DNA from: an uncultured Vicinamibacterales bacterium
Lineage (GTDB): Bacteria > Acidobacteriota > Vicinamibacteria > Vicinamibacterales > JAHECP01
Reading direction: 5' to 3'
Length of the DNA: 53,043 nucleotides
Assembly (NCBI GenBank): GCA_964478975.1
Contig: CAYZKQ010000002.1
Span: forward strand, 1-53,043
Part shown: positions 1 to 53,043 of the stretch, piece by piece
How positions within the stretch are numbered: position 1 is the first letter of the stretch
Layout of the letters: every line of letters begins with the position of its first letter
The notes under the pieces: model-generated
Told to the model about the DNA's origin: nothing
The model's database searches: none
What the model saw: the letters and a program-made list of their open reading frames with translations, nothing else
Made by a program: the position numbers and the translations under genes

Positions 1-1882
1 CGAGGCGCGCGAGGAGTTCCACCCGCGCCATCGAATCCAGCCCGAGGTCGAGCTCGAGGTGGGCGTCGGGGTGCAGCGGCCGTCCGGGCCCGACCGCCTC
101 GCGGACCAGGGCCAGCGCGCGGGCGACGTCCGGCTCGGCGGCCCAGGCCGCGTCCGCCGCGGTCCACGCGCGCGCGGTCTGGTCCGGCTGCGCCGTCCCG
201 CGGGCGACCCGGGCGGCCACCTCGAACCGCTTCACCTTCCCGGTCGCCGTGCGCGGCAGCGGCTCGAAGGTGATCTCGAAGCTCTGGAGGCGCTGGTCCG
301 GAGGGAGCTGGACGCCGAGGCCCTCGATCTCGAACCGCACCAACTCCCGCACGTTCGCGATCCGGCGGTCCCGCAAGACGTCGAGGTCGGGGACGACCAC
401 CGCGTGGAGGCGCTCGGCGGCCGGGCCGTCGCCCACGGCCCCCACGACGCAGAGTTCGCGGATGAACGGCGAGCGGCCGTAGTGCGCCTCGACGTCCTCG
501 GGACAGACGTTCTTGCCCGAGGCCAGCACGATCACGTCTTTCCGTCGTCCCGTGAGATGCAGGCGGCCGGCGGCGTCGAGGTATCCCAAATCGCCCGTGC
601 GCAACCAGCCGTCCTCGAGCACCGCCGCCGTGGCGTCGGGGCGTCCGTGGTACCCGGCCATCACGATGGGGCCGCGGATGGCGATTTCGCCGCCGCGGCT
701 TCCGGCGCCGGCCTCGTCGGCCGGCAGGATGCGGATCTCGACGCCGGGCAGTGGGTGGCCGACCGCGTCGAGGCGGGCGTCGCCCGGCCGGGTGAGGGTG
801 GCGGCGCCGGCGCACTCGGTCAGGCCGTACGCCTGGAGGATGTCGAACCCGAGGCGGTAGAGGTCGCGGCCGACGGCGGGGTCGAAGCGCGACCCGCCGG
901 TCACGAGCCACCGCATACGCGGGCCGAGCACGCGGTGGACGCGGGCGAAGACGAGGCGTCCGAAGTTGAGGCCGAGGCCCGCTCGCAGCCAGCCGTTGAT
1001 CGCGAGCAGGGCGCGGAACGCCGACCGCTCGAGGCGCCCCGCCGCGGCGACTTCGGCCATGACGCGCCGGTGGAGGAGGTAGAAAAACTGCGGAACACAA
1101 CAGAACGCCGTGATGGCCCGCTCGCGGAGCGCGCGGAGCAGCTCCGTTGTGTCGACGGACTCCAGCAAGACGACGCGCGCGCCGACGGCGAACGGGAGAA
1201 GCAGGTTGGCTACCAGGGCCAGGGCGTGGAACAACGGGAGCACCCCCAGCACCGCGTCGCGCTCGTCCACCTGGACGACTTGCAGCGCCGCCGCGCGCTC
1301 GGCGAGCAGGTTGCCGTGGGTCAGGCACACGCCCTTCGGGTCGCTCGTGGTGCCCGAGGTGTACAGGATCACGGCGACATCGTCCGGTCCCGCCGGGCAC
1401 GCCGCGGGTGCCGCGGCGGGCGGGCCGGCGCCTGCCTCCCAGGCGTCCTCGAGGGTCGCGACGCCGTCGCCCCGACCGTGGAGCAGGATCGGCGCCGGCC
1501 CGTCCGGGAGAGCGGCCGCCGCCGCGTCCGTCGCGGCCGCCCAGTACCGCGGCGCGGCCAGGAGCGCGCGGGGCTGGCAGTCGCGAAGGAGCCGGGCCGC
1601 CTGGGCGGCGGTGTACGAGACGTCCAGGGGAACGGCGACGCCACCCAGACGCCAGATGGCGAGGCACGCGGCGCAGAACCGGTGGTCGTTCGGGGCCAGC
1701 ACGGCCAGGCGGTCGCCGGCGCCGTAGCCGCGCGCGGCGAGCCAGCCGGCGGCGCGGGCGACCATGCGGTCAAGCTGCGCGTACGTGTAGGATTCCAGCC
1801 GGTCCCGGCGCTGCACCTCGACAGCCGGGCGGTGCGGCACCCGCGCGGCGGTGGCGGCGAACGCCTCGAAGAGGTTGCGCAT
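1..1882 (-). CDS. AMP-dependent acyl-CoA synthetase/ligase fused to a C-terminal carrier (ACP/PCP-like) domain; 3' end runs off the window
   Basis: The reverse frame is open from ATG (complement of 1880-1882) to the window edge, so it has no stop and is absent from the ORF track. My translation shows ILYTSGTTSDPKGV, QAYGLTE, LRTGDLGYLD, GRRKDVI and PRTATGKVKR. These are followed by the carrier-domain Ser site LGLDSMARVELL. Confidence 0.85.
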   Translation of the reverse strand, partial: MRNLFEAFAATAARVPHRPAVEVQRRDRLESYTYAQLDRMVARAAGWLAARGYGAGDRLAVLAPNDHRFCAACLAIWRLGGVAVPLDVSYTAAQAARLLRDCQPRALLAAPRYWAAATDAAAAALPDGPAPILLHGRGDGVATLEDAWEAGAGPPAAAPAACPAGPDDVAVILYTSGTTSDPKGVCLTHGNLLAERAAALQVVQVDERDAVLGVLPLFHALALVANLLLPFAVGARVVLLESVDTTELLRALRERAITAFCCVPQFFYLLHRRVMAEVAAAGRLERSAFRALLAINGWLRAGLGLNFGRLVFARVHRVLGPRMRWLVTGGSRFDPAVGRDLYRLGFDILQAYGLTECAGAATLTRPGDARLDAVGHPLPGVEIRILPADEAGAGSRGGEIAIRGPIVMAGYHGRPDATAAVLEDGWLRTGDLGYLDAAGRLHLTGRRKDVIVLASGKNVCPEDVEAHYGRSPFIRELCVVGAVGDGPAAERLHAVVVPDLDVLRDRRIANVRELVRFEIEGLGVQLPPDQRLQSFEITFEPLPRTATGKVKRFEVAARVARGTAQPDQTARAWTAADAAWAAEPDVARALALVREAVGPGRPLHPDAHLELDLGLDSMARVELLARL

Positions 1883-1923
1883 CGAACGACGGAGGGGCAG
1901 GATATCACGGCAGGAGAGGCGCC

Positions 1924-3138
1924 ATGAAGGTTGCCCGACGCGCGTTCCTGGAGGCGGTGGTGGTCGCGCCGGCGCTCCCGCAGGTCGAGCGGGGCCGCGC
2001 GCGTGTCGAGACGACCCCCCGGTCGGCGTGGTTCGACCCGTGGGTGGAGGTGCGCGCGGATCATCTGCGGCACAACGTCGCCGAGGTGGCCCGGCGCGTG
2101 GGCGGGCGGCCGATCCTGGCCGTCATCAAGAACAACGGGTACGGCGGCGGGGTCGTCGAAGTGGCCCGGGTGCTCGAGCCGCTGGCGAGTGTCGCGGGCC
2201 TCGCGGTGGTGAAGCTGCAGGAGGCCGTGACGCTGCGCGACGCGGGGATCCGCAAGCCGATCCTGCTCATGGGACCCTTCGACGAGCGGGATCTGGAAGA
2301 GGCCGCCGCGCGCGACATCATGCCGATGGTCTACACCCCCATCGGCCCGGCGCTCGACCGCGTGGCGGCGGCGCTCGGCCGGCCGGTGCGGATCCACGTC
2401 TGTGTGGACACGGGGATCGGGCGGGTGGGCGTCCCGTTCCGGGAGGCCGCCCCGCTCGTCCGCGACCTGGCGGGACGCCGGTCGGTCGTGATCGACGGGA
2501 TCATGATGACGTTCACGGAGGACCCGGCTTTCGACCGGGAACAGCTCGCCCGGTTCGAGAGGTTGTGCCGGAGCCTGGCCGCCGAGGGCCTGGCGCTCGG
2601 CCGCCGCCACGCGGCATCGAGCTTCGCGCTCTTTCAGCATCCCGACGCGTTCCTCGACATGGTCCGGCCCGGCATGGCGCTGTTCGGGGTGTATTCGGAG
2701 CCGGAGTTCCGGAGCCTGGGCGTGCTGGATCTCCGGCCGGCGCTGGCGCTGAGGGCGCGCGTCATTTATGTCAAGCGGCTCCGGGCCGGCGAGAGCGCCG
2801 GGTACAACCGCGCCTACGTCGCTCCCCGCGACGTCTGGGTGGCGACGCTCCCGGTCGGGCACGCCGACGGCTGGCCGCGCGCGGCGGCCAAAGGGGCGAC
2901 GGTGCGGATCGGCGAGCGGCGGTATCCGGTGGTCGCGTCGGTGTCGGCCAGCCACACGATCGTCGAGATCGGCGACGAGCCGCGGGTCCGCATCGGCGAC
3001 GAGGCGACGCTGTTCGACTGGCAGGACGGGTCCCGGCCCGAGGACGTGGCCGCCGCTTGCGGGGTCTCGGTCTACGACCTCGCGATGCACCTGAACCCGC
3101 TCCTGCCGCGGCGGGTCAGGCCGAGCGGTGGCGTATAA
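1924..3138 (+). CDS. alr: Alanine (or broad-spectrum amino-acid) racemase with a twin-arginine-like N-terminal signal
   Basis: This is the real part of ORF 1147..3138, starting at ATG 1924 (MKVARRAFLEAVVVAPALP). It carries the PLP-Lys motif AVIKNNGYGGG, plus VDTGIGRVG and PVGHADGWPR, all typical of the Alr family. Confidence 0.9.
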   Translation: MKVARRAFLEAVVVAPALPQVERGRARVETTPRSAWFDPWVEVRADHLRHNVAEVARRVGGRPILAVIKNNGYGGGVVEVARVLEPLASVAGLAVVKLQEAVTLRDAGIRKPILLMGPFDERDLEEAAARDIMPMVYTPIGPALDRVAAALGRPVRIHVCVDTGIGRVGVPFREAAPLVRDLAGRRSVVIDGIMMTFTEDPAFDREQLARFERLCRSLAAEGLALGRRHAASSFALFQHPDAFLDMVRPGMALFGVYSEPEFRSLGVLDLRPALALRARVIYVKRLRAGESAGYNRAYVAPRDVWVATLPVGHADGWPRAAAKGATVRIGERRYPVVASVSASHTIVEIGDEPRVRIGDEATLFDWQDGSRPEDVAAACGVSVYDLAMHLNPLLPRRVRPSGGV

Positions 3139-3139
3139 T
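3134..3139 (+). promoter_or_regulatory. Perfect TATAAT -10 box upstream of the peroxiredoxin gene (no convincing -35)
   Basis: gcgTATAATggg stands out in a GC-rich background. It lies about 32 nt upstream of ATG 3171, which has the SD gaaggag at 3156-3162. Confidence 0.35.
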
Positions 3140-3170
3140 GGGGGCTCTCTTTCGCGAAGGAGTGCCGCCG

Positions 3171-3719
3171 ATGTTCAAGGTCATGGCCGTGGGTGTCATG
3201 CTCGCCGCCGGCGCCGCGGCGGTCGCCGCCGTCCTCGGGGCCTGGGCGGGCGAGGAGCTCAAACCGGGCGACCCGGCGCCGCCGTTCGCCCTGGTCGGTT
3301 CCGACGGCAAGGTCCACCGCCTGGCCGACCTCCGGGGCAGGACGGTCGTGCTGGCGTGGTTCCCCAAAGCGTTCACCAGCGGCTGAACGGCCGAATGCCA
3401 GTCGCTCCGGGCGAGCGGCGAGCAGATCAGGCAGTTCGACGTCGTCTATTTCATGGTGAGCGTGGACGATCCGGAGACCAACAAGAAATTCGCCGAGGCA
3501 CACGGGGCGGATTTTCCCATCCTGAGCGACCCGGACAAGCAGGTCGCCGAGGCGTACGGCGTGCTGGCGCCGGGGCGCGGCGTCGCGAGCCGGTGGACGT
3601 TCTACATCGGTCCGGACGGGCGCATTCTCGACATCGACAAGCAGGTCAAGCCGGCGACGGCGGGCGCGGACATGGTGGCGCGGCTGACGGCCCTGGGGGT
3701 GAAGAAGCGCGCTGGCTGA
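3171..3719 (+). CDS. Secreted AhpC/TSA (Bcp-like) peroxiredoxin with in-frame UGA (3384-3386) read as selenocysteine at the peroxidatic position
   Basis: ORF tails 1851..3386 and 3453..3719 are in the same frame (both start at a multiple of 3), with no other stop between them. The joined product reads ...VVLAWFPKAFTSG-U-TAECQSLRASGEQIRQFDVVYFMVSVDDPETNKKFAEAHGADFPILSD..., so U sits where Prx/Bcp proteins have FTxxC. There is a signal peptide (MFKVMAVGVMLAAGAAAVAAVLGAWAG) and an SD before ATG 3171. Confidence 0.8.
3401..3419 (+). promoter_or_regulatory. Candidate bacterial SECIS stem-loop
   Basis: gtcgctc-cgggc-gagcggc forms a 7-bp stem (one G-U pair) with a 5-nt G-rich loop. It begins 15 nt after UGA 3384-3386. 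Confidence 0.5.
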
Positions 3720-3796
3720 CGCGGCCGCCGGTGGGCGCTTGACAGACGGCGTCCGGCTTCCGATCTTTCAGAGGAGGTGGCCCGGCGGCCGCCGGG

Positions 3797-4825
3797 TTAC
3801 CTCGCCGACTCGAACACGCGCGCGATCTCGTCCCGGACAGGAGCTTCGAGGGGTTCCGTGCGGTCCTCCCACTCGACGCGCACGCCCTCGCCTGGCGGCC
3901 GGACTTCCGCCACGACCGTGGCGGGAATCCCTGCACCCGCTAACGCCACCCTGATCGTCTCGATGTCTTCCGGCGGCGCCGCCACGAGCAGCGCCCCGGA
4001 GGCGATGAGCCGCCAGGGATCGAGGCCGAGGACGCGGCAGACCGCGCGTGTCTCGGGCAGCACGGGGACGCGGGGGCCGAAGACGCGCAGGCCGCAGCCG
4101 CCGGCCTGGGCGAGCTCGACGAGGCCCGCCGCGACGCCCCCCTCCGTCGGGTCGTGCATGGCGTGGACGCCGCCGGCGTCGGCGGCGGTGAGCGCCGCTT
4201 TCACCACGGCGATGCCCGGCGCGTCCAGCAGGCGCGCGGCCGCGGCGATCTCGGCGTCGGTCAGGGAGGCGGCCAGCCGGTCGCGGCACTCGCGGGCGAG
4301 AATGGCCGTGCCCTCGATGGCGGCGCCGTGCGTCAGGAGGACGAGGTCGCCGGGCGCCAGCCGCGTCTTCCGCACGAGCCGGTGGGTCTCGGTTTCCCCC
4401 AGCATCTGGCCGACGGCGACCGGGCGGCCGAGACCGGCCGTGATCTCCGTGTGCCCGCCGGCCAGCACCGCTCCGACGGCGTCGCACGCGCGGCGGACGT
4501 CGCGCATGATGGCGAGCGCCAGCTCGGGGGTGGCGGCGGCTTCGGGCAAGAGTAGCACCACCGAAAACCACCGGGGCCGGGCGCCCAGCACCGCGACGTC
4601 GTTGGCGTTGACAAACACCACGTACTCGCCCAGCCGGTCGGTGGCGAACGTCACCGGGTCCGTCGCGACGACGAGCGCGCGGTCCGCGTCGAGGGCGATG
4701 ACCGCCGCGTCCTCGCCGGGACGAGGGCCGACCAGGAGGCGATCGTCCCGCGACGCGACGGCCGCGAGCAGGCCCTCGAGGTCAGCCGCGGGGAGTTTGC
4801 CGACCGGAAGAGGCGAGCGGGGCAC
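3797..4825 (-). CDS. HypE-like / AIR-synthase-related (PurM superfamily) protein
   Basis: This is the C-terminal 342 codons of artefactual ORF 3797..7555. It shows PLPVGKLPAADLEGLL, VNANDVAVLGARPRW, GGHTEIT and HDPTEGGVA, which match HypE-type motifs, but the C-terminal PRIC is absent. The start is assigned to GTG 4825 and is uncertain. Confidence 0.75.
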   Translation of the reverse strand: MPRSPLPVGKLPAADLEGLLAAVASRDDRLLVGPRPGEDAAVIALDADRALVVATDPVTFATDRLGEYVVFVNANDVAVLGARPRWFSVVLLLPEAAATPELALAIMRDVRRACDAVGAVLAGGHTEITAGLGRPVAVGQMLGETETHRLVRKTRLAPGDLVLLTHGAAIEGTAILARECRDRLAASLTDAEIAAAARLLDAPGIAVVKAALTAADAGGVHAMHDPTEGGVAAGLVELAQAGGCGLRVFGPRVPVLPETRAVCRVLGLDPWRLIASGALLVAAPPEDIETIRVALAGAGIPATVVAEVRPPGEGVRVEWEDRTEPLEAPVRDEIARVFESAR

Positions 4826-4949
4826 GTCGAGGGCGATTGTAGCGGAAGCGCGACGTGCCGGGGTTCCGGCTGCGGTGCCGCCGGAGACCCGGGGCTGAGG
4901 CGCCCCCCCGGCCGGATCCCGGGCGATCGGTTCCAGCGCGCGGGGGCGG

Positions 4950-4964
4950 CGGCATCGAACTTGC
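4950..4964 (+). promoter_or_regulatory. Candidate sigma54 (-24/-12) promoter
   Basis: cGGCAT-cgaac-TTGC has the correct GG-N10-GC spacing. It lies about 38 nt upstream of ATG 5002, which has the SD ggaggag. Confidence 0.4.
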
Positions 4965-5001
4965 GGCAGCGTTCGGCGTTCAAGTTGGAGGAGGGTGACC
5001 G

Positions 5002-5292
5002 ATGGGTACCCAGCCGGCGGTCGTGCCCGCCCCTCCCCCCACCAGGCTGGTCCGCTCACCGGGCTATGTCGGGCCCGAGCGTCGCAACCTGGCGTCGAGG
5101 GAGCACCTGGTTCGACGGGTCCGGAGCGAGTTCGAGGAGATGCCCGGGCTGCACTTGACCCTGGCGCAGGCGCGCGTCCTCCTCGGGCTCGAAGCCGGCT
5201 GTTGCCAGCGCGTGCTGGACGAGCTGGTGCGCGAGGGCTTTCTCGTACGGACCCGCAGCAACCAGTACGCCCGGCGGGATGTGGGCCTCTGA
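5002..5292 (+). CDS. Small (96 aa) hypothetical protein, probable winged-helix DNA-binding fold
   Basis: It has a strong SD (ggaggagggtgaccgATG) and non-artefactual composition. The C-terminal segment LTLAQARVLLGLEAGCCQRVLDELVREGFLV looks like a wHTH. Confidence 0.6.
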   Translation: MGTQPAVVPAPPPTRLVRSPGYVGPERRNLASREHLVRRVRSEFEEMPGLHLTLAQARVLLGLEAGCCQRVLDELVREGFLVRTRSNQYARRDVGL

Positions 5293-5331
5293 GGACGTGA
5301 GGCAGCGCGTTCGCCGCGGGCCGGTGCCCCG

Positions 5332-6450
5332 TCAGGCTCCGTCGTCCAGGACGGCGGACACCTTCGCGGTGTCCAGGAGGCGATCCTGCGCCCGCACGGC
5401 CGGATGGAGCGCGACCTTCACGACGCCGTCCCGGCGCGCGGCGAGGAGCTCCAGCGCGTCGGGCAGCTCCTCCAAGGCGAACTCGTGCGTCACCAGGGGT
5501 GAGAGGTCGATGCGGCGGTGCGCGACGAGCGCCAGGAGCCGCCGCATTCGATCCTTTCCCCCCGGGCACAGGCTCGTGACCACGCGCTTGTCGCCGATGC
5601 CGGCCGCGAATCCGTCCACCGGCGCCACGACCTTGCCGGCGTAGACACCGAGACTCGAGAGCGTTCCGCCCGGGCGGAGGGCGCGCAGGGCCGTCTCGAA
5701 GGTGGAGACGCTCCCGACGGCCTCGATGGCGACATCGACGCCCCGCCCGTCCGTGAGGCGCCGGAGGCGCTCGAGCGGGTCGACCTCGCGGGCGTGGAGC
5801 GGAACGGTCACACCGAACTGTCGGGCGAGGCCCAAGCGTTCCTCCACGACGTCGATTCCCACGACGAGGGCGGCGCCGCGCAGCGACGCCCCGAGTGCGG
5901 CACAGAGGCCGACGGGACCGAGGCCGAAGACGGCGACCGCGTCCCCCAGGCGGACCGGATCGGCGCCGGCGAGCCCGGACGAGAAGACGTGCACGACCGG
6001 GAGCACCTGGGTGTCGGCGAGGCCGCCGGGGATCTTGGCGAGGTTGGCGCGCGCATAGGGCACGCGCACATACTCGGCCCAGGCGCCGTCGATCGTGCGG
6101 CCGAGGCGCCAGCCGCCGAGGGCGCCGCCGCACTGGGCATGGGCGCCGCTCAGGCACTGGAAGCACTGTCCGCACGGCGTCACAGCCGGGACGACGACCC
6201 GATCCCCTACGGTGAATTCGTCTTCGAGCTCCGGTCCGAGGCGTTCGATGATGCCGACGGGCTCGTGCCCGAGCACCAGGTTGCGCGGGACGTGCGGCCC
6301 CAGGCCCTGCAGGATCCGGAGGTCGGTGCTGCAGATGCTCGTCGTCGTGACGCGGACGAGCGCTTCGCCGGGGCCGGGCACCGGCTTGGGACGCTCCTCG
6401 ATGAGGACCCGGCCGGCGCCTCGATAGACGGCGGCTTTCATGGACTCCAT
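5332..6450 (-). CDS. Zinc-dependent alcohol dehydrogenase (MDR family)
   Basis: GHEPVGIIE (catalytic Zn), CGQCFQCLSGAHAQC (structural Zn) and the GLGPVG Rossmann motif are present. The start is ATG 6450 or 6441. Confidence 0.9.
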   Translation of the reverse strand: MESMKAAVYRGAGRVLIEERPKPVPGPGEALVRVTTTSICSTDLRILQGLGPHVPRNLVLGHEPVGIIERLGPELEDEFTVGDRVVVPAVTPCGQCFQCLSGAHAQCGGALGGWRLGRTIDGAWAEYVRVPYARANLAKIPGGLADTQVLPVVHVFSSGLAGADPVRLGDAVAVFGLGPVGLCAALGASLRGAALVVGIDVVEERLGLARQFGVTVPLHAREVDPLERLRRLTDGRGVDVAIEAVGSVSTFETALRALRPGGTLSSLGVYAGKVVAPVDGFAAGIGDKRVVTSLCPGGKDRMRRLLALVAHRRIDLSPLVTHEFALEELPDALELLAARRDGVVKVALHPAVRAQDRLLDTAKVSAVLDDGA

Positions 6451-6505
6451 GGGTCGGGTCTCCGTCTCCCCGCGGACGCGATGCGGGGTGCCGCGGGGGG
6501 GTGCC

Positions 6506-6520
6506 GCAAGGCTCGTGCCA
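6506..6520 (-). promoter_or_regulatory. Sigma54 (-24/-12) promoter for the Zn-ADH gene
   Basis: The reverse strand reads TGGCAC-gagcc-TTGC, a perfect core consensus, about 55 nt upstream of ATG 6450. Confidence 0.6.
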
Positions 6521-6702
6521 TCCCGTGCGTCCGCGAGGCGAGCGCTGTGAGAGCGCCCGATGTCCGCGGCTCGAGCGGCGCGGAGGCGCGTGTGCCGGCG
6601 CGGCCGGGCGGCGCGCGGTGCCGGGCCGCCGGCGCCTCGAGCCCGCCGCCGCCCGCGGTCTCTGCGCTTCCGGGTTCCGCGTGCGGGCGGTGGGCGCTCG
6701 GG

Positions 6703-7182
6703 TCAGGCCGGCGGCTCGCTCCGGCGCTCTCCCCGTCCTGCGGGCCTGACGGTCAGGACGGGGCACGGCGCTTTCCGGATGACGCGTTCGGTGACGCTGC
6801 CGAGGAGCATGTGGGCGACGGGGCCGCGTCCGTGGGTGCCCATGACGATGAGGTCGGCGGCGGTGTCGACGGCGTAGCCGAGGATTTCGACGAACGGGTG
6901 TCCCACCCGCGTCGCGCACGTGACGGCGAGGGGGCCGCGCTCGGCGGGCGGCAGGAGGCGCTCGAGCTGGGCGAGGGCGTCCTGTTCCCAGCGCTCGAGC
7001 ACGCCGGCGAGCGAGACGCCGAGGGCTTCGGCGGCCCAGGGTTGGACGTAGGGGTCCTGGACGACGTGGAGCAGGTGGAGGTGGCTGCTGAAGGCTTCGG
7101 CGAAGGCCCGGGCGTAGCGGAGGGCCGCGGTGGAGGCGTCGCTGAAGTCGATGGGGACGAGGATCGTGCGCAGGGCGATCAT
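6703..7182 (-). CDS. Universal stress protein (UspA family)
   Basis: MIALRTILVPIDFSDAS...LIVMGTHGRGPVAHMLLGSVTERVIRKAPCPVLTV. It lies 11 nt downstream of the histidine kinase stop. Confidence 0.9.
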   Translation of the reverse strand: MIALRTILVPIDFSDASTAALRYARAFAEAFSSHLHLLHVVQDPYVQPWAAEALGVSLAGVLERWEQDALAQLERLLPPAERGPLAVTCATRVGHPFVEILGYAVDTAADLIVMGTHGRGPVAHMLLGSVTERVIRKAPCPVLTVRPAGRGERRSEPPA

Positions 7183-7193
7183 GGCGTCGCACC

Positions 7194-8981
7194 TCACTCG
7201 GGGGGTGGCGGGAGCGGCAGGGACACGACCACGCGCGTGCCGGTGCCGGGCCACGAGGCCAGTTCGAGGGTGCCGCCGTGGCGTTCGACGATGCGGCGCG
7301 CGGTGGGCAGCCCGAGTCCCGTTCCGCGGTGCTTGGTGGTGAAGAAGGGCTCGAAGACGCGCTCGAGGACGTCCGGTGGGATGCCGGGGCCCTCGTCCTG
7401 GACGATGACTTCGCAGCGGCCGTTTCGCGCGGCGATCGTGACCTCGACGCGACCGCGCCCGCCCATCGCCTGGCCGGCGTTGATGAGCAGGTTGAGAAAG
7501 ACGCGCCGGAGCTGTTCGGCATCGGCCAGAATGGTCGGGCTGTCCCCGTGGACATGGACCTCGACGCCGGCGAGGCCGGGGTCTTTCTTGAGCAGGCCGA
7601 CGGTGGTTTCTACCAGGAGTCGGACGTCGGCGGGGGCGGTTCGGGGTTCCTTCGGGCGGGCGAAGAGCAGGAGGTCTTCGAGCAGCTCGTTGAGGGCGTC
7701 GAGCCGCTCCTGGATGTCCTTGAGCACGGCGCGGTCCCGCTGGTCGGCGGGCAGGCGGGAGCCGAGGATCTGCAGCGCCCCGCGGATGCCGGCGAGCGGG
7801 TTCTTGACCTCGTGGGCCACGATGGCGGCCATCTCGCCCAGCCGGGCGAGCGTGGTCTGCTCGCGCAGCTTGGCCTCGGCGCGCTTGCGCTCGGTGATGT
7901 CGGTGTGGATGGCCATGTACTGGTACGGCTTGCCGCGCTCGTCGAGGAAGGGGACGATGGTCGTGTCCACCCAGTAGATGGTGCCGTCCTTCGCGCGGTT
8001 GCGGATCTCGCCGCGCCAGATGCGGCCGGCGGCGATCGTCTGCCAGAGGGTGCGGAAAAACTCCTTGGAGTGGTAGCGCGAGTTGATCAGGCGGTGGTCT
8101 TCGCCGAGCAGCTCTTCGCGCGTGTACTTCGAGATCTCGCAGAACTTGTCGTTGACGTACTTGATCCGCCCCGCGACGTCCGTGATGGCCACGATCGCCG
8201 ACTGGTCGAGGGCGTACTTCAGGTCGCCGAGGTCCTTGACCGTCGCCTGCAGGCGGCGCTCGGCGTCGCGCTGCTCCGTGATGTCGGTGCCCGAGCTGAG
8301 CGTGCCCACCACGCGGTCCTCCTCGTCCCGCAGGGCCGTGTTGTGCCAGGCGATGAGGCGTTCCTCGCCCGTGCGCGTGACGACGGGATTCTCGTCGTAC
8401 TCCGAGCCCGGCTCGCCCGCCTCGACCCGCGCGCGCAGCGCCCGCAGCTCGGCGCGCAGGCGCTCGGGTACGAACCGGTCGAACCAGTCGCTGCCGACGA
8501 TGTCCGCTTCGTCGTAGCCGAGCAGCGCGGCGCCCTGCCGGTTGATCATAACGACGCGCCCGGCGCGGTCGAGCGCCACGAGGATCACGCCGGCGAGGTC
8601 CAGGTAGCGCTGGGCCTGGGCCGCCGCGCGCTCGGCGTCGCGGGCCGCCCGCCGGTACTGGCGCACGAGCCCCGCCGTGACCCAGATGATGGCCGCCGAG
8701 AGCGCGCGGTTGACGAGGCCCCACACCAGGTGGTCGCCGGGCGGGACGAGCACCGCGCTGAGCGCGATGCCGGCGGTCGCCACGCCGGCGGCGGCGACGG
8801 GGACGCGCGGGTCCCGCGCGCGGAGGCCTAGCAGGACCACGATCAGGTAGAGCGACCCGACGGCGACCTCGTACGGGACGCGGAGACTGGCGGCGAAAAT
8901 GGCTGCCGTCAAGCCGGCAGCCACGGCGAGGAGGCGCCGTTCCGCGGCGGCGGGGGGCCGAGGGGCAGGCTGGGGCGTCAT
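7194..8981 (-). CDS. Membrane PAS/PAS sensor histidine kinase
   Basis: TM segments, two PAS regions (e.g. YALDQSAIVAITD...INSRYHSKEFF), the H-box VAHEVKNPLAGI, and N/G boxes LNLLINAGQA and GTGLGL are present. The ORF extends to 9020; I prefer the ATG at 8981. Confidence 0.9.
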   Translation of the reverse strand: MTPQPAPRPPAAAERRLLAVAAGLTAAIFAASLRVPYEVAVGSLYLIVVLLGLRARDPRVPVAAAGVATAGIALSAVLVPPGDHLVWGLVNRALSAAIIWVTAGLVRQYRRAARDAERAAAQAQRYLDLAGVILVALDRAGRVVMINRQGAALLGYDEADIVGSDWFDRFVPERLRAELRALRARVEAGEPGSEYDENPVVTRTGEERLIAWHNTALRDEEDRVVGTLSSGTDITEQRDAERRLQATVKDLGDLKYALDQSAIVAITDVAGRIKYVNDKFCEISKYTREELLGEDHRLINSRYHSKEFFRTLWQTIAAGRIWRGEIRNRAKDGTIYWVDTTIVPFLDERGKPYQYMAIHTDITERKRAEAKLREQTTLARLGEMAAIVAHEVKNPLAGIRGALQILGSRLPADQRDRAVLKDIQERLDALNELLEDLLLFARPKEPRTAPADVRLLVETTVGLLKKDPGLAGVEVHVHGDSPTILADAEQLRRVFLNLLINAGQAMGGRGRVEVTIAARNGRCEVIVQDEGPGIPPDVLERVFEPFFTTKHRGTGLGLPTARRIVERHGGTLELASWPGTGTRVVVSLPLPPPPE

Positions 8982-9104
8982 GGCGCGGGATTTGAAGGGC
9001 GTCTGGCAGGGTGTGTGCACATGGCGTCGTCAGTTCCCCTGGAGTCGCGTCCCGGCGCCGCCCGCGGCGGCTCGGCCGGAGACGCCCCACGGGAAATATT
9101 CGCG

Positions 9105-9500
9105 ATGGTGCCGGGAAAAACCCCCCCGCCGAGCGTGCTCATCGTCGATGACGAAGCCCTGATCCGCTGGTCGCTTTCCGAAAGCCTCTCGCGGGCAGGG
9201 TATCACGTCCTCGAGGCCGCCGATCGCCAGGGCACCCTCCGGATCCTCGACCAGAACCGGTCGCGCCTGTGTGTCGTCCTGCTGGACATCCGCCTGCCGG
9301 ATTCCCACGACCTGGGCCTGCTGCGGACGATCCGGCAGCGCGCGCCTGACTGCCGGGTGATCGTCATGACGGCGCATGGCTCGGCCGAGCTGACCCGCCA
9401 GGCCCTCGAGTCGGGGGCCTACCGGGTGGTGGACAAGCCGTTCGACCTCGACGACATGGTCGGCCTGGTCGCCGAGGCCCTCCAGCAGCCACCGCACTGA
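9105..9500 (+). CDS. Single-domain response regulator (REC)
   Basis: [15 protein letters not shown]...[10 protein letters not shown]...VIVMTAHG...KPFDLDD. The ORF opens at 9015; ATG 9105 fits a REC N-terminus. Confidence 0.85.
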
Positions 9501-9609
9501 TCGTCGTCGCTGCACCGTCCTGCCATCGCTCCGGCTCGTGCAGACCGCCCCAGGCCGACGCGAGCCGGGGCGTCCCCCCGCGGCACGGGGGCGGCGCGCG
9601 CCCTCCTTA

Positions 9610-9615
9610 TATAAT
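9610..9615 (+). promoter_or_regulatory. Perfect TATAAT box 8 nt upstream of the NtrC-type gene start (possible leaderless transcript)
   Basis: ccttaTATAATgcgactcgATG. There is no SD between the box and ATG 9624. Confidence 0.3.
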
Positions 9616-9623
9616 GCGACTCG

Positions 9624-10979
9624 ATGGCCGTCGCCACCGTCCTGGTCGTCGACGACGAGCAGCTCATCCGCTGGTCGCTGGCCGAACGTCTGGCGCAGGC
9701 CGGGCACCGCGTGCTCGAAGCGGGCACGGCGCGCGAGGCGTCGGAGCGGCTGTCGGACGAGGTGGACCTGGTGCTGCTGGACTACCGGCTGCCCGACGCC
9801 GACGGCCTGGCGCTGCTGCGGGAGATCCGCGCGAAGCATCCCGACACGGTCGTGATCGTGATGACGGCGTACTCGAGCGTCGACACGGCGGTGGCGGCGA
9901 TGAAGGCGGGGGCGTACCACTACGTGGCGAAGCCGTTCAACCTCGACGAGGTCGCGGTGCTCGTCGACAAGGGGCTCGAGACGACGGCGTTGCGGCGCGA
10001 GGTGCGGGCGCTCCGGGCGAGTCAGAGCGAGCCGTACGACCTCAACCGGATCGTCGGCGAGTCGCCCCCGATGCAGGCCGTCAAAGCGCTCCTGGCGAAG
10101 GTGGCGGCCAGTCCGGCCTCGACCGTGCTGCTCATGGGCGAGAGCGGGACCGGCAAGGATCTGGCCGCGAAGGTGATCCACTTCACGAGCGCCCGGGCGG
10201 GCCGGCCCTTCGTCAACATCACGTGTTCGGCGCTGCCGGAACCGCTGCTCGAGTCCGAGCTGTTCGGCCACGAGCGCGGCGCGTTCACCGACGCGCGGCA
10301 GCAGAAGCGGGGTCTGTTCGAGTCGGCCGACGGCGGGACCGTGTTCCTCGACGAGATCGGCGAGATGCTGCCGGCGCTCCAGGCGAAGCTGCTGCGGTTT
10401 CTCGAAGAGAAGACCTTCAAGCGGGTGGGGGGGACGGCCGACATCCGCGTGGACGTGCGCGTCATCGCCGCGACGAATCGGAACCTCGAGGAGGCGGTCA
10501 AGCAGGGGAAATTCCGTGAGGATCTGTACTACCGGTTGAACGTCCTGCCCATCACGCTGCCCCCGCTGCGCGAGCACCCCAGCGACATTCCGCTGCTCGT
10601 CAACTACTACGTGGATCTGTTCAACCGGGAGTTCAAGAAGCGCGTCCGCGGGGTCTCGCCCGAGGCGATGGCGCGCTTGCAGCGGCACAGTTGGCCCGGC
10701 AACATCCGCGAGCTGCGCAACGTCGTGGAGCGCGCGGTCCTGCTCGCCGAGCACGACATCCTCACGCCGGAGCAGTTCCCGATGTTCGTGGCGCGGCCCG
10801 TGAGCGCCGGGTTCGAGTTGCCGCCGGGCGGGGTCAACCTCGAGGAGCTCGAGCGCGACCTCGTCGTGCAGGCGCTCGCGCGCGCCGGCGGGAACCAGAC
10901 GCGGGCCGCCGCGCTCCTCGGGCTGAACCGGGACCAGATCCGGTACCGGATCGAGAAATTCGGACTGAGTCGGTCCTGA
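9624..10979 (+). CDS. Sigma54-dependent response regulator (NtrC family: REC-AAA+-HTH)
   Basis: [12 protein letters not shown], Walker [22 protein letters not shown] (a variant of GAFTGA), [10 protein letters not shown] and a C-terminal Fis-type HTH are present. Confidence 0.95.
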
Positions 10980-11100
10980 ATCCGCAAATTCCCCGGTGCG
11001 CCCCGCGGAATAATCCACACGGCCCCGGGCGCCATCGCCCCCCGAACGGGCGGGCCTGCCGAAAACCCGGCTGATTCCGTTCGCGGAGGTGACGCTTCTC

Positions 11101-11115
11101 TGGCACGGCGGTTGC
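11101..11115 (+). promoter_or_regulatory. Sigma54 (-24/-12) promoter
   Basis: TGGCAC-ggcgg-TTGC is a perfect core. It lies 22 nt upstream of ATG 11138, which has the SD aggag. Confidence 0.75.
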
Positions 11116-11137
11116 CTGGTTTCCGGCAGGAGCCACT

Positions 11138-11446
11138 ATGTCGAGCCTCGTGACGGACGGCAACCGCGAGATGGAGCGGTCGGGGCGGGCCGCGGCGAAG
11201 GAGCCCGGGAAGGAGCGCGCGATGGTGACGCGGGAGCGGGTCGAGGCGGTCCTCGAGCGCATCCGGCCGTTTCTGCAGGCCGACGGCGGGGACATCGAGC
11301 TCATCGAGGTCCAGGGCAACTCGGCGAAGGTGCGGCTCACCGGGATGTGCGCGGGGTGTCCGAGCGCGCACATGACGCTCTATATGGGCGTCGAGATGGC
11401 GCTGCGCGAAGAGATCCGCGAGTTCGAGGAGCTGCACGTCGTGTGA
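11138..11446 (+). CDS. NifU C-terminal (Nfu-type) Fe-S scaffold-domain protein
   Basis: RIRPFLQADGGDIELIEVQGNSAKVRLTGMCAGCPSAHMTL is the classic Nfu CxxC domain. An alternative start is ATG 11222. Confidence 0.85.
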   Translation: MSSLVTDGNREMERSGRAAAKEPGKERAMVTRERVEAVLERIRPFLQADGGDIELIEVQGNSAKVRLTGMCAGCPSAHMTLYMGVEMALREEIREFEELHVV

Positions 11447-11463
11447 CGGGCGCAGGTGGGCGC

Positions 11464-12483
<1,020 letters not shown>

Positions 12484-12522
12484 TCTGAAGACGCCCGTCG
12501 CGGGCGCAGGGAGACGGCTGGG

Positions 12523-12933
12523 ATGATAACCGAAACGCGGTACGGGTTGGGCGTGGTCGTGCGGCAGGGGTTCGACGACACTCTGGCGCGGACGGTCGAC
12601 GCGCTCAAGCAAGAGGGCTTCGGCGTCCTCACGACGATCGACGTCCGGCAGACGCTCAAAGAAAAGCTGGGGCTGGACTTTCGGCGGTATGTGATCCTCG
12701 GGGCCTGCAACCCGCCGCTGGCGCACCGGGCGTTCGAGGCGGAGCTCGAGATCGGGCTGCTTTTGCCGTGCAACGTGATCGTCTACGACCGGGGCGACGG
12801 GACGACGGCGGTGTCGGCAATGGCGCCGCGGGCGGCGCTCGGGGTCGTCGGCGAGAATCCGGCGCTGGCGGCCGTGGCGGCGGAAGCCGACGCGCGGTTG
12901 CGCCGGGCGCTGGAGGCGGTGGAGGGGGCATGA
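12523..12933 (+). CDS. DUF302 domain protein
   Basis: GFGVLTTIDVRQTLKEKLGLDFRRYVILGACNPPLAHRA...GLLLPCNVIVY is the typical DUF302 signature. Confidence 0.85.
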   Translation: MITETRYGLGVVVRQGFDDTLARTVDALKQEGFGVLTTIDVRQTLKEKLGLDFRRYVILGACNPPLAHRAFEAELEIGLLLPCNVIVYDRGDGTTAVSAMAPRAALGVVGENPALAAVAAEADARLRRALEAVEGA

Positions 12934-13019
12934 GCGAGGGGCTGGCGGTCGGCGCGGCCCTGGTGGCGTGGGTCGCGCTCACGTACTGGGTGCTGCCCAA
13001 GCTGGGCGTTCCGACGTGA
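12930..13019 (+). CDS. 29-aa hydrophobic membrane micropeptide, translationally coupled to DUF302
   Basis: ATG 12930 overlaps the DUF302 stop (ATGA), and the SD ggaggg lies about 6 nt upstream. The sequence MSEGLAVGAALVAWVALTYWVLPKLGVPT forms one TM helix. Confidence 0.45.
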   Translation: MSEGLAVGAALVAWVALTYWVLPKLGVPT

Positions 13020-13116
13020 GCGCGGCCGGCGGCGCGCGCCGAGGATCGGCGCGACGAGCGGCGGAGCGGTTGCTGAGGCGGCGGGCGGGACCCGGACGGT
13101 CCCCGAGGAGTCGACC

Positions 13117-14121
13117 ATGGCCGAGCGCGGCGCCTTCTCGATGGAGTCGGTCGTCGTCGGGCGCAGCCAGCGGATGCGCGCGGTGTTCGACTTCGTCCGC
13201 GTCATCGCCGACAGCGACAGCAGCGTCCTGATCACGGGCGAGACGGGGACGGGCAAGGAACTCATCGCGAACCTCATCCACTATTCTTCGTCGCGGCGGC
13301 ACAAGCCGTTCGTCCCCGTGAGCTGCGCCATCCTGACCGAAACGCTCATCGAATCCGAGCTGTTCGGCCACGAGCGCGGCGCCTTCACGGGGGCGATCAA
13401 GGACCGCCCGGGCCGGTTCGAGCTGGCCGACGGCGGCACGATCTTCCTCGACGACATCGACGACATCCCGCAATCGATCCAGGTCAAACTCCTGCGCGTG
13501 CTGCAGAACCGCACCATCGAGCGCGTCGGGGGCACGCGGCCGATCCCCGTCAACGTGCGCGTCATCACGGGGTCGAAGCGCAACCTCAAGCAGCTCGTGG
13601 CCGAGGGCAAGTTCCGCGAGGACCTCTACTACCGGCTGAACGTGGTGCCGATCATCCTGCCGCCGCTCCGCGAGCGCCGCGAGGACATCCCCGTCCTGAT
13701 GGAGCACTTCCTCACGCGCTTCTTCCGCGAGCGGGGCGAGGACATGAAGCCGGTGAGCCCCGCCGTGCGCCAGGCCTTTCTGGGCTACGCGTGGCCGGGC
13801 AACGTGCGGGAACTCGAAAACGCCTGCGAGCGCATCGCGCAGACCTGCACCTGCGACCAGGTGCGCATCGGGTGCGTGCCGGCCAGCGTCCTGTTCCACC
13901 CGCAACTGGAGATCGCCGAGCCGGTCTTCGACACGACCGTCCCGCGGCCGGCCATCTCCCTGGACGAGCGGCTCCAGGAAGTCGAGGCGCGCCTGATCAC
14001 CTGGGCTCTCAAGGTCAGCCACGGCAACAAGTCCCGGGCCGCGGAGGTGCTGAAGATCAAGCGGTCGACCCTCGGCGACCGGATCAAGAAGCTCGGCCTC
14101 GACCACCTCGAAATCAACTGA
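13117..14121 (+). CDS. Second sensor-less sigma54 enhancer-binding protein, paralogue of 11464..12483
   Basis: [44 protein letters not shown] and the HTH NKSRAAEVLKIKRSTL are present. By eye it is about two-thirds or more identical to the first copy. Confidence 0.9.
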   Translation: MAERGAFSMESVVVGRSQRMRAVFDFVRVIADSDSSVLITGETGTGKELIANLIHYSSSRRHKPFVPVSCAILTETLIESELFGHERGAFTGAIKDRPGRFELADGGTIFLDDIDDIPQSIQVKLLRVLQNRTIERVGGTRPIPVNVRVITGSKRNLKQLVAEGKFREDLYYRLNVVPIILPPLRERREDIPVLMEHFLTRFFRERGEDMKPVSPAVRQAFLGYAWPGNVRELENACERIAQTCTCDQVRIGCVPASVLFHPQLEIAEPVFDTTVPRPAISLDERLQEVEARLITWALKVSHGNKSRAAEVLKIKRSTLGDRIKKLGLDHLEIN

Positions 14122-14143
14122 TCAACTGACACGCCGCGATCGC

Positions 14144-14158
14144 TGGCACTGCCGTTGC
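14144..14158 (+). promoter_or_regulatory. Sigma54 (-24/-12) promoter
   Basis: TGGCAC-tgccg-TTGC(T) is a perfect core, 22 nt after the bEBP stop. A tandem ATCAACTG x2 lies just upstream (14113-14128). Confidence 0.65.
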
Positions 14159-14159
14159 T

Positions 14160-14618
14160 ATGTCGCGAGGTATGGCTTCGGTGCTCGCCGCAACACCGTC
14201 CATCACCCCCACCCTCGATGTGCGCATCGTCGGGCCCGAGTCGCCGCGGCTCTCGCGGGCCGACCTCGCGCGACTCTTCCCGCGCGTCCGGCCGGACTCG
14301 CGGCAAGGCGAGCGCCTCGCACGGGCCCCGCGCGTGGAGGTCCGCGCCGGCCCGTCGGTCGTGGGCGTGGCCGTCTACCAGCGAACCGACGCGGAGCTGC
14401 GCGTTCCGGCCCTGGGGCTCGTGCCGGCGCCCGGCGTCCAGGCGGATGCCGTCCTCCATCTGCTCCTCGACACCCTCGAGGCCATGTGCCTCGCGGGCGG
14501 CGGGCGCCGCGTCGTGGTGATTCCTCCGCGGGGGAGCCACACCGCATTCCGGCGGCGCGGCTACGATCTGGTCAGCGAAGGCTGCGCGGGCGCGTGGAGG
14601 GAGAAGACCCTAGCGTAG
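14160..14618 (+). CDS. Hypothetical protein (possibly a degenerate GNAT-like fold)
   Basis: The ORF has ordinary composition. If the promoter at 14144 is used, the start is more likely ATG 14172 (MASVLAAT), giving a near-leaderless transcript. No firm family motif was found. Confidence 0.4.
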   Translation: MSRGMASVLAATPSITPTLDVRIVGPESPRLSRADLARLFPRVRPDSRQGERLARAPRVEVRAGPSVVGVAVYQRTDAELRVPALGLVPAPGVQADAVLHLLLDTLEAMCLAGGGRRVVVIPPRGSHTAFRRRGYDLVSEGCAGAWREKTLA

Positions 14619-15062
14619 CTAGCCGGCGTCCGCGCGGACGCCGAGCGCGAGGCGATAGAGCACGCGATCGTCGCGGGCCACGTGCCCGCGCAACCGGCCG
14701 AGCAGGGCGTCGCAGAGCGACTCCACGTCGGGCGAGTCGGGGTTGCTCGCGAGAATCGATTCGAGCAGCTCGAGGTCCTCTTCCAGCCGCGCGTGTTCCT
14801 CGTCCAGTTGCGCCACGGCCGCCTGGTCGAGAACCGGCGCCTGCGCCAGCAGGATCCGCCGCTCGAGCGCGCCGTGGAGAATAACCGCCGTGCCCAGGTC
14901 GAGGACCTCCCGCGGGTCGGGGCGGGCCTCGGCGAGACGCCGGGCGAGCCGGCCGTGCGCCCGGGTCACGAGAGCCACCAGCGCCGCGTCCGGAAACGAC
15001 GAGCCGGCCGCGTCCCGATCGGGACCGCCATCGCAAATCATGCCGCTCGCAGGATACCCCAT
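14619..15062 (-). CDS. Hemerythrin/HHE-like cation-binding domain protein (tentative)
   Basis: His/Glu-rich helices are spaced as LHGALERRIL, LDEEHARLEEDLELLE and LRGHVARDDRVLY. It lies downstream of and co-oriented with the crp/fnr gene. Confidence 0.5.
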   Translation of the reverse strand: MGYPASGMICDGGPDRDAAGSSFPDAALVALVTRAHGRLARRLAEARPDPREVLDLGTAVILHGALERRILLAQAPVLDQAAVAQLDEEHARLEEDLELLESILASNPDSPDVESLCDALLGRLRGHVARDDRVLYRLALGVRADAG

Positions 15063-15150
15063 GGCCCCACCGGTTCTATGATCCCAGTCATAGCCGCTCC
15101 GGCGTGACCCGGCGGCGGCCCGTTCGGCAGGGACCGACCCCGGCCTCCTG

Positions 15151-15849
15151 CTACATCATCGCCAGAATCTCGAGGGCCTTCCGGTCCAGCACGACAAAGC
15201 CGTCTTTCTCGGTGCGGACGACGTCCTGCTTGCCCCACCGGCTCATGATGCGGATGCAGGTTTCGATGGTGGTGCCCGTCATGTCGGCCAGTTCCTGGCG
15301 CGAGAGGGGCAGGGGAATGAACACGCCGCCGCGCTCCGGGCGCCCGCGCTCGTCCGCCAGCTTCAGGAACAACCGCGCGAACCGCGGTTCGACCCGCCCG
15401 CCGGTCAGCTCGGCCATGCGGTTGGTCAGCTCGATCAGGCGGTGCGTCAGGCCGAACAGCAGGCCCCGGACGAGCGACGGGTGCCGCTCGAGCAGCTCGA
15501 AAAAGGCCTGGCGGGGAACCTGGAGGCAGGTCGTGTCTTCGAGGGCCACGGCCGAGGCCGGAAACGGCTTGCCCTCGTAGGCGGCCACCGCCCCGAACGG
15601 GTCGCCCGGCCCGAACACTTCCAGAATGACATCCTTACCCGACGGCGTGGCCTTGACGATTTTTACCCGCCCGGCAGCGATGTAGTAGAAGCAATCGGAG
15701 GGCGAACCTTCTTCGAAAATGACCTCGTTCCGGGCGTAGGTCTTGACCCGAGACACGCTCGCCAGCCGGGTCCGGTCCTCAGGCGCCAGCCTCCGGAACA
15801 CCGGCGTCGTCCGCAGCAACTCCTCGGGGGTCGGGAGCACGTGCCCCAT
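15151..15849 (-). CDS. Crp/Fnr-family transcription regulator (no FNR-type N-terminal Cys cluster)
   Basis: It has a cNMP-binding fold (FYYIAAGRVKIVK...GPGDPFG) and a C-terminal HTH (SRQELADMTGTTIETCIRIMSRW). Confidence 0.9.
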   Translation of the reverse strand: MGHVLPTPEELLRTTPVFRRLAPEDRTRLASVSRVKTYARNEVIFEEGSPSDCFYYIAAGRVKIVKATPSGKDVILEVFGPGDPFGAVAAYEGKPFPASAVALEDTTCLQVPRQAFFELLERHPSLVRGLLFGLTHRLIELTNRMAELTGGRVEPRFARLFLKLADERGRPERGGVFIPLPLSRQELADMTGTTIETCIRIMSRWGKQDVVRTEKDGFVVLDRKALEILAMM

Positions 15850-15974
15850 GATACCCCGCCTCCCGGGGTCCCGGATTTCCGGCGTCCGCGGGGGTCTGGG
15901 GGGGCTCTGGGTGCCGGTTCGTCGGAGGAGGGACCCAGCCGGCGCCGGGGAGCCGGGCGACCGCCTGACGATCG

Positions 15975-15990
15975 ATTAAGATTTCTTAAT
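15975..15990. promoter_or_regulatory. Perfect 16-bp AT-rich palindrome ATTAAGA-TT-TCTTAAT (candidate operator; TTAAG-N4-CTTAA has FNR/CRP-like geometry)
   Basis: It was read directly from the sequence. It is the only AT-rich patch in the divergent crp/fnr - mtrA intergenic region. Confidence 0.5.
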
Positions 15991-16030
15991 GATTCGCGAG
16001 GCGGGCGCGGGCCCGTTGGAAATTTCAACG

Positions 16031-16045
16031 AGGCACGGGCCTTGC
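16031..16045 (+). promoter_or_regulatory. Candidate sigma54 (-24/-12) promoter for the decahaem/porin operon
   Basis: aGGCACG-ggcc-TTGCT matches the extended consensus TGGCACG-N4-TTGCW except at the first base. It lies about 125 nt upstream of ATG 16172. Confidence 0.55.
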
Positions 16046-16171
16046 TGTTGTGGGAAGTGGCGCTCGACGGGAGGAGCGCCCTCGGGGGTCGACCCCGGCG
16101 GAACGGTCGGTCATACGAGTCCTTCGGATGGTTCCATCGCGGCCGCGTCCCGAGGCCGGGGGGAGGAGCAC

Positions 16172-17149
16172 ATGGGACGCTTGAGGCGTACCCTGGGGCC
16201 GGCGGTCGCCATCGCCGGAGCGCTCGGGATGTGGGGACTCGCCGTGCTGGCGGCGCGGGCGGAAGCGCCGCCGGCCGCGGGCGTGCCCCGACCCGGCACG
16301 ACGGGGGTGGTGCAGGCCGGCGGCTACGTCGGCGAAGACACCTGCCTGACGTGCCACGAGCAGCAGAGCTACAAGGGCACGGCGCACGCGCTCAAGGGGG
16401 ACGTGCGGACGCCTGCGGCGACGCACGGATGCGAGAGCTGCCACGGCCCGGGACAGGCGCACGTCGACGCCGGCGGTGACAAGACCAAGATCAAGACGTT
16501 CAAGGCGTTGAGCCCGGTGGAGGCCAACGCGGTGTGCACGACGTGCCACACCCGCGGTGCGCATCTGCTCTGGGAGAGCAGCGCCCACGAGAACCGGAAC
16601 GTGACGTGCGTGACGTGCCACAGCGTGCACGGGGCGAAATCGGACGCGGCGCTGCTCAAGGCGAAGACCGAGGCCGACACGTGCGCGGTGTGCCACCGCG
16701 ACAAGGTGCAGAAGCTGCAGCGGTCGGCGCACATGCCGGTGCAGGCCGGCGCGGCGCGCGAGGGGAAGATGGCGTGTTCCTCGTGCCACAACCCGCACGG
16801 CAGTACGAACGTCCGGCTCCTCAAGGCGGGCCAGAGCGTCAACGACAGTTGTCTGACCTGCCACGCCGAGAAGCGCGGCCCGTATCTGTGGGAGCACGCA
16901 GCGGTCGCCGAGAGCTGCACGAGCTGCCACGATCCGCACGGCTCGTCGAACGACCGCATGCTGGTCGCCAAGCAACCGTTCCTCTGCCAGCGCTGCCACG
17001 TGACCGCCCGGCACCCGCCGACGATCTACGACAACTACGTGCGGAACAACACGACGGGGGCCAACCGGATTCTGGCGCGTTCGTGCACCGTGTGCCACCA
17101 GAACATCCACGGGTCGAACGCGGCGTCGGGCAAGTTCTTCCTGCGCTAG
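16172..17149 (+). CDS. mtrA: Periplasmic decahaem c-type cytochrome, MtrA/DmsE/PioA/MtoA family
   Basis: There are ten CxxCH motifs (CLTCH, CESCH, CTTCH, CVTCH, CAVCH, CSSCH, CLTCH, CTSCH, CQRCH, CTVCH) in about 325 aa. A signal peptide is present, and the SD gggaggag precedes ATG 16172. Confidence 0.9.
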   Translation: MGRLRRTLGPAVAIAGALGMWGLAVLAARAEAPPAAGVPRPGTTGVVQAGGYVGEDTCLTCHEQQSYKGTAHALKGDVRTPAATHGCESCHGPGQAHVDAGGDKTKIKTFKALSPVEANAVCTTCHTRGAHLLWESSAHENRNVTCVTCHSVHGAKSDAALLKAKTEADTCAVCHRDKVQKLQRSAHMPVQAGAAREGKMACSSCHNPHGSTNVRLLKAGQSVNDSCLTCHAEKRGPYLWEHAAVAESCTSCHDPHGSSNDRMLVAKQPFLCQRCHVTARHPPTIYDNYVRNNTTGANRILARSCTVCHQNIHGSNAASGKFFLR

Positions 17150-17167
17150 GCGAGGAGGTTCACGAAG

Positions 17168-19372
17168 ATGCGCACACGACTGACGATCCAGACGGCCGCG
17201 CTTCTGCTCGCCTCCGCCGGCGTGGTCCTGGCGCAGGGCGAGCCGCCACTGCCGAGCACCCCGCTGGGGTGGCTCACCATCGGGTTCCGGGTCTCGGACG
17301 TCTCGGGCGATCGCGCTCGGTTCGAGCGGTACCGCGACATCCGCGAGAACGGGTACAACCTCGACTTCGGCGCGACGCAGCGGACCGACGAGCGGGTCCT
17401 GGACTTCGGGGCCCGCAACGTGGGGTATAGCGACCAGCGCTACACGTTCGCGTACAACGACCGCGGCAAGCTGAAGATCAGCTTCCTCTACGACCAGATT
17501 CCGCTCAACTACGGCTACCGCAAGGACGGCTTTGTCGCCACGCCGTACGAGGGGTTCAACCTGGACGACGCCACGCAGAAAGCGGTGGAGGCGGGCCAGG
17601 CGATCGGCTGGCGCGGGAGCCCGACGGTCGCGGCGTCGGCGTACACCAAGCTCTATCGGCCCATCGACTTGACGTCGCGCCGCAGCACGATCGACGCGAG
17701 CGTCGCCTATGCGGCGACGCCCAACGTCGACCTGACGCTGGGGTTCAATAGCTACCGGCGCGACGGGACCCAACCGTGGGGCGCGTCGTTCGGCTTCAGC
17801 CAGGCGCTCGAGCTGCCGCTGCCGCTCGATAACCGGACGACCGCGTTCAACGCCGGTCTCGAGTGGGGCAACGCGCACGGCGCCCTGCGCCTGGGGTTCG
17901 AGACGCAGGAGTTCCTCAACGACTTCGAGGTGCTGGTTTGGGACAGCCCCGGGAAGTTCAACGATTCGACCAACCCGACGGCGTACATTACCGGCAACGG
18001 CACGTCGAAGGGCCGCATGGCGCTCGCGCCGGACAACCGCCAGGGCACGTTCACGGCGACCGGCGTCTACCGGCTCCCGCGGCGCAGCACCCTCAGCGGG
18101 ACGTTCGCCTACAGCCGGCAGACGCAGGACGGGACGATCATCCCGTTCACGATCAACACGGCGATCCCGCCGATTCACATGACGCGGGAGACGGCCGATG
18201 CGCGGGCGGATCTGACGAGCTTCGGCTTGCAGTACAACGCCCGGCCCGTGGACACAGTGTGGGTCACGGCGCGCTACCGCTATGCCGACCGGACCAACAA
18301 GACGCCGGCGTTCGACGGCGAGGAGTACGTCCGGTTCGACCAGGTCCTCGAGGAAGGCGGGGGCGAGACCGAGCAGTTCAGCATCACGCACAACACGTTC
18401 AGCCTCGGCGTCGCGTACACGTTCGTGCCCCGGGCGACGCTGCGGCTCGACTACGGTCATGACGCGGTGGATCGCACCCACCGAGAATTCGAGACGACCA
18501 AGGACAACACGGTCCGGGTCTCGCTCGACTCGGTCGGCTCCGCGTACGTCTCGACGCGGTTTACCTACGAGCACTCGCAGCGCCGTGGCGAGGGGTTCGA
18601 CCCACACCTCCTCGAGGAGGCGGGCGCCCAGCCGGCCTCGCGGCCGTTCGACGTGGCCGAGCGCGGCCGTAACCGCTACGGCGTCATTCTCAGCGTCACG
18701 CCCACGTCCGTCGTCGGGTTCAGCGTGACGGCGCTCGCGGGCAAAGACGAGTACAACGAGGACGCCCAGAAGTTCGGGCTGCTCAACAACGAGAACAAGG
18801 TGTTCAATTTCGGGGTGGACCTCACGCCGACCGACAAGGCGGCCTTCGGCGCGTCGTACGGGTGGGAGCGCTACACGAGCATGATGCGGTCGCGCAACGC
18901 CAACCCGGCGCCCGACCCGTCGTGGACGGATCCGAACCGCGACTGGCAGCTCGACGACGAGGAGACGGTCAACACGTTCTCGATCTACGCGGACCTCGCG
19001 CGGGCGTTGCCGAAGGTCGACCTGCGGTTCGGGTACGACTACAGCAAGTCGGACCTGGGCTTCGTCTACAGCGGCGCGCGGGTCAACGTCCTGTCGGCCA
19101 CGCCGGCCCCGGCGACCGCGGTCGGGGGCTTCACCACGCAGTTCGGTCAGCTCCCGAACGTCCTGAACACCTGGCACCACGGCACGGCGGACGTGCGCGT
19201 GTTCTTCACGGAGAAGGTCGCGCTCAACCTCACCTACTGGTACGACAAGTACGACGTGGAGGACTTCGCGACCCCGCCGCGCGTCGACCCGCAGGGCGGC
19301 CTGTACCTCGGCTACTGGTTCCGGCCGTTCAAGGCGAACACGGCCTTCGTGCGGCTCTACTACCTCTTCTGA
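17168..19372 (+). CDS. mtrB: MtrB/PioB-family outer-membrane beta-barrel porin partner of the decahaem cytochrome
   Basis: It is 734 aa with a signal peptide (ALLLASAGVVLAQG) and alternating beta-strand pattern rich in Y/F/G/N/D. The C-terminus LYYLF is typical of OMPs, and the gene lies immediately downstream of mtrA. Confidence 0.85.
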   Translation: MRTRLTIQTAALLLASAGVVLAQGEPPLPSTPLGWLTIGFRVSDVSGDRARFERYRDIRENGYNLDFGATQRTDERVLDFGARNVGYSDQRYTFAYNDRGKLKISFLYDQIPLNYGYRKDGFVATPYEGFNLDDATQKAVEAGQAIGWRGSPTVAASAYTKLYRPIDLTSRRSTIDASVAYAATPNVDLTLGFNSYRRDGTQPWGASFGFSQALELPLPLDNRTTAFNAGLEWGNAHGALRLGFETQEFLNDFEVLVWDSPGKFNDSTNPTAYITGNGTSKGRMALAPDNRQGTFTATGVYRLPRRSTLSGTFAYSRQTQDGTIIPFTINTAIPPIHMTRETADARADLTSFGLQYNARPVDTVWVTARYRYADRTNKTPAFDGEEYVRFDQVLEEGGGETEQFSITHNTFSLGVAYTFVPRATLRLDYGHDAVDRTHREFETTKDNTVRVSLDSVGSAYVSTRFTYEHSQRRGEGFDPHLLEEAGAQPASRPFDVAERGRNRYGVILSVTPTSVVGFSVTALAGKDEYNEDAQKFGLLNNENKVFNFGVDLTPTDKAAFGASYGWERYTSMMRSRNANPAPDPSWTDPNRDWQLDDEETVNTFSIYADLARALPKVDLRFGYDYSKSDLGFVYSGARVNVLSATPAPATAVGGFTTQFGQLPNVLNTWHHGTADVRVFFTEKVALNLTYWYDKYDVEDFATPPRVDPQGGLYLGYWFRPFKANTAFVRLYYLF

Positions 19373-19410
19373 GGATCGGGTTTCCCCCGCGGCCGTTCCT
19401 CCTCCGCGAG

Positions 19411-19453
19411 AACCGGCCACCTCGGCTGACCGAGGTGGCCGGTTCGTCTTTTT
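19411..19453 (+). terminator. Rho-independent terminator
   Basis: aaccggccacctcgg-ctga-ccgaggtggccggtt forms a perfect 15-bp stem, followed by cgtcttttt. Confidence 0.9.
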
Positions 19454-19548
19454 CCGCGCGCAGGCATACAATATCGGTCGTTTCCCTGAAGCCCGCGCGC
19501 GCCGCCAGGAAGGGGAGGGGCGCCGGCGCGCGCGAGGAGGCGACGCGG

Positions 19549-19917
19549 ATGCACATCGGAACCCTGGCGCGGGTCGCGGCCACCGCCGGCGCGGCCCTCC
19601 TCCTCGTGGCGGCTGCGGGCGCCGGAGCCCGCCAGTCGGGATCGCCGGACGCCGCCCTCGCCGACCGGGGACGGCAGGTCTTCGAGCAGATGAAGTGCCT
19701 GCTGTGCCACTCCCTCGAGGGCAAGGGCGGCAAGCTGGCCACCCCGCTCGACGGCATCGGGGCCAAACGGAACGCGGCGAGCCTCCGCAAGCTGCTCGAG
19801 AACCCGCAGGCCGAGTTTCCCGACAGCAAGGTCAAGATGCCCGTGTTCCCGCTCAAGGAGCCCGACCGCGAGGCGCTCATCGCCTATCTCTTGACCCTCC
19901 GCCAGAAACGTCCGTAG
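19549..19917 (+). CDS. Periplasmic monohaem class-I cytochrome c (MtoD-like position)
   Basis: It has a signal peptide, a single CLLCH and a distal Met (KMPVFP). The SD gaggagg precedes ATG 19549. Confidence 0.85.
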   Translation: MHIGTLARVAATAGAALLLVAAAGAGARQSGSPDAALADRGRQVFEQMKCLLCHSLEGKGGKLATPLDGIGAKRNAASLRKLLENPQAEFPDSKVKMPVFPLKEPDREALIAYLLTLRQKRP

Positions 19918-19941
19918 CGGCCTGGTGAATTTTTCCGCAGT

Positions 19942-19974
19942 CCTGCCGGGTTTCCGCGAGGATTTCCCGGCAGG
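19942..19974. repeat. Inverted repeat / stem-loop (9-bp arms, 15-nt spacer) after the cytochrome c gene
   Basis: The arms are cctgccggg ... cccggcagg. TTTCC(G/C) motifs recur around it, and no U-tract follows. Confidence 0.4.
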
Positions 19975-20039
19975 GCCGTACCGGCCCAGCCGGATCGCCC
20001 GGAAACCCGCCGAAACTCGACCTGGCCGGGCGCGCCGGC

Positions 20040-21857
20040 GTGGTACCGGGTTTGCCGCGCTCCTTTGGCGTGGCCTGCGCCCACGCCGCCTCGCCCACCG
20101 TGCCGGCTTCCCCTCTCCTCAGGCTTCGTCCGCGGCCCTTGCGGGTCGCCCTGGTCGGGCACCCGAATGTCGGGAAGAGCGCGATCTTCGGCCGCCTGAC
20201 GGGGCGGTACGCCACGGTGTCCAACTACCCCGGCACGACGGTCGGGATCACCCGCGGGCGGGCGCTCGTGGGCGCCGAAGTCTGCGACGTGCTGGACACC
20301 CCGGGCATCGGCACGCTAGAAGGGACCCTGACCGAGGACGAGGCGATCACGCGGCGCATCGTGACGAGCGGGGATGCCGATGTGGTCGTCCAGGTGGCCG
20401 ACGCGCGGAACCTGCGGCGCGCCCTGCTGCTCACGTGGCAGATCGCGCGGTTGGGCAAGCCGCTGGTGGTCGCGTTGAACCTGGCGGACGAAGCCCGGGC
20501 CCACGGAATCGAGATCGACGTGGCCGGGCTCGCGCGCGAACTCGGCGTGCCCGTGGTCGAGACGGTGGCGGTCGAAGGGCGCGGGATCGGGGAGCTCAAG
20601 GAGGCGCTCGGGCGTGCGGCGGTGCCGGTGCTGCCGGATGCGGCCCGCGCCGACGGGGCGGCCTGGGCGCACGAGCTGGCGCTGCGTTACCGCCGCCGGG
20701 GGCGCCGCTCGCTCGGGCGGTTTCAGGAGTGGTTGGGCCGGGCCGTCCGTGAGCCCGCGACGGGCCTGCCGGTGCTCGCCCTGGTCCTCTACGCGACCTA
20801 CCTCATCGTCGGGGTCTTCGGCGCGCAGACGCTGGTGGGGCTGCTCGAGGAGCGGCTCTTCGGGCGCTACATCAATCCCTGGGCGGCGGCGCTCGCGGCG
20901 CACCTGCCGTGGCCGATCGTGCGGGATTTTCTCGTGGGCGACTACGGGCTGGTCACGATGGGGCTGACCTATGCGCTCGCGATCGTGCTGCCCGTCGTGA
21001 CCATGTTCTTCCTCGTGTTCGGGTTTCTCGAGGACAGCGGGTACATCCCGCGGCTGGCGATCTTCAGCGATCGCCTGTTCCGGGCGATGGGGCTGAACGG
21101 CAAGGCGGTCCTGCCGATGGTGCTGGGCCTCGGGTGCGACACGATGGCGACCATGACGACCCGGATTCTGGGGACGCCGAAGGAGCGGCTGATCGCGATC
21201 GTGCTGCTGGCGCTCGGGGTGCCCTGCTCGGCGCAGCTCGCGACGATCATGGGGATCCTGGGCGGCATTTCGTTGGCCGCGCTGGTGACGCTGTTCGGGG
21301 TCGTGCTGCTCCAGATGGTCGTGGTCGGGTGGCTCGCGGCGCGGGTGCTGCCGGGCGATCGGTCGGAGTTCATCCTCGAGCTGCCGCCCATGCGGCTGCC
21401 CCGCGTCGAGAACGTGTGGATGAAGACGCGGCTGCGCGTCCGCTGGTATCTGGGCGAGGCGGTGCCGCTCTTCCTCGTCGGTACCGCGCTGCTTTTCGGG
21501 CTCGACCGCCTCGGCCTGCTGGCGGGCATGACGCGGGCGGTCGAGCCGATCGTCAGGGGCTGGCTGGGGCTGCCGGCGCGGATGGCGGAGGTCTTCATCA
21601 TGGGGTTCCTCCGGCGCGACTACGGCGCGGCGGGCCTGTTCGACCTGGCGCACCAGGGCCTGCTCACCGGCGTGCAAGCGGTCGTGGCCCTCACGGTCAT
21701 GACCCTGTTCGTGCCGTGCGTGGCGAATTTCCTCATGATCGTCAAGGAACGGGGGCTGCGGGTGGCGGTCGCGATTCTGGTGTTCGTCACCGCCGTGGCG
21801 ATCCTGACCGGGACGGTGCTCAACCATGCCTTCGGCCTCGCCGGGGTCACGTTCTGA
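20040..21857 (+). CDS. feoB: Ferrous iron transporter FeoB
   Basis: G-domain motifs GHPNVGKS, DTPG and NLAD are followed by a polytopic membrane domain. The 5' end is uncertain: in-frame GTG 20070 or TTG 20139 (M-RVALVGHPNVGKS) are likelier than 20040. Confidence 0.9.
   Translation: MVPGLPRSFGVACAHAASPTVPASPLLRLRPRPLRVALVGHPNVGKSAIFGRLTGRYATVSNYPGTTVGITRGRALVGAEVCDVLDTPGIGTLEGTLTEDEAITRRIVTSGDADVVVQVADARNLRRALLLTWQIARLGKPLVVALNLADEARAHGIEIDVAGLARELGVPVVETVAVEGRGIGELKEALGRAAVPVLPDAARADGAAWAHELALRYRRRGRRSLGRFQEWLGRAVREPATGLPVLALVLYATYLIVGVFGAQTLVGLLEERLFGRYINPWAAALAAHLPWPIVRDFLVGDYGLVTMGLTYALAIVLPVVTMFFLVFGFLEDSGYIPRLAIFSDRLFRAMGLNGKAVLPMVLGLGCDTMATMTTRILGTPKERLIAIVLLALGVPCSAQLATIMGILGGISLAALVTLFGVVLLQMVVVGWLAARVLPGDRSEFILELPPMRLPRVENVWMKTRLRVRWYLGEAVPLFLVGTALLFGLDRLGLLAGMTRAVEPIVRGWLGLPARMAEVFIMGFLRRDYGAAGLFDLAHQGLLTGVQAVVALTVMTLFVPCVANFLMIVKERGLRVAVAILVFVTAVAILTGTVLNHAFGLAGVTF
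20041..20055 (+). promoter_or_regulatory. Candidate sigma54 (-24/-12) promoter upstream of feoB
   Basis: TGGTAC-cgggt-TTGC has one mismatch and correct spacing. If it is real, feoB must start downstream of about 20067. Confidence 0.4.
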
Positions 21858-21861
21858 GCGG

Positions 21862-22155
21862 GTGCGGCCGCTGTCGGCGCTCGCCGTCGGCGCCATCGGG
21901 GTCGTGGCGCGGGTCGTCGGCGATCGCCCGGACCGGGCCGACCGCCTGGCGGCCCTCGGCGTGACGCCGGGGGCGCGCGTGCGGGTGCTGCAGACATTCC
22001 CGGGCGTCGTGTTTCAGTGCGACGAGACCGAGATCGCCGTCGAGCGCGAGGTGGCCGAGGCGGTGCTGGTCGAACCCGCGCCGGTTCCCGAGGAGGTCGA
22101 GGCGGAGGCGGTGCCCGCGCGACCGGAGGCGCCCGCGGCGGCGCGGGAGGGCTGA
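21862..22155 (+). CDS. feoA: FeoA-domain protein (located after feoB) with an acidic/Pro-rich tail
   Basis: VVARVVGDRPDRADRLAALGVTPGARVRVLQTFPGVVFQCDETEIAVEREVAEAV is a FeoA SH3-like domain. GTG 21862 lies 4 nt after the feoB stop. Confidence 0.75.
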   Translation: MRPLSALAVGAIGVVARVVGDRPDRADRLAALGVTPGARVRVLQTFPGVVFQCDETEIAVEREVAEAVLVEPAPVPEEVEAEAVPARPEAPAAAREG

Positions 22156-22228
22156 GGGCGCGGTACGAGGCTTGCGACCCCGGATCGCGGGGATCGTGGA
22201 GCCGCCGGGATTCCGGCAGGAGGCGCTT

Positions 22229-22651
22229 ATGAGGTACGCCGTCGCCGTCGTGGTCGGGGTGGTCCTTGCGGCGTGCAGCACGTTGCAGCCGCTGCCCATC
22301 CGGTCCGGAGAGACCTGCTACGGCTGCCGCCAGGTGATCGGGGACCCGCGGCTCGCTGCCGAGGTCATCGACGCGAGCGGCCACGCCTTCAAGTTCGACA
22401 CGGTCGAGTGCCTGGTTCGGTACCTGAACGCGCATCCCGACGAGAAGGTCAGCGGGGTGTTCGTGGCCGACTACCGCACGGGCCGGCTCGTCAGCGCGAC
22501 CTCGGCGCAGTATGTGAAGGGCAACGTCGACCCGCGGTCGCTGAAGAAGGGCTACGCGGCGTTCTCGTCCTCGGCCGAGGCGCAGGCCTTCGCGAAGGAG
22601 CAAGACACGCAGGTTCTCGGCTGGCAGGCCGTGCTCGATGCGTTCAAGTGA
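22229..22651 (+). CDS. NosL-family lipoprotein paralogue (CxxC retained, canonical Met absent)
   Basis: It has a lipobox (VVLAAC-S). CYGCRQVIGDPRLAAEVIDASGHAFKFDTVECLVRYL aligns with the NosL at 29597..30121 (CAQCRMMVSDVHFAAQIVAPGEEPIFFDDLGCLRAYL). Confidence 0.75.
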   Translation: MRYAVAVVVGVVLAACSTLQPLPIRSGETCYGCRQVIGDPRLAAEVIDASGHAFKFDTVECLVRYLNAHPDEKVSGVFVADYRTGRLVSATSAQYVKGNVDPRSLKKGYAAFSSSAEAQAFAKEQDTQVLGWQAVLDAFK

Positions 22652-23789
22652 CCCCCGGCTCCGGCTCGTCTTCTGGGAGACGACCAAGGGCTGCAATTTG
22701 CAGTGCCGGCACTGCCGCGCCGTGCCCGAAGCGGAGCGCTCGGCGGTCGAGCTCACGACGGCCGAGGGGTTCGCCCTCATCGACGCCATCGCCGCGGTGG
22801 CCAGGCCGGTGCTGGTGTTCTCCGGGGGCGAGCCGCTCTTCCGGCCGGATATCTTCGAGTTGGGGGCGCACGCGCGGGCCCGCGGATTCCGCATCGCCCT
22901 CGCCACGAACGGGACGCTCGTGACGCGCGACGTCGCGGCGCGCATTCGGGACACCGGGTTCTCGCGCGTCTCGATCAGCCTCGACGGGGCGCGGCCCGAG
23001 ACCCACGACGGGTTCCGCGGCCTGCCCGGGTCGTTCGCGCGCGCTTTGCGCGCCGCCGGCGAGCTGCGCGCCCTCGGCGTGTCGGTGCAGATCAACTCGA
23101 CTGTGGCGCGCCACAACGTCGCGGAGCTGCCCGAGTTGCTCGACCTCGCGGTCGGGCTCGGCGCCGACGCGCTGCACATCTTTATGCTGGTCCCGGTCGG
23201 GTGCGGCGTCCAGATCGCGGATCGCGAGATGCTGCCGGCCGACGAGTACGAGCGGGTCCTCCACTGGTTCTACGAGCGCTCGAAGACCTCGACGCTCGAC
23301 CTGAAAGCGACCTGCGCGCCGCATTACTTCCGCGTCCGCGCGCAGCGCATCGTCGAGGAGCGGCGCCGCGGCGATTACAGCACGAGCTTCGTCGCGCCGG
23401 GAACGCAGCGGCACGCGGCGCCGGACCCGGCGGGCGGCCCGCCGCTGTCGGCCATGACGCGCGGCTGCCTGGCCGGGACGGCGGTCTGTTTCATCTCGAA
23501 CGCGGGCGACGTCTATCCGTGCGGGTATCTGCCCGTCTCGGCGGGCAACGTGCGGCGCCAGCCGTTCGGCGAGATCTGGCAGAAGGCCCCGGTCTTCCAG
23601 GCCCTGCGCGACCTCGACGCGCTGGGCGGCAAGTGCGGCGTGTGCCGCTACAAAGCGATCTGCGCCGGGTGCCGCGCGCGCGCCTACTCGGCGACCGGCG
23701 ACTATCTGGCCGGCGAGCCGTTCTGCCTCTACGAGCCGGCCCTCGACCGCGCCCCCGCGGAAGCCTCCGTGCCGGCCGGCCGGGCGTGA
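22638..23789 (+). CDS. Radical SAM/SPASM protein, NirJ/AhbD-like (haem/cofactor maturation family)
   Basis: The CNLQCRHC radical-SAM cluster, GGEPLFRPD, MLVPVGCG and a C-terminal Cys-rich SPASM region (CGVCRYKAICAGCRARAY) are present. It overlaps the upstream gene by 14 nt. Confidence 0.8.
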   Translation: MRSSDPRLRLVFWETTKGCNLQCRHCRAVPEAERSAVELTTAEGFALIDAIAAVARPVLVFSGGEPLFRPDIFELGAHARARGFRIALATNGTLVTRDVAARIRDTGFSRVSISLDGARPETHDGFRGLPGSFARALRAAGELRALGVSVQINSTVARHNVAELPELLDLAVGLGADALHIFMLVPVGCGVQIADREMLPADEYERVLHWFYERSKTSTLDLKATCAPHYFRVRAQRIVEERRRGDYSTSFVAPGTQRHAAPDPAGGPPLSAMTRGCLAGTAVCFISNAGDVYPCGYLPVSAGNVRRQPFGEIWQKAPVFQALRDLDALGGKCGVCRYKAICAGCRARAYSATGDYLAGEPFCLYEPALDRAPAEASVPAGRA

Positions 23790-23879
23790 GAGGCGGCGGG
23801 AGCGGCCGCCCGAGAGGCCCGCGTTCCGTACCAGCACGCCACCGACGATGCGCGCGGAGCCGGGTTCGAGCGGCTCGCC

Positions 23880-24155
23880 TTACGGGCGGACGGTCGGCGG
23901 CGGGCGGTCGGCGGACGCGGTCCGGTCGCGGTCGCGCCGCAGCCTGACGTCGAATCGCCACACGTAACCGAGCAGTCCTGCGTTCGCCGCGCACAGCACG
24001 CCCGACGCGATCGCCGCCGGCCAGAGCGCCTCGGGTTCGCGGGCGAGCGCCGCCTCGAGGGCCGCCGCGAGCAGCCAGAGCTGGACGACCACCAGCGTGC
24101 CGATGAGGATCACGATGGCGGCGAACAGCGCCGTGCCTTGCTGCCGGGGCTCCAT
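23880..24155 (-). CDS. 91-aa two-TM membrane microprotein, last gene of the Mo-enzyme operon
   Basis: There are two hydrophobic helices, and the SD gggagg lies 21 nt after the Rieske stop. No family was recognised. Confidence 0.6.
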   Translation of the reverse strand: MEPRQQGTALFAAIVILIGTLVVVQLWLLAAALEAALAREPEALWPAAIASGVLCAANAGLLGYVWRFDVRLRRDRDRTASADRPPPTVRP

Positions 24156-24176
24156 CTCGATCGCCTCCCGCGGTGG

Positions 24177-24659
24177 TCAGTCCGTCCAGTCCACCCCGAC
24201 CGCGTAGATCTGGTCGCCGCGCGGTTCGATGCGGATGCGCGGCAGTCGCCGCACCGGGGGTCCCTGCAACGGCCGCCCGTCGGTGCAGGCGAACACCCCC
24301 CGGTGGCAGGGACACCACAGCGTGTCGTCATCCGGCCGGTGCACGACGGCGCACGCCAGGTGCGTACAGACCTGCGAGTACGCACGCAGCGCGCCGTCCC
24401 GACACCGCACCAGAATGCACGGGTCGTCGTCGGTCGGGTAGCGGAAGAGGACCGAGGCGCCGGGCGCGAGGGCGGAGGCGCGCGCGATCGGGACCGCCGG
24501 GCCGGCCGCCGCCGCGATCCGGCGCCCGAAGAGCGCGAGGAGGAAGTTGGCACCGGCGAGCAGTGCGGAGCCGAGGGTCAGGAACTTCGCGAGCTCGCGC
24601 CGCGTGAGGTAGTGGTCCTCGTCCCAGCGCACGGGAAACGCGTCGCGCCACCCCATCAT
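24177..24659 (-). CDS. Membrane-anchored Rieske [2Fe-2S] protein
   Basis: CTHLAC...CPCHRG gives both Rieske boxes including the disulfide Cys pair. The N-terminus has [26 protein letters not shown] (an RR motif plus a TM). Its ATG overlaps the upstream stop (ATGA). Confidence 0.9.
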
Positions 24660-25284
24660 CCGCCTCCCAGCACCACCGCGACATCGTCGCGCACCGGCGG
24701 CTCGCGGTGCAACAGGACCGGCGAGCCGTCGCGGCGCACCAGGTCGACGCGAACCGCAGCCACGGCGGGCGGGGTCAGGACGTAGACCTTGGTCCGCACG
24801 GTTTCGCCCGCCAGGTGCCACTCGTTGGCCGCCCGCCCGGCCCGCGTCCGCGCGATCTCGTCCAGCGTGGCGAACGCGAGGGCCTGCGAGGGGCAGACGG
24901 CCGCGCACATCGGCTTCTTCCCCGCGCTCGTCCGGTCGTAGCACATGTCGCACTTCATCATCTGGTCGAACTCGACCAGATACTTCGGGACGCCGAAGGG
25001 GCACGCGAGCACGCAGTTCGAGCACCCGATGCACCGCGGCTTGAGCGAGCTCTGGACGACGCCGTCGGGTGTGACCTTGATGGCGTCGGCCGGGCAGACC
25101 TGCGCGCAGATCGGGTCCTCGCAGTGCATGCACACCTGCGGCGCCGTCTGGACGGTGTCGCCGCGGTGGATCGTCTCCAGGTGGATCATCGAGTACCCGC
25201 GGTGGGTATCGCACTCCTCGCAGGCCTGCACGCAGGCGCGGCACCCGATGCACCGCGCGTAGTCGATGAAGAAAGCGCGCTCGC

Positions 25285-25288
<4 letters not shown>
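24656..25288 (-). CDS. Four-cluster [4Fe-4S] ferredoxin subunit (DmsB/NrfC/PsrB-type)
   Basis: [37 protein letters not shown] and CDMC...CAAVCP are present. The GTG start overlaps the Mo-subunit stop (GTGA). Confidence 0.9.
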
Positions 25289-27499
<2,211 letters not shown>

Positions 27500-27507
<8 letters not shown>

Positions 27508-28615
27508 CGGCGCCACGCTCTTCCCCGGCGGCCCGGCGGACGGCCGCCGCCTCGGCCCGCGCGGCGCGCCACAGCAGGTCTTGCGCGATCGCCACGACAC
27601 GGCGCCGGCAGGCCGGGCAGACGTCCTGATAGTGCCCGCCGTCGGCGAGGGCGTATCGGATGCCGAGGGCCTCCTCGACGAGCTTGAGGTCCTCGATCTG
27701 CAACCGCGAGGCGAACGGCTCGCCGCACCGCCGGCAGCGCGCGCGCGCGCCCGCCTCGGCCGCCCGCTTGTAGAACGCCACGCCGAGTTGCGCCGGCCGC
27801 TGGAAGATGTGGAAGAACTTGCCGAACGGAAGATAGAGCAGGGTGAAGATGACCGCGACGGCGTGGAGCTGGGAGAGAAAGCCGTACTGGAGCCCGCCCA
27901 GAAAGTGCGTCGACGCGCTGAGGAACAGTCCCGTGACCGACACGCCGAAGAGCAGCGCGAGGGGCAGCAGGTCGTTCGAGAATTGCTGCACCGCCAGGGC
28001 GCCGCGGTCGCGCCCCCGGCGCCAGAGCGCGAGGAGCACGCCGACGACCACGAGCACCGCCGACACGACGAGGATGTTGAAGACCACCGGCGCGAGCGGA
28101 CCGTCGAGGCGGAAGCGGAAGAGGCGGAGGCCGAGCACGAAGACGTCGTAGTGCGTCTGGACGTCGCGCGGGGTCTCGAACCGCACCCAGCCGAACGACA
28201 GCGGGAAGGTCACGGCGGCGGCGAGCAGGCAACCCCACGCGATCGTCCAGTGGGCGAGCCAGCGGAGGCGGGAGCGCCGCTCGATGAACCGCTGCACGAC
28301 GAAACTGTCCCAGAAGAGGCGGGCGAGGAGCCCGAGGTGCGTCCGGCGCGTCCCGCGGGCCCAAAACAACTGCCACCCGCGCCGCCAGTAGAGGCGCGTC
28401 GGCGGCCGCCGGAGCCACATCGCGTAGCGATAGGCGAGGCTGAACGCGGCGAAGACGGACGCGCCGGCATAGGAGACGAGCGCCGGGTCGAAGTCGCGCA
28501 GGCCGCGGCTGCCGGCGTAGATGCCGGCTATCACGAGGCCCGCGACCCCGAGCCCCCACGCCGTCGCGTGCACGACGTCCGACCCGCAGGCGAGCGCAGG
28601 GTTGCGAGACGGCAT
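27500..28615 (-). CDS. Polytopic membrane protein with NarI/DsrM/HdrE-like core and a cytoplasmic CxxC...CxxC tail
   Basis: It has about 7 TM helices with conserved His residues, [14 protein letters not shown] (a NarI-gamma-like signature), and the tail CRRCGEPF...CPACRRR. Confidence 0.8.
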
Positions 28616-28663
28616 ACGGGCTCAGGGGCGCCGGACCGGCGGCACTGGCGCGGAATCCGCTTG

Positions 28664-28669
28664 AGTATA
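28664..28669 (-). promoter_or_regulatory. Weak candidate -10 box (TATACT on the reverse strand) for the Mo-enzyme operon
   Basis: The reverse strand reads tggatc-N18-TATACT, about 48 nt upstream of ATG 28615. Confidence 0.2.
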
Positions 28670-28763
28670 CGGCGCCCCCGCGACCGGGATCCAGCGTGCC
28701 GCCGAAGAGCGCGCCTCGCGGCCGGCGCCCGCCGCCGACCGGCGCGTGGCGCCCCGCGGCCCC

Positions 28764-29600
28764 TCAGATATCGACCTTCCGGAGGCGGCGCGCCGCGAGG
28801 AGGGGTGGGACGAGGGTCCACACGAGGAGGGAGAGGCCGATCAGGACGGCCGCCCCAGCCGGGCCGCGGGTGAAGCGGAGGAACGCGAGCGACGCGGCGC
28901 CGAAGGCCGCCGTCCCCTCGATGGCGAGCAGAGCGCCGGTGCGCACGGCGTCGACGGGGTTGACCAGGACCGCCGCGATCAGGAGGCGCGAGGCCGTCCC
29001 CGACCGCAGCAGTGACGCCACCCCGAGCGCCGCGATGTCGAAGACCACGACGGCGGCGAACCAGATCACGAGCGCGATGGCCAGCGCGCGCGTGCGGCGG
29101 CGGCCGAACTGACCCGCGGCCACGAGGGCGGCGACGCCGAGGAAGATCGCGGTCAGGATGACGGCGCCCGCCACGACCCCCAGGAACCCTTCGAGCCCCC
29201 AGTCGCCGGCGCCGGCGAACACCACGACGCCCGCCGCCCCGAACCCAATGGCCTGCGCCGAGACGAGCGCGGCGAACAGGCCGGCGAGCTTGCCCGCCAG
29301 GATGGTGGCGCGCGGGACGGGTTGCGAGTAGAGCAGCTCGGCGGCCCCCCGGTCCGGCGTCAGTTCGAGCACCCCGAACAGGAGGGCGGCCAGGGGGACC
29401 AGGAGCAGGACGAGCTGCACGAGCGACGCGGCCGTCCGGGCGAAGTCCTGCATGCCGCTGCCGCCGGCCAGGATGTAGCCGGACGAGGCGACGAGCAGCG
29501 CGAGCGCGGCGAACACCACGGAGAAGATCTGCAGCCAGCGCGACCGCACCGCGAGGGTGAGCTCCTGGCGCGCGCACAGCCACAGCCGGCTCATCGTCAT
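28764..29600 (-). CDS. nosY: NosY, ABC-2 type permease of the nitrous-oxide reductase maturation system
   Basis: It is a six-TM ABC-2 permease with an ATGA overlap with nosL and sits in nos context. Confidence 0.85.
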   Translation of the reverse strand: MTMSRLWLCARQELTLAVRSRWLQIFSVVFAALALLVASSGYILAGGSGMQDFARTAASLVQLVLLLVPLAALLFGVLELTPDRGAAELLYSQPVPRATILAGKLAGLFAALVSAQAIGFGAAGVVVFAGAGDWGLEGFLGVVAGAVILTAIFLGVAALVAAGQFGRRRTRALAIALVIWFAAVVVFDIAALGVASLLRSGTASRLLIAAVLVNPVDAVRTGALLAIEGTAAFGAASLAFLRFTRGPAGAAVLIGLSLLVWTLVPPLLAARRLRKVDI

Positions 29601-30121
29601 CGCCCCCGGGGCGGGCCGGCCGGCCCGAACAGGTCGTGTACAGCGACCACCTCGCCGCGTCGCGCGGCGGCGTCTGCGTCGCGGGACGCGCGGTCGGCGT
29701 GCGCCACGAGCCCCGAGTTCATCGGGGTCGCCAGGCCTTCCACTCTCGAATACACAGCGTCAGCGGCCACGACCCACGCCCCCGTCCGGTGGTCCGCGAC
29801 GTACGCGACGGCGCGCGGCGGCTGGTCCGGGTGCGCCGAGAGATACGCGCGCAGGCAGCCGAGGTCGTCGAAGAAGATCGGTTCCTCGCCCGGCGCGACG
29901 ATCTGCGCCGCGAAGTGGACGTCGGAGACCATCATCCGGCACTGCGCGCAAGTCGTGTGCTGCGGGTCGAGGGTCGCCGGCGGTGGCGGACCGCTCGTGC
30001 ACGCCGCCAGCGACGCGGTCAGGATCGCAGGCAAGACGCGCGCGGCGCGGCGGCCCCGAGAATCAGGGCGGGTCCGGAGCGGGGGATGGCGGATCAGGTC
30101 GCGGGCGGCGTCAGGGGTCAT
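29597..30121 (-). CDS. nosL: NosL copper-chaperone lipoprotein
   Basis: It has the lipobox LTASLAAC and the motif CAQCRMMVSD, followed by the conserved FDDLGC. Confidence 0.85.
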   Translation of the reverse strand: MTPDAARDLIRHPPLRTRPDSRGRRAARVLPAILTASLAACTSGPPPPATLDPQHTTCAQCRMMVSDVHFAAQIVAPGEEPIFFDDLGCLRAYLSAHPDQPPRAVAYVADHRTGAWVVAADAVYSRVEGLATPMNSGLVAHADRASRDADAAARRGEVVAVHDLFGPAGPPRGR

Positions 30122-31052
30122 GGGGATCCTCCGGGGGCGAGCCGTTCTTGGCGTCCCTGGCGTCGCCGACCAGCTCGCGGTACAGCGCGTCCAGCCGGCC
30201 TTCCTCCGCCGTCAGGCCTCGAATCTCGGCGCCGGCGGCCCGGACGAGGTCCAGGATCGCGGGACGCTGGGAGGCCGGGCCGGGGACGAAGAGTTCGCCG
30301 GCGATCCAGCGCGTGCCGGGCGCGCGGCGCTCGAGGTCGGCGAGCAATCCGTCCGGAAGCCGGTCGAGCCGCACGCGCATGAGGCCGCGGTCGGCGAGCC
30401 GCGCGCTGAGCTCGGCCTGGCTGAGCGTCGCGACCAGGCGGCCCTCCACGAGGATGGCGAAGCGGTCGGCGAGCCGCTCGGCGTCGCCCATCTGGTGGGA
30501 GCTGAAGAACACCGTCGCGCCCGCGCGCCGGCGCGCGTCGATCAGGCCGTAGAAGGCGCACAGGCCCTCGGGGTCGAGGGCGGCCGTCGGTTCGTCGAGC
30601 AGGAGCACGGGCGCCTCGGGCAGGACGGCGACGGCCAGGCCGAGGCGCTGGACCATGCCGCCGGAATAGGTCCCGACGGCGCGGTCGGCGGCGCCGTTGA
30701 GCGACGCGAAGCGGAGGACCTCGTCCACGCGGGCGGCGGGCGCCCCGCGGAGGGCCTGGTAGAACTCCAGGACCTCCCGGCCCGACAGCGACTCGGGAAA
30801 CGCGACCTTCTGGGGCAGAAACGACACGAGGCGGCGGGCCTCCGGGTCGGCCGCCGGCCGGCCGGGTCGGCCCAGGTGCACCTCGCCGGTGGACGGGCGG
30901 ACCAGCCCTGCCGCGGCCTTGATCGTCGTGGTCTTGCCCGAGCCGTTCGGGCCGAGGAGCGCCACGACCTCGCCGGGGCCGACCTCGAGGGTGAACGCCT
31001 CGACGGCTCGCTGCTCGCCGTACCGCTTCCCGAACCCGGTGTAGCGGATCAT
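30111..31052 (-). CDS. nosF: NosF, ABC ATPase
   Basis: Walker A GPNGSGKTT, signature YSGGMVQRL and Walker B LLLDEP are present. ATG 31052 overlaps the nosD stop (ATGA). Confidence 0.9.
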   Translation of the reverse strand: MIRYTGFGKRYGEQRAVEAFTLEVGPGEVVALLGPNGSGKTTTIKAAAGLVRPSTGEVHLGRPGRPAADPEARRLVSFLPQKVAFPESLSGREVLEFYQALRGAPAARVDEVLRFASLNGAADRAVGTYSGGMVQRLGLAVAVLPEAPVLLLDEPTAALDPEGLCAFYGLIDARRRAGATVFFSSHQMGDAERLADRFAILVEGRLVATLSQAELSARLADRGLMRVRLDRLPDGLLADLERRAPGTRWIAGELFVPGPASQRPAILDLVRAAGAEIRGLTAEEGRLDALYRELVGDARDAKNGSPPEDPHDP

Positions 31053-32443
31053 GGTCGGCCAGCGCGTCGGCTTCGGCGGCGCGGCCGGCGCCCGGCGCCG
31101 AGCACGGCGAGGCCGCCGAGCCCCCAGAGCCCCGAGACGACCATCGCGGCCGGTCGGGCGCCCGGGCGCTCGGCCGGCATGGCCGGCCACGTCGGCGTCG
31201 CCGGGGGGCGCGCGCGCGGGCGCGTGTCCACGATGGGGCGCGGGTCGATGACGGGGAAGGCGCGCTCGGCGACGCCGAGCGCGGCGGCGGCGAGTCCCTG
31301 CGCGAAGAGGTCGGCCGCCGCGAGGTTGCCGCGAAGCTGGTCGAAGACGCTCGACAACCGGTACGGGCGGTCCGCATAGCCGTCGCCGTCCAGGTCCGGC
31401 TCGTCGTGGTCCGACCAGTAGTTGCCGACGAAGGCGGTGTCGGTCCGCCGCACCGTCGTGAAGAGCGGCGAGAGGTTCGCCACGAACACGTTGTCCTCGA
31501 CGCGGTGGCCGCCGGCTATGTCGTAGAGCACGATGGCGACGTCGGACTTGGCCACGAGGTTGCGGCGCAGGATGACGCGGTAGGAATCCTCGATGAACAC
31601 GCCCCGGGCGTTGTCGGCGATCAGGTTGTCCTCCGCGACCACATCCTCGCACGTCTTGAACAGCAGGCCGACCGAGGCGAATCCCCGGTTGCGCACGAAG
31701 CGGTTCCGGCGGAACACGATCCGCTTCGAGTACATGATGGCCGTCCCCGCGTCGCCGTTCTCGAAGGTGTTGTCCTCGAACGTGTTGTCGTCCGAGAACA
31801 TGTAGTGCAGCCCGTACCGGAGGTCCCGCGCCCGGTTGCCGGCGACGAACCCATGAGGCGACGACTGGATGTAGAAGCCGTCGCGCACGTCGGCGATGTC
31901 GTTGCCGGTCAGCCGGAACCCGTCGGTGTTCCACACGTGCACGCCCGACCCTTTCTCGCCGGGCAACTTCCCGGGGATCCCGCGGATCGTCACGCGGTCG
32001 ACCGTGGCGCCGTGCGCCTCCCGCAGGTACACGCCGAACAGCGTGTTCCGGATGCGGCACCGCCGGATCGTGACGGACCGCCCGGTGACGTGCACGCCCG
32101 CCGGGTCGCGCCCGAGGTCGCCGCCGCCTTTGCCGTCGATGTCGAACCCTTCGACCGTCACGCGGTCGGCCCGGACCCGGACGACGCTCCCGGTGCCCGA
32201 GCCCACGAGCCGCGGCCAGCCCTCGCCGACCAGACGCAGCGGCTTGTCGATCACGAGGTCGCCCTCGTACACGCCGGCGCCGACCACCACGGTCTCGCCC
32301 GGGGCGGCCCGGTCGACGAGCGTCTGGAGCGGCGAGGTCTGGGCGGGTGCCGGCCGGCCCTCCACGGTTCCCGGGGGCGGCGCGGGGACCCCGCCGGTCA
32401 CCTGCGCCAGAGCGACCGCGAGCAGCACGCTGGTCACGGTCAT
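31049..32443 (-). CDS. nosD: NosD, periplasmic right-handed beta-helix (CASH) protein
   Basis: It has a signal peptide and repeated parallel beta-helix motifs (NTLFGVYL, DGFYIQSS, YGLHYMFSDDNTFEDN, ARGVFIEDS), in nos context. Confidence 0.9.
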   Translation of the reverse strand: MTVTSVLLAVALAQVTGGVPAPPPGTVEGRPAPAQTSPLQTLVDRAAPGETVVVGAGVYEGDLVIDKPLRLVGEGWPRLVGSGTGSVVRVRADRVTVEGFDIDGKGGGDLGRDPAGVHVTGRSVTIRRCRIRNTLFGVYLREAHGATVDRVTIRGIPGKLPGEKGSGVHVWNTDGFRLTGNDIADVRDGFYIQSSPHGFVAGNRARDLRYGLHYMFSDDNTFEDNTFENGDAGTAIMYSKRIVFRRNRFVRNRGFASVGLLFKTCEDVVAEDNLIADNARGVFIEDSYRVILRRNLVAKSDVAIVLYDIAGGHRVEDNVFVANLSPLFTTVRRTDTAFVGNYWSDHDEPDLDGDGYADRPYRLSSVFDQLRGNLAAADLFAQGLAAAALGVAERAFPVIDPRPIVDTRPRARPPATPTWPAMPAERPGARPAAMVVSGLWGLGGLAVLGAGRRPRRRSRRAGRP

Positions 32444-32476
32444 GTCAGCCCCCGGCCTGCCGCCGGCCCCCGGAGC

Positions 32477-33121
32477 CTACCCGCTCCGGCTCGCACCCTG
32501 CGTTCGCCGCGCCTCCCGCCACGCCAGGACGACCGCCAGCACGAGCGCCGCGAACACGCCCAGCATGACATAGGTCCCCGCCTGGGGATACGAGTAGACC
32601 TGGAAGTTCGCGATCTGCTTGAAGCCGAACACGGGCGGCATGAACGGGTCCACCTTGACGGCGGCCGTCGGCGACAGGTTGTGTCCGTACTGGTAGAGCT
32701 TGTAGGCGAACGACCAGAGCGAGAACGCCCCGAAGTAGACGAACAGGATCAAGACGTCCACCAGGCTGCCGACGTTGCCGTGGACGGCCGCCCGCAGGCA
32801 GAGCAGCGCCAGGGCGCCGATGACGAAGGGCATCCACTTGAACTCGGTGAAGTCCTCCTCGACGATGTCGCGCATGCCGATGTAGTGGTTGAGGACGTTG
32901 ATCTCGCGGATGTCCCGCCCCTCGCGGCCCCCGGCGAAGGTGTGGCTGTAGATGTCGAGGCGCAGCCCGTCGGGGTACTGCGGCGCGAACATCGTCAGGT
33001 TCCAGAGGGGGAGGACGTAGGTCAGGGCCAGGGCGAGGGCGGCGGCGACGAGCAGCGTGCGGGGGGCGAGGCCGAAGATGTGATCGAGAAACCGGCTGAC
33101 GGAGAGGAAGAAGGTGCGCAT
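32477..33121 (-). CDS. nosB: NosB-like membrane protein (clade-II nos-specific gene immediately downstream of nosZ)
   Basis: It is a 214-aa polytopic membrane protein in the position and orientation typical of atypical nos clusters. The assignment rests on context. Confidence 0.6.
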   Translation of the reverse strand: MRTFFLSVSRFLDHIFGLAPRTLLVAAALALALTYVLPLWNLTMFAPQYPDGLRLDIYSHTFAGGREGRDIREINVLNHYIGMRDIVEEDFTEFKWMPFVIGALALLCLRAAVHGNVGSLVDVLILFVYFGAFSLWSFAYKLYQYGHNLSPTAAVKVDPFMPPVFGFKQIANFQVYSYPQAGTYVMLGVFAALVLAVVLAWREARRTQGASRSG

Positions 33122-33157
33122 GGGACTGACCTTGTTGGACAATTCCCAACCCCCGGC

Positions 33158-33192
33158 GCGCGGCCCGGCGGGACGCCCCGGCCGGGCCGCGC
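33158..33192 (-). repeat. Perfect 11-bp inverted repeat (13-nt spacer): intercistronic stem-loop between nosZ and nosB
   Basis: gcgcggcccgg (33158-33168) pairs with ccgggccgcgc (33182-33192), and further GC pairing is possible inside the spacer. No U-tract follows. Confidence 0.5.
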
Positions 33193-33219
33193 GGGGTGGC
33201 ACGGGTTGCGGGGGTGGGC

Positions 33220-35082
33220 CTACCGCGGCCGAACGACCATGTAGCCCTGCATCTCCTGGTGCAGCGCCGAGCAGAAGTTCGTGCAGTAGTACGGGAACAC
33301 CCCCGGTTTGTCGACCGTGAACGTCACGGTCTTGGTTTCGCCCGGGTCCACCACGATGTTGATGTTGTAGTCGAGGATGGCGAACCCGTGCAGTTCGTCG
33401 GTCGTCTGCTCGATGTTCGTCACCGCGACGGTCACCTCGTCGCCCTGCCGGACTTCGAAGTCGGTCGGCGTGAAGGTCGACCGCACGGCGATCATCTTGA
33501 CGATCACGCGGTTGCCCTGGCGCGTGACGCCCGCGTCCTTGACGTCCCACACGGCGAGCGGGTGCTTGTTCTCTTCTTTCGGGTACACCTCGATGGGCTT
33601 CAGCTTGTCGGCCTTGATGATCTGCGCGTAGTGGGGCTCGGGCTCGGTGAACGAGTCGTAGAGCAGCTTCATCTTTTCCTCGCTGATGTCGACGAGCTGC
33701 GAGGATTCGGGCTGCGAGGGGCCGACCGACAGGTGGCGTCCGTGCGAGAGCTTGTTGAGACCGACGAGCCACTTGCCGTCGGGGCTGACCGTGTCGCCCT
33801 CGGCGGCCGCCAGGTGCCCGATCGAGTAGGACATGGGCACCTTGTCGACGACCTCCCAGGTGCCCAGCTTCCACTTGGCGATGGCGCTGTCGACGAAGAG
33901 CGAGGTGTAGGCGTAGCCGTCCGGGCCGAACTGCGTGTGGAGCGGCCCCAGGCCCACGGGTACCTCGGCGTCCTTGATGGCGTCGTAGTTGAGCACCGGG
34001 ATGCCGTCTTCGTCGCCGGTGAAGTTCTTGTTACGGATCGCCGTCTGGATCTTCTCGAAGTTGAAGGCGGTCGTGACGCCCTGGAGCTTCCCGGACCCGA
34101 TGATGTACTTGCCGTCGGGGGAGACGTCGACGCCGTGGGGTGACTTCCCGCAGGGCAGGAAGTACACGAGTCCCGGCACCTCTTTCGGGTCGATGACGCG
34201 CACGCCGCCGATCATCCGGCCCTTGCCCTCGGCCGCCGCCTTCTCGGCGAGGTGCCAGTCGATCATGGCGATGTAGTCGCGGTCCCGCTGGGACGCCGTG
34301 ACCTCGAGTTTCCCCGTCGCGCGCTCGGTGTTGTACGAGGTGAAGAACACGTAGCCGTCGGAGACGAGCTTGCCCGCGTCGCCGAGGTCGTAGTCGAACG
34401 GCGGCAGCACGATCTGCCAGCCGAAGGACATCTCGCCGGTCTTCGGGTCGATCTTGATGCCGGTGACGACTCCCTTGTACTCGGTCGCGTACTTGCTCAC
34501 CTCGACCGCGGTGCCCTTCGGGATCGGGATGGAGAAGCGCGACGCCATCACCGAGTACTCGGTGTTCGGCGTCACGAACGCCGAGGCGTGGTTGCCCGAG
34601 ACGTTCGGGATCGGCCCGATGATCTGCTTGACCTTGAAGTCGCGCAGGTCGATCCGGGCGATGCGCCCGTTCATGTCGTTGACGAACAGCCAGCGCCCGT
34701 CGTAGTCGCCGTTGGTCTCCGAGAGCGACGGGTGGTGGACGTCGCCCCAGGTCAACCCGCCGAGCATCTTCTTCGAGTCGTCGTCGAACCCGTAGCCCGT
34801 CGCCGGATACGGGGTGAAGACGGGGATCGTGACGATGTGGCGCATCGAGGGGATGCCGTAGACGTACACGTTCCCCGAGTGCCCGCCGGAGGCGAACATG
34901 TAGTACTCGTCGAGGTCGCCCGGCGCCACGTAGACCTTCTGTGCGGCCAGGGCGATCTCCGACACACCGGCCGCGCGGCGGCGCTCCTCGGGTGCCCGCG
35001 GCGCGCAGTACGCGGCGAGCCAGGCCAGCCCGAGGACAACGGCCGCGCTCGCCCAGACGAAGGGATGCTTGCGTGGCGACAT
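33220..35082 (-). CDS. nosZ: Nitrous-oxide reductase NosZ, clade II (Sec-type signal peptide)
   Basis: This is the last 620 codons of artefactual ORF 33220..37692. It has the CuA site CTNFCSALHQEM, beta-propeller His motifs (DVHHP, SGNHAS, SPHGVD, GPLHTQF, EPHYAQ), and the N-terminus MSPRKHPFVWASAAVVLGLAWLAA with no twin-Arg. Confidence 0.95.
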   Translation of the reverse strand: MSPRKHPFVWASAAVVLGLAWLAAYCAPRAPEERRRAAGVSEIALAAQKVYVAPGDLDEYYMFASGGHSGNVYVYGIPSMRHIVTIPVFTPYPATGYGFDDDSKKMLGGLTWGDVHHPSLSETNGDYDGRWLFVNDMNGRIARIDLRDFKVKQIIGPIPNVSGNHASAFVTPNTEYSVMASRFSIPIPKGTAVEVSKYATEYKGVVTGIKIDPKTGEMSFGWQIVLPPFDYDLGDAGKLVSDGYVFFTSYNTERATGKLEVTASQRDRDYIAMIDWHLAEKAAAEGKGRMIGGVRVIDPKEVPGLVYFLPCGKSPHGVDVSPDGKYIIGSGKLQGVTTAFNFEKIQTAIRNKNFTGDEDGIPVLNYDAIKDAEVPVGLGPLHTQFGPDGYAYTSLFVDSAIAKWKLGTWEVVDKVPMSYSIGHLAAAEGDTVSPDGKWLVGLNKLSHGRHLSVGPSQPESSQLVDISEEKMKLLYDSFTEPEPHYAQIIKADKLKPIEVYPKEENKHPLAVWDVKDAGVTRQGNRVIVKMIAVRSTFTPTDFEVRQGDEVTVAVTNIEQTTDELHGFAILDYNINIVVDPGETKTVTFTVDKPGVFPYYCTNFCSALHQEMQGYMVVRPR

Positions 35083-35114
35083 GAGTCCGCTCCTTTCCGA
35101 ATTACCTGGTCCTC

Positions 35115-36341
35115 CTACCGACCCGCGTCCGGCGGCCCGCCGGACTGCTGCTGCCGCTGATACGCGGCGAAGGCCTCCCGCAACTTCTGGATGGCGACCT
35201 GCTTCTGCTCGGGCGTCAGGACGATCTGCCGCGCGAGCACGACGGCCATCGTGCCAGTCGGCTCGCGCAGGAAGTCGTCGATCGTCCGGCCGAACCGCTT
35301 CTGCACGTCCTCGACGGCGATCGACAGGTCCGGCCCGATCTGCGCCGGACTCGTGACGCCGAAGACCGAGATCGAGTGGCAGACGAAGCAGCCGGTCGAC
35401 ACGAACCACGCGCCCGGCCCGGTCTTCATCTCCTCTTCCCGCTTGATCTCCTCGGCGGTGCGCGGCTCCGTGCGCGGCGCCCCGGCGAGATACGCCGCCG
35501 GCACCGTGACCCGCCGCCACGAGAGCACGAGCATGGCGAGAGCCTGCGCCTGCTCGGTCGTGAAGTGGAAGTTCGGCATCACGGTGTCCTGCACGAGCGC
35601 CCGCGGGTCCTTGAAGTGGGCGACGTGCCAGGCGAAGGCGGTCTTCTGGCCCGACAGGCGGCTGAAGTCGTACTGCTCGGGCGCCTTGTCCCCGACGTCG
35701 GTCAGATCGGGACCGATCGTCCCCCCGTAGCCGTTGATGACGTGGCACGCCCGGCAGCCCTTCTCGCGCACCAGGCGCTTGGCCAGATTGATCGCGTCGG
35801 CCCCCTTCGTCTCGCGGTCGTACCGGTGGCAGACGTTGCAGTTCATCTGGATGAGCGCGCCCTTGTCGGTCGCCAGCGAGTACGCCTCGCCGAGGGTGCG
35901 GCTGAGCAGCGGCTCCTCCCAGTGCGCCACCTCCCCGTGCGCCGGCCCGGTGTCGATGGCCCACCCCTGCCCGCCGTGGCAGACGGTGCAGCCGTACCGC
36001 TCGATGGGATGGATCCGGATCGGCTCGACCGGGTGCGTACGCCACGGTTCTTCGGCCGTCTCGAACCCTTTCCAGGAGACCGCCTGGTGGCACGTCTGGC
36101 ACCGGTCGGCCCGCCGGAGTTCGGGGATCCAGATCTGCTGGATCCCCGACGGGACGGCGGCCGCCTTGTCCGCGCCGAAGCGCTCGGCCACCATCTGCCG
36201 GAAACGATACTGGTAGTAGCGCCAGTCGTGCGTGCGGTCGGCCCACCAGAAGAGCACCGTGGAGGCGACGAGCACGAGGCCCACGCCCGCCAGCACGGGA
36301 CGATCGGTCGCCGGATACGGAGAATCGGTCCGCTGTTCCAT
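35115..36341 (-). CDS. Membrane-anchored pentahaem c-type cytochrome (cytochrome c subunit of the Rieske/cyt b complex)
   Basis: It has an N-terminal TM and five CxxCH motifs (CQTCH, CTVCH, CNVCH, CRACH, CFVCH). Its stop lies 32 nt upstream of the nosZ start. Confidence 0.9.
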   Translation of the reverse strand: MEQRTDSPYPATDRPVLAGVGLVLVASTVLFWWADRTHDWRYYQYRFRQMVAERFGADKAAAVPSGIQQIWIPELRRADRCQTCHQAVSWKGFETAEEPWRTHPVEPIRIHPIERYGCTVCHGGQGWAIDTGPAHGEVAHWEEPLLSRTLGEAYSLATDKGALIQMNCNVCHRYDRETKGADAINLAKRLVREKGCRACHVINGYGGTIGPDLTDVGDKAPEQYDFSRLSGQKTAFAWHVAHFKDPRALVQDTVMPNFHFTTEQAQALAMLVLSWRRVTVPAAYLAGAPRTEPRTAEEIKREEEMKTGPGAWFVSTGCFVCHSISVFGVTSPAQIGPDLSIAVEDVQKRFGRTIDDFLREPTGTMAVVLARQIVLTPEQKQVAIQKLREAFAAYQRQQQSGGPPDAGR

Positions 36342-36359
36342 CGTCGCAGTCCGCCGCGC

Positions 36360-37703
36360 TCAAATCCTTCCCGGGATCTCCGGCCAGGGTTCCCACGGCC
36401 AGTAGAAGTGCCAGTACGGCCCGCGCAGCCACAAGCCGATCACCGTCAAGATCGCCACGCCGAGCACAACGAGCAGGAACACCAGGTTCTGCCGGCGACG
36501 CGCCGCAGGCCACCACCGCCCGGCGCAGTCCGCGGGGCTCCGGTCGAGCCAGGGCCAGACCGTCAGGAGGAAGATCAGGGCGCCCGGCACGAGCACGCCG
36601 CCCAGAAAGGCCCCGTTCACGGTGAAGGACCCGACCTGCACGGTCGTGATGGTCACGAGCTCCTGGAGCCAGAGGAAGTACCAGGGCGCTTTCGCCGGGT
36701 TCGGCGTCACCAGCGGATTGGCCGGCTCTTCGAGGGGCGAGGCGATGAAGACCGACAGGATACTGACCAGGGCGAACGTGCCCAGCACCACGATGGCCGT
36801 GCGGCGGATCAGGTCCGGGACGGCGTTGACCGTCAGGGCGGGCGCCTCGACGCTCGTGGCGCGCACAAACGGTGACGTGCCGCGGGCGACCCCGAGCAGC
36901 GTGTACGTCTTCGTGGGCACGACGGGCGTCTCGTGGCGCTCGACGACCGACGCGGCGTCGGCCGCGGCGAGGCCCCCGTCCTTCCGCACCCGCCACATGT
37001 GGTAGGCGAACAACACGCCGAGCACGCCGGGCAGCAGGAAGACGTGGAGCACGTAGAAGCGGATGAGCGTGGCCTGCTCGATCGTCCGCCCCCCGATGAG
37101 CAGCTCGCGCACGGTGCCGCCGATCCCGGGGATGGACGAGGCGATGTTGGTTCCGACCGTGACGGCCCAGAAGGCCAGCTGGTCCCAGGGCAGCAGATAA
37201 CCCGTGAACGACAGCAGCAGGGTGGCGAGCAGCATCGCGACGCCGATCACCCAGTTCCACTCGCGGTGCTGGCTGGGTCCCGCGGCGTTCTTGTACGCGC
37301 CGGTCAGAAAGACGCGCACCAGGTGCAGCGCCACGGCGACGACCATCAGGTGCGCCGAGATGCGGTGCACGGCGCGGATCCACGAGCCGAAGCTCACGAC
37401 GAACTCGATGTCCTTGACCGACTGGTAGGCCCGCTCGACCGACGGGACGTAGAGGAACATGAGCGGGATGCCCGAAAGGACGAGCAGCAGGAAGAGCGCC
37501 GCCGAGACGGTGCCGAGCCAGAACGAGTAGGTCCACGCGAGCGACGGCTTCGCCACCTTCGCCGGGAACCAGTGCAGCAGCAGGTTGGCGACCACCGCGT
37601 CGCCCGCGTCGCGGTCCGACCGCGGCCGCCAGCTCCAGAACGGCTGCGGGCGCACCCCGGGGGCGCTCGGGGCCTCGGTCTGCGTCCACCACCTCATCGC
37701 CAT
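36360..37703 (-). CDS. Cytochrome b (fused b6 / subunit-IV-like) of a Rieske/cyt b complex
   Basis: WIRAVHRISAHLMVVAVALHLVRVF, LLPWDQLAFWA and FYVLHVFLLPG are present: the haem-ligand His pairs and the PEWY-region equivalent. Confidence 0.9.
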   Translation of the reverse strand: MAMRWWTQTEAPSAPGVRPQPFWSWRPRSDRDAGDAVVANLLLHWFPAKVAKPSLAWTYSFWLGTVSAALFLLLVLSGIPLMFLYVPSVERAYQSVKDIEFVVSFGSWIRAVHRISAHLMVVAVALHLVRVFLTGAYKNAAGPSQHREWNWVIGVAMLLATLLLSFTGYLLPWDQLAFWAVTVGTNIASSIPGIGGTVRELLIGGRTIEQATLIRFYVLHVFLLPGVLGVLFAYHMWRVRKDGGLAAADAASVVERHETPVVPTKTYTLLGVARGTSPFVRATSVEAPALTVNAVPDLIRRTAIVVLGTFALVSILSVFIASPLEEPANPLVTPNPAKAPWYFLWLQELVTITTVQVGSFTVNGAFLGGVLVPGALIFLLTVWPWLDRSPADCAGRWWPAARRRQNLVFLLVVLGVAILTVIGLWLRGPYWHFYWPWEPWPEIPGRI

Positions 37704-37718
37704 CGCGTCACCATCCCG

Positions 37719-38234
37719 TCAGAGGGTCAGGCGGAAGTCGTGCCCCACTTCGTCCGCCAGGTCGACCACCAGTTGCCCGTCGTCCGGAGCGATCGACAGC
37801 CGGTACCACGCGAGCGGCCGGGGCGCCGGTCCGGCCACGTTCCGGCCGTCCCCCTCGTAACGCGACCCGTGGCACGGGCAGAGGAAGCGGTGCGTCAGGC
37901 GCAGCCGCGCGCCCCCGACCTCGCGCTCGACCGGCTGGCTGAGGGCTTCGGCCCGCACCGTGCACCCCAGGTGCGTGCAGACGGCCGAAATCGCGTGGAA
38001 CGTGTTGCCCTGGCGGAAGACGAAGAGCCGCTGGTCGGAGAGGAACTTCAGCCCCTCGGGGAACTCGCTCGGGAGCCCGAGCTTGACCGTCGTGGGGGCG
38101 TCGTAGGAGACGTTGGGCACCAGCGACCGGAGCGAGGCGACCCCCTGGGTCGCGACGCCGGCGATGCCGGCCCCCAGCCCCAGCTTCATCAGGAACTCGC
38201 GCCGATCCGGCTTCGCCCGCGACGTGTCACTCAT
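37719..38234 (-). CDS. Rieske [2Fe-2S] subunit with Tat signal
   Basis: It has DRREFLMKLGLGAGIAG (Tat) and CTHLGC...CPCHGS. Its ATG overlaps the upstream stop (ATGA). Confidence 0.9.
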   Translation of the reverse strand: MSDTSRAKPDRREFLMKLGLGAGIAGVATQGVASLRSLVPNVSYDAPTTVKLGLPSEFPEGLKFLSDQRLFVFRQGNTFHAISAVCTHLGCTVRAEALSQPVEREVGGARLRLTHRFLCPCHGSRYEGDGRNVAGPAPRPLAWYRLSIAPDDGQLVVDLADEVGHDFRLTL

Positions 38235-40195
38235 GCCGCTCCAGCCTCCGCCCAGCGTTCGGTGATCGTGAAGCGTTCCATCGTCATGGCGTCGGTGGGG
38301 CAGCGGATCGCGCACAGCCCGCACCGGATGCACCGCTCGTCGTCTTTGATCATCGCGGCGAGGGGCAGCCCGCCGGCCGCCGCGCGCGCGACGAGCGCCG
38401 CCCGCGTGGCCTCGTCCAGGTCCAGCGCGTCGAGGGGGACGATCGCGAGGCAGTACTCGGGGCAGACGTCGACGCAGCGGTTGCACAGGACGCACTTCTC
38501 GGGGTCGTAGATCGTCTGGACGTGGCAGACGAGGCACCGCGCGCCCTGCCGTCTGGCCGCGGCGGCGTCGTAGCCGACCTCGACCTCGGTGATGCCGGTC
38601 CGCCGCCCGACGTCCACGGTCGGCGGCGGCTCCCGGTCGAGCTGCTCGAAGCCGGCGACCATCCGGTAGCGGCTCGTCGGCAGCTTCTCGATCTCCAGGC
38701 GGACCTCCAGCCGCGCCCCGCCGCGGGCGAGGTACTCGTGGATGGCGCGCGCCGCGCGCTTGCCGTTGGCCACGGCCTCGATGAGGTTGCGGGGCCCGAA
38801 GGCGACGTCGCCGCCGGCGAAGACGCCGGGGACCGAGGTGGCGAGCGTCACGGGGTCGACCCGGATCGTGCCGCCGGGGGTGAGGGCGAGACCGTCTTCC
38901 GGCGTGAGAAACGACAGGTCGGCCTGCTGCCCGATCGCCAGGATGCACGAGTCGGCCACCAGCGTCACGGTGTCCGCGTCGTCGTACTGCGGGTTGAACC
39001 GGCCGTCGGGGTCGAACACCGAGCGCACGCCGCGCAGCTCGATCGCCTGCAACCGGCCGTCGCCGAGGAACCGCTTCGGCCCGCGGCGCGTGACGAAGCG
39101 GATGCCTTCTTTCTTCGCCTCCTCGAATTCCTCCAGCCCCTGGGTGGTGCGCAGCACCGGCATCTCGTCGAAGTTCTCGAGGGAGACGATCGTGACCTCC
39201 GTGGCGCCGCCGCGCAGCGCCGCCCGCGCCGAATCGAGGGCTTCCTTGACCCGCGCGTCCGTCTCCGCGCCCAGCTCGCTTTCGGGGAGTCCGGCGGTCC
39301 CGGCCGCGGTCTCTTCCTGGACGGCCCGCCACGCGGTCCGCGCCGCGTCGAAGGCGACGAAGCCGCCGCCCACCACGACCACGCGGCGCCCCAGGTCCAT
39401 GCGGTAGCCGCGGTTGACGTTGATCAGGTAGTCGATCGCCTTGACGACGCCGTCGAGCGTCACGCCGGGCACCTGCAGGTCGCGCCCGCGCGAGACCCCG
39501 ACCGCCAGAAACACCGCCTCGAACCCCTCCGCCCGCAGGTGGCGCAGCCCGAACTCGCGGGTGAGCGGCGTATTCAGGCGGAGCTCGACGCCGAGGGCGA
39601 GAATCTTGTCGATCTCGGCGCGCAGGAGCGCCCGCGGCAGGCGGTACTCGGGAATGCCGAACCGCATCATTCCGCCCGGCTCGCCCGCCGCCTCGAAGAT
39701 CGTGACATCGTAGCCGAGCAGCGCCAGGTCGTGCGCCGCCGACAGCCCGGCCGGCCCCGCCCCCACCACCGCCACCTTGCGGCGGCCCGCGCGCACCGGC
39801 GGCCGCCGGTACACCGTGACGGGCAGGTGGCCCGCGTAGCGGTTGCCCTCGCCCACGTCGGCGTCGAGCAAGCGGTCCTGCGTGTCCGGGCGGATCGACT
39901 CGACGCCGTACTGCTCGGTCACGAACCGCTTCAGGGCGCGGATCGCGACCGGCCGGTCGATCGAGCCGCGGCGGCAGGCGTCCTCGCACGGCGCCGCGCA
40001 CACCCGGCCGCAGACCGACGCGAACGGGTTCGGCGCGCGCGCCACCAGATACGCCGCCTCGTCGCGCCCCTCGGCGATGAGCTGCACGTAGCGGCCCGCG
40101 TCGGTCGCCACCGGACAGCCGACCTGGCACTTGACCTGCGCTTTCCAGTGATCGAGGTCGGGCAGCCGCACCCGGAGAGGAGGCATGCGCGTCAC
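38231..40195 (-). CDS. GltD-like NAD(P)H:FAD oxidoreductase with N-terminal Fe-S Cys motifs, fused to a C-terminal 2x[4Fe-4S] ferredoxin domain
   Basis: It has CQVGCP...CGRVCAAPCEDAC, dinucleotide folds VAVVGAGPAGLSAA and VVVVGGGFVAFDAA, then GGDVAFGPRNLIEAVANGKRAA, and a C-terminal CVLCNRCVDVCP / CIRCGLCAIRCP. The start is GTG 40195, or ATG 40186 with GGAG upstream. Confidence 0.9.
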   Translation of the reverse strand: MTRMPPLRVRLPDLDHWKAQVKCQVGCPVATDAGRYVQLIAEGRDEAAYLVARAPNPFASVCGRVCAAPCEDACRRGSIDRPVAIRALKRFVTEQYGVESIRPDTQDRLLDADVGEGNRYAGHLPVTVYRRPPVRAGRRKVAVVGAGPAGLSAAHDLALLGYDVTIFEAAGEPGGMMRFGIPEYRLPRALLRAEIDKILALGVELRLNTPLTREFGLRHLRAEGFEAVFLAVGVSRGRDLQVPGVTLDGVVKAIDYLINVNRGYRMDLGRRVVVVGGGFVAFDAARTAWRAVQEETAAGTAGLPESELGAETDARVKEALDSARAALRGGATEVTIVSLENFDEMPVLRTTQGLEEFEEAKKEGIRFVTRRGPKRFLGDGRLQAIELRGVRSVFDPDGRFNPQYDDADTVTLVADSCILAIGQQADLSFLTPEDGLALTPGGTIRVDPVTLATSVPGVFAGGDVAFGPRNLIEAVANGKRAARAIHEYLARGGARLEVRLEIEKLPTSRYRMVAGFEQLDREPPPTVDVGRRTGITEVEVGYDAAAARRQGARCLVCHVQTIYDPEKCVLCNRCVDVCPEYCLAIVPLDALDLDEATRAALVARAAAGGLPLAAMIKDDERCIRCGLCAIRCPTDAMTMERFTITERWAEAGAA

Positions 40196-40312
40196 GCTCC
40201 CGGTCCCACATCATGACCGAGCGTCGGGCGCGCGGGAATGACGCTCGTCATACGCGGCCGCCAGGCGCGACCGCGCCGCGCGGCCCGCAGGCTCCGGCGG
40301 GCGCGACCAGGG

Positions 40313-40331
40313 CTAGCAATTCTCGTGCTAG
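40313..40331. promoter_or_regulatory. Inverted repeat CTAGCA-N7-TGCTAG in the 188-nt gap upstream of the GltD-like gene
   Basis: It was read directly from the sequence and lies in a relatively AT-rich patch (ggCTAGCAattctcgTGCTAGgc). Confidence 0.35.
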
Positions 40332-40382
40332 GCAACCGATGCGGCGCTCGCCTCCACCGCCGGAGTTCCGGCACGCGCGGGC

Positions 40383-40961
40383 TCACGCGCGCGGCGGGGT
40401 GGAGACGCCCTCGAACGGTGGCCGCTCGATCACGCGGTCCCCGTGCTGGCGCCGGAAGGTCTCCACGATGTGGCAGTTCCAGCAGACGGGCCCGTGCGTG
40501 GCGAGCACCTCGCCGAGGCGTTCGGGCGGCACGTCGCGCCAGGCCCGCGTCGGCCGCTGGGGATCCGCGAGATCCATGAGCGCCGGCTCGTGTTCCAGCC
40601 ACTCCCGCTCGCCGACGGGCCGGCCGCAGAGCAGACACGTCTTGCCGTCGTACCAGCGGGCCACGATCGAGCGGATCAGGCAGCCGTCAGGCGCCGCGAG
40701 AATCTGCTCGAGACACGCCTGGCCGCAGCTCCGGCGCTCGGGCCACCGCGTGCAGTCCGCGAGCCGGAGCTCCGTGCGGCCGAGCAGCGCCGTCACCGCC
40801 GCGTGCCCGGCGTCGACCACGACCGCTTCCTGGGTCCTGGTCTCCGGGCACGTGATGAGCCGGACGCCGCGGTGCCGGACATACGCGCGGAGCAGCCACG
40901 CGACCAGCGCGCCGACCGCCGCGAGGAGCACAAGCAGGACAACGAGGAGGGTCGGGCTCAT
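40383..40961 (-). CDS. Cys-rich single-TM hypothetical protein
   Basis: The real start is ATG 40961 (MSPTLLVVLLVLLAAVGALVAWLL). The soluble part has 9 Cys, including CGQAC, CLLC and CWNC. It is co-oriented with and upstream of the bc/nos genes. Confidence 0.6.
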   Translation of the reverse strand: MSPTLLVVLLVLLAAVGALVAWLLRAYVRHRGVRLITCPETRTQEAVVVDAGHAAVTALLGRTELRLADCTRWPERRSCGQACLEQILAAPDGCLIRSIVARWYDGKTCLLCGRPVGEREWLEHEPALMDLADPQRPTRAWRDVPPERLGEVLATHGPVCWNCHIVETFRRQHGDRVIERPPFEGVSTPPRA

Positions 40962-41040
40962 AGTGGCGCTCCTTTCGGGCGCGGAGGCCGCCTGCCCTGG
41001 CGAAACCCCCGTGTCGGGCCAGGTCCCCGCAGTGCGTGTG

Positions 41041-41055
41041 GCAAAGCGTGTGCCC
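41041..41055 (-). promoter_or_regulatory. Candidate sigma54 promoter (reverse strand) facing the Cys-rich protein / bc / nos genes
   Basis: The reverse strand reads gGGCAC-acgct-TTGC, about 80 nt upstream of ATG 40961. Confidence 0.45.
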
Positions 41056-41080
41056 GAAACCCGCGCGGTCCGCGCCCCCG

Positions 41081-41095
41081 GGGCACGAGCTTTGC
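41081..41095 (+). promoter_or_regulatory. Candidate sigma54 promoter facing the benzoyl-CoA genes
   Basis: gGGCACG-agct-TTGCT lies about 190 nt upstream of ATG 41285, back-to-back with the reverse-strand element at 41041-41055. Confidence 0.45.
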
Positions 41096-41284
41096 TGCTC
41101 TGGCCAAACACCTGCGCGGCGGTGCCGGCATTCCGGCGCAGAGCGCCGGCCCCCGGGGGTGCATCGTCCATCAGCTTCGACTCGGCACCCTCCGGGACCT
41201 ATGACCCCTGTCATACGCCGCCTGGCGCGTTGTGTGGGACGCTCACGCCGCGCGGATTGCCGGAATTCCGGCGACGCTCCAGCG

Positions 41285-42346
41285 ATGGTGCACCAGAAGG
41301 TTCGGGCGCTGGTCTTGACCGCGCCGGGTACAGTCGAGTGGGGAGACGTCGAGCTGCCCGACCCCGCGCCGGGGGAAGCGCGGGTGCGGGTGGCGGGCTG
41401 CGGGCTGTGCCACACGGACGTGACGTTTTTCACGGGCGCCGTCAAGACGCGCCGCCCCCTCCCCCTGGTGCTCGGCCACGAGATCGCGGGCGTCGTCGAC
41501 GCGGCGCCGCCGCCCTACGAGGGGCTGGTCGGGCGGGCGGTCATCGTCCCGGCCGTCATCCCCTGCGGGGCGTGCGACTTCTGCCGCGCCGGGCGCGACA
41601 CGGCCTGCGCGGCGCAGGTGATGCCGGGCAACGACATCCACGGCGGGTTCGCCGAGGCCGTGGTGGTCCCGGCGCGCCACCTGGTCCCGGTGGGGGCGGA
41701 GCTCGGCGGCCTCACGCTGGCGGAACTCGCGGTCGTGGCCGATGCAGTGACGACGCCGTATCAGGCGGTCGTCCGGGCGGGGGTCGCGGCGGGGGATCTG
41801 GTTGTCGTGATCGGGGTCGGGGGGATCGGGACCTACGGGGTGCAGATCGCGCGGGCGTTCGGGGCCGAGGTGGCGGCGGTCGATATCGATCCCGAGAAGC
41901 TGGCGCGCGCGCGGACCCTCGGGGCGCGTTGGGTCTATGACGCGCGCGAGGCCGACCCGAAGGCGATCAAGCGCCAGCTCGCGGCGGAGAGCGGCGTCTC
42001 GACCGGGCGGTGGCGCATCCTCGAGATGAGCGGGACGAAGGCCGGTCAGGAGCTGGCGTGGGCGCTGCTGGGGCCGGCGGCGACGCTGGGCGTCGTCGGG
42101 TTTACGATGGAGAAACCCGAGATCCGGCTGTCGAACCTGATGGCGCTCGACGCGGCGGCGTTCGGGAGCTGGGGCTGCAGCCCACGCCACTATCCGGCGG
42201 CCGTCGAGCTGGTGCGCTCGGGTCGCGTGCAGGTGCGGCCGTTCGTCGAGTGCCGGCCCCTCGCCGAGGGGCGCGAGTGGCTGGCGGCGCAGGCGGCGGG
42301 CCGGGCGCACGCCAGACGGATCGTGCTCGTGCCGGAGGCCGGGTGA
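41285..42346 (+). CDS. had: Zn-dependent MDR dehydrogenase, probable 6-hydroxycyclohex-1-ene-1-carbonyl-CoA dehydrogenase
   Basis: GCGLCHTD, GHEIAGVV, CGACDFCRAGRDTAC and GVGGIG are present. The function is inferred from its position directly before oah and dch. Confidence 0.65.
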   Translation: MVHQKVRALVLTAPGTVEWGDVELPDPAPGEARVRVAGCGLCHTDVTFFTGAVKTRRPLPLVLGHEIAGVVDAAPPPYEGLVGRAVIVPAVIPCGACDFCRAGRDTACAAQVMPGNDIHGGFAEAVVVPARHLVPVGAELGGLTLAELAVVADAVTTPYQAVVRAGVAAGDLVVVIGVGGIGTYGVQIARAFGAEVAAVDIDPEKLARARTLGARWVYDAREADPKAIKRQLAAESGVSTGRWRILEMSGTKAGQELAWALLGPAATLGVVGFTMEKPEIRLSNLMALDAAAFGSWGCSPRHYPAAVELVRSGRVQVRPFVECRPLAEGREWLAAQAAGRAHARRIVLVPEAG

Positions 42347-42356
42347 GGAGCTGACC

Positions 42357-43442
42357 ATGACGCCGCTGAAGGACCATCGCCTCGTTGGAGACGTCCGGTA
42401 CGAATCGATTCTTTATGAGCGACGAGCGGTGCGGGACGAGCGCGGGCGTCCGGTGCCGGACCTGTACAACGCGTGGATCTGGCTGAACAATCCCGCGCAG
42501 CTCAACAGCTACACGACGGCGGCGCTGCGCGAGCTCATCCTGGCGTTCCGCGAGGCGTCGATGGATCGCGCGGTGGTGGCGATCGTGTTCACCGGGGTGG
42601 GGACGCGCGCGTTCTGCACCGGGGGCAATACCAAGGAGTACGCGGAGTACTACGCGGGCCGGCCGCAGGAATACAAGCAGTACATGCGGCTGTTCAACGA
42701 CGCCGTCACGACCATCTTGCTCGCGGACAAGCCGGTTATCAACCGCGTCAACGGCCTGCGCATCGCGGGGGGCCAGGAGCTCGGCATGGCGTGCGACTTC
42801 TCGGTGGCCTCGGACCTGGCGCGGTTCGGGCAGGCCGGACCGAAGCACGGCTCGGCGCCCGACGGCGGGTCGACCGATTTTCTGCATCTTTACGTGGGCA
42901 TCGGCCACGCCATCGAGAGCTGCACCCTGTGCGAGCACTGGTCCGCGTACAAGGCGCTCCGCCTGGGGCTGCTCAACCAGGTGGTGCCGGTGCTGCGGGA
43001 GGGCGATCGGTTCATCCCGAACCCGCTCGTCGTGACGGACCGGTGGACGGACGAGACGGGGCAGATCGTCTACGGCGAGTTCGTGAGGGGCGAGGCGAAG
43101 CAGGCGGCCGAGGCGCGCGTCAAGGCGTGCGAGGTCGACCTCGCGCCGCTCGATGCGGCGGTCGAGTCGCTCGCGACGAAGTTGCTGCTGACGTTTCCGG
43201 ACTGTCTGGCGAAGACCCTCGAGAGCCTGCGGAAGAAGAAGCTGGAGCACTGGCAGCGCAACTCGGAGACCAACCGGTCCTGGCTGGCGCTCAACATGAT
43301 GACCGAGGCGCGGGCGGGGTTCCGGGCGTTCAACGAGGGGCCGCCGGGCCGGCGCGAGGTGGATTTCATCGAACTGCGGCGGCGGCTCGCGCGGGGCGAG
43401 ACGTGGGACGAAGCGCTGTTCGAGGCGATCCATCCGAGGTAG
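42357..43442 (+). CDS. oah: 6-oxocyclohex-1-ene-1-carbonyl-CoA hydrolase (ring-cleaving crotonase, Oah/BamA type)
   Basis: It is a long (361 aa) crotonase-fold protein with FTGVGTRAFCTGGN and GGQELGMACDF, plus the extended C-terminal region typical of BamA/Oah, in benzoyl-CoA context. Confidence 0.75.
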   Translation: MTPLKDHRLVGDVRYESILYERRAVRDERGRPVPDLYNAWIWLNNPAQLNSYTTAALRELILAFREASMDRAVVAIVFTGVGTRAFCTGGNTKEYAEYYAGRPQEYKQYMRLFNDAVTTILLADKPVINRVNGLRIAGGQELGMACDFSVASDLARFGQAGPKHGSAPDGGSTDFLHLYVGIGHAIESCTLCEHWSAYKALRLGLLNQVVPVLREGDRFIPNPLVVTDRWTDETGQIVYGEFVRGEAKQAAEARVKACEVDLAPLDAAVESLATKLLLTFPDCLAKTLESLRKKKLEHWQRNSETNRSWLALNMMTEARAGFRAFNEGPPGRREVDFIELRRRLARGETWDEALFEAIHPR

Positions 43443-43446
43443 GGCG

Positions 43447-44217
43447 ATGTCCCCGGTCCGAGTCCTGACGCGTCACGGCGGCGGCGAGCTGCGCCTCGTC
43501 CTCGACCGGCCGAAGGGCAACGTCTTGACGCGAGCGCTGATGGGGGCCGTGCGCGCGGCGCTCGCCGAGATTCGCCCGGATGCGGGCGTCAAGCTGGTCA
43601 GCCTGGCCGGGGCGGGCGATCACTTCAGCTACGGGGCGAGCGTCGACGAGCACCTGCCCGACCAGATCGGCGCGGCGCTCGCCGAGCTGCACGCCCTCGT
43701 GCGCGACCTCCTGGCGGTGCCGGCGCCCACCGCGGCCGTCGTCCGCGGCCAGTGTCTGGGGGGCGGCTTCGAGCTGGCGCTGGCGTGCGATTTCATCTTC
43801 GCCGCCGACACGGCGCGCCTCGGCGTGCCGGAAGTCTCGCTCGGGGTCTTCCCGCCGGTCGCGGCGGCGCTCTTGCCGGTCAAGGTGGGCGCGGCGCGCG
43901 CGGCCGAAGCCATCGTGACGGGCGAGCCGCTGCCGGCCGAGCGGTGGCACCAGGCGGGTCTCGTGACCCTGGTGGCGCCGGCGGCCGACCTGGACGCGGC
44001 GGTCGACCGGTGGTTCGACGCGGTGCTCGCACCGAAGTCGGCCGCGGCGCTGCGCCACGCGGCGCTGGCGGCGCGGGTATCGGTCAGCCGGGCCGCCGGC
44101 GACCCGCTGGCGGCGCTCGAGCGCGAGTACCTGGAACGCCTTATGCAGACCCACGACGCCGTGGAAGGGGTGCGGGCGTTTCTCGAGAAGCGCCCGCCGC
44201 GCTGGAGGCACGCATGA
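43447..44217 (+). CDS. dch: Enoyl-CoA hydratase, probable cyclohexa-1,5-diene-1-carbonyl-CoA hydratase
   Basis: It has the crotonase fold (GAGDHFSYGASV, GQCLGGGFELALACDF). The function is inferred from context. Confidence 0.7.
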   Translation: MSPVRVLTRHGGGELRLVLDRPKGNVLTRALMGAVRAALAEIRPDAGVKLVSLAGAGDHFSYGASVDEHLPDQIGAALAELHALVRDLLAVPAPTAAVVRGQCLGGGFELALACDFIFAADTARLGVPEVSLGVFPPVAAALLPVKVGAARAAEAIVTGEPLPAERWHQAGLVTLVAPAADLDAAVDRWFDAVLAPKSAAALRHAALAARVSVSRAAGDPLAALEREYLERLMQTHDAVEGVRAFLEKRPPRWRHA

Positions 44218-44768
44218 GGGCCATCGAGGTCCTGCTCGAGGAGCACCGGCTGATCCGGCGCATGGCGGACATCATCGAGGCGGTGGCCGACCGCCTGGCC
44301 GCCGGCCAGGCGGTGGCCGAGCGCGTGCTGGCCGACGTGATGGAGTTCTCCGAGCGGTTCACGTCGAGCCACCACCACGCGAAGGAGGAGCATCAGCTCT
44401 TTCCGGTGCTCGCGCGCCACGGGCTCGGGCCCGAGTCGAGTCCGATCGCGGCGCTCCGCGAGCAGCACGAGGCCAACCACGCGTATTTGCGGGAGATGCG
44501 GGCGGCGTTCACGCGCCTGGCGGCCGGGGACGCGGGCGCCGCCCAGGCCTTCGCCGCGAGCGCCCGCGACTACGTCCGGATGATCCGCGAGCACATCCGG
44601 ATCGAGGATCACTATTTCCAGGAAGTTGGCGCCCTGCTGACGCCGGAGGAGGACCGGCACCTCGTCGAGCGGATGGCGGCCGCGGATCGGACCGCCGCGG
44701 GCGAGGGGGTGCGGGCGCAGTATGCGCGCCTGGTGGAGGAGTACGCCGCCCTGATCGCGACATGGTGA
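44214..44768 (+). CDS. Hemerythrin (HHE cation-binding) domain protein
   Basis: EEHRLIRRM, HHHAKEEHQLFP, EQHEANHAYL and REHIRIEDHYF are present. It has an ATGA overlap with dch and a 7-nt overlap with the next gene. Confidence 0.85.
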   Translation: MRAIEVLLEEHRLIRRMADIIEAVADRLAAGQAVAERVLADVMEFSERFTSSHHHAKEEHQLFPVLARHGLGPESSPIAALREQHEANHAYLREMRAAFTRLAAGDAGAAQAFAASARDYVRMIREHIRIEDHYFQEVGALLTPEEDRHLVERMAAADRTAAGEGVRAQYARLVEEYAALIATW

Positions 44769-45928
44769 CGCCGCTGTTGGACGACCGTTCCGGGCGGTCG
44801 CTCGAAGCGCGGCTGCAACTGGCGCAGTCGATCGTCGAGGACCCGACTTATCCGACCGTGCGCCGCTGGCGCGCGGCCGGCGGGAAGGTCGTGGGCCACT
44901 TCCAGGTCTACTTCCCCGAGGAGATCGCCCACGCGGCCGGCCTGCTCCCGGTCAAGATCCGCGGCGCGCAGGTCGAGGCGCGGCGCGCGGAAGCCCGGTT
45001 CGGGTCGTACCTCTGCTCGATCTTGAAGACCTCGCTCGAGCTGGCGCTCGCCGGCCACCTCGAGCTCGACCTCTTCGTGAGCCACCCGATCTGCGACGCG
45101 GCGCGGAACCTGGCGGCGGTCTGGGGCCGCAACGTGCCCTACCCGTGCCACCTCCTCTACCTGCCGCAGAACGCGGCGTCGCCCCACGCGGTCCGGTACC
45201 TGGCGGCCGAGTACGACCGGATGCGGCGGGTGATCGAAGGCGTCGCCGGGCGCCGCGTCACCGCCGAGGACCTCCGGCGATCGATCGCGGTCTTCAACGA
45301 GAACCGGCGCCTCCTCCGCCGCCTCTACGCCCTCCGGCGCGACGCGCCGTGGAAGGTCGCCGTGGACGAGGCGTACGTCCTCGTCGCGCTCGGGGCGGTC
45401 GTGCCGCGCGAGGAGCACAACGCGTGGCTCGCCGAGCTCCTGCCGCTCCTCGAGGCGCGGGACGCCGTCCCCCAGGACCGCATGCGGGTCGTCTTCGAGG
45501 GCGGCTTCTGCGAGCAACCGCCGCTCGACCTGCTGCGTGCCCTCGGGCAGGCTTGCTACGTGGTCGACGACGACCTGCTCGTCGGCTTGCGCTGGATCGT
45601 GGAGGATGTCGACCAGACGGGCGACCCGCTCGAGGCGCTGGCCGACGCCTACCTGAACCGGTCGACCTACAGTCCGGTGCAGCACGACCCGCGGAAGCCC
45701 AAAGAGCGGATGCTCCTCGAGCGCGTCCGCGCGGCGCGCGCCGAGGCGGTGGTGGTCGCGGCGGCCAAGATGTGCGAGCCGGGCCTCGACGAACAGGTCG
45801 CCTATACGCGCGCCCTGAGCGCGGAAGGCATCCCGCACTTCGTCACCGAGTTCGAGGAGCGGATGTCGAGCTTCGACCACCTCCAAATCCAGCTCGAAAC
45901 GTTCGTCGAGAACGTGCGGTTCGGATGA
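44762..45928 (+). CDS. bcrC: Benzoyl-CoA reductase (class I, ATP-dependent) subunit, BcrC/BadD/BzdN-like
   Basis: It belongs to the 2-hydroxyacyl-CoA dehydratase / BCR fold family, with conserved Cys (HPICDAARN, AAKMCEPG), and precedes the other three subunits. Confidence 0.75.
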   Translation: MVTPLLDDRSGRSLEARLQLAQSIVEDPTYPTVRRWRAAGGKVVGHFQVYFPEEIAHAAGLLPVKIRGAQVEARRAEARFGSYLCSILKTSLELALAGHLELDLFVSHPICDAARNLAAVWGRNVPYPCHLLYLPQNAASPHAVRYLAAEYDRMRRVIEGVAGRRVTAEDLRRSIAVFNENRRLLRRLYALRRDAPWKVAVDEAYVLVALGAVVPREEHNAWLAELLPLLEARDAVPQDRMRVVFEGGFCEQPPLDLLRALGQACYVVDDDLLVGLRWIVEDVDQTGDPLEALADAYLNRSTYSPVQHDPRKPKERMLLERVRAARAEAVVVAAAKMCEPGLDEQVAYTRALSAEGIPHFVTEFEERMSSFDHLQIQLETFVENVRFG

Positions 45929-45938
45929 GGGAGGCGCG

Positions 45939-47210
45939 ATGACTCCGTCGATCGTGGGGCGCGGCGCCAGCGAAGGCGGGCGCCTGTTCCGGGAGTGGTT
46001 CGCCGCCCTGGACCGGGCGGCCGAGACCGGCCGGCCCGCGGCCTACGTCTTCGTGATGGGCAGCCTCGCGGAGCTGCTGCGCACCTTCGACCTGCCGCTG
46101 GTCTTTCCGGAGATCAATTCGCTGCAGACGGCCGTGCGGCGCGTCGCCCACGAGTACCTCAACGAGGCGGAGGACTACGGCTACTCGCCGGACATCTGCG
46201 GGTACGTCAAGGCCGACGTGGCGGTCCAACTCCGCCGCGGGCAGCACCCGATGGGGCGGATTCCCCCGCCGGCCATCGCCGTCCTGACGAACGCCTGCAA
46301 CACCTACATCAAGTGGGCGGAAATCTGGGAGCGCCTCTATGGCACGCCCACGGTGGTGATCGACGTGCCCGGCACGCGCACCGCCGGGGGCGAGACCTGG
46401 CCGGGCGACCCGGAGTTTTGCCGCGACCGCGACTACGTCGCGGCGCAGATCGGCGAGCTCATCGCGCGGTGCGAGGCGGTGACCGGCCGGCGGTTCGACA
46501 TCGACCGGCTCCGGGAGACCCTCCACCACACGAACGAACTGGGGCGCGCGTTCCAGCGCGTCCTGCGGCTCAACCGCCACCGCCCGGCGCCGTTCAACGC
46601 CGTGACCGACGGCACCGTCTACCTCGGCGTGGCCAACGGCTTCCGCGGCACCCCGGAGGGTGCCGCCTACTTCCGGGACCTGGTCGAGGAACTCGAATAC
46701 AAAGTCGCCCACGGCCTGGGCACGGTGCACGACGAGCGCTTCCGACTTGTGTTCGTCGGCGTGCCCTGCTATCCGATCTTCCGCCGCTTCAACGACCTCT
46801 TCGCCGAGTGGGGCGGCGCCTTCGTGAGCTCCACGTATCTGTGGTTCGCCTCGGGGGGCACCGACCTGGCGTGGTCCTACGACCTGTCGCGGCCCATCGA
46901 GAGCCTGGCCGAGGGCCTGCTCGTGAGCGTCAGGCACGCCATGGACAGCATGTTCTTCCAGGACCGGTTCATCGCCGGCCTGATCGAGCCGTACGCCGTC
47001 GACGGCGTCGTGTATCATCCCATCAAGAGCTGCCGGACCGTGTCGACCGGGCTCGCCGACGGCCGGCGGGCGCTCGCGGAGCGGACCGGCGTCGCCAGCC
47101 TGTACCTCGAGTCCGACATGATGGACCGCCGGGTCGTCTCCGAGGCCCAGCTCAAGAACCGCATCGACGCGTTCTTCGAAGGGCTGGCGAGCAAGAAACA
47201 GCGGGGGTGA
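45939..47210 (+). CDS. bcrB: Benzoyl-CoA reductase subunit, BcrB/BadE/BzdO-like
   Basis: It is the paralogous dehydratase-fold subunit ([27 protein letters not shown]). Confidence 0.75.
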
Positions 47211-47212
47211 CG

Positions 47213-48001
47213 ATGGCTTACGCCGCGGGCGTCGATGTCGGGTCGACGCAGACCAAGGCGGTCGTCCTCGACGAAGACCGCCGGATCGTGGGGCGCGCGC
47301 TGGTCGAGACCGGGGCCAACGTCGTCCGCGCCGCGGAAGACGCGTTCGCGGCCGCCCTGGCCGACGCGGGGCTCAACGACACGCAGGTCGACCTGGTCGC
47401 CGGCACCGGCTACGGGCGGTACCGGGTCACGTTCGGTAACTTCCAGGTGACCGAGATCAGTTGCCACGCGCGCGGCGCGGTGCATCTGTTTCCCGCGACC
47501 CGGACGGTCGTCGACATGGGCGGCCAGGACACCAAGGCGATCCGCGTCGGCCCCTCCGGCGAGATCCTCGATTTCTGCATGAACGACAAGTGCGCCGCCG
47601 GGACCGGGCGCTTCCTCGGGGCAGCGTCCGCCGCCCTCGAGATCCCCCTCGACGAGCTCGGCCCCACGGCCCTCCGCGCCGAACGCGCCGTGCCCATCAC
47701 CACGACGTGCACGGTCTTCGCCGAGTCGGAGGTCCTCTCGTGGCTGGCGCGCGGGAAGAAGATCGAGGACATCCTGCTCGGCGTCCACCAGTCGATCGTG
47801 GCGCGGACGATGGGATTGCTGCGGCGGGTGGGCATCGAGCGCGAGGTCACCTTCACCGGCGGCGTCACGCGCAACGTCGGCGTCGTCAAGGTTTTGAACG
47901 ACGCGCTGGGGTTCGAGGTGAACGTGAGCCCCGAGGCGCACTTCATGGGCGCGATCGGCGCCGCGCTGTTCGCGCTCGACCGCGTCCTGAGCGTCCGATG
48001 A
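47213..48001 (+). CDS. bcrD: Benzoyl-CoA reductase ATPase subunit (BadF/BadG/BcrA/BcrD family; BzdP/BcrD-like by position)
   Basis: [21 protein letters not shown] and [12 protein letters not shown] (cluster-bridging Cys) are present, in 262 aa. Confidence 0.75.
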
Positions 48002-48879
48002 TCTACACCGCGGGCATCGACGTGGGCTCGACCTACACGAAGGCGGTCATCCTCGACGAGCGCGACCGGATCGTCGGGCGCGCGATCGCCCGGACCGGGT
48101 TCCGGCTGGCGGACGCCGCCCAGCGGGTCTACGACCTCGCGCGCGCCGAGGCCGGGCTCGCGCCGGGCGACGTGGCCTACGTCATGACGACGGGCTACGG
48201 CCGCTTCCAGGTGCCGTTCCGCAGCTTCCAGGTCACCGACCTGACGGCCGGGGCGCGCGGCGCCGCCGTGTTTTTCCCGCGCACGCGCACCGTGCTCGAC
48301 ATCGGCGGCCAGACCATGAAGGCGAGCCGACTCGACGAGCGCCACCGCGTCACGGCCTTCCGCCTCAACGACAAGTGCGCCGCCGGGACCGGCGCGTTCC
48401 TCGAGAAGACCGCGCGGTATCTCGGCTACGCGACCGAAGAGATCGGCCCCCTCGCCGCGACCTCCCACCAGCCGGTACCCATTTCCGGCGTGTGCGCCGT
48501 GTTCGCCGAGTCGGAGGTCATCAACCACCTGTCCCAGGGCGCCGCACCCGCCGATATCATGGCCGGGGCCATCGCCTCCCTCGGCGACCGCGCGGTGCAA
48601 CTGCTCAAGCGCATCCAGATGCAGCCGGAGGTCACCCTCGTCGGGGGCATCCTGCGCTTCGAGCCCATGGTCGCCCTCATCCGCAGCAAGCTGGGCGACG
48701 GGGTGAACGTCCTCCCCTCGGATGTGGTGCAGTTCGTCGCCGCGCTGGGCGCGGCGTGGTTGGGCCGGCGCCGGGTCCTCACGGGCGGCGCGCGCGGGGC
48801 GCCGGACGGGCGCCAGACGGCGCCGGTGCCCTCCGGCGCGATCGAGGGACGCGACCCGGCGTGCGACCGGTGCCACTGA
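47998..48879 (+). CDS. bcrA: Benzoyl-CoA reductase ATPase subunit (BzdQ/BcrA-like by position)
   Basis: [21 protein letters not shown] and [12 protein letters not shown] are present. It has an ATGA overlap with the preceding gene and is 293 aa with a Cys-containing tail (PACDRCH). Confidence 0.75.
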
Positions 48880-48971
48880 ACGTCTCTCGACGAGGGTGAG
48901 CCAAGCCCCCGGCCGGCGGGCGGCGGCTCGGCGCGCCGGCGACGCGCGTCTGTCCGCGGAGCGTGCGGCCT

Positions 48972-49703
48972 ATGGCGATCGCGATCGATCTCACCGGAGA
49001 GACGGCGTGGGTGACCGGCGCCGCGTCGGGCATCGGCCGGGCGGCGGCCGAGACGCTCGCGGCCGCCGGGGCGCAGGTGGTGGGTCTCGACGTGGCCACG
49101 GTTCCGGCCGCCGGGCAGGCCGCCGGCGTGACGCCCGTCGCCCTCGACGTCCGCGACTCGGCGATGGTCGAGCGCGTGGCGGCGGAACTGGTCGCGCGCG
49201 GGTTGGAGCCGACGGTGCTCGTCAACGCCGCCGGCATCACGCGCGACCAGGTGGTCTGGAAGCTGACCGACGAGATGTGGGCGGCGGTGCTGGAGGTGAA
49301 CCTGACCGGGGCCTTCCACCTCACCCGCGCCGCCGTGCCGATCATGCGCCGCCTGGGGCGGGGCGCGATCGTCAACATCGCGTCGATCAACGCCCTGCGC
49401 GGCAAGTTCGGCCAGGCGAACTACGCCGCGTCGAAAGGCGGGCTCGTCGCCTTCACCCGCGCGGTCGCCCGCGAGGTGGGCCGGTTCGGCATCCGGGTCA
49501 ACGCGGTCGCGCCCGGATTCGTCGAGACCCCCATGACCGCCGGCCTCCCGCCGGCCGTGCGCGCCCAGGCAGAAGCCGAGGTGCTGCTCGGCCGCCTCGG
49601 CCGTCCGGAGGACATCGCCCACGCAGTCCTCTTCCTGGCCTCACCCCTCGCGGCCCACGTGACGGGCCACGTGCTGGTGGTCGACGGCGGCCAGACCGCG
49701 TGA
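48972..49703 (+). CDS. Short-chain dehydrogenase/reductase (FabG-like 3-oxoacyl reductase)
   Basis: TGAASGIGRA, NAAG and the catalytic YAASKGG are present. The ORF opens at GTG 48963; ATG 48972 is preferred. Confidence 0.85.
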   Translation: MAIAIDLTGETAWVTGAASGIGRAAAETLAAAGAQVVGLDVATVPAAGQAAGVTPVALDVRDSAMVERVAAELVARGLEPTVLVNAAGITRDQVVWKLTDEMWAAVLEVNLTGAFHLTRAAVPIMRRLGRGAIVNIASINALRGKFGQANYAASKGGLVAFTRAVAREVGRFGIRVNAVAPGFVETPMTAGLPPAVRAQAEAEVLLGRLGRPEDIAHAVLFLASPLAAHVTGHVLVVDGGQTA

Positions 49704-49735
49704 GCCGATCGAGCGGCTGAGCCAGGCATTGAGGT

Positions 49736-52369
49736 GTGGCCTGCCGGCGGCGCCGCGCTATCATGAGCCCTGGACGCATGGAGGAGGCGAGCGACAGCCC
49801 AGGCAGCCGGAGGCTGGGGGCCCGTCTGGGGCCGGTGTGTCTCGCGGGCGCGGTCGTTGCCGGCGGCGCGTGGCTGGCCGCGGTGTTCGCGGCTCACGAG
49901 CGCGCGGCGCTGGTCGAGGGGTGGCGGGCCCGGCTGTCGGCGATGGCCGACGATCGCCAGCGGGCGATCGAAGGCTGGCTCCGCGAGCGGGACGGCGACC
50001 TGCGGGTGCTGGCGAGTTTCCCGACCACCCGCGCGCTCGTCGCCGCCGAGGTGAAGCCCGGCCACTCCTTGGCCGCGGCGCAGAGTCCCGAAGCCCATCT
50101 CAGCGAGCTACTCGGCTACGTCGGGCGGGCCTACGGGTACCGGGGTGTCTGGGTGGTGCGCGGCGAGACCGTCCTCGCGAGGAGCCCAGGCGCCCGCGAA
50201 CTGACGGTCAGCGACCTCGAGGTCGCGCGGCGGGTCGCAGCCGGCCGCGATCCCCTCGGCGGCCTGACCACGGCGCCCGGCGGCCCGGCCCTGATCGTCG
50301 CCGCGTGGGTCGACGGGACGCCGGGGCCGCGGCGGGCCGGCCTGGTGGTGGTGGAGGTCGACCCGGCGCGGTTCCTGTACGCGGTGCTGGCCCCGCCGCC
50401 ATTTGCGAGCCGCACGGCCGAGAGTTTGCTCGCGGCGCGCGAGGGACATGACCTTGTGTTCCTGGGCCCGCTGCGGCACGCCAGCGCGCGGCCCCTCGAA
50501 CTGCGCCGGCCGTTCGAAGGCCCGGCGCTCGCCGCGCGCCACGCGCTTGTCGCGGGGACCGACTTCGGCGAGTTCACCGATTACCGCGGGGTCCGGGTGC
50601 TCGCCGCGACGCGCCGGATCCAGAGCCGGCCGTGGGGGCTCGTCGTGAAGGTCGACCGCGACGAGGCGCTCGCCCCATTCCGCACCGAGATGCGGCTGTT
50701 CGCCACGGCGCTGGCGTTCGCGCTGGTGGCGATCGCGGCGATCGTCGCGAGCGTCCGGCGGGCCGAGCGGTTCCGCGCGCGCATGCAGGCGGTGCAGGAC
50801 CGGGCCCGGTTCGCGACGCTCCTCGACCAGGCGGAGGACGTCATCTTGTTTGTCGATCCCGCAGGCCCGCTGCTCGAGGCCAACCGCCGCGCCGAGCAGG
50901 TCTACGGCTACACCCGGGACGAGCTGCGGCGGATGCGGGCGCACGAGCTGCGGCCGCCGGAGGATCGCGACGAGGTCACGGGACGGCTGGCCCAGACTGT
51001 CGAGCAGGGGGCCGCCCGGTTCGAGGCGGTGCACCAGCGCAAGGACGGCACCCGGTTTCCCGTCGAGGTCAACGCCCGGTTGGTCGATGCCGGGGGCGAT
51101 CGGATCATCGTGGCGATCGTCCGGGACATGACCGAGTCGAAGGCCCAGCAAGCCGCTCTGAGCGAGAGCCGCGCGAAGCTCGTCGCCGCCGAGCAGCAGT
51201 TGCTGCAAGCGCAGAAGCTCGAGGCCGTCGGCCGCCTGGCGGCCGGCGTCGCCCACGACTTCAACAACCTGCTCACGGTCGTGGCCGGCTACGCCCGGCT
51301 CGTGGCCGACTCGCTGGCCCCCGACGATCCCCGGCGGCAGGATATGGCCGAAATCCTGAGCGCCGCCGACCGCGCGACCCAACTAACCCGTCAGCTCCTC
51401 GCGTTTGGCCGCCGCCAGGTGCTGCAGCCGCGCGTCCTCAATCTCAATACGGTGGTCGCCGGGGTGGTCCAGATGCTCGAGCGGGTGATCGGCGAGGACG
51501 TCCGGCTCGTCCTGCGCACGGACCCCGAGCTGGGCGCGGTCGAGGTGGACGAGGGACAGATCCAGCAGGTCCTGATGAACCTCGCGGTCAACGCGCGGGA
51601 TGCGATGCCCGACGGGGGCACCCTCACAATCGAGACGGCCAACGTGGTGCTCACCGAGGAGACTGCTCTCGAGCACGTGCCGGCCCGCCCTGGCGCCTAC
51701 GTGATGCTCGCGGTTTCCGACAGCGGCATCGGGATGGATGCGGACACCCGCGCCCGGGCGTTCGAGCCGTTCTTCACGACGAAGCCTGAAGGGAAAGGTA
51801 CCGGCCTCGGCCTGTCGATGGTCTACGGGATCGTCAAGCAGAGCGGCGGCTACATCGGGGTGGAGAGCGGGCCCGGCCGCGGCGCGACCTTCCGGATGTA
51901 TTTCCCGCGCGTCGACCGGCCGGTCGCGCTGTCTCCACCTCCGCCCGCGCCGGCGGCGTCTGCGGGCGCGCGCGGCGAGACCGTCCTCGTGGTCGAGGAC
52001 CAGCCGGCAGTGCGGGAGTTCGCCCGCCGAGTTCTCGAGGACCGCGGGTACCAGGTGCGGCTGGCCGCCGACGGGCGGGAGGCGCTCGGGCTGATCGAGC
52101 GCGAGGGCGCCTCCATCGACCTGCTGATCACGGACCTGGTCATGCCGGAGATGGGCGGCCTGGATCTCTGGCATCGGGCCCGTGCGGTGCGGCCCGGCCT
52201 GCGCGTCCTGTTCACCTCCGGGTATTCCAGCGACGCCGGTCAGGTGCGCCGCCTGCCGGACGGGGCGTGCTTTCTGCCGAAGCCCTTCGGGCCGACGGCG
52301 CTCCTCGACGGAGTCGAGCGCGCGCTCGGCCGCGCAGAACCGCCCCGCGCGGAGCGACCGCGAGAATGA
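49736..52369 (+). CDS. Hybrid sensor histidine kinase / response regulator (periplasmic sensor - PAS - HisKA - HATPase - REC)
   Basis: Two TM helices flank a periplasmic region of about 280 aa. It also has a PAS domain ([26 protein letters not shown]), the H-box [18 protein letters not shown], and a REC domain ([11 protein letters not shown]...[13 protein letters not shown]). Confidence 0.9.
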
Positions 52370-53016
52370 CCCCGCCGCGGCGCGCGGGCGCCCGCCGGCC
52401 CATGTCACCACCACGCCCGCCGGCGAATCCTTCCGATCAGCCGGACGACCTCGCCCGGCTCGTGCGCGCGGCGCGCGCCGGCAGTCGGGCGGCGCTGGAG
52501 CACCTGCTCGTGCGAGCGCAGGAAGCCGCCTGGCGGTTCAGCGTCCTGGTGTGCGGCGGGGCCGCCGCCGATGCCGAGGACGCCATGCAGGAAGCCCTCG
52601 TGAAGACGTTCCGCTACGTGCGCCGGATCCGCGAGCCCGAGGCCTTCCGCGCGTGGCTGTATCGGACCGTCCGCAACGCGTGCCTGATGGGTCGGCGCCG
52701 GCGTGTGGGCGAACCCGCCCAGACCTTGTCGCTCGACGATCTGCTCCCTGCCGGCGGTGCCGACGCTCCCGGGCGCGAGCCGGCGGACCGCGGGCGGCGG
52801 CCGGACGAGCTCGTGGCGCAGGCGCAGCTCCGCCGGCGCCTGCGCGCGGCGCTCGCCAAGCTGCCGCCGGCCTACCGGGCCGTCGTGGTGCTCCGCGAGA
52901 TGGAGGGCCTGTCGACGCGCGAGGTGGCCGAGGTGCTGGGGATTTCGGAGGCGAACGTGAAGACGCGGCTGCACCGCGCCCGGCTGTTCCTGAGAAAGGC
53001 GCTGCAGCAGGTATGA
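52366..53016 (+). CDS. ECF (sigma-70 group IV) sigma factor
   Basis: Region 2 (DAEDAMQEALVKTFRYVRR...FRAWLYRTVRNAC) and region 4 (VVLREMEGLSTREVAEVLGISEANVKTRLHRAR) are present. ATG 52366 overlaps the kinase stop (ATGA); an alternative start is 52402. Confidence 0.85.
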   Translation: MTPPRRAGARRPMSPPRPPANPSDQPDDLARLVRAARAGSRAALEHLLVRAQEAAWRFSVLVCGGAAADAEDAMQEALVKTFRYVRRIREPEAFRAWLYRTVRNACLMGRRRRVGEPAQTLSLDDLLPAGGADAPGREPADRGRRPDELVAQAQLRRRLRAALAKLPPAYRAVVVLREMEGLSTREVAEVLGISEANVKTRLHRARLFLRKALQQV

Positions 53017-53043
53017 CGCGGCGGCCGGTCTCCCGGGCGTGCC
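53013..53043 (+). CDS. Start of a probable anti-sigma factor (partial, runs off the window)
   Basis: ATG 53013 overlaps the sigma-factor stop (ATGA). Only 10 codons are visible (MTRRPVSRAC), so the call rests on position alone. Confidence 0.3.
   Translation, partial: MTRRPVSRAC

Follow-up and report, generated by a model that had tools for sequence, protein, structure and literature searches.

The nos operon of an uncultured Vicinamibacterales bacterium is headed by genes for a predicted quinol-oxidizing Rieske/cytochrome b complex that includes an additional NAD(P)-binding Fe-S flavoprotein, and this design is widespread, beyond anammox bacteria. Its wide occurrence could make it possible to test "quinol to NAD(P)H" electron transfer, a mechanism that has been under debate for a long time.

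Gene content and organization of the nos locus

We identified a four-gene module on the minus strand of the window (the whole 53,043-nucleotide stretch of DNA that was analysed), with nosZ-BDFLY downstream of it and a palindrome upstream:

40239..40250, no strand assigned: palindrome TGACGAGCGTCA, Fnr/Dnr/NnrR-type box, TGAC-N4-GTCA
38231..40186 (ORF to 40195), minus strand: GltD-like flavoprotein gene, 651 aa from ATG 40186
37719..38234, minus strand: Rieske gene, 171 aa; Tat-exported, [2Fe-2S]
36360..37703, minus strand: cytochrome b gene, 447 aa; b6 and subunit IV fused
35115..36341, minus strand: pentahaem cytochrome c gene, 408 aa; N-terminal membrane anchor
33220..35082, minus strand: nosZ, 620 aa; Sec-dependent (clade II), TIGR04246
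32477..33121, minus strand: nosB, 214 aa; membrane protein, characteristic of nos clusters of clade II
31049..32443, minus strand: nosD; PF05048, PF13229
30111..31052, minus strand: nosF; ABC ATPase, Walker A GPNGSGKTT in the translation
29597..30121, minus strand: nosL; PF05573
28764..29600, minus strand: nosY; ABC-2 permease, PF12679

The GltD-like and Rieske genes share an ATGA overlap, and the next three gaps, up to nosZ, are 15, 18 and 32 nt. The five genes (GltD-like, Rieske, cytochrome b, cytochrome c and nosZ, in this order) are close-packed and translationally coupled, and no terminator signals above chance level were found inside the cluster. The positions, strand and spacing of these genes given in an earlier note on this DNA are all correct, and its treatment of the four genes as a module ahead of nosZ holds, as they form a conserved unit heading a clade II nos operon. 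The first protein had been read as 654 aa; its gene and domains are real, but translation more likely starts at ATG 40186, and the protein from this start is identical to database protein P0001.

NosZ scores 904 bits against the model for Sec-dependent NosZ (TIGR04246; cut-off 625). Copies of NosB that are 50-72% identical are encoded immediately 3' of nosZ at all nosZ-linked loci. A longer ORF (32445..33149) was considered as nosB and rejected because it is in the wrong frame. For NosF, a homologous ABC_tran gene occurs in the equivalent position at loci L002-L005. Genes for nosGH, nosC1/C2 and nosR were not identified in domain searches of the genes of the cluster. Relatives do not keep the 192-aa gene at 40383..40961 with the cluster.

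The palindromic box lies 64 nt 5' of the flavoprotein start codon (ATG) and is probably the control site of the operon. Only two TGAC-N4-GTCA sites occur in the 53 kb window, at 40239 and 41202. An Fnr/Dnr-like box 5' of the GltD-like gene is shared by 13 of 16 nosZ-linked loci, compared with 2 of ~58 others. Fnr/Dnr, Crp and Rrf2 regulators and boxes were also noted near module loci.

Subunits of the predicted complex

In Pfam searches, the flavoprotein has Fer4_20 (residues 21-95) and Pyr_redox_2 (140-478) domains and a C-terminal 2x[4Fe-4S] domain (562-637). Its N-terminal domain is of the two-cluster Fe-S type, and there is an additional conserved Cys pair (C551, C554). By motif, the protein has four Fe-S sites and is of the GltD/NfnB-like, FAD- and NAD(P)(H)-binding type; the Cys and GxGxxG motifs are invariant across the family alignment. 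The top folds for its AF2 model (pLDDT 85.5) are NfnABC 9bov, 9n5u, StnC 8oh5 and NfnI 5jca, the nearest being GltD-like modules that bind NADP(H), those of NfnABC and StnABC. The flavoprotein is predicted to be a cytoplasmic subunit of the Rieske/cytochrome b complex. Its C-terminal ferredoxin-like domain has the look of an internal conduit leading to cytochrome b. Reduction of free ferredoxin by the low-potential branch, which had been suggested earlier, is less likely.

The Rieske protein has a twin-arginine N-terminus (DRREFL) and the boxes CTHLGC and CPCHGSRY, and is b6f-like in profile searches. Box II is of the "SY" type, and the entire family is SY or SF. The SY type has been correlated with redox potential, and AY/GY/GF classes have potentials of 120-160 mV (PMC3509893). 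For the SY/SF family we predict higher values, of 200-350 mV. The lineages that carry the module, as far as is known, use menaquinone, and a Rieske protein in this range would thus leave energy for a very low-potential b branch.

Both Cytochrome_B (58-242) and Cytochrom_B_C (327-424) domains are present in the cytochrome b, which is therefore a fusion of b6 and subunit IV, and its best solved relatives are b6 proteins (E 8e-41). We identified the four haem-ligand histidines (H113, H127, H220 and H235) and the Qo motif AKAPWYF. In the N-terminal motif NxxLH, His44 is invariant in all 74 flavoprotein-partnered cytochrome b sequences, and this stretch aligns to none of 52 solved cytochrome b/b6 sequences. 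The N-terminus additionally aligns to Geobacter ExtP, a relative without a flavoprotein. None of the 74 partnered sequences has the haem cN cysteine (no Cys at position 62); Trp62 of the window protein aligns opposite b6 Cys35. The residue five positions past the bN ligand, R240, matches the Arg of b6, whereas bc1 Qi sites have His there. Given the missing cysteine and the Arg in place of the bc1-type His, a quinone-reducing N-side site is not evident.

The cytochrome c has a hydrophobic N-terminal anchor and exactly five CxxCH motifs (residues 81, 118, 168, 196 and 318), and is predicted to relay electrons through the periplasm, from the Rieske protein on to NosZ. Homologous multihaem cytochromes c with 4-10 haems are encoded after cytochrome b in 53 loci.

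Distribution of the module

Synteny was surveyed in 80 species-representative genomes from more than 10 phyla, with 76 informative loci. Linkage of the GltD-like gene to Rieske/cytochrome b in relatives had been set beforehand as a refuting test of the earlier claim; the gene lies beside Rieske/cytochrome b and multihaem c genes in 73 of the 76 informative loci, and the claim survives on this point. The four genes are adjacent and in the same order in 66 of the 80 genomes, an arrangement far beyond chance in independent species-level genomes. Four further genomes have the module genes rearranged around a cbb3 oxidase and three have them interrupted by contig ends. The flavoprotein gene is no chance neighbour of Rieske/cytochrome b.

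In the flavoprotein tree, nosZ-linked copies form one clade and other clades pair with cbb3 oxidase or Cyc2-like porin-cytochromes. This split by terminal partner is as expected of an integral subunit. In some Acidobacteriota, the module is next to a cbb3 oxidase in place of the ordinary bc complex. The idea that the module is dedicated to N2O does not stand, given its occurrence in more than 10 phyla, also with cbb3 or Cyc2-like partners, and the restriction of nosZ linkage to a single clade. The view that GltD-like subunits are known essentially from anammox bacteria fits the literature searched, in which an NAD(P) oxidoreductase subunit of Rieske/cytochrome b complexes is discussed for anammox only, but not the genomes.

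Possible electron flow

Tentatively, and with somewhat less than an even chance of being right, we propose that the first four genes encode one membrane complex that transfers electrons from menaquinol to N2O and also, via the NfnB/GltD-like flavoprotein, to NAD(P)+. The complex would consist of a b6f-like Rieske/cytochrome b core, a periplasmic pentahaem cytochrome c and, bound at the cytoplasmic face, the flavoprotein with its FAD and roughly four Fe-S clusters. Menaquinol would be oxidized at the Qo site. The first electron would pass via the Rieske cluster and the five c haems to NosZ for N2O reduction, and the second would cross the membrane via haems bP and bN and continue, probably through an extra haem held by His44 of two cytochrome b proteins, to the Fe-S chain, FAD and NAD(P)+. 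The favourable high-potential branch would pay for NAD(P)H from quinol, replacing a normal Q cycle or running alongside it. The proposal is supported by the lack of other dedicated electron-transfer genes in the nos cluster. Bifurcation of quinol electrons to NAD(P)+ is a reasonable hypothesis. The analysis establishes which genes are present, their homology and conserved synteny, the cofactor motifs and the common regulatory box; that the flavoprotein binds to the complex, that there is an extra haem and, most of all, which way the electrons run are inferred. The energetics are borderline (~+375 mV gained in the Rieske branch; ~-250 mV to NAD(P)+, plus the membrane potential to cross). Also against the proposal, the hosts are likely heterotrophs, in which the need for reverse electron flow is not obvious.

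GltD, DPD and NfnI modules, among the closest folds of the flavoprotein, usually oxidize NADPH and accept its electrons physiologically, which also speaks against the proposal. The same complex could run in reverse, with the flavoprotein as a dehydrogenase head passing electrons from NAD(P)H through FAD and the Fe-S chain to the b haems and a Qi-side quinone. It would then combine NAD(P)H:quinone and quinol:cytochrome c/N2O oxidoreductase activities in one assembly, and its Q cycle would be an ordinary one. Such flow is thermodynamically downhill, the combination of a flavoprotein and Fe-S chain with a dihaem membrane cytochrome b is similar to quinone reductases, and heterotrophic hosts would presumably produce NAD(P)H. 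We nevertheless consider reversed flow rather unlikely, since N-side quinone reduction is not evident from the residues noted above, the high- or mid-potential Rieske types found family-wide fit a low-potential b chain, and some members of the family belong to anammox bacteria or are encoded beside Cyc2-like iron-oxidase genes, settings in which the known need is to make NAD(P)H.

The complete set of b-haem ligands and the Qo motif would also suit a conventional Q-cycle complex that feeds NosZ, with the flavoprotein as an accessory relief valve or redox sensor that drains the b haems, or poises them against NAD(P)(H), whenever the quinone pool becomes too reduced, and does not carry the main flux. 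Bulk respiration is expected where the cbb3-adjacent module replaces bc complexes, and the nearby regulators and boxes suit redox- or NO-responsive use. This is improbable, however, as a 650-aa subunit with invariant cofactor sites, present in more than 10 phyla and co-diversifying with the terminal partner, would be a costly valve, and the Qi site is again not evident. We regard as highly improbable that the GltD-like protein is outside the complex, a soluble NADPH-dependent Fe-S flavoenzyme (e.g., of the glutamate-synthase type or a ferredoxin:NADP oxidoreductase) that is simply co-transcribed. It is without a transmembrane segment, and homologues are named "glutamate synthase beta subunit-like" or "formate dehydrogenase beta subunit" in databases. 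However, it scores far under the cut-offs of NCBIfam glutamate-synthase and other equivalog models (e.g., 188 vs 483 bits), and no gltB or formate-dehydrogenase partner was found nearby. The conserved adjacency to Rieske/cytochrome b and the ATGA overlap also argue against it, as does the co-migration of the anammox counterparts with their complex (PMC12954380).

Comparison with known systems

Judged from its sequences, the window complex is a homologue of the NAD(P) oxidoreductase-containing Rieske/cytochrome b complexes of anammox bacteria, a link that the earlier note had drawn. The top solved relatives of the Rieske protein are anammox Kuste4569 (9rk4) and Kustd1480 (9rk3), with E ~4e-19. 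Aligned from end to end, the flavoprotein has 35% identity to the anammox-type subunit in L087 (E 2e-103), and the N-terminal part of the cytochrome c is 26% identical to the anammox-type multihaem subunit. Cytochrome b shares 44% identity with the anammox-type protein, including an identical Qo stretch (NPAKAPWYFL), and His44 and R240 correspond to His43 and R247. The latter two are placed at the extra haem in an AlphaFold3 model of Kuste4569-73, this haem being an AlphaFold3 prediction only (PMC12954380). In Kuenenia stuttgartiensis, Kuste4569-4574 and Kustd1480-1485 also encode Rieske, b6-type cytochrome b and subunit IV sequence together. In both systems, these genes are grouped with those for a multihaem c, which replaces cytochrome f/c1, and for a GltD/NfnB-like subunit that holds FAD and four Fe-S clusters. 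A subunit of C. saccharolyticus NfnABC is a structural relative of both flavoproteins (9bov for the window; 9bp5, an entry named for Kuste4570, in PMC12954380); 9bov and 9bp5 are one identical protein sequence.

Unlike the anammox complexes, the window has cytochrome b and subunit IV fused, and the flavoprotein gene rather than the Rieske gene comes first. The window cytochrome b has W62 and no haem cN cysteine, whereas the anammox-type protein has WCMGG. The c haems number five, compared with six or eight, and the flavoproteins differ by an insert of ~40 residues. The partner is NosZ instead of an HAO-like octahaem protein, and the host, probably a heterotroph, has no anammoxosome.

With b6f and the "green clade" the window complex shares the four His ligands, the Arg five residues past the bN ligand and a b6f-like Rieske protein. 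It differs from b6f in the missing haem cN cysteine, the fusion of b6 and subunit IV, the N-terminal extension with NxxLH, the multihaem c in place of cytochrome f and the additional cytoplasmic flavoprotein. The best sequence and fold matches of the flavoprotein are in Bfu-type NfnABC/StnABC and the NfnI large subunit, which likewise have an N-terminal two-cluster domain and Rossmann folds for FAD and NAD(P); in NfnABC/StnABC, electrons pass between the GltD-like module and a long Fe-S chain. The window flavoprotein, in contrast to these modules, is a separate 651-aa protein that ends in a 2x[4Fe-4S] domain, and its gene accompanies those of a membrane complex rather than genes for NuoF/HydB-type bifurcating subunits.

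Compared with described electron routes to clade II NosZ (NosGH-C1-C2 of Wolinella, plus a general Rieske/cytochrome bc complex), the window is without nosG, nosH, nosC1 and nosC2. Several clade II nos clusters have been drawn with Rieske, cytochrome b and cytochrome c genes ahead of nosZ, labelled only "Fe-S", "S", "cy-b" and "cy-c" (PMC11096178). That the first gene encodes an NAD(P)/FAD protein, and that this protein is kin to the anammox subunit, is not mentioned for N2O reducers in the literature searched. The window and known clade II clusters are alike in encoding a Sec-type NosZ followed by nosB and nosDFYL.

Gene content of the nos region

A run of about 10-11 co-oriented genes spans 28764-40186 on the minus strand of the window, which has a G+C content of 72%. 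The genes were assigned as follows.

Genes of the nos region
38231..40186, minus: GltD/NfnB-like flavoprotein, with Fer4_20, Pyr_redox_2 and a C-terminal dicluster domain
37719..38234, minus: Rieske protein (PF00355), with the DRREFL Tat motif
36360..37703, minus: fused cytochrome b6/subunit IV (Cytochrome_B + Cytochrom_B_C), a single 447-aa protein
35115..36341, minus: pentahaem cytochrome c, five CxxCH motifs
33220..35082, minus: NosZ, TIGR04246 (Sec-dependent NosZ), 904 bits
32477..33121, minus: NosB, directly downstream of nosZ
31049..32443, minus: NosD
30111..31052, minus: NosF
29597..30121, minus: NosL
28764..29600, minus: NosY

The earlier note described the four genes that precede nosZ from the sequence alone, and this observation is confirmed because family searches back each assignment. 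The junctions it reported (an ATGA overlap, then gaps of 15, 18 and 32 nt) match exactly. The flavoprotein gene also lies where it was placed, but the length of 654 aa reported for the protein requires a GTG start at 40195; we adopted the ATG at 40186 from an identical 651-aa database protein (P0001).

The cluster is of the clade II type, with a Sec-dependent NosZ, nosB directly downstream and nosDFYL, and without nosR or nosX. Every gene in 28764-40186 is accounted for, and none is NosR-like. The Wolinella-type NosGH/NosC1C2 module (a NapGH-like Fe-S quinol dehydrogenase and small c-type cytochromes) was not identified in 28764-40961. A 192-aa gene (40383..40961, minus) was considered as a member of the unit and rejected, as it has no family match and lies beside the cluster in no related locus. 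The longest ORF after nosZ (32445..33149, minus) was likewise rejected as nosB, as its frame is the wrong, Arg/Pro-rich one. Its translation still shows 46-61% tblastn "identity" to related loci, an artefact that arises because high-GC DNA is itself conserved. Scans for sigma-70 promoters and terminators were uninformative at this G+C content.

The nearest relatives of the window organism are Vicinamibacteria- or Thermoanaerobaculia-like Acidobacteriota MAGs. Two genes follow directly downstream of nosY (25285-28615, minus): one encodes a 371-aa membrane protein weakly similar to QmoC/TcuB, the other a molybdopterin oxidoreductase of 771 aa, and their start and stop regions overlap. The region divergent from nos (42357-47210, plus) encodes two enoyl-CoA hydratases, a hemerythrin-domain protein (44214-44770) and the D-component of 2-hydroxyglutaryl-CoA dehydratase (45819-47210, plus). 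Genes for an MtrA-like multihaem cytochrome (Paired_CXXCH) and then an MtrB/PioB-type outer-membrane porin were identified at 15989-19372 (plus). Together they form a conduit of the porin-cytochrome type for extracellular electron transfer, and the nos cluster is 9 kb away. FeoB (20040-21857) comes next, then a radical SAM/SPASM gene (22638-23789).

Conservation of the module across genomes

Database proteins with 75-86% identity to the flavoprotein number in the thousands. A scan of 1.84 billion cluster representatives gave 3,413 matches at E <= 1e-30, many of them full-length with 38-55% identity. For the survey of synteny we used one genome per species (GTDB) and took the best 80 of more than 576 relatives, with 10 kb flanks; these loci were scored by tblastn with the window's proteins. 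The survey was seeded from the flavoprotein, not from nosZ, and ORFs in the fetched high-GC loci were called only roughly.

The synteny with Rieske and cytochrome b genes, on which the earlier note made its claim depend, is clearly retained in relatives: both genes lie at most 3 kb downstream of the flavoprotein gene, on the same strand, in 66 of the best 80 loci. In four more loci these genes are instead a few kb upstream, within a rearranged cluster, three loci have one of the two genes and then the contig end, and in four the flank is too short to judge. Neither gene was detected in three loci. In one of these (L062), the genes may lie past the contig end, because a cytochrome c match is found at the upstream contig edge. 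An identical ten-gene order occurs in four Vicinamibacterales contigs. The carriers are Acidobacteriota (several classes), Myxococcota (Anaeromyxobacteraceae), Bacteroidota, Kryptoniota, Calditrichota, Verrucomicrobiota, Planctomycetota, Chloroflexota, Actinomycetota, Zixibacteria, Eisenbacteria and Omnitrophota; the gene order in Actinomycetota and Chloroflexota is flavoprotein, cytochrome b, Rieske.

That Rieske and cytochrome b genes occur near clade II nosZ has indeed been noted before, with Rieske, cytochrome b and cytochrome c genes drawn ahead of nosZ and another gene class labelled only "Fe-S" in the figures (PMC11096178). The Kuenenia cytochromes b were placed in one group with cytochromes b from Solibacter and Gemmatimonas, among others, with no mention of the flavoprotein (Baymann et al. 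2012). The earlier note also gave the GltD-like subunit as described essentially only for anammox bacteria. This holds for the openly readable full texts that we searched, which treat the NAD(P) oxidoreductase subunit for anammox alone and in which we found no description of the flavoprotein subunit in N2O reducers or nos clusters. The distribution of the module is much wider than anammox, and appears to be unrecognised.

Terminal partners and regulation

Neighboring genes were identified by clustering all ORFs of the loci and scanning the representatives. The module is followed by nosZ solely in the closest relatives (flavoprotein at least 54% identical), namely in 14 of the best 80 loci, the window and the related loci L002-L005, and nosB comes next after nosZ in every nosZ-linked locus. 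An apparent NosZ match in L066 is a short cupredoxin match on the opposite strand, and was disregarded.

In Blastocatellia, Pyrinomonadaceae and Holophagae, the module is interspersed with cbb3 oxidase genes (ccoN, ccoO) and with genes for FixG and a P-type ATPase, and in these cbb3 loci it appears to be dedicated to the high-affinity oxygen reductase. The layout can be seen in L072:3669-14113 (also in L062, L067, L074 and L077), where ccoN and ccoO are between the multihaem c and flavoprotein genes and FixG and the P-type ATPase follow. About 30 loci, mostly Acidobacteriota, have the module beside a protein of about 480 aa with a Cyc2-like signature (AxPxFAR[K/Q][Y/T]...CxxCH...PxL) and a porin-like, aromatic C-terminus. 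This suggests a link of the module to extracellular iron electron exchange. The signature, that of the Cyc2 fused cytochrome-porin, is exemplified by AVPIFARKY..CTTCH..PKL. Among these loci are L080:8645-10045, L028:776-2212 and L024:7834-9300 (about 28 more make up the set), and a small cupredoxin-like protein with a type-1 copper pattern adjoins the Cyc2-like gene (e.g., L080:10136-10747). In a neighbor-joining tree of the flavoprotein, rooted on an anammox-type locus (L087), the nosZ-linked copies form one clade, the cbb3-linked copies another, and most Cyc2-linked copies a further one. As the clades follow the terminal partner, the flavoprotein has evolved in step with the outlet of the complex.

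The box TGACGAGCGTCA is found at 40239, 64 nt ahead of the flavoprotein ATG, and is one of only two TGAC-N4-GTCA sites in the 53 kb window. A looser pattern (T[GT]A[TC]-N4-[GA]T[CA]A) occurs 5' of the flavoprotein gene in 13/16 nosZ-linked loci, often 52-64 nt from the start, and in 2/~58 loci without a nosZ link; chance expectation by composition is estimated at about 0.01 per locus. The position of the box suggests that the regulated unit would begin ahead of the flavoprotein gene. The other TGAC-N4-GTCA site (41202-41213) separates two divergent genes, the 192-aa gene (40383..40961, minus) and one that is alcohol-dehydrogenase-like (41243..42346, plus), and these may share the nos-box regulator. 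Crp/Fnr-family and Rrf2-family genes are frequent neighbors of the module, and a Crp/Fnr-family member is encoded in the window itself (15151..15849). Elsewhere, the window encodes several PAS histidine kinases and two sigma-54 activators (7194-9020, 9624-10979, 13117-14121 and 49733-52369).

The flavoprotein

The flavoprotein is a member of the NfnB/GltD-like Fe-S superfamily, with the two-cluster domain Fer4_20 (PF14691), PF07992, and FAD and NAD(P) Rossmann folds. We aligned 28 diverse full-length members (A1). Sixteen Cys in four groups are conserved, and G142/G144/G147 and G273-275 are invariant. Foldseek with the AF2 model (pLDDT 85.5) returned matches of probability 1.00 to 9bov (an NfnABC entry), which is the best, and then to 9n5u, 8oh5 (StnC) and 5jca (NfnI). 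The entries 9bov and 9bp5 contain one and the same protein.

The protein is not a strict GltD, given that it scores 181-188 bits with TIGR01317/TIGR01318 against cut-offs of 448-483, and gltB was not identified in the neighborhood in the window or in the related loci. Thus, conserved synteny, sub-threshold family scores and the lack of gltB led us to reject the flavoprotein as a chance neighbor or a true glutamate synthase subunit.

Longer relatives of the flavoprotein bear TPR or receiver extensions. Planctomycetota-type relatives (L039:8720-11884 and the database protein P0125) have an N-terminal extension of about 430 residues, with TPR repeats in P0125, and a response-regulator receiver domain is fused ahead of the relative P0215. 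These forms hint at regulated variants.

The Rieske protein and cytochrome b

The Rieske protein (PF00355) has CTHLGC and CPCHGS boxes and the DRREFL twin-arginine motif, and its box II reads CPCHGSRY. Across the family, box II is of the SY type in 16 sequences (mostly nosZ-linked), SF in 54 and AF in 1. Reported Rieske potentials are 300-350 mV for SY, 200-230 mV for SF and 120-160 mV for AY/GY/GF (PMC3509893).

Residues H113, H127, H220 and H235 of cytochrome b align with the bP/bN ligands His86, His100, His187 and His202 of b6, and the Qo (PEWY-type) motif is AKAPWYF. Trp62 is opposite b6 Cys35, the haem cN/ci cysteine, and none of 74 related sequences has this cysteine at position 62. A further histidine, His44 (NxxLH motif), is invariant in all 74 of the flavoprotein-linked cytochrome b sequences, and the N-terminal stretch that contains it is aligned by 0/52 solved cytochrome b/b6 sequences. 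The window cytochrome b also lacks the bc1-type His five residues past the bN ligand. Given the absence of both this His and haem cN, an ordinary Qi site is not evident.

Possible function of the complex

Clade II NosZ is the main biological N2O sink in soils, and the electron path to it is poorly defined. The module is a concrete candidate for this path, the energy yield or NAD(P)H coupling of which bears on why clade II and clade I N2O reducers differ. The reading that we hold highest, at a little short of an even chance, is Qo-bifurcating quinol oxidation in which one electron would go to N2O and one to NAD(P)+, as judged from sequence. The flavoprotein would be placed on the cytoplasmic face of the cytochrome b dimer, with about four Fe-S clusters, and perhaps a haem ligated by His44, linking FAD/NAD(P)(H) to haem bN, and on the opposite face the Rieske protein and anchored pentahaem c would lead to NosZ. 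The quinone of these phyla is probably menaquinone (about -74 mV). A high-potential Rieske acceptor would make for a very reducing Qo semiquinone, so that the b chain could then reach NAD(P)+ reduction. This pairing of a high-potential Rieske with a low-potential b chain is the argument made for anammox (PMC12954380).

Electrons may instead flow in reverse, with NAD(P)H as the donor to the b haems and to a Q cycle. This would be thermodynamically easier and agrees with the usual direction of GltD/DPD modules, although we consider it rather unlikely. In the closest structural relatives, the GltD-like modules of NfnABC/StnABC, an Fe-S chain and NADP(H) exchange electrons. Electron transfer from quinol to both N2O and NAD(P)+ is favored because of the Rieske type, the NfnABC/StnABC-like fold and the lack of an evident Qi site. 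A role of the flavoprotein as an accessory valve or sensor is distinctly improbable. It is highly improbable that the flavoprotein is a soluble enzyme, merely co-transcribed. Fusions of the flavoprotein with cytochrome b or Rieske ("Rosetta stone") were not found among relatives.

A broader proposal, which we regard as unlikely, is that the window complex is one of a large class of quinol-bifurcating Rieske/cytochrome b:NAD(P)+ reductases of menaquinone-using bacteria, with NosZ, cbb3 or Cyc2/cupredoxin as the outlet. If this is true, every second menaquinol electron would be lifted to NAD(P)H during N2O respiration and could re-enter via complex I ("electron recycling"), and the protons moved per electron reaching N2O would be well above those of a normal Q cycle.

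Comparison with anammox and other complexes

The idea that Qo bifurcation yields NAD(P)H in anammox bacteria is more than a decade old and still unproven, partly because these bacteria are difficult to cultivate and manipulate. Complexes homologous to theirs, and sharing the key residues, were identified in Acidobacteriota, Myxococcota, Bacteroidota, Verrucomicrobiota, Chloroflexota, Actinomycetota and others, so the question opens to cultivable, partly genetically tractable bacteria. Geobacter ExtP/ExtQ was rejected as the same system; its cytochrome b is similar, but the ext cluster has no GltD-like gene (PMC2825233).

The K. stuttgartiensis complexes Kuste4569-4574 and Kustd1480-1485, described in a 2025 Rieske study, are b6f-like and contain a multihaem c as well as a putative NAD(P) oxidoreductase that has four Fe-S clusters, and their formation of NAD(P)H from quinol is a proposal only (PMC12954380). 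AlphaFold3 predicts an extra haem b at the cytochrome b dimer interface (His43 of Kuste4571), with its propionates near Arg247 of Kuste4571 and Arg511 of Kuste4570; the structural relatives of Kuste4570 are 9bp5 (NfnABC) and 5t5i (PMC12954380). Among 59 solved Rieske matches, the top two for the window Rieske are the anammox proteins Kuste4569 (9rk4) and Kustd1480 (9rk3), with E of about 4e-19, vs. 5e-12 or weaker for full-length b6f Rieske subunits. The sequence of 9rk4 was used to retrieve the anammox-type locus L087, the Rieske of which is 84% identical to it. The gene order of L087 is Rieske, 580-aa flavoprotein, b6, subunit IV, multihaem c.

As in the anammox type, a GltD/NfnB-like FAD subunit with about four Fe-S clusters is encoded inside the Rieske/cytochrome b cluster. 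The window flavoprotein is 35% identical to that of L087 end to end (E 2e-103), and its best fold match, 9bov, is the protein of 9bp5, a relative of Kuste4570. Cytochrome b is 44% identical to its L087 counterpart from residue 37, and the Qo-region string NPAKAPWYFL is identical in the subunit IV part. In the alignment to L087, window His44 and Arg240 correspond to His43 and Arg247, the extra haem being predicted only. Unlike the anammox type, the window has Trp62 in place of the haem cN cysteine (WCMGG in L087), a fused b6/subunit IV (447 aa; split in L087), a different gene order, five haems in the cytochrome c, an insert of about 40 residues in the flavoprotein, and NosZ as the partner. We conclude that the window complex and the anammox complexes form one architectural family, with the split b6/subunit IV and the haem cN cysteine lacking in the window complex.
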